Positions 1 to 56,703 are shown, counted from the first letter of the stretch. The stretch: DNA of 56,703 nt from a virus (IMGVR_UViG_3300046836_000099:1-56703), one strand, 5' to 3'. The notes: generated from the letters alone by a model not told the origin. Numbers and translations: made by a program.

Positions 1-225
1 AACGGTACGTTCTCTAACTACACCGTTCGATTCAGTCGGTGTACCATCAGGACGGCAGACAATGACTTCAACCATAGTAGTTGCACGTTCTCTACCATAG
101 CCTGTATTGTCCTTGAATGTACGCAAGACTTTAACCCGCGTAGCATTGTAGTAATACGACACGCCTCTACTGATATTCGTAGTAAGAGCGTAGTCGTTAC
201 CACTCCATAGGTCTTGTGCATTCAT
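1..225 (-). CDS. Hypothetical protein, 3'-truncated at window edge (MNAQDLWSGNDYALTT...)
   Basis: ATG at 225 overlaps the stop of the upstream gene (ATGA); frame open to position 1; GGGGAAAAGG upstream. Confidence 0.7.
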   Translation of the reverse strand, partial: MNAQDLWSGNDYALTTNISRGVSYYYNATRVKVLRTFKDNTGYGRERATTMVEVIVCRPDGTPTESNGVVRERTV

Positions 226-488
226 CCTTTTCCCCTTGATTCAAAGATCAATCTAAACAAATCACTTGCCACGCAAGCCATACCTATCTCTTCATTAATC
301 TGTTCAAGAAAGGCGTTCAACGCAGGCATAAGTGATTTCAAATCTGAATCAACTACTAGCTTCTCAAAATCTTCGTGACACAAGAGATTAAGAAACTCAT
401 TCAACTTTGTCGCATTTCTACAAGCTGACCTAAGCTCTCTTTCCAGCTTGTCTGCAACCATCTGCTCTGTTGTACCAAGATCAGGCAT
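222..488 (-). CDS. Hypothetical protein
   Basis: 88-aa ORF, coupled to neighbours by start/stop overlaps. Confidence 0.75.
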   Translation of the reverse strand: MPDLGTTEQMVADKLERELRSACRNATKLNEFLNLLCHEDFEKLVVDSDLKSLMPALNAFLEQINEEIGMACVASDLFRLIFESRGKG

Positions 489-757
489 TAGCTGAACTTC
501 TGTACGTCAACGTCAAACTCAGGCATCCTGTGATTGAACGTAACAAGTGCAGAAGTGTCGTCGGTCAATGCAGTAATGATATACTGCTTTCCATCCCTCG
601 GCTGAAACCTATCCCGGAAACACTTTGCAACAATTGTTTCCCAAGGGTCGCTCCATTCACCACTAACAATCTGAGGAAAATACTCGTTAGCCTTCCTGTA
701 ATTTCCTCTGCCGTCTTTATCAATAACAGCATCAAGACTTGTTACCAAAAACCTCAT
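488..757 (-). CDS. Hypothetical protein
   Basis: 89-aa ORF; AAAGGAG RBS; TAATG overlap with next gene. Confidence 0.75.
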   Translation of the reverse strand: MRFLVTSLDAVIDKDGRGNYRKANEYFPQIVSGEWSDPWETIVAKCFRDRFQPRDGKQYIITALTDDTSALVTFNHRMPEFDVDVQKFS

Positions 758-929
758 TTAATCTTCTCTCCTTTCCATCCATATCTAATAGCTTTATTAG
801 GTGAGTGCCGTCAGTATAGGACATAGTTACTTGTACCGATAACGGCATGGCTATTAGTTGCATTTCACTTACTTCCCCTTGAGCTGCTAGCCGATTTATC
901 GCCGCTAGCTGCCTGGGCCAGATTATCAC
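732..929 (-). CDS. Hypothetical protein
   Basis: 65-aa ORF with AGGAGG RBS, just downstream of the promoter at 976-1004. Confidence 0.7.
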   Translation of the reverse strand: MIIWPRQLAAINRLAAQGEVSEMQLIAMPLSVQVTMSYTDGTHLIKLLDMDGKERRLNEVFGNKS

Positions 930-975
930 ATTTGACCCTCCTAGCTCATTTAGGCTCAGTCCGAGCCGCCCCCTC

Positions 976-1004
976 AGTGTAGCACAAATTGGCTGCTATG
1001 TCAA
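976..1004 (-). promoter_or_regulatory. Sigma70/HrdB-type promoter
   Basis: TTGACA-17 nt-TACACT with extended TG on the minus strand. Confidence 0.8.
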
Positions 1005-1028
1005 GTCGAGTTGACCGGCCTAGAGCGG

Positions 1029-1208
1029 TTAAGTGCTTAAAGTGAGTATGGCGTCGTCGTCCTTCTTAAGTACACAACCCTTAATGTCAGGGTAGACGTG
1101 CGCTCCGCAGTTAGGACAATAACTAGGAAACCTAGGATTGACCCAACAAAGTAGATGAGCACAGCATGGCATTGAGAACAGCCTAAATACAATGCGTTCA
1201 GTCTCCAT
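1029..1208 (-). CDS. Small Cys-rich (zinc-ribbon-like) protein, 59 aa
   Basis: Translated by hand: METERIVFRLFSMPCCAHLLCWVNPRFPSYCPNCG...; below the ORF-track cutoff. Confidence 0.65.
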   Translation of the reverse strand: METERIVFRLFSMPCCAHLLCWVNPRFPSYCPNCGAHVYPDIKGCVLKKDDDAILTLST

Positions 1209-1335
1209 CTTTAGTCACTGTGTACCGTTCTACCCTTTGAACAGTAGTAGGGAAATGGCGTTCAATCTCAACTAGAACGTCCTCTCCCTCTTCATCAGTA
1301 AGATCGTCTGCAAGAATGACTTTCAAGTATTGCAT
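1198..1335 (-). CDS. Hypothetical protein, 45 aa
   Basis: MQYLKVILADDLTDEEG...; AGGAGG RBS; TAATG overlap. Confidence 0.6.
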   Translation of the reverse strand: MQYLKVILADDLTDEEGEDVLVEIERHFPTTVQRVERYTVTKDGD

Positions 1336-1529
1336 TAATCCTCCTGCCTAAGATACGACCAGTTGCCTACAGTGTTACCGTTCACGTCACGGATCATTCC
1401 ACTATCTTCACCCGCATCTAGTTCAACTACAATCTCTTCTAGGATTTCTTGGACAGAATTCTTACCTGTCATTGCATCGTTACGAGATTTGATATCTACC
1501 TTAAACTCCATTAGATACCTTTTCGTCAA
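1335..1529 (-). CDS. Hypothetical protein
   Basis: ORF in co-oriented early cluster; IRDVNGNTVG motif typical of small phage proteins; start uncertain. Confidence 0.7.
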   Translation of the reverse strand: MTKRYLMEFKVDIKSRNDAMTGKNSVQEILEEIVVELDAGEDSGMIRDVNGNTVGNWSYLRQED

Positions 1530-1728
1530 ATCTCACCATCATCTTGAGTACACGTTTAAATGTCTCTTTAGACATAACCGTATCAGCACCCCCACTACTA
1601 AGAAAGATACCGGGGTTACCATCGAGATTGCTTCTATCACCTAGCATGGTGAAACAGACTAGACCGTTGTACGTATCATTGATACTGAACTCAAGATTCT
1701 CGTCTTTCACAACTAAAGTCTCACGCAT
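1501..1728 (-). CDS. Hypothetical protein
   Basis: 75-aa ORF, AGGAG RBS. Confidence 0.65.
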   Translation of the reverse strand: MRETLVVKDENLEFSINDTYNGLVCFTMLGDRSNLDGNPGIFLSSGGADTVMSKETFKRVLKMMVRFDEKVSNGV

Positions 1729-1972
1729 CCCACAACTCTCCTAGTGGGTATAGATTCGGGTTAGGTGAGCATTGTTCCAAGAACTGTACTGGATCAAACT
1801 CTGGATTATCTACCTTAAATCTTACACAGAACTTAAGTGCTAGTGCTTCCAAAGTGCGACACGATACAAGCGATTCATGCTTGTCACCAGCAATAGCAAC
1901 CATCGCATATAGATTACGAATGTCTTTAGCGATAGCATTGTAGTGCGCTCTATGAAAGAGATTAGAAGCCAT
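1721..1972 (-). CDS. Hypothetical protein
   Basis: 83-aa ORF with DNPEFDPVQFL motif (DNPxFDxxxF recurs in small phage proteins). Confidence 0.75.
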   Translation of the reverse strand: MASNLFHRAHYNAIAKDIRNLYAMVAIAGDKHESLVSCRTLEALALKFCVRFKVDNPEFDPVQFLEQCSPNPNLYPLGELWDA

Positions 1973-2180
1973 GACGGATAATACTCAGAGCTTCGATCAT
2001 GCCTCTAATGAACGTATCGCATTCTCTAAGCGTACCGCTCTTAAGATCACGACCCGAGCCATCGAACTTAAGCATGACTTTGTAGTAACCGCAGTAGTTC
2101 TGCAATAGCATCGGAGTTTCAAGTTCCTTCTCTACGATATCTAGAGCAGCGTTTACGTCTGCAATTCTAAGACGTTCCAT
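1962..2180 (-). CDS. Hypothetical protein
   Basis: 72-aa ORF, TGATG overlap. Confidence 0.7.
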   Translation of the reverse strand: MERLRIADVNAALDIVEKELETPMLLQNYCGYYKVMLKFDGSGRDLKSGTLRECDTFIRGMIEALSIIRHGF

Positions 2181-2398
2181 CAGTCTACCCTTTCAACGTC
2201 CAAGCAGATGATGTTCTCATAATCGTCGTCATTGTCGTCAAGCTTCTCTGCTGGATACACACTAATGAACTTCATCTTGTTCCCGTTCTTATCGAACACT
2301 TCGATTTTGTTGAGCATACCACCGTGATTATCGATAGCTGCAATCAACCCAGGAACTGTGTTAATGTCAACCTCTGTCACGATATCTCCTGTGTCCAT
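2180..2398 (-). CDS. Hypothetical acidic protein
   Basis: 72-aa ORF in tightly packed cluster. Confidence 0.65.
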   Translation of the reverse strand: MDTGDIVTEVDINTVPGLIAAIDNHGGMLNKIEVFDKNGNKMKFISVYPAEKLDDNDDDYENIICLDVERVD

Positions 2399-2730
2399 CT
2401 ATCGTTTACATCTTTCACTTCGATGATGGTACAGCCTGCATCGCGCATAGCCCAACTAAACACGATCTGTTGCATGATACAAGCGTCGTCGTTGTAAAGC
2501 CAACCACCGAAATAAACCTCGCCGTCGTCGTCTTTGCACCTAAATCTAGTTGATCCCTCTTCAAACTCTATCTCGTCAAAGTTAAACCATGTTTGCAGTT
2601 TAACTCTATCCTCTGTCCAAGTGACACCAACAGAACTAATCCCAGGGTCACCCTTCTTGAACAGATAGTCCTTATCAATTTTAGCAAGGACTTGTACCCA
2701 CTTACCATCAACTAGAACTGTATCACTCAC
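2377..2730 (-). CDS. Hypothetical protein
   Basis: ORF-track 2377..2754; GTG at 2730 gives a shorter overlap; FRCKDDDGEVYFGG motif. Confidence 0.7.
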   Translation of the reverse strand: MSDTVLVDGKWVQVLAKIDKDYLFKKGDPGISSVGVTWTEDRVKLQTWFNFDEIEFEEGSTRFRCKDDDGEVYFGGWLYNDDACIMQQIVFSWAMRDAGCTIIEVKDVNDRWTQEIS

Positions 2731-2944
2731 GTTCGTATCCACAGAACCAATCATCCCCTTTCGTATCGGGGTTATTGCAGTAATCCCTAGCCTCAGCTAG
2801 AGTAAGACCTGTCTCAATTATCTCAGACGGGCCTTGCTTATTAAACCTCTTGATCTTGTAAGTGGGCTCTTCGTAATGATCTCCCTTACCTATATACCTG
2901 TCATTAACAGGAATTGGATTGTCTAGATAATTCGGACGTTCCAT
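2723..2944 (-). CDS. Hypothetical protein
   Basis: 73 aa; IETGLTLAEARDYCNNPDT...WFCGY motif seen in small phage proteins. Confidence 0.75.
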   Translation of the reverse strand: MERPNYLDNPIPVNDRYIGKGDHYEEPTYKIKRFNKQGPSEIIETGLTLAEARDYCNNPDTKGDDWFCGYERE

Positions 2945-3090
2945 TAGTCATCAAACCTTCTATCGTCGTAGAAATCGTCGTCCATCTCAGCTATTGCTCT
3001 AGCCTTGATATCCTCGTCACTTCCATAAAGCGAACCATCACAGTCACCAAGTTCGTGACCACAACAAGGAAAGTCCTCGCATCTAAACAT
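2944..3090 (-). CDS. Small Cys-rich acidic protein, 48 aa
   Basis: MFRCEDFPCCGHELGDCDG...; AGGAGG RBS; overlaps both neighbours by one base. Confidence 0.7.
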   Translation of the reverse strand: MFRCEDFPCCGHELGDCDGSLYGSDEDIKARAIAEMDDDFYDDRRFDD

Positions 3091-3275
3091 CAGAAACCTC
3101 CTTGATCTTGCCATTCTTTTCTAGCTTTTTCTTCTTCCAACTCTTCACGTTTTGCCCTAATTTCATCCTCAGACAAGAACGTAGAATACATGATCTTCAA
3201 GAAGTCTACTCTATTTCTATGAGTTTGAGTAAACCCCTTGTCCTCAGGATTATCAGGTACTTGACGCATCTTCAT
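3090..3275 (-). CDS. Hypothetical protein
   Basis: 3' part of ORF-track 3090..3413; likely start ATG at 3275 or 3269. Confidence 0.6.
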   Translation of the reverse strand: MKMRQVPDNPEDKGFTQTHRNRVDFLKIMYSTFLSEDEIRAKREELEEEKARKEWQDQGGF

Positions 3276-3570
3276 ACATTTCTTCTGGAGTGTGCGTGTC
3301 GAGGATTTCTTCACAATCCCCACAGGATAGGTATTGAATGCGGTCTGTGATTGAAGGTTCCCACCATTCCATGTAGTCGTAAACCGCGCCGACCATATTA
3401 CCTTCACTGTCAAGTGAATTGAACCAAGCAGGACAATTGGCTGCTATGTCACCAGTATCGCCAGAAACACGGTATCGACGATTAACTGAATCTTGCAACA
3501 ATTTCTTGGTTAGACAGTCATCACAGTAATGATCCGCGCTGTAAGTAAATGCTATGATTCTAGGTGGCAT
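3253..3570 (-). CDS. Hypothetical protein with two CxxC motifs
   Basis: 105 aa; CDDC and CGDC. Confidence 0.75.
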   Translation of the reverse strand: MPPRIIAFTYSADHYCDDCLTKKLLQDSVNRRYRVSGDTGDIAANCPAWFNSLDSEGNMVGAVYDYMEWWEPSITDRIQYLSCGDCEEILDTHTPEEMYEDASST

Positions 3571-4058
3571 TACGCTGTAACCGCCATCTTCTTAACCATA
3601 CCGAAACCATCCGGTCCTTGCCATACACCTTCACTAGTTTTACGGAATGCTTCTCTAAAGTTCTTGTGTGCATCCGTATTCTCTGGATAAAGTGCATGAA
3701 TCGCACCTTGCTCAGTAAGATGTATTGAAACCAACTGCGGTGCAGGAGCATGGAAATCTGGATAGCTCCTAAATGCAGCATACACACAAGCTTCCTCTAC
3801 CATAGGTGATTTAGGTACTTCACCGTGTTCAGTTCTCTTAGGTTCAAGAAGTGTATCCATCAGTTCTTGAACTTCTGGCGTTATTTCTTCATCGTCGTCA
3901 AGAACTCTAAGTCTAGCAGCCTGAACATCTAGACGATGCTGTAGCTCTTGAATCCGATTAGTTGCTTCAACCATCCAACGGTAGTAAACCGTCTGTGGGA
4001 TGATTCTTGCTTGTTCAGACTCTTGAACTCTATCGAGTAGTTCTGAGATAGGTTCCAT
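3570..4058 (-). CDS. Hypothetical protein (N-terminal coiled coil)
   Basis: 162 aa; AGGAGG RBS; TAATG overlaps. Confidence 0.75.
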   Translation of the reverse strand: MEPISELLDRVQESEQARIIPQTVYYRWMVEATNRIQELQHRLDVQAARLRVLDDDEEITPEVQELMDTLLEPKRTEHGEVPKSPMVEEACVYAAFRSYPDFHAPAPQLVSIHLTEQGAIHALYPENTDAHKNFREAFRKTSEGVWQGPDGFGMVKKMAVTA

Positions 4059-4255
4059 TAGTCTGCCTCCTGCACAGTGATATCGAAATCACCAGCAAGA
4101 TTGCTCCAATGAGCGAAGAGAATGTTGTTCTCATTCTTTGGAGGATCAACAACCGTAAATCCACTAAGCAATGCATTCGTAATTATCTTGATCGAGTCTG
4201 CATCGTCTAGCTGACTAACTTCATCCTTCTTGAACACACGAATTACGAGTGTCAT
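4058..4255 (-). CDS. Hypothetical protein
   Basis: 65 aa; TAATG overlaps. Confidence 0.7.
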   Translation of the reverse strand: MTLVIRVFKKDEVSQLDDADSIKIITNALLSGFTVVDPPKNENNILFAHWSNLAGDFDITVQEAD

Positions 4256-4773
4256 TACTTGTCATCCTTCCTTCTTGACAGAGGATGCTCAGCTTCCCTA
4301 TCTGGCCTACAAACACCAACCGAACCACCACCATCACTAGTGATGTGATAGTGAATCCTTCTGTCTTGAATTACTGCAAGTTGCTGCGCTGCACGATAGC
4401 CGCGCCAGAACGGGCCAAGTACATCTTGATTCTCTTCATACAAAACGTTGTCGTCGTCGTCAGTTAGTTTAACCCGAGTGAAGTGCAACTCACTTGCATT
4501 AAACTCACCATCAGTTAGATTATACAACCTAGCCGGGCTAGAGAGCCAAGGCCCCTTAGCTGTATAAAGTGATCCATCAACCGTGCGGTATCTAAACTCA
4601 GCCCCACCATAACCCCTACTTGTGTGAGAGTGAATATCAGTGTGAACCGAATCGGCTGCATTAGTTGAGTCAGTACGAATGAGATACGTTGTATCTCCAT
4701 CTTCAAGAATGACACGCCAGATACCCTGTACGTTTTCTCTAGGATCTTCTTTTGTTTCATGCATCGTTAACAT
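4255..4773 (-). CDS. Hypothetical protein
   Basis: About 170 aa; GAAAGGGG RBS directly after stem-loop; start may be ATG at 4764. Confidence 0.75.
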   Translation of the reverse strand: MLTMHETKEDPRENVQGIWRVILEDGDTTYLIRTDSTNAADSVHTDIHSHTSRGYGGAEFRYRTVDGSLYTAKGPWLSSPARLYNLTDGEFNASELHFTRVKLTDDDDNVLYEENQDVLGPFWRGYRAAQQLAVIQDRRIHYHITSDGGGSVGVCRPDREAEHPLSRRKDDK

Positions 4774-4784
4774 CCCCTTTCATT

Positions 4785-4957
4785 GATAGGGTTAGTAAGG
4801 CAACAGGTTGTGCAGCATCACCCAATTCATTTAGCTGCTGTTAGGAATAGGGCACAGGGTTTGCCTGTGTAATCCCTCCGTGGACTAACCATAACGCATT
4901 GGGTACGTCAGCCTAGCCAGCCTAACCGATTGTGCCTGTTGCCTTACTAGCCCTATC
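4785..4957. repeat. Conserved intergenic stem-loop 1 (23-bp arms, 127-nt interior)
   Basis: GATAGGGTTAGTAAGGCAACAGG / CCTGTTGCCTTACTAGCCCTATC, 1 mismatch. Confidence 0.9.
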
Positions 4958-4976
4958 TAACGGGCTAGCTGTATCT

Positions 4977-5462
4977 TTAGTCAGTTGCAAGATCGGTGAA
5001 TGCAATCCTATCGCAATCCCATTCAACAATCTCCCGAGTCGTAGCGGGAATCACCTTAGTCCCGACAACCCTTTTAGTGCAAACTGCCTTACGAGTGGAG
5101 TAGAAGTTCAACTCCAAATCATCACTGATTTTCACATAAATGTTGAAGTCGTCGTCAGTGTAATCCTTGCGAACAGCATACTTCTTAGAGCGTGCCCACT
5201 TAACAACCCGAGCAAACTCTTTACGAGTAGCCTCCTCATCGAAAACAGATTCGCTAGTCCGCGCCTCTTCATCTTCGACGATGCTGTAAACAGCGACGTT
5301 ATTGTAATCTCCACCCCTTACAGCGTTGTAAGGAACTTCGATACCATGTGACGCTGCATCCAACCATGCTGCTTGAACCGCAATAATCCGTTCAAGCTCG
5401 TTCTGACATTGTGTCTTAAAGATTTCCACTTTGTCAGACTGTACTGCTGTCAGTGTATCCAT
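4977..5462 (-). CDS. Hypothetical protein
   Basis: 161 aa; strong GAAAGGGGGTGA RBS. Confidence 0.8.
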   Translation of the reverse strand: MDTLTAVQSDKVEIFKTQCQNELERIIAVQAAWLDAASHGIEVPYNAVRGGDYNNVAVYSIVEDEEARTSESVFDEEATRKEFARVVKWARSKKYAVRKDYTDDDFNIYVKISDDLELNFYSTRKAVCTKRVVGTKVIPATTREIVEWDCDRIAFTDLATD

Positions 5463-5484
5463 TTGTTGCTCACCCCCTTTCAGT

Positions 5485-5572
5485 AAGTAGGGTTAATGAA
5501 GGGTAGATATCTTGCATTCACCTTAGCCGCAATCAGGCTACTAAGATAAGCTACCCTTCATTAACACTACTT
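5485..5572. repeat. Conserved intergenic stem-loop 2 (22-bp arms)
   Basis: AAGTAGGGTTAATGAAGGGTAG / CTACCCTTCATTAACACTACTT, 1 mismatch. Confidence 0.9.
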
Positions 5573-5615
5573 GTTTAAGTGCGTTGATAAGGCAGACGCA
5601 CCCCTGCCGTCGTCT

Positions 5616-5948
5616 TTAAACTCTAACGCTGTGCTTTACTTTGCGAGTGAGTAGTTCACTCATGAACTGAGTTGTGATGATCTTTGTAGCTAGATCAGTA
5701 CCTTGAGTCCAGCCGCCATTTACGTCACTGTTGTGAACTTCACCAAGTGCTACATAGAAGATCATTGCAGCATCGGGTGTAATCAATTCCGTCACTTGTG
5801 CTTCTGACTTCAAGTTCTGGAATGAAAAATGCTCTTCAAACGTGATATCGAGATTGTCGTTAAGTTCCTTGTACTTCACGTTACCCAGGAAACTCAACTT
5901 ACCTCTTACCTCGTTAATCATGCGATTAACTTTTTCTGCATCAACCAT
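5616..5948 (-). CDS. Hypothetical protein
   Basis: ATG at 5948 follows a GAAAGGGGGTGA RBS. Confidence 0.8.
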   Translation of the reverse strand: MVDAEKVNRMINEVRGKLSFLGNVKYKELNDNLDITFEEHFSFQNLKSEAQVTELITPDAAMIFYVALGEVHNSDVNGGWTQGTDLATKIITTQFMSELLTRKVKHSVRV

Positions 5949-5975
5949 TCTCTCACCCCCTTTCGCTGTAAACAC

Positions 5976-6003
5976 AGTTTAGCAGATAGCGAGAGTTTGT
6001 CAA
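5976..6003 (-). promoter_or_regulatory. Sigma70/HrdB-type promoter
   Basis: TTGACA-16 nt-TAAACT with extended TG. Confidence 0.7.
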
Positions 6004-6015
6004 CCCCACTTTCGT

Positions 6016-6096
6016 ATAGGGTTAGTGAATGGTAGTTTTATGAGTTAGCTCCCGCTCAAAATTGCGTGCCCCATATCTACCATTCACTAGCTCTAT
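6016..6096. repeat. Conserved intergenic stem-loop 3 (20-bp arms)
   Basis: ATAGGGTTAGTGAATGGTAG / CTACCATTCACTAGCTCTAT, 2 mismatches. Confidence 0.85.
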
Positions 6097-6108
6097 CGTA
6101 GCAGCTAG

Positions 6109-6270
6109 TTACTTGCTGAGTTTTGTTACTGACACGCTACAGAAATCACCGCGTTTTTCTAGTTCTGCAATCATAACCCGGTGGATATCATTTCTGTAGA
6201 CTTCGTGAATCTGAATCACTTTACCATTCAGATCACGTACTACCAATTTGTACAGATCAAGCAATGCCAT
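6109..6270 (-). CDS. Hypothetical protein, 53 aa
   Basis: MALLDLYKLVVRDLNGKVIQ...; GAGG RBS; translated by hand. Confidence 0.6.
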   Translation of the reverse strand: MALLDLYKLVVRDLNGKVIQIHEVYRNDIHRVMIAELEKRGDFCSVSVTKLSK

Positions 6271-6427
6271 CTTTAACCTCTACTTCTTCGATCATCACTT
6301 CGTTGAATTGACACTCAATTCCATCAGAGTCAAGTGCAAGGAAGTTACCATAGATATCTGACTCTTTGGTAACAACGCAACCCTTTTCAAACGGAGTGCT
6401 GAACTTGTCTCCAACCTTCATGTTCAT
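6257..6427 (-). CDS. Hypothetical protein
   Basis: ATG at 6427 after AAAGGAG RBS. Confidence 0.7.
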   Translation of the reverse strand: MNMKVGDKFSTPFEKGCVVTKESDIYGNFLALDSDGIECQFNEVMIEEVEVKDGIA

Positions 6428-6439
6428 GCTAACTCCTTT

Positions 6440-6549
6440 ATTAGAGTTAGTGGAGGGTAACAACTTCGTTGTACTCTCTACAACGCTCCAACGCTAATGC
6501 AATCAATCCGTAGCGAGGTTTGAAAGCGTTACCCTCCATTAACCCTAAT
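6440..6549. repeat. Conserved intergenic stem-loop 4 (22-bp arms)
   Basis: ATTAGAGTTAGTGGAGGGTAAC / GTTACCCTCCATTAACCCTAAT, 2 mismatches. Confidence 0.85.
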
Positions 6550-6616
6550 TTGCTAGTGGCCCCTACCATACTCACTAGCCGTTATAACCTCCGGATTCTC
6601 CATTCCCTCTATCTGA

Positions 6617-6739
6617 TTACTTATTGAATGAAGCAATCATCTTTTCCCGATTGCACGTATGGCAAACGAGAGTCTTAAACTCAGTCCAAGTAGGACGAAG
6701 TTCAGCAACCATGATGTGACCTTTGCTGCAAGTGAACAT
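6617..6739 (-). CDS. Small Cys/His protein, 40 aa
   Basis: MFTCSKGHIM...LVCHTCNRE...; GAAAGGA RBS. Confidence 0.6.
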   Translation of the reverse strand: MFTCSKGHIMVAELRPTWTEFKTLVCHTCNREKMIASFNK

Positions 6740-6752
6740 TTCATCCTTTCTT

Positions 6753-6905
6753 GTTAGAGTTAGTGAACGGTAGCAAGACTGTTAGCCGGGCCTTTAAGGT
6801 TATCGCGGCAGGGAACCACCCTTTTCATGCCTTAAGCGGCGCCGTCCAATCCCGGTTGAAACGTACTAACAGTTGGTTATCTCACTACCGTTCACTAACT
6901 CTAAC
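6753..6905. repeat. Conserved intergenic stem-loop 5 (21-bp perfect arms, nested inner stems)
   Basis: GTTAGAGTTAGTGAACGGTAG / CTACCGTTCACTAACTCTAAC. Confidence 0.9.
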
Positions 6906-6996
6906 TTGTAAGCCAACGAACGAACATCACTAGCCCAACGATAAAGCATACGATTAGTAGAATTCCCTGCATTATTTTACTTCCCCCTGTTGTTGC

Positions 6997-7209
6997 TTAA
7001 AGCTTGTACGCAACTACGGTGCCAGTACCGACCGCATTGTACCTACGACCTTTACCGGCCTTACCTTCAAAACGCCCCACAGAGTGAGCAGGCGGTTTTC
7101 CGTTATGCCAATCGTAACCGTCAAACCACTTAGACCCACTTGCGTTAACCCTTGTCTTATTCGCGCGGAGCAACTCAGAAACCCGCGCCATGCTAAGCGG
7201 TGTATCCAA
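6997..7209 (-). CDS. Small basic hypothetical protein
   Basis: TTG at 7209 after GAAAGGTGGTGA RBS. Confidence 0.7.
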   Translation of the reverse strand: MDTPLSMARVSELLRANKTRVNASGSKWFDGYDWHNGKPPAHSVGRFEGKAGKGRRYNAVGTGTVVAYKL

Positions 7210-7230
7210 TTTTTTATCACCACCTTTCAC

Positions 7231-7360
7231 TAAGTAGAGTTAGTGAAGCACAGAGGCTATCACAGACATTGGTTATCAGCATTCGGTTGGGGTTATTCTT
7301 ACAACCCGACCTAATAGCGTTATCCTGTGTTAGTAGTCTGTGCTTCACTAACCCTACTTA
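7231..7360. repeat. Conserved intergenic stem-loop 6 (24-bp arms)
   Basis: TAAGTAGAGTTAGTGAAGCACAGA / TCTGTGCTTCACTAACCCTACTTA, 1 mismatch; includes the stop codon of the upstream gene. Confidence 0.9.
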
Positions 7361-7588
7361 ACGAACGTCAGCCCATCCGTCGATATACACTTCCGAGATA
7401 TCGTCGGAGATAGGTGCAAGTTCTTTATCTGCCTTAGGACTGTTAAGCCGGTACTCATCGAAGTCCTTTAGAAGATAATTCCGGTAGGCATTGATTGCTG
7501 TGTTCAGACTTGTGAATGTTGCAATCACTTCCCAACCTTTGGAACCGTTCACTTCGATTGTAAACACGTTATCAAAATTCTCTGCCAT
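7358..7588 (-). CDS. Hypothetical protein
   Basis: 76 aa; AAAGGAGGTGA RBS. Confidence 0.75.
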   Translation of the reverse strand: MAENFDNVFTIEVNGSKGWEVIATFTSLNTAINAYRNYLLKDFDEYRLNSPKADKELAPISDDISEVYIDGWADVR

Positions 7589-7604
7589 TTATATTTTCAC
7601 CTCC

Positions 7605-7658
7605 TTTAGAGTTAAGGAAGGATAGACGCCGCAATGTCTATCCAACCTTAACACTAAA
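7605..7658. repeat. Conserved intergenic stem-loop 7 (short loop)
   Basis: TTTAGAGTTAAGGAAGGATAGAC / GTCTATCCAACCTTAACACTAAA, 3 mismatches. Confidence 0.8.
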
Positions 7659-7998
7659 CCTCAGTGTCGTCGTTTTCGTCCTGCTGTGCTGCCTGAGCAG
7701 CGGAGAACACGTCCATGTTGAGAAGGATAACCTTCCAACTAGACTTGTCCTTCGGATCAACGCGATCGAACAGAACAGTAAGCGCAGGCCAATCAGCTTC
7801 CTTGGCATGGGCCTCGATGTTGTTGTTGATCGAGTTACGAGTTGCCTGTGCATCCTTACCCTTGTAGTTCGGAAGCGCAGAGAACTCAATCGTCAGATCA
7901 CCGGAATCAACGAAGTTCTGAATGTCCGGCTTGTACGTACCGCGCTGCTTCGATGTTGCAAGCAACTCTTCGATCTGAGTAAGTGTGAGCGTATCCAT
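7654..7998 (-). CDS. Hypothetical protein, paralog of 54648..55046
   Basis: ATG at 7998 after GAAAGGGGGTGA RBS; shares RGxY, GKDA, NN and L(L/I)N motifs and an acidic tail with the paralog. Confidence 0.85.
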   Translation of the reverse strand: MDTLTLTQIEELLATSKQRGTYKPDIQNFVDSGDLTIEFSALPNYKGKDAQATRNSINNNIEAHAKEADWPALTVLFDRVDPKDKSSWKVILLNMDVFSAAQAAQQDENDDTEV

Positions 7999-8030
7999 TT
8001 GTGTTTCACCCCCTTTCGGTTTGTAGACGG

Positions 8031-8059
8031 AGTGTAGCACAAAGAAGCCTGCCTGTCAA
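8031..8059 (-). promoter_or_regulatory. Sigma70/HrdB-type promoter
   Basis: TTGACA-17 nt-TACACT with extended TG; shares TTTGTGCTACACT with the promoter at 976-1004. Confidence 0.85.
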
Positions 8060-8349
8060 GTCCAAATGACAGACTTCTCACTACTACAGAGTTATCGGTT
8101 TGAATGCAATCCATGTTGGTTGCGGGCACAAGTAAGTTAGGAAGGAATGAGTCTAGCCGACCTCGTTACAGTTCCCTTAGTATATAGGCTATATGATAGA
8201 TAGATTGATAGATAGAAATTCAGTCTATCATTCTACATATCATCCAGTATCTCTAGGGAGAACACTGTACGACACCCATGCTGCATACCATGACGTAGGT
8301 AAGCCAAATTTTTGCTTATTAGGCTATGCCTATTCATTTTCTATGCATC

Positions 8350-8772
8350 CGAGATTGCATCAATAGCGCATCCCTGCCTAAAAGCGATTAGAGTGCCTGA
8401 TGGATAGTGCCCATCTTCGCCATGAGAGCGTAATCGTTGCTCACGATGTTGACGCTACTGCGGCGATTAGGCTTGCGAGTGCGAGTGCCGACGGTGCGGA
8501 ACACTTTTGCATCGACCTTGTTCCCAGCATCGTCGAGCTTGTAGCTGATGCAGTTCGACGTTCCGGTGAATGGCTTGTGATCGAAGGTACGTTTGTCTGC
8601 CTTCGACGGTAGCCACCGTGCCGACACTCTTGTGTCAAGAGCCGTTACTGCACTCATTGCGCGAGCATCAGACCGGACGACGATTGCGTGATTGTTCTGC
8701 ATTGTGTCTCTCCTAAGTGAGTAGTTGTGCATGGACTCATTTTAGCAGAGATACGCTACTGATGCAATCTCG
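8350..8772. repeat. About 33-bp imperfect inverted repeat (8350-8383 / 8740-8772) flanking one gene
   Basis: CGAGATTGCATCAATAGCGCATCCCTGCCTAAAA vs TTTTAGCAGAGATACGCTACTGATGCAATCTCG. Confidence 0.85.
8388..8702 (-). CDS. Basic hypothetical protein (first gene of the leftward early unit)
   Basis: ATG at 8702 after AGGAGA RBS. Confidence 0.7.
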   Translation of the reverse strand: MQNNHAIVVRSDARAMSAVTALDTRVSARWLPSKADKRTFDHKPFTGTSNCISYKLDDAGNKVDAKVFRTVGTRTRKPNRRSSVNIVSNDYALMAKMGTIHQAL

Positions 8773-9281
8773 TTACTAATCCATCATGGAGACACACAAG
8801 GCGAGTGTCGAGGGTCAGCGTTCATAGAGTGGCTATTAGTTGCCGAAGCGATCACACGAGAGTGTGTCTCTATGATGGATTAGCAGCCGCGGGTTATCAG
8901 GCTTACGCATAACGCTGCTGAAATGGCCCGTATTTATAGTCGTTGCAGCTCGCTTGTGAGCGACCACTGTGCAGACTAGGTTAGGTGGCGCCCGCCTACG
9001 CCACGAATACGCGGGAGTGTTAACGAATTTAGAGTGTTTTTCGTCCTTGCCGCTTGCGCGGCCCTGCCCTACACAGACACTATAGGCCCGGCGCCAGGCG
9101 CAATGTTTTACCGTCCCCCACACGTAACTTTCGTAATTAAAGCTTTTTGTATAGTTAATGGTACTTATACCAAGGAGTCTAGTGAACTGCTATTGTGCCA
9201 GTGGGGGTAACGTAGATTTGATTTGCCTCAGTCTCGTTACCCCCATAACTTTATTTAAACAACAAAGGGTGGTAAATAGAA

Positions 9282-9608
9282 ATGGCTGTTACCATTACTG
9301 CACCTGTTCCGGTCACCCATTCAGGTGAAACCGATCCTGCGTTATATCCGCAGGTTATCGGTGGTTCAGCGTTCCCCGATATCGTCGGTGCTAATACTAC
9401 TTCTGGTGGTAGCATCAAGGTTACTATTAGTGCTCCCGAAGATGGAGTCCCGACTGTCTCCGTGTTTGTAACTGCTACGTTACTTGCATATACGACGGCA
9501 GGCAAGCTTGTGTATGTCCCTGACCTCCCTGGTCTTTATACCGTTACTGTGTTAGATGTTTCTGCCGCAGTTTCGGCTGTTACCACGATCGAAGTTCTCG
9601 AAGGCTAA
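9282..9608 (+). CDS. Putative virion protein (beta-rich, Ig-like)
   Basis: First rightward gene; AAAGGGTGG RBS; Thr/Val-rich with PGLYTVTV motif. Confidence 0.7.
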   Translation: MAVTITAPVPVTHSGETDPALYPQVIGGSAFPDIVGANTTSGGSIKVTISAPEDGVPTVSVFVTATLLAYTTAGKLVYVPDLPGLYTVTVLDVSAAVSAVTTIEVLEG

Positions 9609-9641
9609 TAGCCCTCCAACCTGTGGGGGGTTTAAATAACT

Positions 9642-9998
9642 ATGGCCGCCGACGAACAGAACCGCGATAAGGCGCTTAGAACATTACAAGCTGAAATCCT
9701 AAAGGAACAGCTTAAGTCTAAGGGTCTTGAAGAAGATAAGAAAGCTCTGATGCAAGAGTACGTTCTTGCTGACGATGTTGAAGCGCCTGAAAAGGTTAAG
9801 AAGAACATACGCGCTAGAATGCCTGCTGCGTTAGAGGCGATAGATGAAATACTTGCTACAGGTAATGATGGTGTACGTGCATCGCTGGCGAAGTGGATTG
9901 TTGATAGGGGTCTTGCGCCTGATTCGTTAGGTGGAGAAACTGGTGCTGATAGAGAGCTTAGTAAGTTGTTAGTAGAACTAAAAGCAAACGATGACTAA
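9642..9998 (+). CDS. Helical protein, candidate terminase small subunit
   Basis: AALEAIDEIL...VRASLAKWIVDRG resembles helical repeats of small terminase-like proteins; position near start of late operon. Confidence 0.45.
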   Translation: MAADEQNRDKALRTLQAEILKEQLKSKGLEEDKKALMQEYVLADDVEAPEKVKKNIRARMPAALEAIDEILATGNDGVRASLAKWIVDRGLAPDSLGGETGADRELSKLLVELKANDD

Positions 9999-10431
9999 CA
10001 ACCCTTACGCACCCACTGAGCAGGTAATGACTGGTACTGCTATCGGGCTTAAAGAAGCAGGTATATCGGAAGATCAGTTTATCTCTGCTGCACCGTTAGC
10101 AGCTTGCCGGTTATGTGGTGCTATATACCAAACACAGTTACACCGGAATCTTTACTGGTTCCGTCAGCAGGGTAAGAGTGATCCGCCGTTATTGTTGAAA
10201 AGGGTTTTAGACCTTAACACGAAATGGCGGGAACGGCACGCGAACGATATGCACACTCCTGCGGAAGTAGAAGCGTTTACTAAGACAGGATGGGCATTAA
10301 CGCCAGAAGCAGCAAATGTGCTAGCGCCGTATGGGATCATCCCACTCGGTAATCAGCATATAGACATAATGGACGCGCTGTATGAAAGTTCTAGAGCGCC
10401 TGACTTGACACACCTACAAGGTGGTGAGTAG
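9991..10431 (+). CDS. Hypothetical protein with CxxC...HxxxxH
   Basis: 146 aa; CRLCG motif. Confidence 0.75.
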   Translation: MTNNPYAPTEQVMTGTAIGLKEAGISEDQFISAAPLAACRLCGAIYQTQLHRNLYWFRQQGKSDPPLLLKRVLDLNTKWRERHANDMHTPAEVEAFTKTGWALTPEAANVLAPYGIIPLGNQHIDIMDALYESSRAPDLTHLQGGE

Positions 10432-10841
10432 TGAGTAAGCACGCTGAAATTATCTATGAGCCTGGCAGCAAGTCTGTTGTGTCTTATGAGACTGACGACG
10501 AGCTTAAGGCTGCTTTAAAGGAACAGCACAGTAGAGCTATTAGTGGTAACACTGGTGGCCCTGGTGGTGCTCCGGCAGAACGTATTAGTAAGGTTGTACT
10601 GTACGATAAGCACCCCGGCGATGATAACGGTGGTGTGGTCAGCGCGGCTAATGTGGGCACCCTGGTTAGTGAGATGACGCAGAGTGACGGGACGTTAAAT
10701 GCTAACCAACTGATTAGCGCGTTACGTGAAGAAATGTCGCCAACGTACCCGCAGGATCAGGGAGCGCATAACAGCATGTATAAGATGACGGGAACTGAGA
10801 TGGATATGGGGTTCTTGGACGATAGTAGCGGTGGCGCATAA
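10431..10841 (+). CDS. Hypothetical protein
   Basis: 136 aa; coupled to both neighbours. Confidence 0.75.
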   Translation: MSKHAEIIYEPGSKSVVSYETDDELKAALKEQHSRAISGNTGGPGGAPAERISKVVLYDKHPGDDNGGVVSAANVGTLVSEMTQSDGTLNANQLISALREEMSPTYPQDQGAHNSMYKMTGTEMDMGFLDDSSGGA

Positions 10842-11326
10842 TGGCTACTATTGTGTTCCAGCGGTGGACGGACCTACACCTTAACTACATCTTAGGTGCA
10901 TCGGCTACTATTGTACCTCCTGCTCCTTGGAAAATCTGCTTAAGTACAACGGCTGTAAGCTCGCTCGCACGTAACTCCGCTATCTCTGTTACGGTGACTG
11001 GTACTAACCTTAACGAGATTGGTTCTACTACAGCGGCAGGATACGCTCGGCAGAGTATTGCAGCTACTATCGGAACTGGCTCAATTGACTGGGTGGCGAG
11101 TTCGTTCGATAACACCCTTTCTACTGGTGGTACATCAATGGCTGGCGATCAGGTAACGTTTACGTTTACTGGTACGCCCTCGCCAGGTGCTACTAATAGC
11201 TGGTTTATGGGTGACGGTACTACGATCAACGCTGGTCAGATTTACGTTGCAGCAGATACGGCAGCTACACGTAACTTTGCCAACGGTGATACGGAGAAGG
11301 TCACTCCTACGTTGAAGTCTGGTTAA
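10841..11326 (+). CDS. Putative minor virion/fibre-associated protein
   Basis: E..TTAAGYARQSI...QVTFTFTG...GDTEKVT pattern typical of small actinophage structural proteins. Confidence 0.7.
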   Translation: MATIVFQRWTDLHLNYILGASATIVPPAPWKICLSTTAVSSLARNSAISVTVTGTNLNEIGSTTAAGYARQSIAATIGTGSIDWVASSFDNTLSTGGTSMAGDQVTFTFTGTPSPGATNSWFMGDGTTINAGQIYVAADTAATRNFANGDTEKVTPTLKSG

Positions 11327-11334
11327 TACTGACC

Positions 11335-11386
11335 GTAGTGGTTGGGGTTGTGGCGTTGCTTAATAGCGCGCCACTTCCCGAACTAC
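11335..11386 (+). other. Intergenic imperfect hairpin between stop codon and RBS
   Basis: GTAGT..GGGG..GTGGCG..GCT TAAT AGC.CGCCAC..CCCG.ACTAC. Confidence 0.55.
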
Positions 11387-11403
11387 TTTGAAAGGACTAC
11401 ATT

Positions 11404-11574
11404 GTGCCGATAGATCAAGCAATTTACTTCACGCCGGTCTGCGATGACAACTGTGGGTGGGCTGGTAATGCTACCCCGAATGAATCACACGCTAAAGAGT
11501 CTTTAGAGCATCATATGGCTGCTCATGCAGCCGGCGAGATACCAGAGTTAGATGAACTTGGCAATACTGTCTAA
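11404..11574 (+). CDS. Small C2H2 zinc-finger-like protein, 56 aa
   Basis: GTG after GAAAGGA; CDDNC...HHMAAH; TAATG overlap with next gene. Confidence 0.65.
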   Translation: MPIDQAIYFTPVCDDNCGWAGNATPNESHAKESLEHHMAAHAAGEIPELDELGNTV

Positions 11575-12053
11575 TGGCTGACGTTAAAACAGCATATGGT
11601 ACTGGCGGCGTAGCAATTACGTGTACTTTAGCCAGTCTTGCTATCAGTTCTTACCGAGAATCGACGGCTGTAGACAATACTACTAACCTTTGGCTAGATG
11701 CTCTGGTTTCTATGGGTGTTAAGCTACAAGCTGGTACTCCTGCGAACGATAAGGCTGTCTACGTTTACTGTGCTGGTTCAATCGACGGCACAACTTGGGG
11801 CGATGCTGTAACTGGTTCTGATGCAGCAATTACACCTAACGCTCCTATTAACTTAAAATTGCTTGGAGCTATTTGGGCACCTACATCTGCTGGTACATTT
11901 GAGGCTGGTCCTTGGTCTGTTGCTAGTGTGTTTGGCGGAGTAATGCCAAAGAAATGGTCCATCGTTGTATGGAACCGTACTGGTATAGCTCTCGATTCAA
12001 CTGAGGGCAACCACTACAAGCTCTATACCGGAGTTTATTCTACGGTTCTGTAG
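11574..12053 (+). CDS. Putative virion structural protein (beta-sandwich)
   Basis: 159 aa; YVYCAGSIDGTTW, PKKWSIVVWNRTG motifs; late-operon context. Confidence 0.7.
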   Translation: MADVKTAYGTGGVAITCTLASLAISSYRESTAVDNTTNLWLDALVSMGVKLQAGTPANDKAVYVYCAGSIDGTTWGDAVTGSDAAITPNAPINLKLLGAIWAPTSAGTFEAGPWSVASVFGGVMPKKWSIVVWNRTGIALDSTEGNHYKLYTGVYSTVL

Positions 12054-12056
12054 ACC

Positions 12057-13115
12057 ATGCCAGTTGCGCTAAAACACGTAGCTGGTAGGTTCGATGGTAA
12101 TACACCTATTGTAAATAGGGCGCATCCACTTGGCCGAAATCTTGACTTCGCTGTAGCTCAACAGTTACAGGGTGGTCATATGATGGACCTTGCTAATGGT
12201 ATTAGTAGCTTCCCAGGTTCACAAGGTTATTCTGAATCTGGTACGGCTTCTCCATTTCCATCGGAACATGGTAGTAACTGGGCCGGCGGTGTTAGAGGTA
12301 AAAATGGTCCAGTTGTATTTCCTGATGCATGGCCTTATCATCAGCCACCTAATCAGTTTCCATTTGCACTTGGATTTTTGTGGCAGATATATGGTGGAAC
12401 ACTTGGCTCTCAAGATGTGTATAATTGTGGTAAGTCACAATTAAGCGGAAACCAGAGTGGTATACGTGTTACCCTTCAAGGGAGTTCAAATAGATTTGCT
12501 TTTGCTATAGGTGATGGTACTGGTACTGCTACGACTGACGTTAAACAGTGGCAGGTACCTTATACATTCATTAACGGTGTTACATCAGGTACTAGCGATC
12601 AAGGTAGTTTTCTTTGGGTATTTAGAAGCTTAACAGATGTGTCGGCTTACTTGAATGGTATAGATGTTTCTAGTACATTCACTTTTACTGGAACTGGTAC
12701 TGTTTGGGGTGAAGTCGGTAATCCTGTTGAACCTGCTATTGGTTGTGTAGCTCAGGTCGGTGGTTCACCTGGGCAGATTTGGGGTGCAAACGTTTGTCCT
12801 CTAGTTTGTAAATGGAGTGACAATTTAAGCGACCAGGACGCGATGAACTTTCATGCGAATCCGTTTGAAATGTTCTCTACCCGTCCTCGCATAATTAAGC
12901 TTCCGCCACCGCCTCAGAACTATACTGATTCTGCCACACTTGCAGTTAAGTCTGTTCCTGGTGGTATCGAAGGATTATCACCACAAGACGGTTATCCTAT
13001 CTCCGATGTTTCTGCTGGTTCGTGGACGGCTTCTGGTGGAGGCACGTTATGGGATAAGATAGATGAAGAGCCTATCAGCGATACAGACTACATACAGTCT
13101 GACGCTGCACACTAA
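12057..13115 (+). CDS. LamG/concanavalin-like lectin-domain virion protein
   Basis: NRAHPLGRNL start, SAYLNG, W..LS.......NPFEMF end of a LamG-like domain. Confidence 0.65.
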   Translation: MPVALKHVAGRFDGNTPIVNRAHPLGRNLDFAVAQQLQGGHMMDLANGISSFPGSQGYSESGTASPFPSEHGSNWAGGVRGKNGPVVFPDAWPYHQPPNQFPFALGFLWQIYGGTLGSQDVYNCGKSQLSGNQSGIRVTLQGSSNRFAFAIGDGTGTATTDVKQWQVPYTFINGVTSGTSDQGSFLWVFRSLTDVSAYLNGIDVSSTFTFTGTGTVWGEVGNPVEPAIGCVAQVGGSPGQIWGANVCPLVCKWSDNLSDQDAMNFHANPFEMFSTRPRIIKLPPPPQNYTDSATLAVKSVPGGIEGLSPQDGYPISDVSAGSWTASGGGTLWDKIDEEPISDTDYIQSDAAH

Positions 13116-13120
13116 TATAA

Positions 13121-16100
13121 ATGCCACTTACTCCAACATTTAGAGCAGCCGGTACTTGGTCGTTTACGGCTAACAGTGTAGCGACCCCATTTACTTGTAC
13201 GCCTGGCGCTCCTGCTGGTAAAGCTGTTGGGGATTTACTCGTTCTTGTTTGTGAGTCTCGCAGTATTACTGCTACTGTTGCGACGCCTACAGGTTGGACG
13301 CTAGTAACAGGATTCCCGAAAAGATCGGGTACTGCATCTGGCGGTACGTTCTATGTGTTTGTTAGAATTGCTGATGGTACTGCGACAGATACACCTTCGC
13401 CTGTATGGACTGGTTTAACTACTGGTACTTCTGGTGATGCTTCTGGTGCTGGTATTCTTGCATTTACTAACGCTACAATAACGCTAGACGGTACTGTATC
13501 TTCTAGCGACCTTTCAGCACAAACTACAACGTCTGTCATTCCTGCCTTTACATCAGCCAACTATGGCGCTCTCGTTTTAGGTATGGCAATGAAGCTGAAT
13601 GAATCTTCTGGTCAAACTTCTACTGTTGCTACATTTACTGAGGATTCTGACAACAACACAACGAGTGGTACTGGTCACGTTCTTGAAACTTCCCATTTAT
13701 TTACAACGAATCCGGGAAGCTCTGGTACTGCAACTGTTACGTGGTCTATCACAACTTCTGCTCGCGCACTAGCGGTTAGCCTAGCTCTACAAGCTACATC
13801 TACAACTACAACCGATGCTGCAACTATTGGTAGTGTATCTGCTGTTAGTGCAGTTGAAGTACATGAGATTCCTGATAGTGCTACTGTTGCAAGTGTAACT
13901 GCCGTTAGTGCTACGGAAACGTATACCGCTGCTACAGCTACGACTATCTATCGTACTGCGTTAACATCGACTTTAAACACTCCGCTACAAAACACACCAT
14001 CCACTCTACTGGTCAGAGCACGCAAAGTCAATGCTACTGATTCAGGTACATTAGATGTAAGGATTTATGAAGCGGGAACACTACGAGAAGGTCCTTACAG
14101 TATTAGACTGGTAGACCAATTTGCACTTGATTTGCACTCGTTCAGTGTAAGTCCATTCACTACGTTCAATGATGTAGAAGTAACGTTTCAAGGTGTCGCT
14201 GATCCTGGCGGTGCGTTGACAGTTCAGGTTAGCTCAGTCAAGCTAGAAATACCGAAAGCTTCTGCAACTACATTCAACTACACCGACTCTGCGACGATTC
14301 CCGTCGTTACGAGCCTCTCTGCCACGGACGTTGCAGCAGATGTAGAATCAGCAACTATATCAAGTAAGACAACTCCATCTGCGCTAGATGTTGCAGCAGA
14401 TGTTGAAGCGGCTACTATCAGTTCCGTTACCTCACTCACGTTCGTTGAGGTAACTCCACCAGATTCCGCTACTATCAGTAGCGTTACAACTCCGTCTGCT
14501 ACAGACGTTGCAGCTTACGTAGAAGCCTCTACTATTAGCGGTGTAACTACGCCTAGCGCAACTGACATAGCAGCAGACCTAGAAGCGGCTACAATATCGA
14601 GTGTTACTTCAATTACGTTTGTTGAGGTAACACCGCCTGACGCAGCTACAGTTTCCAGCGTAACAAGTCTGACGGCTGTAGAACTGCATGAGATATCTGA
14701 TGCAGCTACTATCGCAAGTGTAACAAGTTTAACCTACACGGAAACTGCTCAGTATGTAGAATCCGCTACCCTTAGTAGTAAGACTACTCCGTCAAGTACG
14801 GACGTAGCTGCATACGTAGATCAGCAAACAGTAGCCGGCGTTACTAGCTTATCTGCGCTAGACGTAGCTGCATACTTAGACGCTGCTACAGTGGCAGGAG
14901 TTACTACACCTTCTGCGACGGATATAGCTGCTTTCGTTGAAGCTGCAACTGTTGCAGGTGTTACGTCAGTATCGGCTCTTGAAGAGCATGATATCTTTGA
15001 CGCGGCTACTATTGCAAGTGTAACAAGTCTTTCCGCGATAGAGACAGCACAGTATGTAGAGAGTGCTACGCTTAGCAGCGTAACTAGCTTGACCTACACA
15101 GAGGTAGTTGCTGATATCGAGGCAGCTACCATCGCAGGAGTAACAACTCCGTCTAGTGCTGACATTGCGGCCTATGTAGAGTCTGCAACTATTACAAGCG
15201 TCACGACGCCTAGCGGTGTAGATATCCCATCGCATGTATATCTAGACTCCGCTACTATTTCTAGCGTGACTAGCTTGACTAGTGTAGATGTTGCTGCTTA
15301 CGTTGAAACATCTACAGTGAGTGGTGTTACCACTCCATCTAGTACAGACATTATGGCTGTTTCTGAGGCAGCTACAGTCGCCGGCGTAACTACACCTAGT
15401 GGCGTAGATATTGCACAGTATTCAGACGAGGCTTATCGAGTAGCTATCAGCGATACGTTTACTAGGTCAATTGGATTAGGCTCAGGATGGGGTTCACCGG
15501 ATCAAGGCCCGGCTTATACGTATCCTAACGGTGGATCAACTAAATTCGGCGTCAATGGTACTCAAGGCCAAATGGCGATTGATGTTGCCAACAGCGTTAG
15601 AATGGTATTTGTTGATACCGGGGCTATTGATGAAGAAGTTACTTTCGAGTTTACGATGCCTACGCAGGATACTGCTCAAACTCAGCAGTTCTACGTCATA
15701 GCGCGAGGAACTGACCTAAATAACTTCTACGCACTCAGACTTGCTCAAACTATTACTAACGGTGGTGCATTAGCATTAGCCAAGCGTGTAGCTAGTGTTC
15801 AGAGTGACTCTCTCGTTGTGTTTAACATATCAAGTGGTACGCTTGTCCCTGGTAGTCAATACTGGCTTAAGCTGGCTGTCATCGGTTCTAGGTTATTTGG
15901 TAAGTATTGGCTTGATGGTTCTACTGAACCTGGGTGGTTAGTACAGATAACTGATACTGACTTGACTACGGGGACTAATGCAGGCTTCCGTGGTTTCGTT
16001 CCTACCGGCTCTACCGTACTGCCTACAATACTACTCGACAATCTCACTGTAAAACAGGCCACAACTGCTGATTTCATCACTAGTATCACTACTGTTTCTG

Positions 16101-17149
16101 CTCTAGAAGAACACGATATACCTGATAGTGCAACTATCTCGTCAAAGACAACTCCTTCTGCTACTGAAACAGCCCAATATGTTGAGTCGAGCACTATCGC
16201 AAGTGTTACATCTGTATCGGCGCTGGAAGAACATGATATATTCGATTCTGCGACGATATCTAGCGTTACAACGGTATCTGGTACTGATGTTTATACCCCT
16301 GCCGTTAGTAACACCGATGCTGCTACAATAGCGTCTAAAACGTCAATTACTACTGTTGATACAGCTCAGTACATCGAAAGCTCTATTGTAGCCGGTATTA
16401 CGACTCCATCGGCTACTGACGTAGCTGCAACGCTTGAAGCTGCGACGATTACGGGTAAGACGACTCCGAGCGCAACTGACGTTGCTGCATACGTCGAGTC
16501 TGCTACATTAAGCAGTAAAACTACTCTTTCATCCACAGATGTTTCCACAGGTGTTGATAGTTCTACTGGCGCTATAGTTACTACTCCTAGTAGCACAGAC
16601 TTTGCAGCCTATGTAGAGAGCAGCACAATTAACGGTGTAACCACTCCAAGCGGCGTAGATATCTTCCCCACCATCAATCTAGATGCTGGTACTTGCACAA
16701 CAAAGACGACGATCACACCTGTGGAGATTTATGCAGGAATAGACGCCGCAAATCTTAGTACGATTACGTCTATAACATACAGTGACTTCACAGCCGGCGC
16801 AGATAGCAATACTGTGTCGAGTGCGTCTAGTGCATTCTCGACTGATACTGCTAGTTACGCTGAATCTGTAACGTTCACAAGCATTACGTATGTATCGGCT
16901 ATTGAACAGTACGTACCGGCTCCTACATTCCAAGATGCTGCCACTGTTACGAGCAAAACGTACATTGGCGCTACTACAGAGTATGGCCCTATCACGGTAG
17001 ATCGCTTTGTAGGGTTCTTAACGAGTAGATGGATTAGTGGTGGTATGGTTGCTAGATTCAATTCGACGACAACGAGCAAACGTTGGATTAGTACAGAGTT
17101 TGTCATTAACCGACTAGTCGGGATGGTGAGGTCGAAGTGGACAACTTAA
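13121..17149 (+). CDS. Large Thr/Ser/Ala-rich fibre protein with about 35 20-aa repeats and embedded beta-sandwich domains
   Basis: 1342 aa; repeat consensus (D/E)(S/A)ATISSVTTPSATDVAAYV. Confidence 0.85.
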   Translation: MPLTPTFRAAGTWSFTANSVATPFTCTPGAPAGKAVGDLLVLVCESRSITATVATPTGWTLVTGFPKRSGTASGGTFYVFVRIADGTATDTPSPVWTGLTTGTSGDASGAGILAFTNATITLDGTVSSSDLSAQTTTSVIPAFTSANYGALVLGMAMKLNESSGQTSTVATFTEDSDNNTTSGTGHVLETSHLFTTNPGSSGTATVTWSITTSARALAVSLALQATSTTTTDAATIGSVSAVSAVEVHEIPDSATVASVTAVSATETYTAATATTIYRTALTSTLNTPLQNTPSTLLVRARKVNATDSGTLDVRIYEAGTLREGPYSIRLVDQFALDLHSFSVSPFTTFNDVEVTFQGVADPGGALTVQVSSVKLEIPKASATTFNYTDSATIPVVTSLSATDVAADVESATISSKTTPSALDVAADVEAATISSVTSLTFVEVTPPDSATISSVTTPSATDVAAYVEASTISGVTTPSATDIAADLEAATISSVTSITFVEVTPPDAATVSSVTSLTAVELHEISDAATIASVTSLTYTETAQYVESATLSSKTTPSSTDVAAYVDQQTVAGVTSLSALDVAAYLDAATVAGVTTPSATDIAAFVEAATVAGVTSVSALEEHDIFDAATIASVTSLSAIETAQYVESATLSSVTSLTYTEVVADIEAATIAGVTTPSSADIAAYVESATITSVTTPSGVDIPSHVYLDSATISSVTSLTSVDVAAYVETSTVSGVTTPSSTDIMAVSEAATVAGVTTPSGVDIAQYSDEAYRVAISDTFTRSIGLGSGWGSPDQGPAYTYPNGGSTKFGVNGTQGQMAIDVANSVRMVFVDTGAIDEEVTFEFTMPTQDTAQTQQFYVIARGTDLNNFYALRLAQTITNGGALALAKRVASVQSDSLVVFNISSGTLVPGSQYWLKLAVIGSRLFGKYWLDGSTEPGWLVQITDTDLTTGTNAGFRGFVPTGSTVLPTILLDNLTVKQATTADFITSITTVSALEEHDIPDSATISSKTTPSATETAQYVESSTIASVTSVSALEEHDIFDSATISSVTTVSGTDVYTPAVSNTDAATIASKTSITTVDTAQYIESSIVAGITTPSATDVAATLEAATITGKTTPSATDVAAYVESATLSSKTTLSSTDVSTGVDSSTGAIVTTPSSTDFAAYVESSTINGVTTPSGVDIFPTINLDAGTCTTKTTITPVEIYAGIDAANLSTITSITYSDFTAGADSNTVSSASSAFSTDTASYAESVTFTSITYVSAIEQYVPAPTFQDAATVTSKTYIGATTEYGPITVDRFVGFLTSRWISGGMVARFNSTTTSKRWISTEFVINRLVGMVRSKWTT
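14285..16980 (+). repeat. Degenerate 60-nt/20-aa coding tandem repeats, interrupted at about 15425-16065 by a lectin-like domain
   Basis: Visible directly in the translation. Confidence 0.85.
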
Positions 17150-17421
17150 ATGTCGGAACTAAGGAGACTGTATCGGTCAACTTAGAGGATCGTTTAGATA
17201 CGATAACTGATTTGAGTTCTTATGCAGTTAGTTATCGTGTAGCCAACGATGACGGTACTGATAAGGTTCCGTGGGCTACGGTAGCTGGCGTTACACTTAT
17301 GAGAGTTGATGTACTGCTAGATACGACTGGATGGGATACAGCTCATTACGAGCTTTATGTCCGTCCTACTATTGGGAGCGAAATGCCCATCTTAGGGCCG
17401 TTCGATTTTAATGTCATCTAA
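17137..17421 (+). CDS. Small Ig-like virion protein (possible fibre anchor)
   Basis: 94 aa, beta-rich; follows the fibre gene. Confidence 0.6.
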   Translation: MDNLNVGTKETVSVNLEDRLDTITDLSSYAVSYRVANDDGTDKVPWATVAGVTLMRVDVLLDTTGWDTAHYELYVRPTIGSEMPILGPFDFNVI

Positions 17422-18895
17422 CGGTAGAACTGAACCAAACATTAGCCGCGAGGCTTTGTTTGAAAAGCTTAAGTACGTTCCTCACTCGGAAGCACAGTGG
17501 GATGCTCATAGAGCTACGCAACGATTTCGTACAATTTGTGCAGGACGGCGTTTCGGTAAATCTCTATGGGCTGGTCACGAACTGACGTTAAAGATGTTTG
17601 TTCCTGATACGATTAATTGGGTTGTAGGACCTGATTATGGTCTAGGAGAAAAGGAGTTCCGTGTCGCATATACTGACTTCCAAAAGCTTGGTTTGCTTGG
17701 ACGTTGCAGCAAGTCATACAACGTTAAGCAAGGGAATATGCGTCTATACTTTAAAGACCTTAACTCCTTGCTTGAAGTCAAATCAGCCGAACGAAAAGAT
17801 TCTCTGGTTGGAGAAGGTTTAGATCACGTTTGTATGAGTGAGGCTGCTAAGCATTCCATGAGTACATGGCAGATGTATATTGAACCTGCACTCGCTGACA
17901 AGTTAGGATCAGCAGACTTTCCAAGTACGCCACAGGGGTTCAACTGGTACAAGGGAATGTACGAGTTAGGACAGAATAAGCACCGCGATGACTTAGACGA
18001 TTATATCTCTTGGCGCTTCCCGACTTGGGTAAATACATTCAAGTTCCCTGGTGGATTCGATCCTCAGTGTCCTAATATCCAGACTAACGATTCAGGCCAA
18101 GAAATGCATATGGGCTATCGTCGTGGTCTAAACAAGTGCGATTGCAATAAGGAACTTGTCAGGATTTTCAACAACAGTAGTCGTATGTACTGGATGCAGG
18201 AATACTGCGCTGAGTTTACAGCTTTCGAGGGAATGATCTATCCAGAATTCAATGAAACGATCCACGTCCGTAACTTTGAATACAACCCTAGTTGGAAGAA
18301 TTGGCTTTCTATCGACTTCGGGTTCGTTGATCCGTTTGTCTGCTTAGACATAATGATCGACCAAGAGGATCGTGTATGGGTTTGGCGTGAATACATGGTT
18401 AGCTACAAAACGAATCATGAACATGCTCAGGTCTTAAGAGCTAGAGAGAATCCGGAGGGCTATCACGTTAATGCAGTTGCGGCTGATCCGCGCGATCCTG
18501 ACGGAATACAGACAATTGCGTTCGCTCTCGGTAGTGCTAACGCTACACCTGTTGATCGTTCCGCTGGTTATGAAGTAGTTAGAAGGCATCTTAAAACTCG
18601 TGAAGATGGTTTGCCTGGTCTGATTATTCATCCACGTTGCACAGAGTTAATCAGGCAGTTAAAGGTTCTTCGTTACGCCGAGTCTAAAGAAGGTCATAAT
18701 AGCAAGCAAACGCAACATGACTACGACGATCACGGTCCTGATGCTTTGCGCTATTTCTTCAATGAATACTTTATCCTCGGGAGGAACGAGAGTCTAGCCG
18801 ACCTGTATAGTGGAATTGGTAACGGGACTGAGGCAGATACATTTTTCACCTATCATGGGGCAATAACCCTTGATAGTGAATTAGGAAGGTATTAG
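17411..18895 (+). CDS. terL: Terminase large subunit
   Basis: Walker A CAGRRFGKS, Walker B VCMSEAA, STPQG motif, nuclease IDFGF and DHGPDALRY. Confidence 0.95.
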   Translation: MSSNGRTEPNISREALFEKLKYVPHSEAQWDAHRATQRFRTICAGRRFGKSLWAGHELTLKMFVPDTINWVVGPDYGLGEKEFRVAYTDFQKLGLLGRCSKSYNVKQGNMRLYFKDLNSLLEVKSAERKDSLVGEGLDHVCMSEAAKHSMSTWQMYIEPALADKLGSADFPSTPQGFNWYKGMYELGQNKHRDDLDDYISWRFPTWVNTFKFPGGFDPQCPNIQTNDSGQEMHMGYRRGLNKCDCNKELVRIFNNSSRMYWMQEYCAEFTAFEGMIYPEFNETIHVRNFEYNPSWKNWLSIDFGFVDPFVCLDIMIDQEDRVWVWREYMVSYKTNHEHAQVLRARENPEGYHVNAVAADPRDPDGIQTIAFALGSANATPVDRSAGYEVVRRHLKTREDGLPGLIIHPRCTELIRQLKVLRYAESKEGHNSKQTQHDYDDHGPDALRYFFNEYFILGRNESLADLYSGIGNGTEADTFFTYHGAITLDSELGRY

Positions 18896-18900
18896 TCTCA

Positions 18901-20403
18901 ATGGCGTTACGCGATAGACTAGGTTTAAAGAAGAAGGACAGCACACCTACCCGTCAAAATACGGGTACTACTTATGTTGCTCAAGGTGCTGTTGAATCTC
19001 CGAAGGCTGCAAGCCTTAGTGAGATGGGTTCCTCTAAGGGTACGCATATTGTTGATCCTGTACCTGCTTTATCTAGTCCTGCTACGGCTCTCCGTACTTA
19101 CACTAGTATGGTACGTGACGATGTATCAGTTCGTGTAAGCCTTCGTGCTGGTAAGGCGCCGATATTAGGCGCAGACTGGTATATCCAGCCATATAGTAAT
19201 AACGAACAGGACGTTGCTATCGCAGAATTCGTTGAGTTTAACCTGTTCGACGGAATGACGACTCCGTGGGTTAAATGCTTAGAACAGATTACCAAGATGT
19301 TCGATTTCGGATTTAGTGTATTTGAACCCGTTTGGGAAATGCGTGAATGGGCGCCTCGTAAGTCTACTCCCGGTGCTAACCGCAAACAATACACTATGCT
19401 GCGTAAGTTGGCGGCACGTCCCGCAAGTACGGTAAGTCAGTTTAACTACGACGATAACGGAGGCCCGGTAAGTATTGACCACAACGCTGTTGCTGCTGAC
19501 GGTCATTCTACCTTAGTTACTATTCCGATTGATAAGCTGGTTGTCTTTACGTTTGACCAAGACGGTGGCGATCTTAGAGGAAATAGCATACTTAGGTCAG
19601 CTTATCGGAATTGGTATTACAAGGATCATATGTATAAGATTGACGGTATCCAGAAAGAACGTCACGGCATCGGGGTGCCAGATATCGAATTACAGCCAGG
19701 ATACAACGAGAACGATAGAAAATTCGCACACGAATTAGGCTCAAATCTCAGGACGAACGAACGTGCCTACATTGTTAGAACTACTAACATGAAGGTTGCA
19801 TTCGCTGAGTTAAAGGGCAATCTTGTTGAACCGTTGCGTTCTGCTGAGCACCACGATACCATGATTATGAAGAACATCATGGTTCAGTTCCTTAACTTAG
19901 GTACTGGCGTTGAAGGTGGCGGCGGCGGTCGTGCTACTGGTGCAACAAGCATGGATATGTTCCTTAAGTCCATGCGTCACATTGCGAAGTCTATCTGCGA
20001 CAGTATGAACTTGTACTTAATACCGAATCTTGTTGCTTATAACTTCCCTACTGATAACTTCCCGAAGTTGATGGTTCGTGGAGTTGGCGAAGTTAAGGAC
20101 TTGCAGATGTTTGCTGCTGCTATTCGTAACTTACTCAATGTTGATGCTATCTCTATGGACGAAGATACAGAACAGTGGGTGCGCGATCAATTCGATATCC
20201 CGCGCAAAACTGCTCCGTGGACACCGCCTAGCCAGAATCCTGAATACGTTACTGAGGCTATCAAAGTCGATCAGACTAGTGACGGTAATGGCAACGGTGG
20301 TACAACTAAGGATGCGGCAACTTCTGCTAAAAAGACTATCGACCACTCTAAGAACGGGGGAGCTGGTAACATTGGCAAGCCCGACAATAGTGGCGCCGTC
20401 TAA
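18901..20403 (+). CDS. Portal protein (Mu gp29/DUF935-like)
   Basis: Follows terL; FGFSVFEPVW, GNSILRSAY, ERHGIGVP motifs. Confidence 0.9.
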   Translation: MALRDRLGLKKKDSTPTRQNTGTTYVAQGAVESPKAASLSEMGSSKGTHIVDPVPALSSPATALRTYTSMVRDDVSVRVSLRAGKAPILGADWYIQPYSNNEQDVAIAEFVEFNLFDGMTTPWVKCLEQITKMFDFGFSVFEPVWEMREWAPRKSTPGANRKQYTMLRKLAARPASTVSQFNYDDNGGPVSIDHNAVAADGHSTLVTIPIDKLVVFTFDQDGGDLRGNSILRSAYRNWYYKDHMYKIDGIQKERHGIGVPDIELQPGYNENDRKFAHELGSNLRTNERAYIVRTTNMKVAFAELKGNLVEPLRSAEHHDTMIMKNIMVQFLNLGTGVEGGGGGRATGATSMDMFLKSMRHIAKSICDSMNLYLIPNLVAYNFPTDNFPKLMVRGVGEVKDLQMFAAAIRNLLNVDAISMDEDTEQWVRDQFDIPRKTAPWTPPSQNPEYVTEAIKVDQTSDGNGNGGTTKDAATSAKKTIDHSKNGGAGNIGKPDNSGAV

Positions 20404-20575
20404 AACTCTGGAAGAGATAGACTTCCAGCTAGATTTACTAAGCACACTGTATAATCGAAGTACGAAAAAGACAATTAAGGTTAAGCTTCAAAAGGATATA
20501 GACAAGTGGTTAGATAAGAGGTTACATCTAACCCATAGTATTCCGTTGGACGACGAGGTGACTAATGGACTTTGA
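20390..20575 (+). CDS. Hypothetical protein, 61 aa
   Basis: 3' part of ORF-track 20078..20575; GTG at 20390 fills the gap between portal and protease. Confidence 0.55.
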   Translation: MAPSKTLEEIDFQLDLLSTLYNRSTKKTIKVKLQKDIDKWLDKRLHLTHSIPLDDEVTNGL

Positions 20576-22151
20576 ACACGAAATCTCATATCTCACAGAG
20601 TTAAAGCAGTTCGCTGAAAACGGCGAACTGCGTTGGCTTGCGAATAATGAGATGTGGGTTCAGCAGTATCCATTCGATAGCTGGACTCACCCTGTCTTTA
20701 GTGATACGGTTATTGACCATGATCGTGCTACTAAGTTAAAGGACAGCTTCGATCACGGCGTTAGAGGTACTAAAATCTTCGCTGATTACGAGCATGGTCT
20801 TGATGCTGCTAAGGGTTCAAAAGCAGCAGGGTCTATCAAGGAATTAAAAGTTGTAGATGAACCTCGCGGTGTATTCACGCAGCCCGGACTGTGGGCGCGT
20901 GTGCAGTTTAGTGATACCGCGAGACACGAAATTGATAGTGGTGAGTGGAACTATTGGTCAACAACTCACTTTGATGAATGGAAGCATCCTCAGACTGGTG
21001 AAGTACACGAAATGGTCTATGACGGTGGTGGGCTTACTAATAAGCCTTACGTCAAAGGCATGGTGCCACTTAACTTCTCTGAGCTTGGTATTCCAAAAGA
21101 ATTCGCTGTGTGGTCTACAGCGATGCAGAACGATTTACCTGATAGTTCGTTCTGTTATATCGAACCTGGCGGAACAAAAGATAGTAGCGGTAAGACCACG
21201 CCTCGTTCATTACGGCATCTTCCTTACAAGGATGCCAGTGGTAAAGTCGATCTAGCGCATGTTCGTGATGCACTAGCTAGACTCGATCAGGTTCAGAATA
21301 TGCCTGCATCTGCTAAGGCATCTTGTAAGTCTAGATTAGAGAGGTTGCTTGGCGCGAAGTCTTACGACGAGCAGCTTGCAATCTTAGATGAGGAGTTAGT
21401 AGTGGATGACGATAATGTAGTTGATCCGCCGGTCGATGCTGTTGATGATAATGGCAACATTATTGTTGTAGACCCTCCGGCAGTTGTTGATAAGGTCGAT
21501 GATGATAAGGGTGGTGAAAAAGACGTGGAGTTAGAGAAGGAATTACGTGCGAAGTTAGGTCTTGCTGATGACGTTGATATCGTCAAGGCTGTCACCGACC
21601 TTAACGACGAAGTTACTCCTATGCGTGAAGTTCTCAAAGCTCATAGTGAGCGTAAGGCATTCTCTGAGGCATTCCCCGACGAGTTTGCACGCATGGTTCG
21701 TTTAGAGAAGTCAGAGCAGGATCGTTCTGCTAAGGCATTTTCTGAGCAGTACACTAACGTTCGTCTTACCGAGAAAAAGGGTGATGACAACGAGGCTACA
21801 ACGCTTGGCTTTAGCGGCTTAGTCATTCAGAACCTTGAAGGACTTGCTAAGGAGTTCAGCGAAGGTACTGCTACACTTGATTCGGTCAAGACTGTTATTG
21901 ATTCTATCACGAATAGCGGTGTCGTTGATTACGGTACTAGAGGTTCTAGTCGTGAAGATGATAGTCTTATGAAGGACGAGGATGCAATTCCGTCTGGTGG
22001 AGTTCGTGAGACTCGTAAGCTCTTTGCAGAGAAGGTTGCAGAGGTTATGAAGGCTGATGAACTTGATTACCAGACCGCACTTAGAATGGCTGCTGATAAG
22101 TATCCTGTGTTAGCAGAAGCATACCACTCTGCTGGTATGGAGAGGTCGTAA
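20565..22151 (+). CDS. Capsid maturation protease/scaffold (Mu gpI-like)
   Basis: DYEH, AAG.IKEL, GLWARVQF, GGGLTNKP motifs; acidic coiled-coil C-terminal scaffold. Confidence 0.85.
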   Translation: MDFEHEISYLTELKQFAENGELRWLANNEMWVQQYPFDSWTHPVFSDTVIDHDRATKLKDSFDHGVRGTKIFADYEHGLDAAKGSKAAGSIKELKVVDEPRGVFTQPGLWARVQFSDTARHEIDSGEWNYWSTTHFDEWKHPQTGEVHEMVYDGGGLTNKPYVKGMVPLNFSELGIPKEFAVWSTAMQNDLPDSSFCYIEPGGTKDSSGKTTPRSLRHLPYKDASGKVDLAHVRDALARLDQVQNMPASAKASCKSRLERLLGAKSYDEQLAILDEELVVDDDNVVDPPVDAVDDNGNIIVVDPPAVVDKVDDDKGGEKDVELEKELRAKLGLADDVDIVKAVTDLNDEVTPMREVLKAHSERKAFSEAFPDEFARMVRLEKSEQDRSAKAFSEQYTNVRLTEKKGDDNEATTLGFSGLVIQNLEGLAKEFSEGTATLDSVKTVIDSITNSGVVDYGTRGSSREDDSLMKDEDAIPSGGVRETRKLFAEKVAEVMKADELDYQTALRMAADKYPVLAEAYHSAGMERS

Positions 22152-22157
22152 GTAACA

Positions 22158-22406
22158 ATGACTAATCCTGCTGAGTTTATGGAGGCAGGACAAGACGGTG
22201 CTATTGATATTCGCATCGGGCACGATAGTTCTGGGCCTCCTAATAACTGGCGCAGAGATACACCGCCTGCTGGTGAAGATGGTACAGTTCCAGATAGGCG
22301 TTTAACTATATCGGATCAGAATGATGTAGCAACTGGACCGGGTACAGATGTAACGCATCCGGTCTATCCTTCGACATTTGATATTCCAGATAGTGAGATG
22401 GGGTGA
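22158..22406 (+). CDS. Hypothetical acidic protein
   Basis: 82 aa in head module. Confidence 0.65.
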   Translation: MTNPAEFMEAGQDGAIDIRIGHDSSGPPNNWRRDTPPAGEDGTVPDRRLTISDQNDVATGPGTDVTHPVYPSTFDIPDSEMG

Positions 22407-22416
22407 ATGACTCAAA

Positions 22417-22815
22417 ATGCCTGCAAGCATGAATATTGACCAGGCCAAAGGTAAAAACGCATCTAGCGCGATTACTAAGAAGCGGTTTTGTAAGCTTGAT
22501 ACAACCGCAACTGATGGTGAAAGTGTTTTGATGTGTAATACAGCTGGTGAGAATGCATACGGTGTTTCGTTATTCTCTTGTTCCTCGGCAGAAATTAGTC
22601 GTGGTAAGGGTGCTAGCATTGTCACCGACGGACGTGCTATTGTAGAAGCAGGCGGAACCGTTAATATCGGTGATGCTGTTGCTACTGATAATGTCGGACG
22701 AGCAGTTACCGCAACTTCTACGCAGTTCGTTCTCGGTTATTGTGACGAGAATGGCGGCGGCGCTGCTGGTGACGAGCTTGGAATCAGCCTCGCACTCGCA
22801 GGTGGTAAAGCCTAA
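22417..22815 (+). CDS. Capsid cement/decoration protein (DUF2190-like)
   Basis: VEAGGTVNIGDAVATDNVGRAV motif; directly upstream of capsid gene. Confidence 0.8.
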   Translation: MPASMNIDQAKGKNASSAITKKRFCKLDTTATDGESVLMCNTAGENAYGVSLFSCSSAEISRGKGASIVTDGRAIVEAGGTVNIGDAVATDNVGRAVTATSTQFVLGYCDENGGGAAGDELGISLALAGGKA

Positions 22816-23861
22816 TGTATGATCCTGGTTCACTATACGTAGACCCGATCTTAACTCAGTTAAGTGTCGGGTTCCAGCCTGAGAATGTTTACGGGTTACA
22901 GGTTGCACCTGAAACTCCCGTAAATACACAGTCTGGACGTTATCGTGTATTCGATCGTTCTGACTGGTTAATTCATCGTTCGCGCCGTGAGCCTGGTACA
23001 CAGGCTAACACGGTCGGGGGCCGGAAGTACAGTGAGGATACGTTCAAGACGCAGGAACATGCGTTAGCAGCAGAGATTTACGATGAAGAGCGTCAGGAGT
23101 TAATCTCTCAGGGTGGTTTAGCTGATCCGGTGTTCGGTGGAGCTTTACAGATTGATCCTGAGGCTGATGCTGTTACATACATTACTCGCTCGCTGCGGTT
23201 AGAGCATGAGCAGAAGGTGAGTACGGTATTTCGTAATACTGCGAACTATCCTGGTAACCACACGGTTACTCTTACTTCCGGTGGTACTGGTACACAGTGG
23301 TCGAATTATGCGTTAGCTACTCCTGGTGATGTTGGTACTGCGTACAGCAACCCGGTTGCTAACCTTAAGACGGCTATGCAGAGGATCAAGCTTGATACGG
23401 GCCGTTGGCCTAACACCTTCATCATCCCGTTTGATGCAGTTGGTGTTATTGAGAACCATCCTCGTTTAGTTGCTCGGTTCCAGTACACTTCCGTTACTGA
23501 TAACCAGGCTTGGAAGCAGCTTCTTGGTTTACCTGATGAAGCTACGTCCAGTCTTACGATCATTGTTACTGACAGCAAGTACAATGCTGCCGATAACGTT
23601 GATTCAGTTGAGAACATTCAGACGTTTTGGGGAACTGATGCATGGTTAGGATTAGTTGATCCTCAGCCTGGTCAGATGACTAAGACGTTTGCTAAGACGT
23701 TCGCGCAGAAGTACCCGAGTGGAGACACGCGGCCTGCCGATCGTTGGCGCGAAGATAACCGCAAGACTGATGTTGTGCGTTCTTCTTGGAAGTACGATAT
23801 CAAGGTCGTTTCTTCGACCGCTGGTTATCTCTTCAAGACCGCTGTTGTGGCTGTCTCGTAA
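22815..23861 (+). CDS. Major capsid protein
   Basis: 348 aa; YVDPILTQLSVG start and AGYLFKTAV end typical of Mu-like/E-type capsid proteins; synteny. Confidence 0.9.
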   Translation: MYDPGSLYVDPILTQLSVGFQPENVYGLQVAPETPVNTQSGRYRVFDRSDWLIHRSRREPGTQANTVGGRKYSEDTFKTQEHALAAEIYDEERQELISQGGLADPVFGGALQIDPEADAVTYITRSLRLEHEQKVSTVFRNTANYPGNHTVTLTSGGTGTQWSNYALATPGDVGTAYSNPVANLKTAMQRIKLDTGRWPNTFIIPFDAVGVIENHPRLVARFQYTSVTDNQAWKQLLGLPDEATSSLTIIVTDSKYNAADNVDSVENIQTFWGTDAWLGLVDPQPGQMTKTFAKTFAQKYPSGDTRPADRWREDNRKTDVVRSSWKYDIKVVSSTAGYLFKTAVVAVS

Positions 23862-23879
23862 TCAAGGGGAAGGAACAGC

Positions 23880-24224
23880 ATGGCAGAAAACGTTAAGTAT
23901 TACTCTTGGTCTAACATTTCCCATTGGGATGGAGACAAACTCATTACTATCAAGCCTGGTACTGAGGTAACTCAGGAAGGACTTGGTTATGATGATGCTG
24001 CCTGGGAAGAGTTGTTAGAGGGTGGAGCAGTTAGGCCGCGTCCGTGGCCTAAGGGCTTAAATCCTGATAGTGTTAGTTCACTATCGCCGAATGAACACCG
24101 TTTACGCACGCTACGTTTACAGCGTGAGCAGTTAGAGGAAGAAATGGCTGGTGTTGGTGGTAGTTCGACTCAGGATGATGTTGCTTCTGAGCGTGCTGCC
24201 GCTTCTAGTGGAGGGAATGCCTAA
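23880..24224 (+). CDS. Hypothetical head-associated protein
   Basis: 114 aa; IKPGTEV...LLEGGAV motif. Confidence 0.7.
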   Translation: MAENVKYYSWSNISHWDGDKLITIKPGTEVTQEGLGYDDAAWEELLEGGAVRPRPWPKGLNPDSVSSLSPNEHRLRTLRLQREQLEEEMAGVGGSSTQDDVASERAAASSGGNA

Positions 24225-24226
24225 TA

Positions 24227-24682
24227 ATGGCTGCGCTGTTAGCAAGCAACCAAGATGTAAATGCGTGGTTCACTAACGATAAGTTAGAAGCCGATGACGC
24301 AAATACAGCAGGTCTGCAAATAGAAGCATGGAGACTGATTCGTGGTCAGCTTGCTAACAGCTATCTCCCTACTGTACTAGCTAGTTGGGTTGATCCAGAA
24401 ACTACGCCGGATCAAATCAGGTCAATTGCATCGAGGTTGATCGCGGCGTACTTGTATAGGGCTGTGTATGCGGAGGATAGTCTAACTATTCCTCCGTATG
24501 CACAGCAGCTATACAACGAGGCTATCCAAATGTTAGCGGACGTTCGTAGTGGTAATGTTGTTCTGCTTGATGTTAACGATGAGCCGATTGCTACGAATAT
24601 TTCTGCTATGTCGGCATCTGATTTCTGGCCCAACAATACTACAGATGGGCCATTCTTCACGATGGATGCTGTGTTTGGATAA
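24227..24682 (+). CDS. Head-tail connector (Mu gp36/DUF1320-like)
   Basis: IASRLIAAYLY...YNEAIQMLADVRSG motif. Confidence 0.75.
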   Translation: MAALLASNQDVNAWFTNDKLEADDANTAGLQIEAWRLIRGQLANSYLPTVLASWVDPETTPDQIRSIASRLIAAYLYRAVYAEDSLTIPPYAQQLYNEAIQMLADVRSGNVVLLDVNDEPIATNISAMSASDFWPNNTTDGPFFTMDAVFG

Positions 24683-25299
24683 TGCCTGATACGTTCATAA
24701 TCTTAGACGACGGCGAAACATTAATAACAGGAACTTGGGAGCCGTCACCGAAAGACACTTCTGCTCGACTACTGGCGCTCGCCAATTACTACGAAGATAT
24801 GATGCCTGCTTTAATAGCATCACGCGAAGCTGCCATAGAATCGACAGAACTACACTTTGAAACACAGTCTGATCCTAATGGCGATGCATGGGCAGAACTG
24901 GACGAAGATTACAAAATCGCTAAGATCAAGCAGGGATTTCCAGGTGACGAAATTCTCGTTAGAACTGGTGAAGGTAAAAGAGCAGCTACCGGCCCTGCAT
25001 GGATAATTTGGGAAGATACTCTCTGGTTCGACGAGACTAAACTTCCTGATTATATGTGGCTGCATCAGATGGGTACTACGCAGATGGGTATTCATCAGGG
25101 TAACATTCTAAACAAGTTAGCATCAGGTGAGAGAATTACTCCCGAAGAAGCTGGTATCGTTAATATGGGAGGCGGCGGTAAGAACCTTCCAATGCGTGAA
25201 TTCATCGGATTCACAGAAGTTGATGAAGCTGTCTTTGCTGGTATTTGGAATAAGTGGTTTGAAGAGGGAGTACAGGAAGAGTTCCCTGAGAATATTTAA
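24682..25299 (+). CDS. Virion morphogenesis protein (Mu gpG-like)
   Basis: HFETQSDPNGDAWAEL, ILVRTG, HQMGT, LPMREFIG motifs. Confidence 0.8.
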   Translation: MPDTFIILDDGETLITGTWEPSPKDTSARLLALANYYEDMMPALIASREAAIESTELHFETQSDPNGDAWAELDEDYKIAKIKQGFPGDEILVRTGEGKRAATGPAWIIWEDTLWFDETKLPDYMWLHQMGTTQMGIHQGNILNKLASGERITPEEAGIVNMGGGGKNLPMREFIGFTEVDEAVFAGIWNKWFEEGVQEEFPENI

Positions 25300-25760
25300 T
25301 GCCAGTTGTAGCCGTCACACCCACAACGATTACTCGTCCAGAAGAATTGGTCGAGTATCTTGCTAATTTGTTTCAAGAGCAAAGCGAGTTTGACTTCGGA
25401 TACATCGCTAAGTACGACGAGAAGATGTATCCTAAATATCCAGCTATACATATCATGGCTGCGAACTTCGATAAGACGTTACACAGCACAGCGACTTTCC
25501 TTATCGGAATGCGCGCCGCAATACATATCCTTCATGCTAATATGAAGGAAGATCGTCAGACACGCAACTATGAAGATTTGCGTTTAGCCACACAGGTCGT
25601 AGAGTTCTTAGAAAGCGATATGACTTTAGGTGGACACGTAATCCACGGATTCGTTGAAAACGAAGTCCCTGGTGTTTTGCCTCCGAGAGTTACTAAGGGG
25701 GATGCAGTAATTAGTACTCGCTTGAATTGGATGGGTATTTCTCAACGGAGGTTCAAATAG
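25299..25760 (+). CDS. Putative tail terminator
   Basis: YPAIHI and LESDMTLGG motifs; position upstream of tail tube. Confidence 0.7.
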   Translation: MPVVAVTPTTITRPEELVEYLANLFQEQSEFDFGYIAKYDEKMYPKYPAIHIMAANFDKTLHSTATFLIGMRAAIHILHANMKEDRQTRNYEDLRLATQVVEFLESDMTLGGHVIHGFVENEVPGVLPPRVTKGDAVISTRLNWMGISQRRFK

Positions 25761-26092
25761 TGTCCTATACGCTTAAATTTGAGCATCCTCATTTCCCCGA
25801 AGGCAAAGAGTTTGCTATCAATGATCTTGGCATTGTTCCTAACGGTGGCTCGTTAGACATTGATGAAGATATGGAAAGGCAGTTCGTTGCACTACGGGGC
25901 ATTTCAATGGAGGATGCTTTAAAGCAGATACCAGGAGCTACACTTAGTGGTTCCAGTTCGTTAAGTGCGGAAGAGGTAAAGTCCTTGATTCCGTTAGTCG
26001 AGGAAGTTCCTAGTGAAAATACTGTTGCAGAGACTCCCGCAATTCCTGAGGCTACTGTAGCAGCAACCCCGGATACAGGGGGTGAGATGTAA
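25760..26092 (+). CDS. Hypothetical protein
   Basis: GTG at 25760 after GGAGG. Confidence 0.7.
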   Translation: MSYTLKFEHPHFPEGKEFAINDLGIVPNGGSLDIDEDMERQFVALRGISMEDALKQIPGATLSGSSSLSAEEVKSLIPLVEEVPSENTVAETPAIPEATVAATPDTGGEM

Positions 26093-27108
26093 TGGCTAAT
26101 GTTGACATTGGCTCCAATAACGCTGTATGGATTGGAATTGAAACTACATACGGTACTGCTGTTGATCCAACGGCTTCTGGTGTTGGAGTTTGGATGCCAA
26201 TTCTAGATGAGGCGTTAGTTTATACCGAGGCTAAATACTACAGCCCACAGATTCGTGAACAGGCAATGATGAGTTCTGTTGTTCCTGCTCCGTATCACGT
26301 CGAAGGTCCTATTCACTTCGAGGTAGACGCTAATTATCTTCCGTACCTTCTTTACGCTTCACGTCACTCGGTCGTTAAATCCGGTTCAGGGCCGTATCTC
26401 TACATTGCACGTCCTACGGCTGCTGGTGCAACGTATCCCGGTGGTACTGCTAAGGGTATTTCGATTGCTATTAAGCGTAATGGCGTCGGATTCCTCTATA
26501 GCGGTTGCGTGATTAGTGAGTGGTCATTCACTATCAACAACGGTGTGCTTGAATGTACGGCTACAGTCCTTGGTCTTGCAGAAGCGAATACGGCTGCTAC
26601 GTTAGTCGGTGTTCCGACCTGGATTGATGCAGAGTTGTTTGGTGCAGATGCTCATAGTATTTACGTTGATACGGCTGGATTAACTCCTACGTTCGCGTCG
26701 TTAAGTCCGGCATTCAGCGGTTACACTATGGATATCAACCATGCTGCTGTTGCAGAGAATCGCATTAACCCGTCACGCGCTGCTAACTTCATTGCATACG
26801 GTGTGACGGAAGCAACGTTAACTACGGAGCTTGACTTCCTTGATAAGACGGAGTACAACAACTTCAAGAACAGCACGCTCCGCTCCATTAAGTTAGAGTC
26901 TAACCGTCCTGGTGGTGCTGGTAGTACATACGGTGCCGCGACTGAGGCTGTTAGAATCATTAACTACCGCACGGCATACGATCAGTACACGGTCGATACT
27001 AAGGGAATGGCCGATCTGGTTAGCGCAGCAGTTACAATGCGTTCGCTGGCTATCTCAGGGGGAACCGGCTATAGTATCGAGTGCAAGTCGCCTGTCAATA
27101 TAACTTAG
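26092..27108 (+). CDS. Major tail tube protein
   Basis: GIETTYGT N-terminus, YSGCVISEWSF motif; synteny. Confidence 0.85.
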   Translation: MANVDIGSNNAVWIGIETTYGTAVDPTASGVGVWMPILDEALVYTEAKYYSPQIREQAMMSSVVPAPYHVEGPIHFEVDANYLPYLLYASRHSVVKSGSGPYLYIARPTAAGATYPGGTAKGISIAIKRNGVGFLYSGCVISEWSFTINNGVLECTATVLGLAEANTAATLVGVPTWIDAELFGADAHSIYVDTAGLTPTFASLSPAFSGYTMDINHAAVAENRINPSRAANFIAYGVTEATLTTELDFLDKTEYNNFKNSTLRSIKLESNRPGGAGSTYGAATEAVRIINYRTAYDQYTVDTKGMADLVSAAVTMRSLAISGGTGYSIECKSPVNIT

Positions 27109-27129
27109 TAAGGCAACTAAGGAGAGAAA

Positions 27130-27657
27130 ATGCCGATAGTTACAATTGATCCTAATGCCAGTGAGCGGTACGAGCTTAAAACTGCTCCTGCCGATCCTAA
27201 TGATCCTAACGACGAAGATGGGTTCATCATCCTGCGTCCGTTGCCTTACGGTATGAAACTTACCCGACGGGATAAGGCAACAAGGATGATGATGAGGTCA
27301 CAGCCTGCTCGGAAGGGTAAACAGCCCGGTGACGCTATTAGTGAAATCGAGCTTGAATCTTATAACGAGTGGGCTGTGGCCTTTGACTTCGCTAACTGTA
27401 TCTTGGATCATAACCTTACAGATCAGAACAAGCGAAAGATCGACTTCGGCCGTCCAATGTCAATCAAACTCTTAAATCCTAAGGTTGGGTCAGAGATTGA
27501 AAAACTAATCAATGATCTGAACGAAGATGAGGATGAAGTGATGTTAGATGATTTTCCGCCGCAGTTGAACTCATTGTCTCCGGAAGAGGAGAATCAATCG
27601 TCGGAGAATGGGAGCGATACGAGCGAGACGCAGAAGGTAACGTTGAAAGAGATTTAA
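27130..27657 (+). CDS. Tail assembly chaperone (gpG-like)
   Basis: Between tail tube and tape measure; AAGGAG RBS. Confidence 0.85.
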   Translation: MPIVTIDPNASERYELKTAPADPNDPNDEDGFIILRPLPYGMKLTRRDKATRMMMRSQPARKGKQPGDAISEIELESYNEWAVAFDFANCILDHNLTDQNKRKIDFGRPMSIKLLNPKVGSEIEKLINDLNEDEDEVMLDDFPPQLNSLSPEEENQSSENGSDTSETQKVTLKEI

Positions 27658-27869
27658 GCGGTAATCCAGTTCCTCCACGCGTTGTTTCACAGAGTATAGT
27701 TGAAGATGCACTTGATTGGGTAGAGATAACTACACTCTGTATGCGGATCGGTGTTCTACCAACTGTGGGGGGTTTGTACGATCAGAAGCCGCGAGATATT
27801 ACCAAGATGATACTTGTTATAAAGGCAATGGATAAACATGAAGCCGACTCGATGGAGAGGTCAAAGTAG
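27552..27869 (+). CDS. -1 frameshift extension of tail assembly chaperone (gpGT-like)
   Basis: -1 frame open from GATTTT (27550-27555) to TAG 27867-27869; contains LCMRIGVLPTVGGLYDQ. Confidence 0.8.
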   Translation, partial: FSAAVELIVSGRGESIVGEWERYERDAEGNVERDLSGNPVPPRVVSQSIVEDALDWVEITTLCMRIGVLPTVGGLYDQKPRDITKMILVIKAMDKHEADSMERSK

Positions 27870-30800
27870 TGGCTAGCGCATACGAATTGATGCTTGTCCT
27901 TCGTGGACGTAACTACCTTTCTAATGATCTTAGAAAGGCTAGTGCAGACATATCTGGACTTAGCCGCAGAAATGCTTTGACCTCTCTAGCGAGTCAAAAG
28001 CAAGCTTTACAGTTACGTCAGTCTCAGCTTGTAGCTCAAAAGAAAATGGCTATCAACGAAAAGGCTAGTGTTGATAGCGGTGCTCGTCGTGTTTCATTAC
28101 TTAAAGCGCAAGCTGCACAGCAAGTCGCTTTAGCTAGATCAGAAGCTTATTCCATTGAAACTCAGCAGAAGGCTGCGAAATTAGCTAAGACTGTAGGAGC
28201 GAATCCTCAGTTAGTTAAAGCTGCTCAATTACGCGCTGATGCTGCTGCCGCTGGTTATGCTAATCAGGCTATCGCTGCTCAAAATCTTGTTGAGCGCGAA
28301 GCTAGACTTACGCAGATCAGTGGTCAGTTAACAGACAAGATTAATAACCTTACGGGTGCTCAGCAGTTAGCAGCCGCAAAGATGGTTGAAATTGATGCGG
28401 CTACAAAAAGTGCTGGTTCTCGGCTAGGTCAGTATGGTAAAGTAGCCGAATCTGTAGGCCGGACGATGCAAACGTTCGGCCTTGTTACGACCGCAGTATT
28501 TGCAGGAGCCGCGTATGCAGCAGCTAAGTTCAATACGCAAGTTGCGTTAGCTGCTACACAGAGTACGTTACCAGGCCGCAACTCAGTAGCACAGGTACAG
28601 AGGAATGCTACTTACTTGCAGAGCCAGTTACAGCACCAATTAGTTACGGGTGCTACTCCTGCTAAATCTTCTGATTTAACTGGCGGCCTCTATTCAATCT
28701 TCTCTGGTCTATCCTTAAAGGGTGGACAGAAGCAGCAGTTAAACGAAGGTCTTGGACTTCTCAAAGAATTCAGTAGGGTCTTTACTGCCAACTATGGGCA
28801 GGTATCTCTTAACGAGGTAACTAAGACAGGCATCGCACTAATCAACAACTTCGGCTTAAGCGCACGGCAGATTCCTAAAGTAATGAATCAGATGCAGGCT
28901 TCTGTTCGTTTCGGCGCTATGACGATGGGTGAGATGACTAGTTCGTTGAACCAAGTTATTCCTGCATTTAAGTCTGCTGGTTACAGTACAAAGCAGATGT
29001 TCGAGGATATCGCATTCGTGTCAAGAGTGTTCCCGTCGCTGCGTATCGGTACTACAGGACTCGCGCGATTAACGGAAACATTCGGTAAGTACCACGAAGC
29101 GATTAGTCAAGATGTAGGCATGAACATTGCTCCTGGCGGTAAACTACTTTCCGTATCTAGAATCGTACAGGAGATTGTCAAGGCTCACCCCGAATTAAAG
29201 AAGGGTGGCGTTGATCTACAAAATTACTTTAAGCAGGTAACTGGCTCTAGTCAGTTCGTTAACGCTCGCCGTGTGTTCTCTGCTTACGTTACTCAGTTAG
29301 GTCTATACCGTGACGTGAGTAAGAAGGTCGCTGGTGACAATAACGAAGTTGCAAAGTCGTTCGCAGTTATGTCACAAACCCCACAGGTTAGGTGGGCTGA
29401 ATTAACTAATCAGTTACATGGACTTGTCTTAGAGATTGGTACTGCTGCGCTGCCGGTGTTCCAGAAGTTTGCTAAGCCGATTAAGGACTTTGTGATGTGG
29501 TTCGACAAGCTTAGTCCTAGCACGAAAAGATGGGTAGGTGAGATAGGTGCATCCGTAGGGATATTCCTGTTAGTTGGAGGCACACTGTCTACGATCTTCG
29601 GTATGGCTGTTAGAGCGCAAGAAGCTATAGGACTGTTGATATTTGGTAAGGGTGGCCTCGCTGCTTTAAGTTCAGAGAGTGGAGTAATTAGCGCGAGGTT
29701 TGCATTAGGGCTTGGTATTCCAGCTCTTATCTTACTTCTGTTAACATTCCATAAGCAGCTAAAGCCTGTAATAGATGCTCTCGGTGGATTGAAGAATATT
29801 CTACTTACGTTAGCAGCTATAAAGATGATAGTATGGTCGTCCGGCATAGTTAACAACTTCGCTGCTGTTGAGGCTGGTGCAGCAACGGCAACGACAGAGG
29901 TAACTCTGTTATCTAGAGCCTTACTGTTGATTAACGGCTTTGCGGCTGTAGCCGTCATAACGATTATCTACCGTCGTCAGATTCGTGATGAGGTTAACAA
30001 GGCTGGTAACTGGCTTAGTAAAAACGTTCCTGGCGGCGGCTTTAACCCCGATCATCTAGAGCGTAAAATTCCTGGCGTTGCTTGGTTGCAAGATCACTCG
30101 CAAGGGATAATGAACGTGCTTACATTGGGTACTGTTAACCAAATGAAGAAGGCACGCGATGCAGCTCTATTGAAACAAATCGGTGTTGAAGAGAAGGGTA
30201 TCACAGCTTTCGGGAATCAGGTAAATGCAGTATCTATACTTACTCACGGATTGCGTAGAGTTGTTACTCACGCACCGTATAGAAGTGGAGTAAAGGCTGC
30301 ACCCGCGCCACCGGCTCCGTTTACTAATGCAGATGTAACGGCCGCTGTTAAGAACATCGTAAAGCTCGATGATCTTGCTAAGCGCAAGCCGACGATAGCT
30401 AACTTTGAAGCAGCAGCTAAGGCTCTTGCTAACCTACAGAGCAAGGCTAGTAAAGATCAGTTCGCTGCTGCTCAGTCGTTAATTAGTGCGCTAGAATCAG
30501 CAGATGAAAAGCATACCAAGAAAACCATTAGTAACGCTAAGAAGCGTGCTGATGCATTGAAGTCTGAACTAGCGTCAATTGCTCAGAATGCAATGAGTAT
30601 GTACGATACACTCTTGCAGCAGAATCAGAGTATCATGGGAACTTTGTTTAACGGTCCATTTATGAATAGTCCTAGAGAGCAGAACCAGATACAGTACGGT
30701 TATCAGCCTCGCGGTGGAGACTACTTAAAGGACATTCGTTCTCAGAATGCTCAGTTCAGAAACTTCTATAAAGAGATTGGCAAGCTACAAAAGCGCGGTG

Positions 30801-31354
30801 CGCCTAAGGAGTTAATTAACCAACTTATACAAGCTGGTCCTCAGGCATTACCTGCGATTCGTGCGCTTGCTGGAATGGGTAAATCTCAATGGAAGCAATA
30901 CACCGCTGCATTCGATCAAGGACAGAAGTTGCTGCATAAGCAGACAATCTCTCAGTTAAAGGATCAACTCAAGGACTACCGTAAATACGGTGCCAAGATA
31001 GCTGAGCAGATGATTGCAGGTATGCGCGACAAGCGGCTTGGTCTTGCTAATGAGATTAAGAGCATCATCAAGGATATGTTCGGTGTAACCGTTCCTGAGG
31101 TTCATCATCCTACTACTACGGCTGCTAGAGCGGCTGCTAGACACGCAGCAGCACACGCAGCACGACATACTGCACATAATCCTCACAACACAAATACTCG
31201 TCCTGTGGTCGGTACTACAACAAGGACTACTCAGGGCGTACAGTATCATACGCACTACCACGTTACAGCGCCGACTAGTGAGCATACTAGCGTAAAGGCG
31301 CAGTTACGTCATGCAGAGTTCGCTCGCAAGACTAAGTATGGAGTGACACCGTGA
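27869..31354 (+). CDS. Tape measure protein
   Basis: 1161 aa, Ala-rich helical with hydrophobic segments; follows the chaperones. Confidence 0.9.
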   Translation: MASAYELMLVLRGRNYLSNDLRKASADISGLSRRNALTSLASQKQALQLRQSQLVAQKKMAINEKASVDSGARRVSLLKAQAAQQVALARSEAYSIETQQKAAKLAKTVGANPQLVKAAQLRADAAAAGYANQAIAAQNLVEREARLTQISGQLTDKINNLTGAQQLAAAKMVEIDAATKSAGSRLGQYGKVAESVGRTMQTFGLVTTAVFAGAAYAAAKFNTQVALAATQSTLPGRNSVAQVQRNATYLQSQLQHQLVTGATPAKSSDLTGGLYSIFSGLSLKGGQKQQLNEGLGLLKEFSRVFTANYGQVSLNEVTKTGIALINNFGLSARQIPKVMNQMQASVRFGAMTMGEMTSSLNQVIPAFKSAGYSTKQMFEDIAFVSRVFPSLRIGTTGLARLTETFGKYHEAISQDVGMNIAPGGKLLSVSRIVQEIVKAHPELKKGGVDLQNYFKQVTGSSQFVNARRVFSAYVTQLGLYRDVSKKVAGDNNEVAKSFAVMSQTPQVRWAELTNQLHGLVLEIGTAALPVFQKFAKPIKDFVMWFDKLSPSTKRWVGEIGASVGIFLLVGGTLSTIFGMAVRAQEAIGLLIFGKGGLAALSSESGVISARFALGLGIPALILLLLTFHKQLKPVIDALGGLKNILLTLAAIKMIVWSSGIVNNFAAVEAGAATATTEVTLLSRALLLINGFAAVAVITIIYRRQIRDEVNKAGNWLSKNVPGGGFNPDHLERKIPGVAWLQDHSQGIMNVLTLGTVNQMKKARDAALLKQIGVEEKGITAFGNQVNAVSILTHGLRRVVTHAPYRSGVKAAPAPPAPFTNADVTAAVKNIVKLDDLAKRKPTIANFEAAAKALANLQSKASKDQFAAAQSLISALESADEKHTKKTISNAKKRADALKSELASIAQNAMSMYDTLLQQNQSIMGTLFNGPFMNSPREQNQIQYGYQPRGGDYLKDIRSQNAQFRNFYKEIGKLQKRGAPKELINQLIQAGPQALPAIRALAGMGKSQWKQYTAAFDQGQKLLHKQTISQLKDQLKDYRKYGAKIAEQMIAGMRDKRLGLANEIKSIIKDMFGVTVPEVHHPTTTAARAAARHAAAHAARHTAHNPHNTNTRPVVGTTTRTTQGVQYHTHYHVTAPTSEHTSVKAQLRHAEFARKTKYGVTP

Positions 31355-31842
31355 TAACTGCTTGTGTCTACACAAATGCTGAAACAGCAGCTACGTACAA
31401 CTTGAACGATGATATCGCTCCATTCACTAACCTCGATGTTCAGGTTACTCAACGTACTGATTTCTCACGCAATAAAATGGAACAACATGGTATCTGGCCT
31501 ACGTTCACTTATCGTGGTCAGATGGAATTGAACATCGAAGGTGATTTAATTGCTAATGATGCTAGCGATTATGTAGCCAAGAGACTTGCTCTCGCATTAG
31601 CTCTGTTCGGTGATCCTAATGATGGTACGAGTGGTATGCATCCTACGGTTCGTAACAACGGTTCCCTAGTTATAACGCTATCTGGTATGACAGAGGACTT
31701 AGGTTGCGATGTTACTATTTCAGCTTTTAGCGCACCGAATGTAGGCGGCTATCCGGGTTATTCTAAGTACCTTCTTACTTTCGTTAGCACCGATCCTTGG
31801 TTCGTAGGTCAGACGACCTCTGATAAGTATTACTGGTCGTAA
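31351..31842 (+). CDS. Distal tail protein-like
   Basis: Follows tape measure; C-terminal FVSTDPWF motif. Confidence 0.7.
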   Translation: MITACVYTNAETAATYNLNDDIAPFTNLDVQVTQRTDFSRNKMEQHGIWPTFTYRGQMELNIEGDLIANDASDYVAKRLALALALFGDPNDGTSGMHPTVRNNGSLVITLSGMTEDLGCDVTISAFSAPNVGGYPGYSKYLLTFVSTDPWFVGQTTSDKYYWS

Positions 31843-32081
31843 TGACGATCTTCACCGATTCAGGAACTATACCATCTGTTACTGGTGTTACATCTAACGA
31901 GATATCACAGTTCGTTGATCCTGTCAGAGCAACATCTAGAACCAAAGTATCAGCTTTAGACACAGGACCGATTAAAGATATAGCTACAGTAATAACAATA
32001 ACCACTCCGTCATACGAAGAGTTCTTCGTGCATCCTTCTGGTTATTGGGGTTCTTTCGATACTGACGACGGGATTATTTAA
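31842..32081 (+). CDS. Hypothetical tail-associated protein
   Basis: 79 aa, coupled. Confidence 0.6.
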   Translation: MTIFTDSGTIPSVTGVTSNEISQFVDPVRATSRTKVSALDTGPIKDIATVITITTPSYEEFFVHPSGYWGSFDTDDGII

Positions 32082-32083
32082 TC

Positions 32084-33307
32084 ATGCCTACTGTATCTGC
32101 CGATGGAACATATTGGGTCGATATATCGGCTGATCCTACATTCACGCCTGGAAGCTTTATAAGCATTTATCCCGAAAGTCTTACATTCGACGATATGATT
32201 AGCGGAGTCGGTAACTGTGCATTCCAGGTTAGTTTCTCTGCGAGGGATGCTGATGATAACCCTATTGTTTCACATGATTGGGTCGGCCCTTATAGGACTT
32301 ACTATCGGCTTCGCTACGGAAACATTGCTATACAGGCTGGTCCAATTGTTAGTGCTAATACAGTCAAGGGTACGGACTTCACTAGTATAGCTGGCAAGAC
32401 TTGGGAGCATATGCTAGAACGATGGCAGTACCCATTCGATGGTAGACCTACTCACGTCAATGATTATCAGTATCTTAATACGTTCGACGGCGACGAGTTA
32501 ACTGGCTCAGGAATTGTTACACCGCCAGGTCTGGTCTATCAGGCTAATAATCGCGACGTGATTAGAATATTCGGTGACTTATTCAGTCAGACGATGAATG
32601 TCCCTGAACGTATCATCTTCGATATAACTGCTCTCGCTACTCTGTCTGGTATAACGACGAACTACCAATTCACTCTTGCAGACAATACCAAGTTATTCCA
32701 GATAGTAGACGATTTGAGCAATATCGGACAAGGATTCGACTGGTGGATTAGCCACGATATGAAGGTTCTGTGGGCTTCTCCATACAGATTCGGTAATAAC
32801 GCTGCTCCTGTTATATCGTTTACATTCGATGGTTCCACAGAAGCAGCAACTCCTGATGATTTGCAATTTACTAACAACGGTCCTACTTGTACTCATATCA
32901 CAGGATCGGGTGCAGGCTTCGCTACATCTACTCAGTTAGCGGCAACGTATGGTGAACCGGCTTCTCAGCTTCTATATACTCGTTTAGACGAGAACTACGA
33001 TTTCGGTGATGTTCGTAACCGTGACGAGTTAGATGCTAAAACTCACAAGCAGTTCTCTATTGATCTTAACCCGCAGCATGATATTCCGATGACTGTGAAT
33101 CCTAGAAGGATCAGTGGCTTTTGGAGCACTTTCCGCAAAGGAAAGGCTATCTACATCAACTACGATTTGATAGCTCACATGATAGATAGTGCTCATCAGC
33201 TTGTTAGTTATCAAGCGACAGTCAGTTCTGAGAGATTAGCGCAAGTTTCGTTTACGTTGAAACAAATCTATGCAACTGCTCCCGGCGTTGGGATACCTGA
33301 GGGATAA
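32084..33307 (+). CDS. Minor tail/baseplate hub protein
   Basis: 407 aa; GFDWWI motif; synteny. Confidence 0.7.
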   Translation: MPTVSADGTYWVDISADPTFTPGSFISIYPESLTFDDMISGVGNCAFQVSFSARDADDNPIVSHDWVGPYRTYYRLRYGNIAIQAGPIVSANTVKGTDFTSIAGKTWEHMLERWQYPFDGRPTHVNDYQYLNTFDGDELTGSGIVTPPGLVYQANNRDVIRIFGDLFSQTMNVPERIIFDITALATLSGITTNYQFTLADNTKLFQIVDDLSNIGQGFDWWISHDMKVLWASPYRFGNNAAPVISFTFDGSTEAATPDDLQFTNNGPTCTHITGSGAGFATSTQLAATYGEPASQLLYTRLDENYDFGDVRNRDELDAKTHKQFSIDLNPQHDIPMTVNPRRISGFWSTFRKGKAIYINYDLIAHMIDSAHQLVSYQATVSSERLAQVSFTLKQIYATAPGVGIPEG

Positions 33308-34029
33308 TGGACACTTACGACGTTCTATTCAAAAGAATCGTTAAACTAGAGAATGAGGTCAAGCGGCTGAAAAACGTTTCAGCGCCTACTGTTCCTATTT
33401 ACGATCCTACGAACTTCCCTCAGGATGCTATTAATGGTCAGGTAGCTATAGGTTCCGATGACACAGCGTGGAAATATGTTAATGACGCTTGGAGTGAGAT
33501 TGGAGGCGGCGGTGGATTAACTGCGGAATGGATGCAATACAGTTTCGATAATGGAGTAACCGTTGCTGGTGGTGGCGCTGCTGGTCAATGTGACTGGTTA
33601 GAGTCACTTCAATTCCCGCCATTTGGTTCTGGTCAAAGTCCAGGACTTATGGATATGACGGATGAATTTAATCCTCGTTTAAATGTACCAGGTCTTTATT
33701 TCTTTATGATTCGTGTTGCTTGTGCTACAGCAATGACTTCTGGTAAATCATTTGGATGGGAATTTCATGTTGCAACAGACTTCGGCGGGTCACCGTTAGA
33801 TTCAGTAACCTACATAAATGGTAATTCGCCTTTTGCAACTGGCGGAATTAATGGAGATGGATACGGTGCTGAAATTACTTTAGCGGCTATGGCAATAGCA
33901 CCTGCGGCTGTTGTAGCTTCACCGTATTTCGTTCTGATGCGTGTTGCTAATAATGATACTGTTAGTAGAACTTTCTGGATAGATCGTGCAGAAGTCTTTA
34001 GGTTAACTCCGGCTACAACTATTGCTTAA
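33307..34029 (+). CDS. Minor tail / receptor-binding protein
   Basis: N-terminal coiled coil, poly-Gly linker, C-terminal beta domain. Confidence 0.65.
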   Translation: MDTYDVLFKRIVKLENEVKRLKNVSAPTVPIYDPTNFPQDAINGQVAIGSDDTAWKYVNDAWSEIGGGGGLTAEWMQYSFDNGVTVAGGGAAGQCDWLESLQFPPFGSGQSPGLMDMTDEFNPRLNVPGLYFFMIRVACATAMTSGKSFGWEFHVATDFGGSPLDSVTYINGNSPFATGGINGDGYGAEITLAAMAIAPAAVVASPYFVLMRVANNDTVSRTFWIDRAEVFRLTPATTIA

Positions 34030-34298
34030 TGTTTCATTTATTATCATTAGTTGTTGATAGTCCTAAAAACCTTTCAGACTACCTCAACACCGGCGGTATT
34101 ATTGGCATATTAGCGTTCGTGATTTTATCAGGCACACGACGTTGGTGGGTCTTTGGCTGGCAATATAGGGAGCTAAAAGAACGCTATGATAAAGTCGAAG
34201 AGTCCAATGCCATGTGGATGCAAGTCGCATTACGAGGGGTCAATATCTCCGAGAAGATCGTTCAAAATACCCCAGTTAGTACGGATGATGGAAGTTAA
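34029..34298 (+). CDS. Membrane protein (holin-like)
   Basis: One TM segment followed by WWVFGWQY and coiled coil; lysis region. Confidence 0.65.
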   Translation: MFHLLSLVVDSPKNLSDYLNTGGIIGILAFVILSGTRRWWVFGWQYRELKERYDKVEESNAMWMQVALRGVNISEKIVQNTPVSTDDGS

Positions 34299-34299
34299 A

Positions 34300-34452
34300 A
34301 TGCTTAAGACTTGGCGTCATAAAAAGCAAGATAAGAAGTGGGAGGAAGAAAGTTTCCAAGCTAGATTGATAATGGAAAGAACTGCTCAACGAGAAATGAA
34401 TGCACGTCTGCGGCTGGTTGAGTTACAATACAAAAACATGACGCGTCAATAG
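34300..34452 (+). CDS. Small basic hypothetical protein
   Basis: 3' part of ORF-track 34186..34452; ATG at 34300. Confidence 0.55.
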   Translation: MLKTWRHKKQDKKWEEESFQARLIMERTAQREMNARLRLVELQYKNMTRQ

Positions 34453-34466
34453 GAGCAAACACAGTA

Positions 34467-34904
34467 ATGCAGGTAACAGAAACAATAAGCATACTAGAGA
34501 TCGTGTGGACTACAGTAGCGATCTTTGGTTTTATGTTCATGCTCCTATTACTACAAAAGTCTAAACAAGACTTAGATTGGCTGGACGAGAGCCAAGGTAA
34601 TGGTGAGCTTAGTCTTAGAAAGAATGTAGCAACCACAACCATGTTAATTTACGTTGGCGGAGTAGTTACTCAAGCCAGCTATTTAACGTTGGGTATCATT
34701 GCAATGACACAACCGAATAGTGCATTCAACTGGTTGAGGATATTAATTAACTCTGTTTTCATAGGTGGAAGCGTTGTAAGTAGTATGATTGCAGGGGCAA
34801 TCTATACACGTAGGTCAAGACTGGTTAGATTGGTTGAAAAACGTTTAGCAGAAGGAGAGAACAATGACAGTACCGCAGGGGAACCCGCAACTACCATTGC
34901 CTGA
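34467..34904 (+). CDS. Three-TM membrane protein
   Basis: Three hydrophobic segments; AGGAG RBS; lysis region. Confidence 0.7.
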   Translation: MQVTETISILEIVWTTVAIFGFMFMLLLLQKSKQDLDWLDESQGNGELSLRKNVATTTMLIYVGGVVTQASYLTLGIIAMTQPNSAFNWLRILINSVFIGGSVVSSMIAGAIYTRRSRLVRLVEKRLAEGENNDSTAGEPATTIA

Positions 34905-35013
34905 TGACGCTGATTTAGCGCACGATCAGCCACAGGGAGTAGATGCAGACGAAAGTGAAAACGAGGACTTTAACAATCGTTACGGTACTAAGGTAAACCA
35001 TGACGCCTCCTAG
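34864..35013 (+). CDS. Small acidic protein, 49 aa
   Basis: AAGGAG RBS; MTVPQGNPQLPLPDDAD...; translated by hand. Confidence 0.5.
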   Translation: MTVPQGNPQLPLPDDADLAHDQPQGVDADESENEDFNNRYGTKVNHDAS

Positions 35014-35794
35014 CGTAGCTCTCGCACGTCCGATTTATCTCGGTACAAAAGGTCAAGATGTAGTTGCAGTTAAACGTGCATTGAGCCGCGCTGGTTACAT
35101 GCAATGGGGAACGTTTACTGAAACGTGGGGAGACTACGCTAGGACGGCTAATCATAACTTCCAGAAGGATCACGGTATACCGTTAGCTGGTTACGGCCCA
35201 ATAACTCATCATACATTGTTAGGTACGCATAAGGCGGGAAGCAAGACAGAATACGCTTACGACTCGCTTTCGATAACGATGATGAATCAGGAGTATGTTC
35301 TTCTCCATATATCTCCTGAAAACAGAATTCGTAGCCAGGGTATGCAAATGTGTTATTACCTCTACGAGCATAGTGGAGGGATTGCTTACAGTCAGGCTAG
35401 ACCATCGTGGTTAGGACACTTAGGAGATACACCGCCTAATCATATGGATTGTTCTGGACTCGCAGGCGTAGCTCATTACGCTGGCGGTGCTAAGAATCCT
35501 AATATCGAAGCTGGCGTTAGACTACCTTGGAACGGTGAAGGATATACAGGTACTCTATTAGCTGGTGCTGCTAGAAGGGTTAGTTCGGTGGCAAGTCTTA
35601 AGCCATTAGACCTAATCTTCTACGGATTTACAACTAGGTCGAGTCCTGCATTCCCGTATGGTAGTCCTACACACGTCGCTGTTTACGATGGTCACGGCAT
35701 GGTGTTCAGCATGGGCCATTATCCTATGGGACACTTTGTTTATAACTACGGTCAGTCGATTAACTGTTATGCCACCTACAATGTTGTCCCGTAA
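35000..35794 (+). CDS. Endolysin: N-terminal peptidoglycan-binding domain + NlpC/P60 peptidase
   Basis: LGTKGQDVVAVKRAL...FQKDHGI; MDCSGL, DLIFYG, HVAVY catalytic motifs. Confidence 0.9.
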   Translation: MTPPSVALARPIYLGTKGQDVVAVKRALSRAGYMQWGTFTETWGDYARTANHNFQKDHGIPLAGYGPITHHTLLGTHKAGSKTEYAYDSLSITMMNQEYVLLHISPENRIRSQGMQMCYYLYEHSGGIAYSQARPSWLGHLGDTPPNHMDCSGLAGVAHYAGGAKNPNIEAGVRLPWNGEGYTGTLLAGAARRVSSVASLKPLDLIFYGFTTRSSPAFPYGSPTHVAVYDGHGMVFSMGHYPMGHFVYNYGQSINCYATYNVVP

Positions 35795-35802
35795 GGAGGA
35801 TC

Positions 35803-36324
35803 ATGGCTGCTGTACCTGTTCCAGTTACTTTACCGACTAAGACGCATGAGGTTTTGTACTCGGGATTAACGTCGTTTGCACGTACCTTTCTTATCACATT
35901 CTTGTCTTTTGGGGTTGGTATCTTAGGTGCGCCAAATAAGAATACAGCTATCTCTCTAGCTCTAGCTGCATTAGCAGCATCGTTAGCTGCCGGACTTAGA
36001 GTGATCCAAGTATTCTTCCCAATGATATCGTTTGCGAAGCTGTTACCGCAGCCTTGGGCTGCTTACTTAGACAGCATAGTAAGAACGTTTTTGGCTGTAT
36101 TTGTGGCGACCGCTACGAACTGGCTAGGTTCTACACCTAACTGGTCAACCTGGCATTCTGCTTTAAATGCAGCTTTACTAGGTGCTGGCGCTGCTGTGAT
36201 TCGCGCATTACAAGGCGCAGTTACGCCAACAGAGGTTCCGTTCGTTAATACGCCGCCTACTGTACCTACTACAGTAGTCGCAGCAGCACCGCCGGTTACA
36301 CCTGCACCACCGGCAACACCTTAA
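35803..36324 (+). CDS. Holin (internally duplicated two-TM unit)
   Basis: Follows endolysin; two RTFL...AxxRxxQ repeats; Pro-rich tail. Confidence 0.75.
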   Translation: MAAVPVPVTLPTKTHEVLYSGLTSFARTFLITFLSFGVGILGAPNKNTAISLALAALAASLAAGLRVIQVFFPMISFAKLLPQPWAAYLDSIVRTFLAVFVATATNWLGSTPNWSTWHSALNAALLGAGAAVIRALQGAVTPTEVPFVNTPPTVPTTVVAAAPPVTPAPPATP

Positions 36325-36336
36325 TTTAAAAAGACT

Positions 36337-36415
36337 CCGCTACTACTTCCCCTGGTAGCGGGGTGTTATAGCCCGTAGTCGCGTGTTTCTCTCCTCGCCG
36401 ACTACGGGCTATAAC
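36337..36415. terminator. Hairpins between convergent transcription units (probable bidirectional terminator)
   Basis: CCGCTAC..GTAGCGG plus 17-bp perfect stem GTTATAGCCCGTAGTCG/CGACTACGGGCTATAAC (36365-36415). Confidence 0.7.
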
Positions 36416-36418
36416 TCT

Positions 36419-37462
36419 TTAAAAGAACGTAGGCGGAATAGTACGGCAACCGTAGATCGCTGCCGGACTACCACTAGCAGGCTTATAATCCGCGCCCAAC
36501 TGTGGGTTAGCTTTAAAAACGTTACTAACCGCAACGCCAGCCATATTATCTTGAACAGCTTGGCGTCCGTCAGAGTTCCAAGCATAACCGTTACGAACTA
36601 AGTTAGCGGAATCGTTATGACTTGGATCAAACTCTTCGACGAGATAGCGACTTAGCTCTACATTGTTGACTCCAATAAAGTTTTCAACAATACAGTTAGT
36701 CGCACCTAAATCGCCAAATAGTACACCCTGCCCACAGCCTGACCAAGTGCAGTATTCTACGTGTGCGCTTTTGGCTGCTCTAAGCTGGAATGCTCTAGCA
36801 GCGCAATCATAGACAAGACAATCAATGTAATGTCCAGAGTAAGCTACATCGTAGAAACCGTGTTCTTGGTTATCATCGAATGCGGCAGTAGATGGAGTAC
36901 CGATATTATGCACACGCATATTACGGAATTCTACACGATGGGATGAACCATACGTAGAATCATCAATAGTCTGCCAACCGATCTTAGTGTGTCCATTGAT
37001 ACAATCGAGGTCGTGGAACTTAATATCAGAACCGCCGATAACCCACGACTGATAATGTCCTGGTCCTTGCGGCTGTAAGTCCCTTAAACCACCGTTGTAG
37101 ATTTCCCACCATACTGCACTACCCCGCATATCTAGTCTACCGTCAACAACCTTTCCGTTCAGATCAAGCTTAATTGGAGCGGCAGCAGTACCACCAAAGT
37201 TGATAGAACTATTGAGAGTACCACCGATATCCATTACAGCGTTATCACCGGGTTTAAGACTTACGAGGAAACTGTCTAAATTACCGCCAGTGAAGTGTTT
37301 GCGTGTATCAGTAGGTGGGGGAGTAGAAACTCTAAGTGACTCTAAGCTTACATATGCATTCCACCAATTAGTGTGAGACTTCGGGGGAGGCCATATGTTA
37401 TTACAACCCTGCGTTGTCCCTTTAAGCTGCTTCTCGATATAGTCAATATCCGAGTTACTCAT
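36419..37462 (-). CDS. Right-handed beta-helix (pectate lyase-like) protein
   Basis: Repeating beta-helix rungs (VEFRNMRVHNIG, HGFY, YIDCLVYD); C-terminal NPQLGADYKPASGSPA. Confidence 0.75.
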   Translation of the reverse strand: MSNSDIDYIEKQLKGTTQGCNNIWPPPKSHTNWWNAYVSLESLRVSTPPPTDTRKHFTGGNLDSFLVSLKPGDNAVMDIGGTLNSSINFGGTAAAPIKLDLNGKVVDGRLDMRGSAVWWEIYNGGLRDLQPQGPGHYQSWVIGGSDIKFHDLDCINGHTKIGWQTIDDSTYGSSHRVEFRNMRVHNIGTPSTAAFDDNQEHGFYDVAYSGHYIDCLVYDCAARAFQLRAAKSAHVEYCTWSGCGQGVLFGDLGATNCIVENFIGVNNVELSRYLVEEFDPSHNDSANLVRNGYAWNSDGRQAVQDNMAGVAVSNVFKANPQLGADYKPASGSPAAIYGCRTIPPTFF

Positions 37463-37944
37463 TTGTCGTATCCTAACTCTTTGGCCGTATTGACTAGGAT
37501 ATCGTACAATTGGTCGCTCATATCGAAACGTGCCTGATTGTGCTTTAAGCCTTCCATGAAGTCGTTACCCTTACCACGTTCGCTAGCAGCTTTCCAATCG
37601 CAGAACATTTCGATAACGTCCATCAGACTCATCCCATTTAAGCCGTTCTCGTAATATTCCGGGTGATGGGTATTGTTAGCGTAATGGTGGTCTATAATCG
37701 GACGAATAGCCCTGAGACTAGCTCTATACTCTTCTGAGCCGTAAGTCAGTCCTGCCAACTTAGGCGTAGCTTCGTCCCAACCAGCTTTCTCGGGATCAGC
37801 TAGTTTACTGTTATCATGCACAAGGCCGCGCCGAGTGAGGTTAATCTTAACTGCTGCTAACAACTCATCTACGCGATCAATGTGCTTGTTAGTTTCGACT
37901 GTGCTATCGTAGTCTCTTATTATATCGTCAGGTTCAATAGCCAT
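37459..37944 (-). CDS. HD-domain protein (DUF5662-like)
   Basis: H...HDNSKL, HHYANNTHHPEYY, EMFCDW motifs. Confidence 0.85.
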   Translation of the reverse strand: MAIEPDDIIRDYDSTVETNKHIDRVDELLAAVKINLTRRGLVHDNSKLADPEKAGWDEATPKLAGLTYGSEEYRASLRAIRPIIDHHYANNTHHPEYYENGLNGMSLMDVIEMFCDWKAASERGKGNDFMEGLKHNQARFDMSDQLYDILVNTAKELGYDK

Positions 37945-47073: not shown

Positions 47074-47146
47074 TGGGCCTCCTTGGAATCGAACCAAGAA
47101 CCATCGTGTTATGAGCACGCCGCTCTAACCATTGAGCTAGAGGCCC
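47074..47146 (-). tRNA. tRNA with CAT anticodon, probably Ile2 (lysidine, reads AUA)
   Basis: GGGCCTCTAGCTCAATGGTTAGAGC...CTCATAA...GGTTCGATTCC; paired G1-C72, so not fMet; overall resemblance to ileX-type tRNAs; no encoded CCA. Confidence 0.88.
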
Positions 47147-47194
47147 GACCATCTTACTTACGTACTCTTAAACCAGCAGTACGTCTGTTACGCA

Positions 47195-47596
47195 TTACGG
47201 ACTTGTAACAGTTGCGCTAGGATCAGCAGGCTCAGGAGGACTACCATCAGCGGCAGGCGCAGGAGCCTCAACAGGCGGTGCAGGTGCAGCAGCAGGTGTA
47301 AGTGTAACTTCGCCACTAACTGCCTCAGAAGCAACAACAGTAAGTGTGGCCTGAGCGTGAATATCCACGCCGTCATCATTGTGTGCATCGACACCGATAA
47401 TCGTTGCACCCGTAGTACCAGTCTTAGCGACTGTAGCAGACAGTCCATCTGCACTTGCACTTACGGTAGCAACGCTCTCGTCACTACTAGTCCAGACAGG
47501 AGTATCAGCCGGGGAAGTAGCGTTATTATCTGCATCGACGAATCCGACTGTGGCGCTCGGATCGCCGTCGGTGTCCTTAAGCGTAATATCAGCCAT
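47195..47596 (-). CDS. Ig-like (Big_2-type) domain protein with Pro/Ala tail
   Basis: PVWTSSDESVATVSASADGLSATV motif; AGGAGG RBS. Confidence 0.8.
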   Translation of the reverse strand: MADITLKDTDGDPSATVGFVDADNNATSPADTPVWTSSDESVATVSASADGLSATVAKTGTTGATIIGVDAHNDDGVDIHAQATLTVVASEAVSGEVTLTPAAAPAPPVEAPAPAADGSPPEPADPSATVTSP

Positions 47597-47719
47597 GTAA
47601 CTGTTTCCTCCTGTTAGAAATACGTATGAGAATACTGCTTTGCCTGGTACAAACCCTAGTAACTTTAGGGCATCTTCAATTTTCTTTGTCGTAATAATGA
47701 CCTGCGTTTTCCACCCCCT

Positions 47720-47992
47720 CTATAGTTCCCCTTCAAGCTTTGGTTTAGGATCAAGTATCTCACTAAGCTTTAGAATTGCATGAGTGCTGCACAGTGGCAT
47801 TCCTAGTATCTTGATGTAAGTAGGACTACCACATCGTCTGGAAGTGCATCGCATTTCGTCGTCAACCCATGTAACGTGCTTAGTGTTTCTACTGTTCTTG
47901 TGTGGATAACCTGATCCTATAATCTCTGTCGCGCGTCTTGTATCTTTCTTTTCACCTAGTAATGCCTTGACCTCTTCTTGTGTGAGGCCCAT
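47720..47992 (-). CDS. Hypothetical zinc-binding protein
   Basis: CTSRRCG...LCSTH. Confidence 0.7.
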   Translation of the reverse strand: MGLTQEEVKALLGEKKDTRRATEIIGSGYPHKNSRNTKHVTWVDDEMRCTSRRCGSPTYIKILGMPLCSTHAILKLSEILDPKPKLEGEL

Positions 47993-49341
47993 TATCTATC
48001 GAAGTTCGGTTGGAATCCTGCCTCCAACGTAGCAACATAATCGCTACCATCCTCTGCCTGCAAGCAAGCAGTACGAAAAATGCAGTTGAGACAGTTGTAC
48101 TCTTTGCGAGGATTAGGATACGGAACAGGATCGCCCAACATATCGAGAGATTCAAAGTAAAGCCTGATACGTGCATTGATCCGCTGAGAGTTATTACGCC
48201 ACATAGGTTTGGTATTGATGAACCTCGTATTCTCTGATTCAATCAACCATTCGTAATAGCTCTGCATCTTTGGGTCTTTGTCAAAGATGATCCTAATGCC
48301 TAGTTTGTCGATCGCCTCGGCAAACATCTTGGCTGTAGTTGTTTCGCTCTGCCTGTTGATAGAGGGCATACCCTTTGACGTAATTGTCGGCGGCTTAGGG
48401 TATCCTTTAAGCAGGGCTTGATAATCAATGAATTCAAGCTTCTTATATGGTAGGTCATGGATTACGGCCTCAACCTCTCCTAGAGTAAGATAAGTGGTAC
48501 ACTGTTCATCTAGGTCTAGATGACGGAAATAGTCCTCACCAATTACACTAGCCGTCTTGTAATCTCTAATGCCGTAGCGACCACTATCACGATCCTGAAT
48601 GATGATATCCATACGACCGCGAGCGTGACACTGTTTTTCGATGACGTAGTTACCTTCACCATCATCGAAACCTTCTTGCATTAGATTACCGAATGCATTT
48701 TCTGCTACTGTATTCGGTGTCCAACCATCCGGCATTTCCCGCTTATCAACCATCATCAGCGGGAAACCATCTTTGTCTAGAATAGGAACACTAAAGTCAT
48801 GCTCGGTTGCAATGACTGTAAAGTTGTCATTGGCCTCAGCATAATCTTTGTAGTAACGCATCATGCCCTGACCTAGATCAAGTAGTTCCATGAAATGATC
48901 GTAGTCGGGATTCGGCAATAGTTCGTCTAGACCTTGTATGAACCATGCATCGTGCTCATGGCTATACTGTGGTTCTCTATCACCGTAGTCTTTCACTTCA
49001 TCGTTACTAACGAGTCCACCATTCCACTGTGTATTAAACCAAGTCTCCCATGCAATTACCGGGTCCTCACGCAAAGGACTGTAATACTTCTGTAGCGCAT
49101 AATGGATTCCCGTACCATACCACAGTGGTTCTCTAATCCCTTGTACTCTAGTGATGGGAATGAGATTAAGACGTGAAGGACTTGACCAAGCCCATTTACG
49201 TCTGCACTCTTTAAACGTTCCACGATCACTAGCGTGAACAGGAATGATATCCCACTTACTAGGATTGTGTATGTCTGGAAGTGTAGCTGCGAAGTCAACT
49301 GACATAATTACCCCGTTGTAGATGCAAACTTGGCTGGACAC
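47992..49341 (-). CDS. PD-(D/E)XK (Cas4/RecB-like) exonuclease
   Basis: FKECRRKW, GTGIHYAL, GRMDII...IRDYKT, Q...Y, C-terminal CLNCIFRTAC; start may be ATG near 49306. Confidence 0.88.
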   Translation of the reverse strand: MSSQVCIYNGVIMSVDFAATLPDIHNPSKWDIIPVHASDRGTFKECRRKWAWSSPSRLNLIPITRVQGIREPLWYGTGIHYALQKYYSPLREDPVIAWETWFNTQWNGGLVSNDEVKDYGDREPQYSHEHDAWFIQGLDELLPNPDYDHFMELLDLGQGMMRYYKDYAEANDNFTVIATEHDFSVPILDKDGFPLMMVDKREMPDGWTPNTVAENAFGNLMQEGFDDGEGNYVIEKQCHARGRMDIIIQDRDSGRYGIRDYKTASVIGEDYFRHLDLDEQCTTYLTLGEVEAVIHDLPYKKLEFIDYQALLKGYPKPPTITSKGMPSINRQSETTTAKMFAEAIDKLGIRIIFDKDPKMQSYYEWLIESENTRFINTKPMWRNNSQRINARIRLYFESLDMLGDPVPYPNPRKEYNCLNCIFRTACLQAEDGSDYVATLEAGFQPNFDR

Positions 49342-49447
49342 TCAAGAGTAATAGCAGCAGCCGTTACTCTAGTTCCGCAAAGAGAGCAATAGTGTGCGTC
49401 AACATTGAGTACGTGACTAAAATGTTTTGTTAGTTTCTTACGTCCCA

Positions 49448-49825
49448 TTACTGCTCCTTCGAGTTACAATACTCTCTTGCTTTTTCCTCACCATTAACGA
49501 AGTGCAATTCACTTACTAAACAACTATCTGCACTACCATCGAAGAACTGAACAATCATTTCACCTAGACCGTGTGGATTCCAACTTACAGCTACACCAAT
49601 AGGCGTACCGTCGTCTTTAGCAACTAGTGTAGGACTATCTGCTTTCTTGTGCCAGATAGTAAACCTACCACAGTCAGGACACGGCTGTTGGTAGTAGCCA
49701 TTACTATCCATACGTTCTGCCCAATCGTGCCACGCACCGTAGCTATCAGGCTCTAGGTAATAACCGTCGCCTTTCCTACCGCAATGCTTACAACCTTTAC
49801 TGTGTAGTGCGGGCATCTTTTTCAT
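49448..49825 (-). CDS. Hypothetical protein with CxxC motifs
   Basis: 3' part of ORF-track 49448..49924; AAGGAAG RBS. Confidence 0.65.
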   Translation of the reverse strand: MKKMPALHSKGCKHCGRKGDGYYLEPDSYGAWHDWAERMDSNGYYQQPCPDCGRFTIWHKKADSPTLVAKDDGTPIGVAVSWNPHGLGEMIVQFFDGSADSCLVSELHFVNGEEKAREYCNSKEQ

Positions 49826-50399
49826 TCTTCCTTCGTTTACGCTGGTTGCGTCTATCAACACAAATCTCACAACCATCTGTATAATTATCTTGCGGAGTAC
49901 CACAACCACTACATACAGCGCCATTGCTATCTCTACGAGTAATGCGCCAACGAGCTAACTCATTGATAGAACGTTCGTTCTTCCTTCGCATACTAATCAG
50001 TTCAAGTAGAACTTTCTTGAACTTCGCTTTTTGCACGAACCTAGTCTTACCAGTAAGTACACTCGTCAGCGCATTGTAACTTAGTCCACTACGATTGGCA
50101 AGTTCTAGTAAACCAATTCGGTTAACTGCCTCAGCGTAGTAATGCCTTACATCAGAAGCACGGACATAACCATGTTCAGAACCGGGGTTAGCTAACCTAG
50201 ACCAGTTCTGACATAATCGGCATCTGGATAACAACTCACCTTCTCTATGACCTCCACCATTACTTTTGCGTACATGATAGTATTTATCAGTAGCAGGTAG
50301 ATAAGTGGGTTCATCGTGAGCAGGTCCAGTACACCGTTTATGCCATGTACCGTCAACAATCTTATAAACTCCCGATGCAACTTGCCATTCGCTAGGCAC
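49797..50399 (-). CDS. Zinc-finger plus XRE-type HTH DNA-binding protein
   Basis: LLELANRSGLSYNALTSVLTGK HTH; several Cys pairs. Confidence 0.7.
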   Translation of the reverse strand: MPSEWQVASGVYKIVDGTWHKRCTGPAHDEPTYLPATDKYYHVRKSNGGGHREGELLSRCRLCQNWSRLANPGSEHGYVRASDVRHYYAEAVNRIGLLELANRSGLSYNALTSVLTGKTRFVQKAKFKKVLLELISMRRKNERSINELARWRITRRDSNGAVCSGCGTPQDNYTDGCEICVDRRNQRKRRKNEKDARTTQ

Positions 50400-50400
50400 T

Positions 50401-52041
50401 CTATTCGTCGTGGAAAATCTCTCTGAACCAACCGTTCTTAACTTGATTGACCCGTTCGATATAGTTGTCTACAGTGTTCTTAGCATTGATGTTGATTACC
50501 ACTGGAACACTGATCTGACCAGGCCGACGGATACGACCGATACCCTGGTTATTATCCTTCGGACTCCACGACCGATCTAGGAACACTAGATGATGAGCCG
50601 GAGTTAGGTTGATTGACTCTCCACCTAGCTGTAGTGTACTCATAAAGATACGATTCTCCATCTTCGGAAACTCAACAAACCACTTTTCGTATCTTTCGCT
50701 GTCACTGTCATGCTGATCCATATGGATATACTTGTACTCCATATCAGTACCAGCAGCAGTTTGATTGTGTTTGTTGAGTCTAGCCTTAAGAAGATCGAGT
50801 GGGTCCTTAAAGCAACTAAATACAACCAGTGGTTCTTTCCGTTCTTCGTCCCACTGTAGTCCTTCAAGAACTTCCATTACTGCATCCAACTTACTAGACG
50901 GTTCACGAAGCTTAATCTTCTGAACACGCCTATCTAGAACTTCGTCGAAGTAATCCTCAGTAACCTCAGGAGTACCGACACAAATCTGCCTTAGACGCTG
51001 CAACAGACTTAGTACGTTTGCAGAGTAAAGAGCAGTACCGTTCTGGTCGAGAGTTTGTAGTTCACCCTTAATCTCATTATACATCTTACGCTGAGTTGGG
51101 TTAAGATCAACCACAATCGGCTGAAATACAACCTTCTCGATACCAGGGTGAGTCTGGTCAAGTGTTCGTCTAACTCCTATGTTACGAACAAGAGCCTTAA
51201 ACTCTTCCTTATTCTCAGGCTTGACGCCTACGACCTTTGCATAACCTTCGCCATTGTCGATTTCACAATACTTAGCGTGAAAGTCCCAGAACGAAGTGTA
51301 CGTCTTAGGATCAAGCCAGTTCAACAGTGACCAGATTTCGTTAGGCCGGTTAATGAATCCAGTACCCGTACTACCGTGTCGTCCAACTCTGGTCTTAATC
51401 TTCTTGATGTTGACAGTCCATCTAGAATCCTTATCCTTCATCCGGTGGAACTCGTCTGTCCACACAAAGTCCCAAACGTGGTCAGCGATGTAGTCTGCCT
51501 GCTTCCACTCTTTCAAAAGGAACTTACCAGTAACAGGATCTTTAATGGGCCTGCCGTTATCGTCCTCTTTAAACTGGCCCCTACCAGCACTAGAGAACAC
51601 GTTGTAATGCGTGACGCAAATGGTAGGCATACCAAACTCTTTAGGACAATTCTTAATCCCTGGGAGTTTCATTTCCTTACCATTAATGAACACTGAGATA
51701 GCCTGCGTTTCAATATTCATAAACGTCCAGCCCTGGAAGATTTCAGGAACAGCCTCAAAGAATGTACCCTTACCACTCTTGTTAGTAATGATAAGAATGG
51801 AAGGGAACTTACCCTCTTCGATTAGTCCTGCTTCCTGCGCTTCTTTAATCTTCTTGTCGATGAACCACAAGCCTGTGGAGGTTTTATAACAACCCATCTC
51901 CGACCAGTTTGCAGTACCAGCATTCTTACTGCCTGAGTCAATCTGCTTGTTATGTCGATTGCTCAACTTGTGAACATCTACAATCTGCCAAGTCTCCTTG
52001 ACAAACTTACCTGTAGGTTTAGGTTGAGGTAGAGCTGCCAT
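50401..52041 (-). CDS. SNF2-family (DEAD/H) helicase
   Basis: EMGCYKT (degenerate Walker A), DEFH, STGT, ESINL, QGIGRIRRPGQ. Confidence 0.88.
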   Translation of the reverse strand: MAALPQPKPTGKFVKETWQIVDVHKLSNRHNKQIDSGSKNAGTANWSEMGCYKTSTGLWFIDKKIKEAQEAGLIEEGKFPSILIITNKSGKGTFFEAVPEIFQGWTFMNIETQAISVFINGKEMKLPGIKNCPKEFGMPTICVTHYNVFSSAGRGQFKEDDNGRPIKDPVTGKFLLKEWKQADYIADHVWDFVWTDEFHRMKDKDSRWTVNIKKIKTRVGRHGSTGTGFINRPNEIWSLLNWLDPKTYTSFWDFHAKYCEIDNGEGYAKVVGVKPENKEEFKALVRNIGVRRTLDQTHPGIEKVVFQPIVVDLNPTQRKMYNEIKGELQTLDQNGTALYSANVLSLLQRLRQICVGTPEVTEDYFDEVLDRRVQKIKLREPSSKLDAVMEVLEGLQWDEERKEPLVVFSCFKDPLDLLKARLNKHNQTAAGTDMEYKYIHMDQHDSDSERYEKWFVEFPKMENRIFMSTLQLGGESINLTPAHHLVFLDRSWSPKDNNQGIGRIRRPGQISVPVVININAKNTVDNYIERVNQVKNGWFREIFHDE

Positions 52042-52252
52042 TGTTATTGTCCGTTTCTGTGAATGTCAAGTTAATCAGGTAAAGCTTCTTCTCTCGCTTA
52101 ACACAGATAACCTTACCCACTAGATCAAGATAGAGAACTGCTGCCATAGCAGTTTCTCTTGTCTTAATCTCAGTTTCTTCACGGCCTGGAATACTCTCAT
52201 TCCAGAAGTCCATGATAATGTTTCTAACTTGTTTTTGTGATAGGCTTGGCAC
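52019..52252 (-). CDS. Hypothetical protein (possible distant paralog of 7654/54648 family)
   Basis: IMDFWN and KLYLIN motifs. Confidence 0.65.
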   Translation of the reverse strand: MPSLSQKQVRNIIMDFWNESIPGREETEIKTRETAMAAVLYLDLVGKVICVKREKKLYLINLTFTETDNNNGSSTST

Positions 52253-52715
52253 CGTGTACTGCCCTTTCTAAAGCGTCGTCGTCTGAAAGATTATTACGTT
52301 TCCTGTAGTTATAGTAGCGTACCGCTGCTCTGCGGCATTCGTCTCGCTTACTACAGAAAATCGTTCGACCCTTTGTGCCCTGCTTTATCTTGTCGCCGCA
52401 CATAGCACATCTGGGTCTATTGTCGTCACCTACTTTAAGTATTGCTTCCATCGAACTTACTTTGTAATGTACCATCACCCTTTCTATTGAATCAGCGTTA
52501 CGTTCTAACCATTGAACTCTCCTGCACGTAATACAAATCCTACGAGAGTTCTGGTAAGGAATAAAATCATTACCACAACGCTCACAAGGTATGTACTCAC
52601 CGATTACACTAGGACTACAAGAGAAGCAAAAGCCGGTGACGGGGTTAAGTCGATCAACCCCGTCACCGCACGATGGACACCATTCGTCATACTTTAATTT
52701 TTGTGCTATGCCCAT
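52224..52715 (-). CDS. Multi-CxxC zinc-finger protein
   Basis: Six Cys pairs. Confidence 0.75.
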   Translation of the reverse strand: MGIAQKLKYDEWCPSCGDGVDRLNPVTGFCFSCSPSVIGEYIPCERCGNDFIPYQNSRRICITCRRVQWLERNADSIERVMVHYKVSSMEAILKVGDDNRPRCAMCGDKIKQGTKGRTIFCSKRDECRRAAVRYYNYRKRNNLSDDDALERAVHGAKPITKTS

Positions 52716-52911
52716 TCGTAGTTGCTTTTGCAGCTAACACCTTTGCTTGTAATGATTCTGACGTTGGGGAAGATAATCGTCGTTCGCTAAATCTGTCGTA
52801 ATCTTTCTTGAATGAAGCATTCACTCTTTCGATTAGTTGAGCGTGTTGATTACCCTCATGCCCACCTTCGCAAGAACAACCAGAACCTTCACTCTTACGG
52901 TCGTCACCCAA
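52687..52911 (-). CDS. Hypothetical protein
   Basis: 74 aa, TTG start; fills the gap after the Rpf gene. Confidence 0.45.
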   Translation of the reverse strand: MGDDRKSEGSGCSCEGGHEGNQHAQLIERVNASFKKDYDRFSERRLSSPTSESLQAKVLAAKATTNGHSTKIKV

Positions 52912-53475
52912 TTAGTACCTCGCTCCACAGACAGGCCAGTTACTTAAACTCAAGTGACTAGCAATTGCGATCTGTTGCATTTCAGTTGCGTGGTCTGCTC
53001 TATCTGCATAACGTCCACCACCAGAGTTAATCCAAGTAGTGTACGTAAACTGCAAACCACCGTAGAAATTATTACCTGTGTTATCTTGCCAATTATTACC
53101 AGACTCACAACTAGCTACCTGCTCCCAACAAGAAATACATGCACCACCCAACATAGATCGCTGCTGCAACTCCGACTGCAAATGCAACGATTGCTGTAAT
53201 TCTCGCAGGGTCCATCTTAGTTGTGCTCTGTGCCATTTGACTACCTTTACATCGTGAAACTTACTGGTACGAATTACCCATTGATCGTGACGGATAATCC
53301 TATGCTGCCACTTAATCACCACAGGAAGGACAAAATGCTTATGAGGCATCATAATCCTAGTGTGATGTACTTGCTTGTGACTAGCGGGGTCTAATTTACC
53401 TTGCGCTGTTTGTCCTAGAGATAGTGCTAGTAAACAACTAGCCACTATGGTAGTTAGTGTCAGCTTGGAGTAAAT
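52912..53475 (-). CDS. rpf: Secreted resuscitation-promoting factor (Rpf)-family transglycosylase
   Basis: WEQVASCESGNNWQDNTGNNFYGGLQF...W...GG...ADHATEMQQIAIA...WPVCG; signal peptide; probable ATT start at 53475 (GTG at 53445 is the alternative). Confidence 0.92.
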   Translation of the reverse strand: MYSKLTLTTIVASCLLALSLGQTAQGKLDPASHKQVHHTRIMMPHKHFVLPVVIKWQHRIIRHDQWVIRTSKFHDVKVVKWHRAQLRWTLRELQQSLHLQSELQQRSMLGGACISCWEQVASCESGNNWQDNTGNNFYGGLQFTYTTWINSGGGRYADRADHATEMQQIAIASHLSLSNWPVCGARY

Positions 53476-53525
53476 TGCGCCTGCTCCTTGTTAGATTACA
53501 TTTCCTCTACTTTACTAGTAGGTAT

Positions 53526-53926
53526 GTTGCCGGTAAGTGTTTACCACATGGGGAGAGATGGGAGCAGTAAACTCCTTACCGGCAACTTTATGAACTACGG
53601 TAGTCTAGTCCCTGGGGAAAAACTTTAAGTCCCTGTAACTAGATACGTGTCATTCGATATTCGTGACGTATCGAAAGCCCAACACGTTCGCCTTACACGC
53701 GCTATAGTTCTACCGTAGTTCAATGAGTTAGTAGGTTCAGGCTGAGGTAATCGGCCGATACCCCCACTTGTGTCGTTGCATTGCGAATGGCGACACCTTC
53801 CTACTAACTCATTCAACTACGAATATGAACTACCCCTGCGAATGTAGTCATCCTATTGAGTTACAATTAACAGGGGTAGTTCAGTAGTGCAGTTAGGCCG
53901 TCGGCCATGACACCTAACTGCACTAC
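53526..53926. ncRNA. Candidate structured RNA: tandem stem-loops
   Basis: Five stems: 53526-53586, 53591-53722, 53714-53821, 53826-53883, 53884-53926; no credible ORF; downstream of promoter 54169-54197. Confidence 0.55.
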
Positions 53927-53939
53927 CCAACTACGCCTG

Positions 53940-54056
53940 CTATTTGCGGTTCTTCTTCCTAGACGCTTTAGCTTTCTTACTTGCAGCCTGCCGCTTTTTG
54001 TATCTAAGTGAGAACGAACGGCTGTTGTGGCCGTCTATACCGCCATGTTTACGCAT
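53940..54056 (-). CDS. Very basic 38-aa peptide
   Basis: MRKHGGIDGHNSRSFSLRYKKRQAASKKAKASRKKNRK; no obvious SD. Confidence 0.5.
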   Translation of the reverse strand: MRKHGGIDGHNSRSFSLRYKKRQAASKKAKASRKKNRK

Positions 54057-54075
54057 TAGGTAATAGAACGAAAAG

Positions 54076-54136
54076 AGGCCAGTAAGTGCGGAGAACGGAA
54101 CGACGACAGTTCTGCTCTAAACACACTTACTGGCCT
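54076..54136. other. Stem-loop (13-bp arms) in 5' leader
   Basis: AGGCCAGTAAGTG / CACTTACTGGCCT. Confidence 0.7.
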
Positions 54137-54168
54137 TATTGATGGGCGCGCGCAGCACATCACGGTTA

Positions 54169-54197
54169 AGCCTAGCACAGATCAGGGAAAATGTCAA
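54169..54197 (-). promoter_or_regulatory. Sigma70/HrdB-type promoter
   Basis: TTGACA-17 nt-TAGGCT with extended TG. Confidence 0.8.
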
Positions 54198-54321
54198 CCC
54201 CCTCGGCAAATATATTTAGCGCGCTAATCTCTTTAAGCGAACAAGAGGGCGATAACGATATAAGCCGCTACTAGGATTGTGGTGCAAACCAAGATAGCAT
54301 TCCAAAGAGCTTTCATCGTGG

Positions 54322-54474
54322 TTACACGCGCTCAGCAACTTTTTGAACTAAGAGCCAGCGCCAGCCACGATCCGCAATGTAATGAGGAACGTAACCGGCT
54401 TCTATAAGAGAATTAATGTAATCCTCTCCATGCAGTTCATACTGCTCTGCTATGAAGTCGTATTCACCCATCAT
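54322..54474 (-). CDS. Hypothetical protein, 50 aa
   Basis: AAAGGAG RBS; MMGEYDFIAEQYELHG... Confidence 0.65.
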   Translation of the reverse strand: MMGEYDFIAEQYELHGEDYINSLIEAGYVPHYIADRGWRWLLVQKVAERV

Positions 54475-54504
54475 TACGTACTCCTTTTCGTACTATGAGG
54501 TTAT

Positions 54505-54581
54505 CCTCATAATGATAATGTAGACCTAGGATTTCGAGTCAGCGAGGAAACGCCTTCCCTATCTACATTATCATTATGAGG
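54505..54581. other. Stem-loop with 20-bp perfect arms
   Basis: CCTCATAATGATAATGTAGA / TCTACATTATCATTATGAGG. Confidence 0.8.
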
Positions 54582-54647
54582 GGTAGTTGCCTACCCCCCA
54601 TAACGACCTACCAGTGTAGTTACTTAACTAGACGGTAGGTAGCAATA

Positions 54648-55046
54648 CTACGCCTCGCTGGTATCAGTCTCAGTCTCGTCAACCGATTCAGCGTCAACAC
54701 CCTCAACAAGCGAAGTGTTGATAAGGAACACGCGCTCGTCCGGTGTGTCCTTAGTACCGATGTTCTTCTTAATCACCTTAATCGTCGGACCCCACTCACG
54801 AACCAACGAACCTTCCTTCGTCTGCTTCTTTTTCGCGTTATTGAGGCCGGTGTAGACATTAGTAGCATCCTTACCACTAAGCTGACCACCCAAGTCAACC
54901 TCAATACCAACTTCCTGCGAATTGTAGAAGTCGTCCAGAACCACGTCATAGTCGCCGCGAGTACGAGTCTCACTAAGCATCTTAGTGATCTCACTCATAT
55001 CCAGTGTGCGACCTGCATTACGTCCAGTAGTCTCGGTGGAACTCAT
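54648..55046 (-). CDS. Hypothetical protein, paralog of 7654..7998
   Basis: AAGGAG RBS; shared motifs. Confidence 0.85.
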   Translation of the reverse strand: MSSTETTGRNAGRTLDMSEITKMLSETRTRGDYDVVLDDFYNSQEVGIEVDLGGQLSGKDATNVYTGLNNAKKKQTKEGSLVREWGPTIKVIKKNIGTKDTPDERVFLINTSLVEGVDAESVDETETDTSEA

Positions 55047-55585
55047 TTGATGTTCTCTCCTTGGTATTGTTGTACTATTGGCTGTACGTCACTTACAAAC
55101 TTATTGAATCTAGCAACGAAGTCGTCGTGTTGCTTCTGAATCTCAACTAATGCTTGGACAATATCAAGACCTCCTAGTCGTTTGTCCATGTCGTCCAACC
55201 GTGCTCGGAGTATAGCAGACTCGTCGCGGTGTGTCAACCCCTGCCGCGAAATTATTTCGTCCTGCCACACGTCCATAGTCGGTGGATTGAATAAAATGAT
55301 TACAGTAGGTAAGCTACCTCTGCCTTGTTCAACTTGTTCAATGCACCCCAATGCGCGTAATTGATTCATCACCCGCTTATATACACCGTCAGGGATGCTA
55401 ACTTCTTTAGTCGCGTGAGTGAGCCTACCGCGCCACACAAGCAACCTTGAGTCGTCAACCTCTTCGTAAATTGCATTGTCCTCAAACAGCGAATAGAGTG
55501 CTGCACAATAACTCTGCAACTTCGGTTGACGTAACTCTGTGTCCTTACTAGGATTCGACAACTCTTTCTTCCTCTGGAATAGCAT
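55043..55585 (-). CDS. Winged-helix-like DNA-binding protein with C-terminal coiled coil
   Basis: YKRVMNQLRALGCIEQVEQGRG wHTH-like pattern. Confidence 0.65.
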   Translation of the reverse strand: MLFQRKKELSNPSKDTELRQPKLQSYCAALYSLFEDNAIYEEVDDSRLLVWRGRLTHATKEVSIPDGVYKRVMNQLRALGCIEQVEQGRGSLPTVIILFNPPTMDVWQDEIISRQGLTHRDESAILRARLDDMDKRLGGLDIVQALVEIQKQHDDFVARFNKFVSDVQPIVQQYQGENIK

Positions 55586-55850
55586 TATAGCCTGAGATAA
55601 AGCAATACCTACAAATGTACTTGCCTTTCACTTCTGCTACAATGTTCGTTCCGTTGTCTGTCTTAGGTCTAGGATCACAACAATCAGGGTTTTGACAACC
55701 GTTCTCTCTGATATGATGACTAAGTTTGAACCAGACCTGTATCTCTCTTACTTCCGTAGGATCAGCTTTAGTTCTACCGCCTCCCCCACGTCTCGGTTTA
55801 TTTGAATCTTCGAGAAGTAATGCTTTGGCTTGCTGCGGCGTTAGTGGCAT
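55548..55850 (-). CDS. Zinc-binding hypothetical protein
   Basis: CQNPDC...ICRYC. Confidence 0.7.
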   Translation of the reverse strand: MPLTPQQAKALLLEDSNKPRRGGGGRTKADPTEVREIQVWFKLSHHIRENGCQNPDCCDPRPKTDNGTNIVAEVKGKYICRYCFISGYNAIPEEERVVES

Positions 55851-56119
55851 TATTTATCGAACTGCTCCTTCCAAACTGTGAAGGCTTCATCAGTCATAAC
55901 AAAGTGATATTCACTACTACCGTAAATCTTGGTACGCTTAAGAATCTTTCTATCCCACAGTCTACGTAGGATAGAACGTATCTGACCTCTAGTAAAATGG
56001 TGATAGTCGTAGAAATCACCATCGTATAGGTTGTTAAGTCGTCCTGTCAGTTGGTTAACAGTCATCGTGTTCTCACTAAGAATCTTGCATACTTTCTGCT
56101 GATTAGCTGTCAATTGCAT
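55850..56119 (-). CDS. Winged-helix DNA-binding protein
   Basis: LTANQQKVCKIL..MTVNQL...IRSILRRLWDRKILKR (MarR/BlaI-like). Confidence 0.7.
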   Translation of the reverse strand: MQLTANQQKVCKILSENTMTVNQLTGRLNNLYDGDFYDYHHFTRGQIRSILRRLWDRKILKRTKIYGSSEYHFVMTDEAFTVWKEQFDK

Positions 56120-56417
56120 TCTTCACAGCCTCCGCATCACGAAGAGTCTTGAATGAAAAGTAACCCATCGGCACAAATCCACCTGTGGAGGGCTTGACAC
56201 GAACATTGTCCTCGTTGTACTTAAGATCGAATCTCACTCCGTTACGAAACACAACATACGGAGAATCACTCTTAACTGCATTCGCTAGCCTAATCATGTT
56301 CTCTTCACCAGGCCAGTGTTTCGGTTCATCCTGCCTATTAGCTGATTGCCTAAGCAGGTTCTTTGCCATATCCTTACTAAGAACTTTGTGTTGCTCTGGC
56401 ATTATTGCATCCACCAT
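56103..56417 (-). CDS. Hypothetical protein
   Basis: ORF; start may be ATG near 56402. Confidence 0.65.
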   Translation of the reverse strand: MVDAIMPEQHKVLSKDMAKNLLRQSANRQDEPKHWPGEENMIRLANAVKSDSPYVVFRNGVRFDLKYNEDNVRVKPSTGGFVPMGYFSFKTLRDAEAVKNAIDS

Positions 56418-56530
56418 CCAATTAGTATTCCGAAACAGATGCCAGCAATGACACCAATAGTAAAGCCAAGACAGCCAGCCTTAAGCTCGCTAAAGAAAAC
56501 GTCATCTGCGTGACTATCGTATTCACTCAC
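56402..56530 (-). CDS. Small single-TM membrane protein, 42 aa
   Basis: MSEYDSHADD...GCLGFTIGVIAGICFGILIGWWMQ; GGAG RBS. Confidence 0.6.
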   Translation of the reverse strand: MSEYDSHADDVFFSELKAGCLGFTIGVIAGICFGILIGWWMQ

Positions 56531-56703
56531 TTATCTCCAACCATTCTTCGATGTATCTCCGAGTAAGAGATACGGAGTGGTCATTTACCGAACTAATCCA
56601 CAGTCGGTTGATTCCTTTAGACTCAAGGCCCGCAATGATACGGTCTTTTGACTGTTGTTCTTTAACACGTACATCTTCTTCGCGTTGAGCAATTAGTTCC
56701 TTC
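56523..56703 (-). CDS. C-terminal part of a hypothetical protein, 5'-truncated at window edge
   Basis: Open frame KELIAQREEDVRVKEQ...WLEISE*. Confidence 0.6.
   Translation of the reverse strand, partial: KELIAQREEDVRVKEQQSKDRIIAGLESKGINRLWISSVNDHSVSLTRRYIEEWLEISE

Follow-up and report, generated by a model that had tools for sequence, protein, structure and literature searches.

A family of long covarying hairpins at early gene starts in an uncultured phage and its relatives

The early region of an uncultured soil phage (IMGVR_UViG_3300046836_000099; the window analyzed is the whole stretch of 56,703 nucleotides) carries seven long inverted repeats, E1 to E7, that share a conserved helix base, covary in their upper stems, recur in related phages, and are associated with gene starts. 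To judge from the sequence, a structured, conserved, and start-associated family of this kind fits intercistronic processing or expression signals. Our leading reading, held tentatively, is that the elements may be cis-acting mRNA hairpins, namely RNase III-type intercistronic processing sites adjoining strong ribosome-binding sites, by analogy with phages T7 and SP82. The portal protein of this phage is at most 31% identical to that of any cultured phage, and the phage therefore has no annotated relative; megablast found no cultured-phage match to positions 4300–8200, and an actinobacterial host is only hinted at.

The seven elements and their helix

A preliminary description of this DNA had placed seven inverted repeats between early genes, and all seven were present where it had placed them. 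A repeat search recovered six of the pairs, with arms of 20–37 nt, 78–96% complementarity, and 41–127 nt between the arms. The seventh, E7, was skipped because of a 2 × 2 internal mismatch and was recovered by a weight matrix, a covariance model, and a strict core-pair scan. In the 56.7-kb genome there are exactly seven strict pairs TAGNGYTAR...YTARCNCTA with both halves within 300 nt; these are E1–E7, all in the early operon. When one mismatch was allowed, the motif TAGRGTTARKRRA gave 14 matches in the window versus 1.92 expected (largest number in 100 shuffles, 6), and 12 of the 14 fall inside element arms. The genome is also enriched in inverted repeats whose arms measure 18 nt or more (16 versus a mean of 1.9 and a maximum of 4 in 30 shuffles). 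All seven elements fold into long stems, with energies from −25 to −79 kcal/mol.

The helix is near-perfect and 20–29 bp long (median scored stem 23 bp, 25 elements across the clade). Its base of about 13 bp is conserved in sequence, the upper stem is kept in pairing only, and the loop is variable, with spacers of 8–213 nt between the arms and a total element length of 54–255 bp across the family. The covariation proposed in the preliminary description is borne out by the inner-stem positions 16–22, which are complementary at 0.92 within elements versus 0.35 between elements; the conserved basal 13 bp reach 0.73 even between different elements. These values come from the 18 of the 25 family members that share one common register and were computed by script on anchored arms, as MAFFT was unable to align loops of very different lengths. 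Fifteen different inner 7-mers occur among these 18 elements. A non-Watson–Crick pair is typically found 4–6 bp from the helix base; in 11 of the 18 elements it occupies the same stem position, and in 5 of the 18 a C·A pair lies two positions farther in.

On the sense strand, G·U pairs outnumber A·C pairs in the stems (20 versus 8, p = 0.036, with three elements dropped and two shortened by a stop rule), where composition predicts about 1:1; strand-biased mutation could be an alternative source of this small excess. Folding energy was better on the sense strand in 20 of the 25 elements, yet so it was in 73% of 200 windows drawn at random from the same operons, and the comparison is uninformative because the control windows show an equal bias.

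Gene starts and promoters in the early operon

All seven elements lie between minus-strand ORFs, downstream of a predicted sigma-70-like promoter (TTGACA-17-TACACT, 8059–8031, minus strand; a consensus match) that precedes the early gene at 7654–7998. They are interspersed with nine co-directional early ORFs on the minus strand between 4255 and 7998 (7654–7998, 7358–7588, 6997–7209, 6617–6739, 6257–6427, 6109–6270, 5616–5948, 4977–5462, and 4255–4773). No Pfam or PHROG family was found among these nine, and only three of them have a homolog in any relative. The array ends with E1; the genes farther downstream abut or overlap each other.

As the preliminary description had claimed, six of the seven elements lead into a strong Shine–Dalgarno (SD) sequence; a start codon lies 13–25 nt away. 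E7 (7605–7658; all elements are given on the minus strand) folds as an interrupted 21-bp stem with an 8-nt loop; the SD sequence AAGGAGGTGA adjoins its 3′ arm, and an ATG lies 18 nt on. E6 (7231–7360; arms of 24–29 nt, 82 nt between them) is followed by an SD sequence and a TTG start 25 nt on. Two elements had been said to contain the stop codon of the preceding gene: indeed, the conserved TAG in the 5′ arm of E7 is the stop of gene 7654–7998, and the TAA of gene 7358–7588 sits within the extended stem of E6. Next come E5 (6753–6905; arms of 21–33 nt, 101 nt between), with an SD sequence and an ATG 15 nt on, and E4 (6440–6549; 22-nt arms, 66 nt between), with an SD sequence and an ATG 14 nt on. 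E2 (5485–5572; 24-nt arms that can be extended to 37 nt, 40–44 nt between) precedes an SD sequence and, 25 nt downstream, the ATG of a 161-aa gene (4977–5462), while E1 (4785–4957; 23-nt arms, 96% complementary, 127 nt between) precedes an SD sequence and an ATG either 13 or 22 nt on. The one exception is E3 (6016–6096; 20-nt arms, 41 nt between), which does not adjoin an SD sequence directly and is followed, again as described, by an internal sigma-70-like promoter predicted from its consensus match (TTGACA-16-TAAACT, 5976–6003, minus strand) between E3 and gene 5616–5948.

The same context recurs in the clade, where 17 of the 25 elements are followed by a strong SD sequence no more than about 10 nt away and by a start codon at 12–30 nt. 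The end of the helix lies 0–10 nt from the strong SD sequence; the distance from the upstream stop codon to the element varies from 0 to 91 nt. A TTGACA-N16/17-TAnnnT promoter comes directly after three of the 25 and after a minimal hairpin in the related contig G004; behind four of the 25 lies a further element, not a gene. A scan for the promoter consensus found none inside any of E1–E7. Behavior as ordinary intrinsic terminators, which the preliminary description had named as evidence against its reading, was seen for none of the seven: none scored as a terminator, none is followed by a T-run, and it is purine-rich SD sequences that follow the stems. The single terminator-like site listed on the sense strand of 3500–9500 (8074–8051) is outside the elements.

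A 1342-aa protein (13121–17149) was considered as a hairpin-specific polymerase. The idea was dropped because host-type promoters head the operon and the protein belongs to no family; it also gave no Atlas lead.

Conservation in related contigs

Five related uncultured phage contigs (G001–G004 and L114) carry the family in their early regions too, which answers the question of conservation raised by the preliminary description. A covariance model built from six elements recovered eight elements outside its training set at E ≤ 0.004, while E1 and other long-loop members were not recovered by it. Elsewhere in 463,775 bases, the model gave marginal matches only, in L059 (E = 0.011) and L108 (E = 0.57), and the L059 match appears unrelated to the family. 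Most of the genes that the elements flank have no detectable homology across these phages.

An element is kept with its gene in the case of the 161-aa gene behind E2, which has orthologs in G001, G002, and G004 at only 30–36% identity and is preceded by an element in all four genomes. Between E2 and the orthologous element of G001, nearly all of the basal 16 nt are common, and the upper stem differs with compensation. The smallest version of the motif, a 10-bp hairpin at G004 3277–3299, comprises nothing beyond the conserved base. In G004 the first early gene lies next to the 161-aa gene, but in this phage six genes and five elements come between them. Proteins related to the first early protein were sought as well; viral contigs contained no such locus and metagenome contigs one weak locus.

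At closer range, near-identical strains differ in their loops and in the spacers that border the stems; among the differences listed, the only one in an arm is an omission of 3 letters on the outer side of E6 (7231). The contigs of four DNA runs, all from near-identical strains, contained neither an insertion or deletion joint nor a cassette gain or loss. The relatives are 67–70% identical in DNA and match the early region in three short stretches, a divergence too great to place breakpoints.

Beyond the clade, an exact two-arm pattern scan of IMG/VR returned 20 matches, none of them family-like; its gap range of 30–60 admits no more than two of the elements of the window itself, even before arm mismatches are considered. 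A wider pattern gave at least 115 matches; among the matches listed, one had an extended stem, and this was a perfect palindrome located terminally on an unrelated contig of 57% G+C with no similarity to clade proteins; we judged it a chance look-alike. Thus, among the matches listed in these narrow scans, there was no convincing copy outside the clade.

Possible roles of the hairpins

The preliminary description had read the elements either as RNase III-type processing sites with release of cargo RNAs or as binding or recombination sites bounding exchangeable gene cassettes. From this interpretation we retain a selected, structured family that is associated with gene starts in a co-directional early operon. 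If the elements are processing sites, the leftward polycistronic mRNA of the early genes would fold into the hairpins, one in front of most of these genes, and the long duplex would be cut by a double-strand-specific endoribonuclease, most plausibly the RNase III of the host. Cutting would yield mRNAs the size of single genes, each beginning shortly before a strong ribosome-binding site, and a helix would remain at the end of the upstream mRNA. The stability and translation of every early gene would then be set independently of its fast-changing neighbors. We infer here that it is in RNA and not in DNA that the helix forms, that the cutting enzyme is RNase III, and that stability and translation are affected. 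No RNase III, integrase, or transposase was found among the 60 ORFs scanned with Pfam, a set that covers part of the small ORFs, and no recombinase among the 31 scanned with PHROGs.

The early RNase III sites of T7 (R0.3–R1.3) form a sequence-related, intercistronic family upstream of ribosome-binding sites. For SP82, Bacillus subtilis RNase III sites in the early mRNA were described by Panganiban and Whiteley in 1983 (cited in PMC4838370), and mutation of the ribosome-binding site shortened the half-life of the mRNA (Hue et al. 1995, cited in PMC7509114), such that the ribosome-binding site contributes to mRNA stability (PMC4838370, PMC7509114). The elements resemble the T7 and SP82 sites in being intercistronic, one per early-gene junction, related in sequence within a phage, and placed just before the ribosome-binding site; a stem of about two helical turns or more, typical of such sites, is also present here (20–29 bp). 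They differ in that their stems are longer and near-perfect, their loops large and hypervariable (8–213 nt), their cleavage putative, and the sequence of the stem base constant across phages with 30–70% protein identity.

For RNase III, the length of a duplex matters more than its sequence. The near-constant basal 13 bp in phages with proteins of only 30–70% identity are therefore not explained by RNase III alone. In addition, the minimal 10-bp hairpin of G004 is too short for a classical RNase III substrate, and the four elements followed by another element, together with the three or four that precede a promoter, look more like insulators or attenuators.

An alternative that we consider unlikely is that the elements are operator hairpins. 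A phage or host protein would read the helix base by the SD sequence and co-switch the translation or stability of the tagged early genes, for example for shut-off. The conservation of the basal 13 bp in sequence and of the upper stem in pairing only, the reduction of the G004 hairpin to this base, the abutment of the helix on the SD sequence, and the recurrent imperfections (the fixed non-Watson–Crick pair in 11 and the C·A pair in 5 of the 18 elements) all agree with this. A candidate reader, as a lead only, is a small early protein family kept across the clade with two paralogs per genome, whose structural model weakly resembles winged-helix and R3H nucleic-acid-binding folds (Z 7.5 and 5.9; Foldseek E 0.15). 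However, these fold matches do not reach the score at which real arrangements can be told from common ones, and a stem of 20–29 bp far exceeds what a protein operator would need.

Another unlikely role is that of attenuators or insulators resembling the PeSLs of T4-type phages, which combine a strong sigma-70 promoter with a stem-loop before ORFans in hypervariable early regions (PMC2839356, PMC4122927). The stems would stop or damp read-through between early genes, and their common sequence would let relatives recombine, shuffling early-gene cassettes. As far as those sources describe PeSLs, the likeness lies in repeated stem-loops before ORFans in a hypervariable region (PMC2839356), with the stem upstream of the SD sequence and start, and in a common sequence that could mediate modular shuffling. 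Stems kept while only three of nine early genes have a homolog in any relative, the changed spacing of the first early gene and the 161-aa gene relative to G004, and the PeSL arrangement of three of 25 elements and the minimal G004 hairpin directly before a promoter speak in the same direction. Unlike in the PeSLs described, a promoter follows just one of the seven elements here (3 of 25 in the clade), no stem has a T-run, and the four DNA runs, from near-identical strains, contained no shuffling joint, no sign of mini-circles, and no cassette gain or loss. Moreover, an operon with seven efficient terminators in a row would be silenced, and recombination leaves the fixed distance to the SD sequence unexplained.

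Elements of these readings can be combined, although we regard the combination as quite improbable. The stem base would be an address tag, and the hypervariable early genes, possibly for host takeover or anti-defense, would travel as self-contained cassettes of stem, SD sequence, and ORF and would be read by a clade-specific factor that processes them or times their expression; the same tags of 13–20 bp would be the joints for cassette swaps between co-infecting relatives. If so, these phages would have their own equivalent of integron attC sites or T4 PeSLs, based on an RNA or DNA hairpin with neither promoter nor integrase.

Integron attC sites are hairpins with conserved ends, a structure-only middle, a variable loop, and the core RYYYAAC / GTTRRRY. 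It is very improbable that the elements are such sites, that is, folded hairpins serving as substrates of a site-specific recombinase, with the early region an integron-like cassette array. The similarity extends to imperfect inverted repeats conserved at the outer ends only, helix imperfections that are conserved, and a single site for each promoterless gene of a co-directional array, and the arm GTTAGTG or GTTAATG agrees with GTTRRRY at five of seven positions. Nevertheless, the fit to the core remains incomplete, neither integrase nor recombinase was found among the 60 Pfam-scanned or 31 PHROG-scanned ORFs, and no excision or insertion joint occurred in the four DNA runs. The position is also tied to the downstream start codon and not to the end of the upstream gene, whereas attC lies at the 3′ end of its cassette.

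Insertion of MITE-like mobile elements between early genes, of the type of the Correia elements of Neisseria, is scarcely credible: the terminal inverted repeats of 20–29 bp beginning TA...TA and total lengths of 54–255 bp would suit it, but the 21 interiors are unrelated at E ≤ 0.01, copies occur only in the early operon with constant polarity and register to the SD sequence, orthologous genes retain orthologous elements across diverged phages, no transposase was found among the 60 Pfam-scanned ORFs, and the matches listed in the narrow IMG/VR scans included no convincing copy outside the clade. As to a target-site duplication, the TA at each end is indistinguishable from the conserved TAG...CTA, and the outer flanks pair over 1–3 bp and are not direct repeats.

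Whichever role applies, the elements have counterparts in actinobacteriophages. Start-associated inverted repeats have been catalogued there since 2011, with no function assigned in the descriptions: both the ESAS (extended start-associated sequences) of Cluster K and EF phages and the 17–18 bp repeats of Clusters O and EG occupy short gaps between genes as imperfect inverted repeats, lie just before the translation starts of non-structural genes, and are kept with a gene family despite diverged DNA (PMC3203893, PMC7302621). ESAS are now read as containing a SigA-like promoter (PMC11373665). As described in these sources, they share with our elements an inverted repeat right before the ribosome-binding site and start that is retained with a gene family across genomes. 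They differ in sequence, which is unrelated, and in dimensions (ESAS arms of 15–17 bp with spacers of 4–14 bp, versus 20–29 bp and 8–213 nt here with clear covariation), and no SigA-like promoter lies within our elements.

The present family is unusually clean, with long covarying stems, a conserved base, a minimal version, and survival despite near-complete turnover of the flanked genes, and PeSLs as well as the T7 and SP82 sites illustrate that such motifs can organize early-gene expression and evolution. Should the elements turn out to act in processing or as operators, they would reveal how phages maintain the correct expression of early genes that change so fast, and they could be used as portable insulator parts; as recombination joints in addition, they would explain the exchange of early-gene cassettes.

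The release of small cargo RNAs from the loops, also part of the preliminary interpretation, found no support. The interiors have no mutual similarity, even before orthologous genes (no blastn-short match at E ≤ 0.01 among 21 interiors), and functional cargo RNAs are unlikely because the loops are unrelated to one another. At the gathering score, Rfam recognized only tRNAs in the window and in 80 kb of relatives, and the best match below threshold was a chance miRNA (E = 0.78). The interiors fold with a mean z-score of −1.4, and 5 of the 21 are below −2.

Seven stem-loops ahead of early genes

Six of the seven inverted repeats that the preliminary description had placed in the early region were returned at their coordinates by an inverted-repeat search. 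The other, E7, has a 2x2 internal mismatch, folds as claimed, and was recovered by three further methods (a weight matrix, a covariance model, and a strict core-pair scan). A genome-wide scan for the strict pair TAGNGYTAR...YTARCNCTA gave exactly seven occurrences, each corresponding to one of these elements (E1 to E7: 4785-4957, 5485-5572, 6016-6096, 6440-6549, 6753-6905, 7231-7360, and 7605-7658). The 13-nt arm motif has 14 matches in the window, where 1.9 are expected, and 12 of them lie within arms. Long inverted repeats are over-represented generally in this genome, with 16 having arms of at least 18 nt compared with 1.9 in shuffles.

All seven elements lie inside one leftward unit, headed by a consensus-matching promoter, TTGACA-17-TACACT, at 8059-8031. 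They are interspersed among nine small ORFs for which no Pfam or PHROG family was found, and they cease downstream of 4785, where genes abut or overlap. The proposed placement upstream of ribosome-binding sites holds: read in the minus-strand sense, six of the seven are directly followed by a strong Shine-Dalgarno (SD) sequence, with the start codon 13-25 nt past the stem, while after E3 (6016-6096) a promoter, TTGACA-16-TAAACT, comes before the SD. Measured from the upstream stop codon, the spacing is variable (0-91 nt), and in two elements this codon lies inside the stem, as also described; the elements are thus positioned by the downstream start and not by the upstream gene end. No T-run follows any of the seven stems, and a consensus scan found no promoter inside any of the seven elements. 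Across the whole family, which comprises 25 elements in the window and its relatives, 17 have an SD and a start codon within the following 12-30 nt. The next feature after the remaining eight is a TTGACA-N16/17-TAnnnT promoter (three), another element (four), or none of these (one).

The 53-nt intergenic stretch 6559-6611, between E4 and the gene at 6617-6739, is 83% identical to positions 9757-9807 of the related phage contig G002 and carries a small hairpin and an SD-like GGAGG ahead of a 42-codon ORF (6447-6575) that crosses E4. In another relative, G004 (also L096), three ORFs located after elements 3872-3949, 4297-4436, and 5931-6025 have a strong SD that is not followed at a usable spacing by ATG, GTG, or TTG; what lies in frame 5-11 nt past the SD is an ATA or ATT. 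This suggests unusual start codons or sequence errors.

Conservation of the stem in related phages

Searches with the polymerase and portal proteins retrieved four near-complete relatives (G001-G004; 56-60 kb, 50-74% protein identity) and a fragment without the early region (G005), and a sixth relative, L114, was reached through a conserved early gene. Every relative that has the early region (five in all) carries the family there, as detected with a weight matrix and an unbiased scan for inverted repeats. G004 has seven elements plus a minimal one, G001 four, G002 two plus a divergent one, G003 three or four with a shifted consensus, and L114 one. A covariance model trained on three window and three G004 elements recovered, at E <= 0.004, E4, E5, E6, one further G004 element, two from G002, and two from G001; it missed E1 and other long-loop members. 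Elsewhere in 463,775 bases it gave marginal matches only (contigs L059, E 0.011, and L108, E 0.57).

The flanked genes are barely conserved. Only three of the nine ORFs of 4255-7998 have any homologue in a relative, and blastn of the window's first 9.5 kb against the relatives gave just three short DNA matches, among them the 53-nt stretch 6559-6611; two of the three fall in 4255-7998. Conserved genes retain a conserved element: the 161-aa gene preceded by E2 (4977-5462, minus strand) has orthologues in G001, G002, and G004 at 30-36% identity, each with a family element ahead of it. E2 and its G001 counterpart have nearly the whole basal 16 nt in common, and their upper stems differ with compensation. 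The G004 counterpart, a minimal hairpin, consists of nothing but the conserved base (10 bp) and has a promoter after it. Contigs of four other samples differ in loops (6497-6511), stem-to-start spacers (4761-4782 and 7209-7229), and genes; the sole arm difference listed is three letters missing at E6's outer edge (7231), and no deletion or insertion joints were seen in these contigs.

Covariation was computed on the 18 of 25 members that share one alignment register. At the outer 13 stem positions, complementarity is 0.90 within an element and still 0.73 between elements, so the sequence itself is conserved there. At the inner seven, it is 0.92 within elements versus 0.35 between them, with 15 different 7-mers, which indicates that pairing alone is conserved; the covariation noted earlier in the inner stem is therefore clear. 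One fixed position is non-Watson-Crick in 11 of the 18 elements, and a C.A pair occurs two positions further inward in five, so that a helix imperfection recurs 4-6 bp from the base.

Loop lengths in the family span 8-213 nt. Among 21 interiors, blastn-short found no similar pair at E <= 0.01, and the two longest (in G004 and G003) have, by eye, a few short stretches in common. The interiors are mildly structured (mean z-score -1.4; below -2 in 5/21) and matched no Rfam family. The suggestion that they are released as functional cargo RNAs is not supported on these grounds, and they are better regarded as terminal loops that are free to vary.

Possible roles of the elements

The firmest argument for a role at the level of expression is the fixed polarity and register of the elements relative to the SD. 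In 20 of 25 elements, the sense strand is the one with the more stable fold (Wilcoxon p = 0.0008), but 200 control windows of matched length, drawn from the same operons, are equally biased (73%, mean -4.4 kcal/mol), and the folding-energy comparison therefore says nothing on strand. Sense-strand stems contain 20 G.U against 8 A.C pairs (binomial p = 0.036; base composition predicts about 1:1), in a count from which three elements dropped out and in which two were shortened by the stop rule. This excess lends weak support to sense-strand folding; strand-biased mutation might also produce it.

Our best-supported reading, a tentative one, is that the elements are cis-acting early-mRNA hairpins serving as RNase III-type processing sites. 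The hairpin would form in the early mRNA and act in cis, its 20-29 bp duplex being a putative RNase III substrate between cistrons and beside a strong ribosome-binding site. Duplexes of this length are of the kind that RNase III cuts, and phage SP82, like T7, offers a precedent for a family of intercistronic hairpins beside strong ribosome-binding sites. The early mRNA of SP82 is reported to contain Bacillus subtilis RNase III sites (PMC4838370), and its half-life reportedly drops when the ribosome-binding site is mutated (PMC7509114).

Processing by RNase III leaves the constancy of the basal sequence unexplained, and likewise the existence of a minimal 10-bp version. Both features speak for recognition by a sequence-specific factor, an alternative that we consider unlikely overall. 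A candidate lead is a family of small early proteins with acidic tails, conserved throughout the clade and encoded by two paralogues in the window (7654-7998 and 54648-55046, minus strand; 27% identity); however, the matches of its AlphaFold model (pLDDT 75) to nucleic-acid-binding folds are all sub-threshold (winged-helix, Stn1, Z 7.5; R3H, Z 5.9, Foldseek E 0.15). Slightly less probable still is attenuation or insulation, recombination being a by-product, in the manner of the promoter-early stem-loops (PeSLs) of T4-type phages: some elements precede promoters or other elements, and the flanked genes turn over, both of which recall PeSLs as reported (PMC2839356). Recombination sites resembling attC are very improbable and MITE-like mobile elements even more so, as no recombinase or transposase was found among 60 ORFs scanned, the interiors are unrelated, and the context is single and fixed.

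The closest described systems are the T7/SP82 RNase III sites, the PeSLs, and the ESAS (extended start-associated sequences) and related repeats of actinobacteriophages, whose function is given as unknown in two reports (PMC3203893, PMC7302621) and which a later one partly reads as promoters (PMC11373665). The window family has position and logic in common with these systems and the full set of defining features of none: its stems are longer, its loops are huge and variable, it lacks a built-in promoter, and its stem base is conserved across a diverged clade. A search of open-access literature text turned up no account of a family of this kind. The family is real, clean, and testable in vitro, and its source phage is uncultured.

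The phage, its host, and other stem-loops

The window spans an entire IMG/VR virus record (56,703 bp, 45% G+C, estimated completeness 96%) of a phage that looks siphovirus-like. Terminase, portal, major head protein, and tape measure are encoded on the plus strand; DNA polymerase I, primase, an SNF2 helicase, and a Sak4-like protein on the minus strand. A 1342-aa ORF directly 5' of the terminase (13121-17149, plus) matches no Pfam or PHROG family and is 26-35% identical among the relatives, versus 54-82% for their capsid proteins. The replication module contains two tRNA genes (44475-44558 and 47074-47146, minus); in G001 and G003, tRNA genes lie within or adjoin the early regions. No close cultured phage was found (no megablast match; portal identity at best 31%, to Gordonia phages). 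Near-identical DNA was present in 24 DNA sequencing runs from soil or rhizosphere; no RNA run containing the phage was found. An Actinomycetota host is hinted at by these portal matches and, weakly, by a Rhodococcus equi Vap-family protein (PF05526, E 2.9e-35; 44569-45003, minus) and an Rpf-like transglycosylase domain protein (PF06737, E 1.1e-22; 52912-53445, minus). The 45% G+C, TTGACA/TAnnnT promoters, and 9-11 nt SDs would equally suit a Bacillota host.

Long stem-loops of a second family, which has a conserved base of its own (TCYCATA.../...TATGRGA), are found in every relative just 3' of the conserved paralogue gene 54648-55046 (window 54505-54581, also 53714-53934 and 54072-54140; G001 21813-21954; G004 12042-12095; G002 58372-58412; G003 8969-9127; L114 8044-8105). 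Several further stems of 18-22 bp are crowded into roughly 970 nt of the window (53350-54321), where a simple gene call gave no ORFs. A different long inverted repeat, with arms of 23-27 nt enclosing 64-217 nt, lies at the point where the leftward and rightward units diverge (window 8772-8887; G004 1532-1794; G001 11798-12033), and in the relatives it possibly encloses a small ORF.
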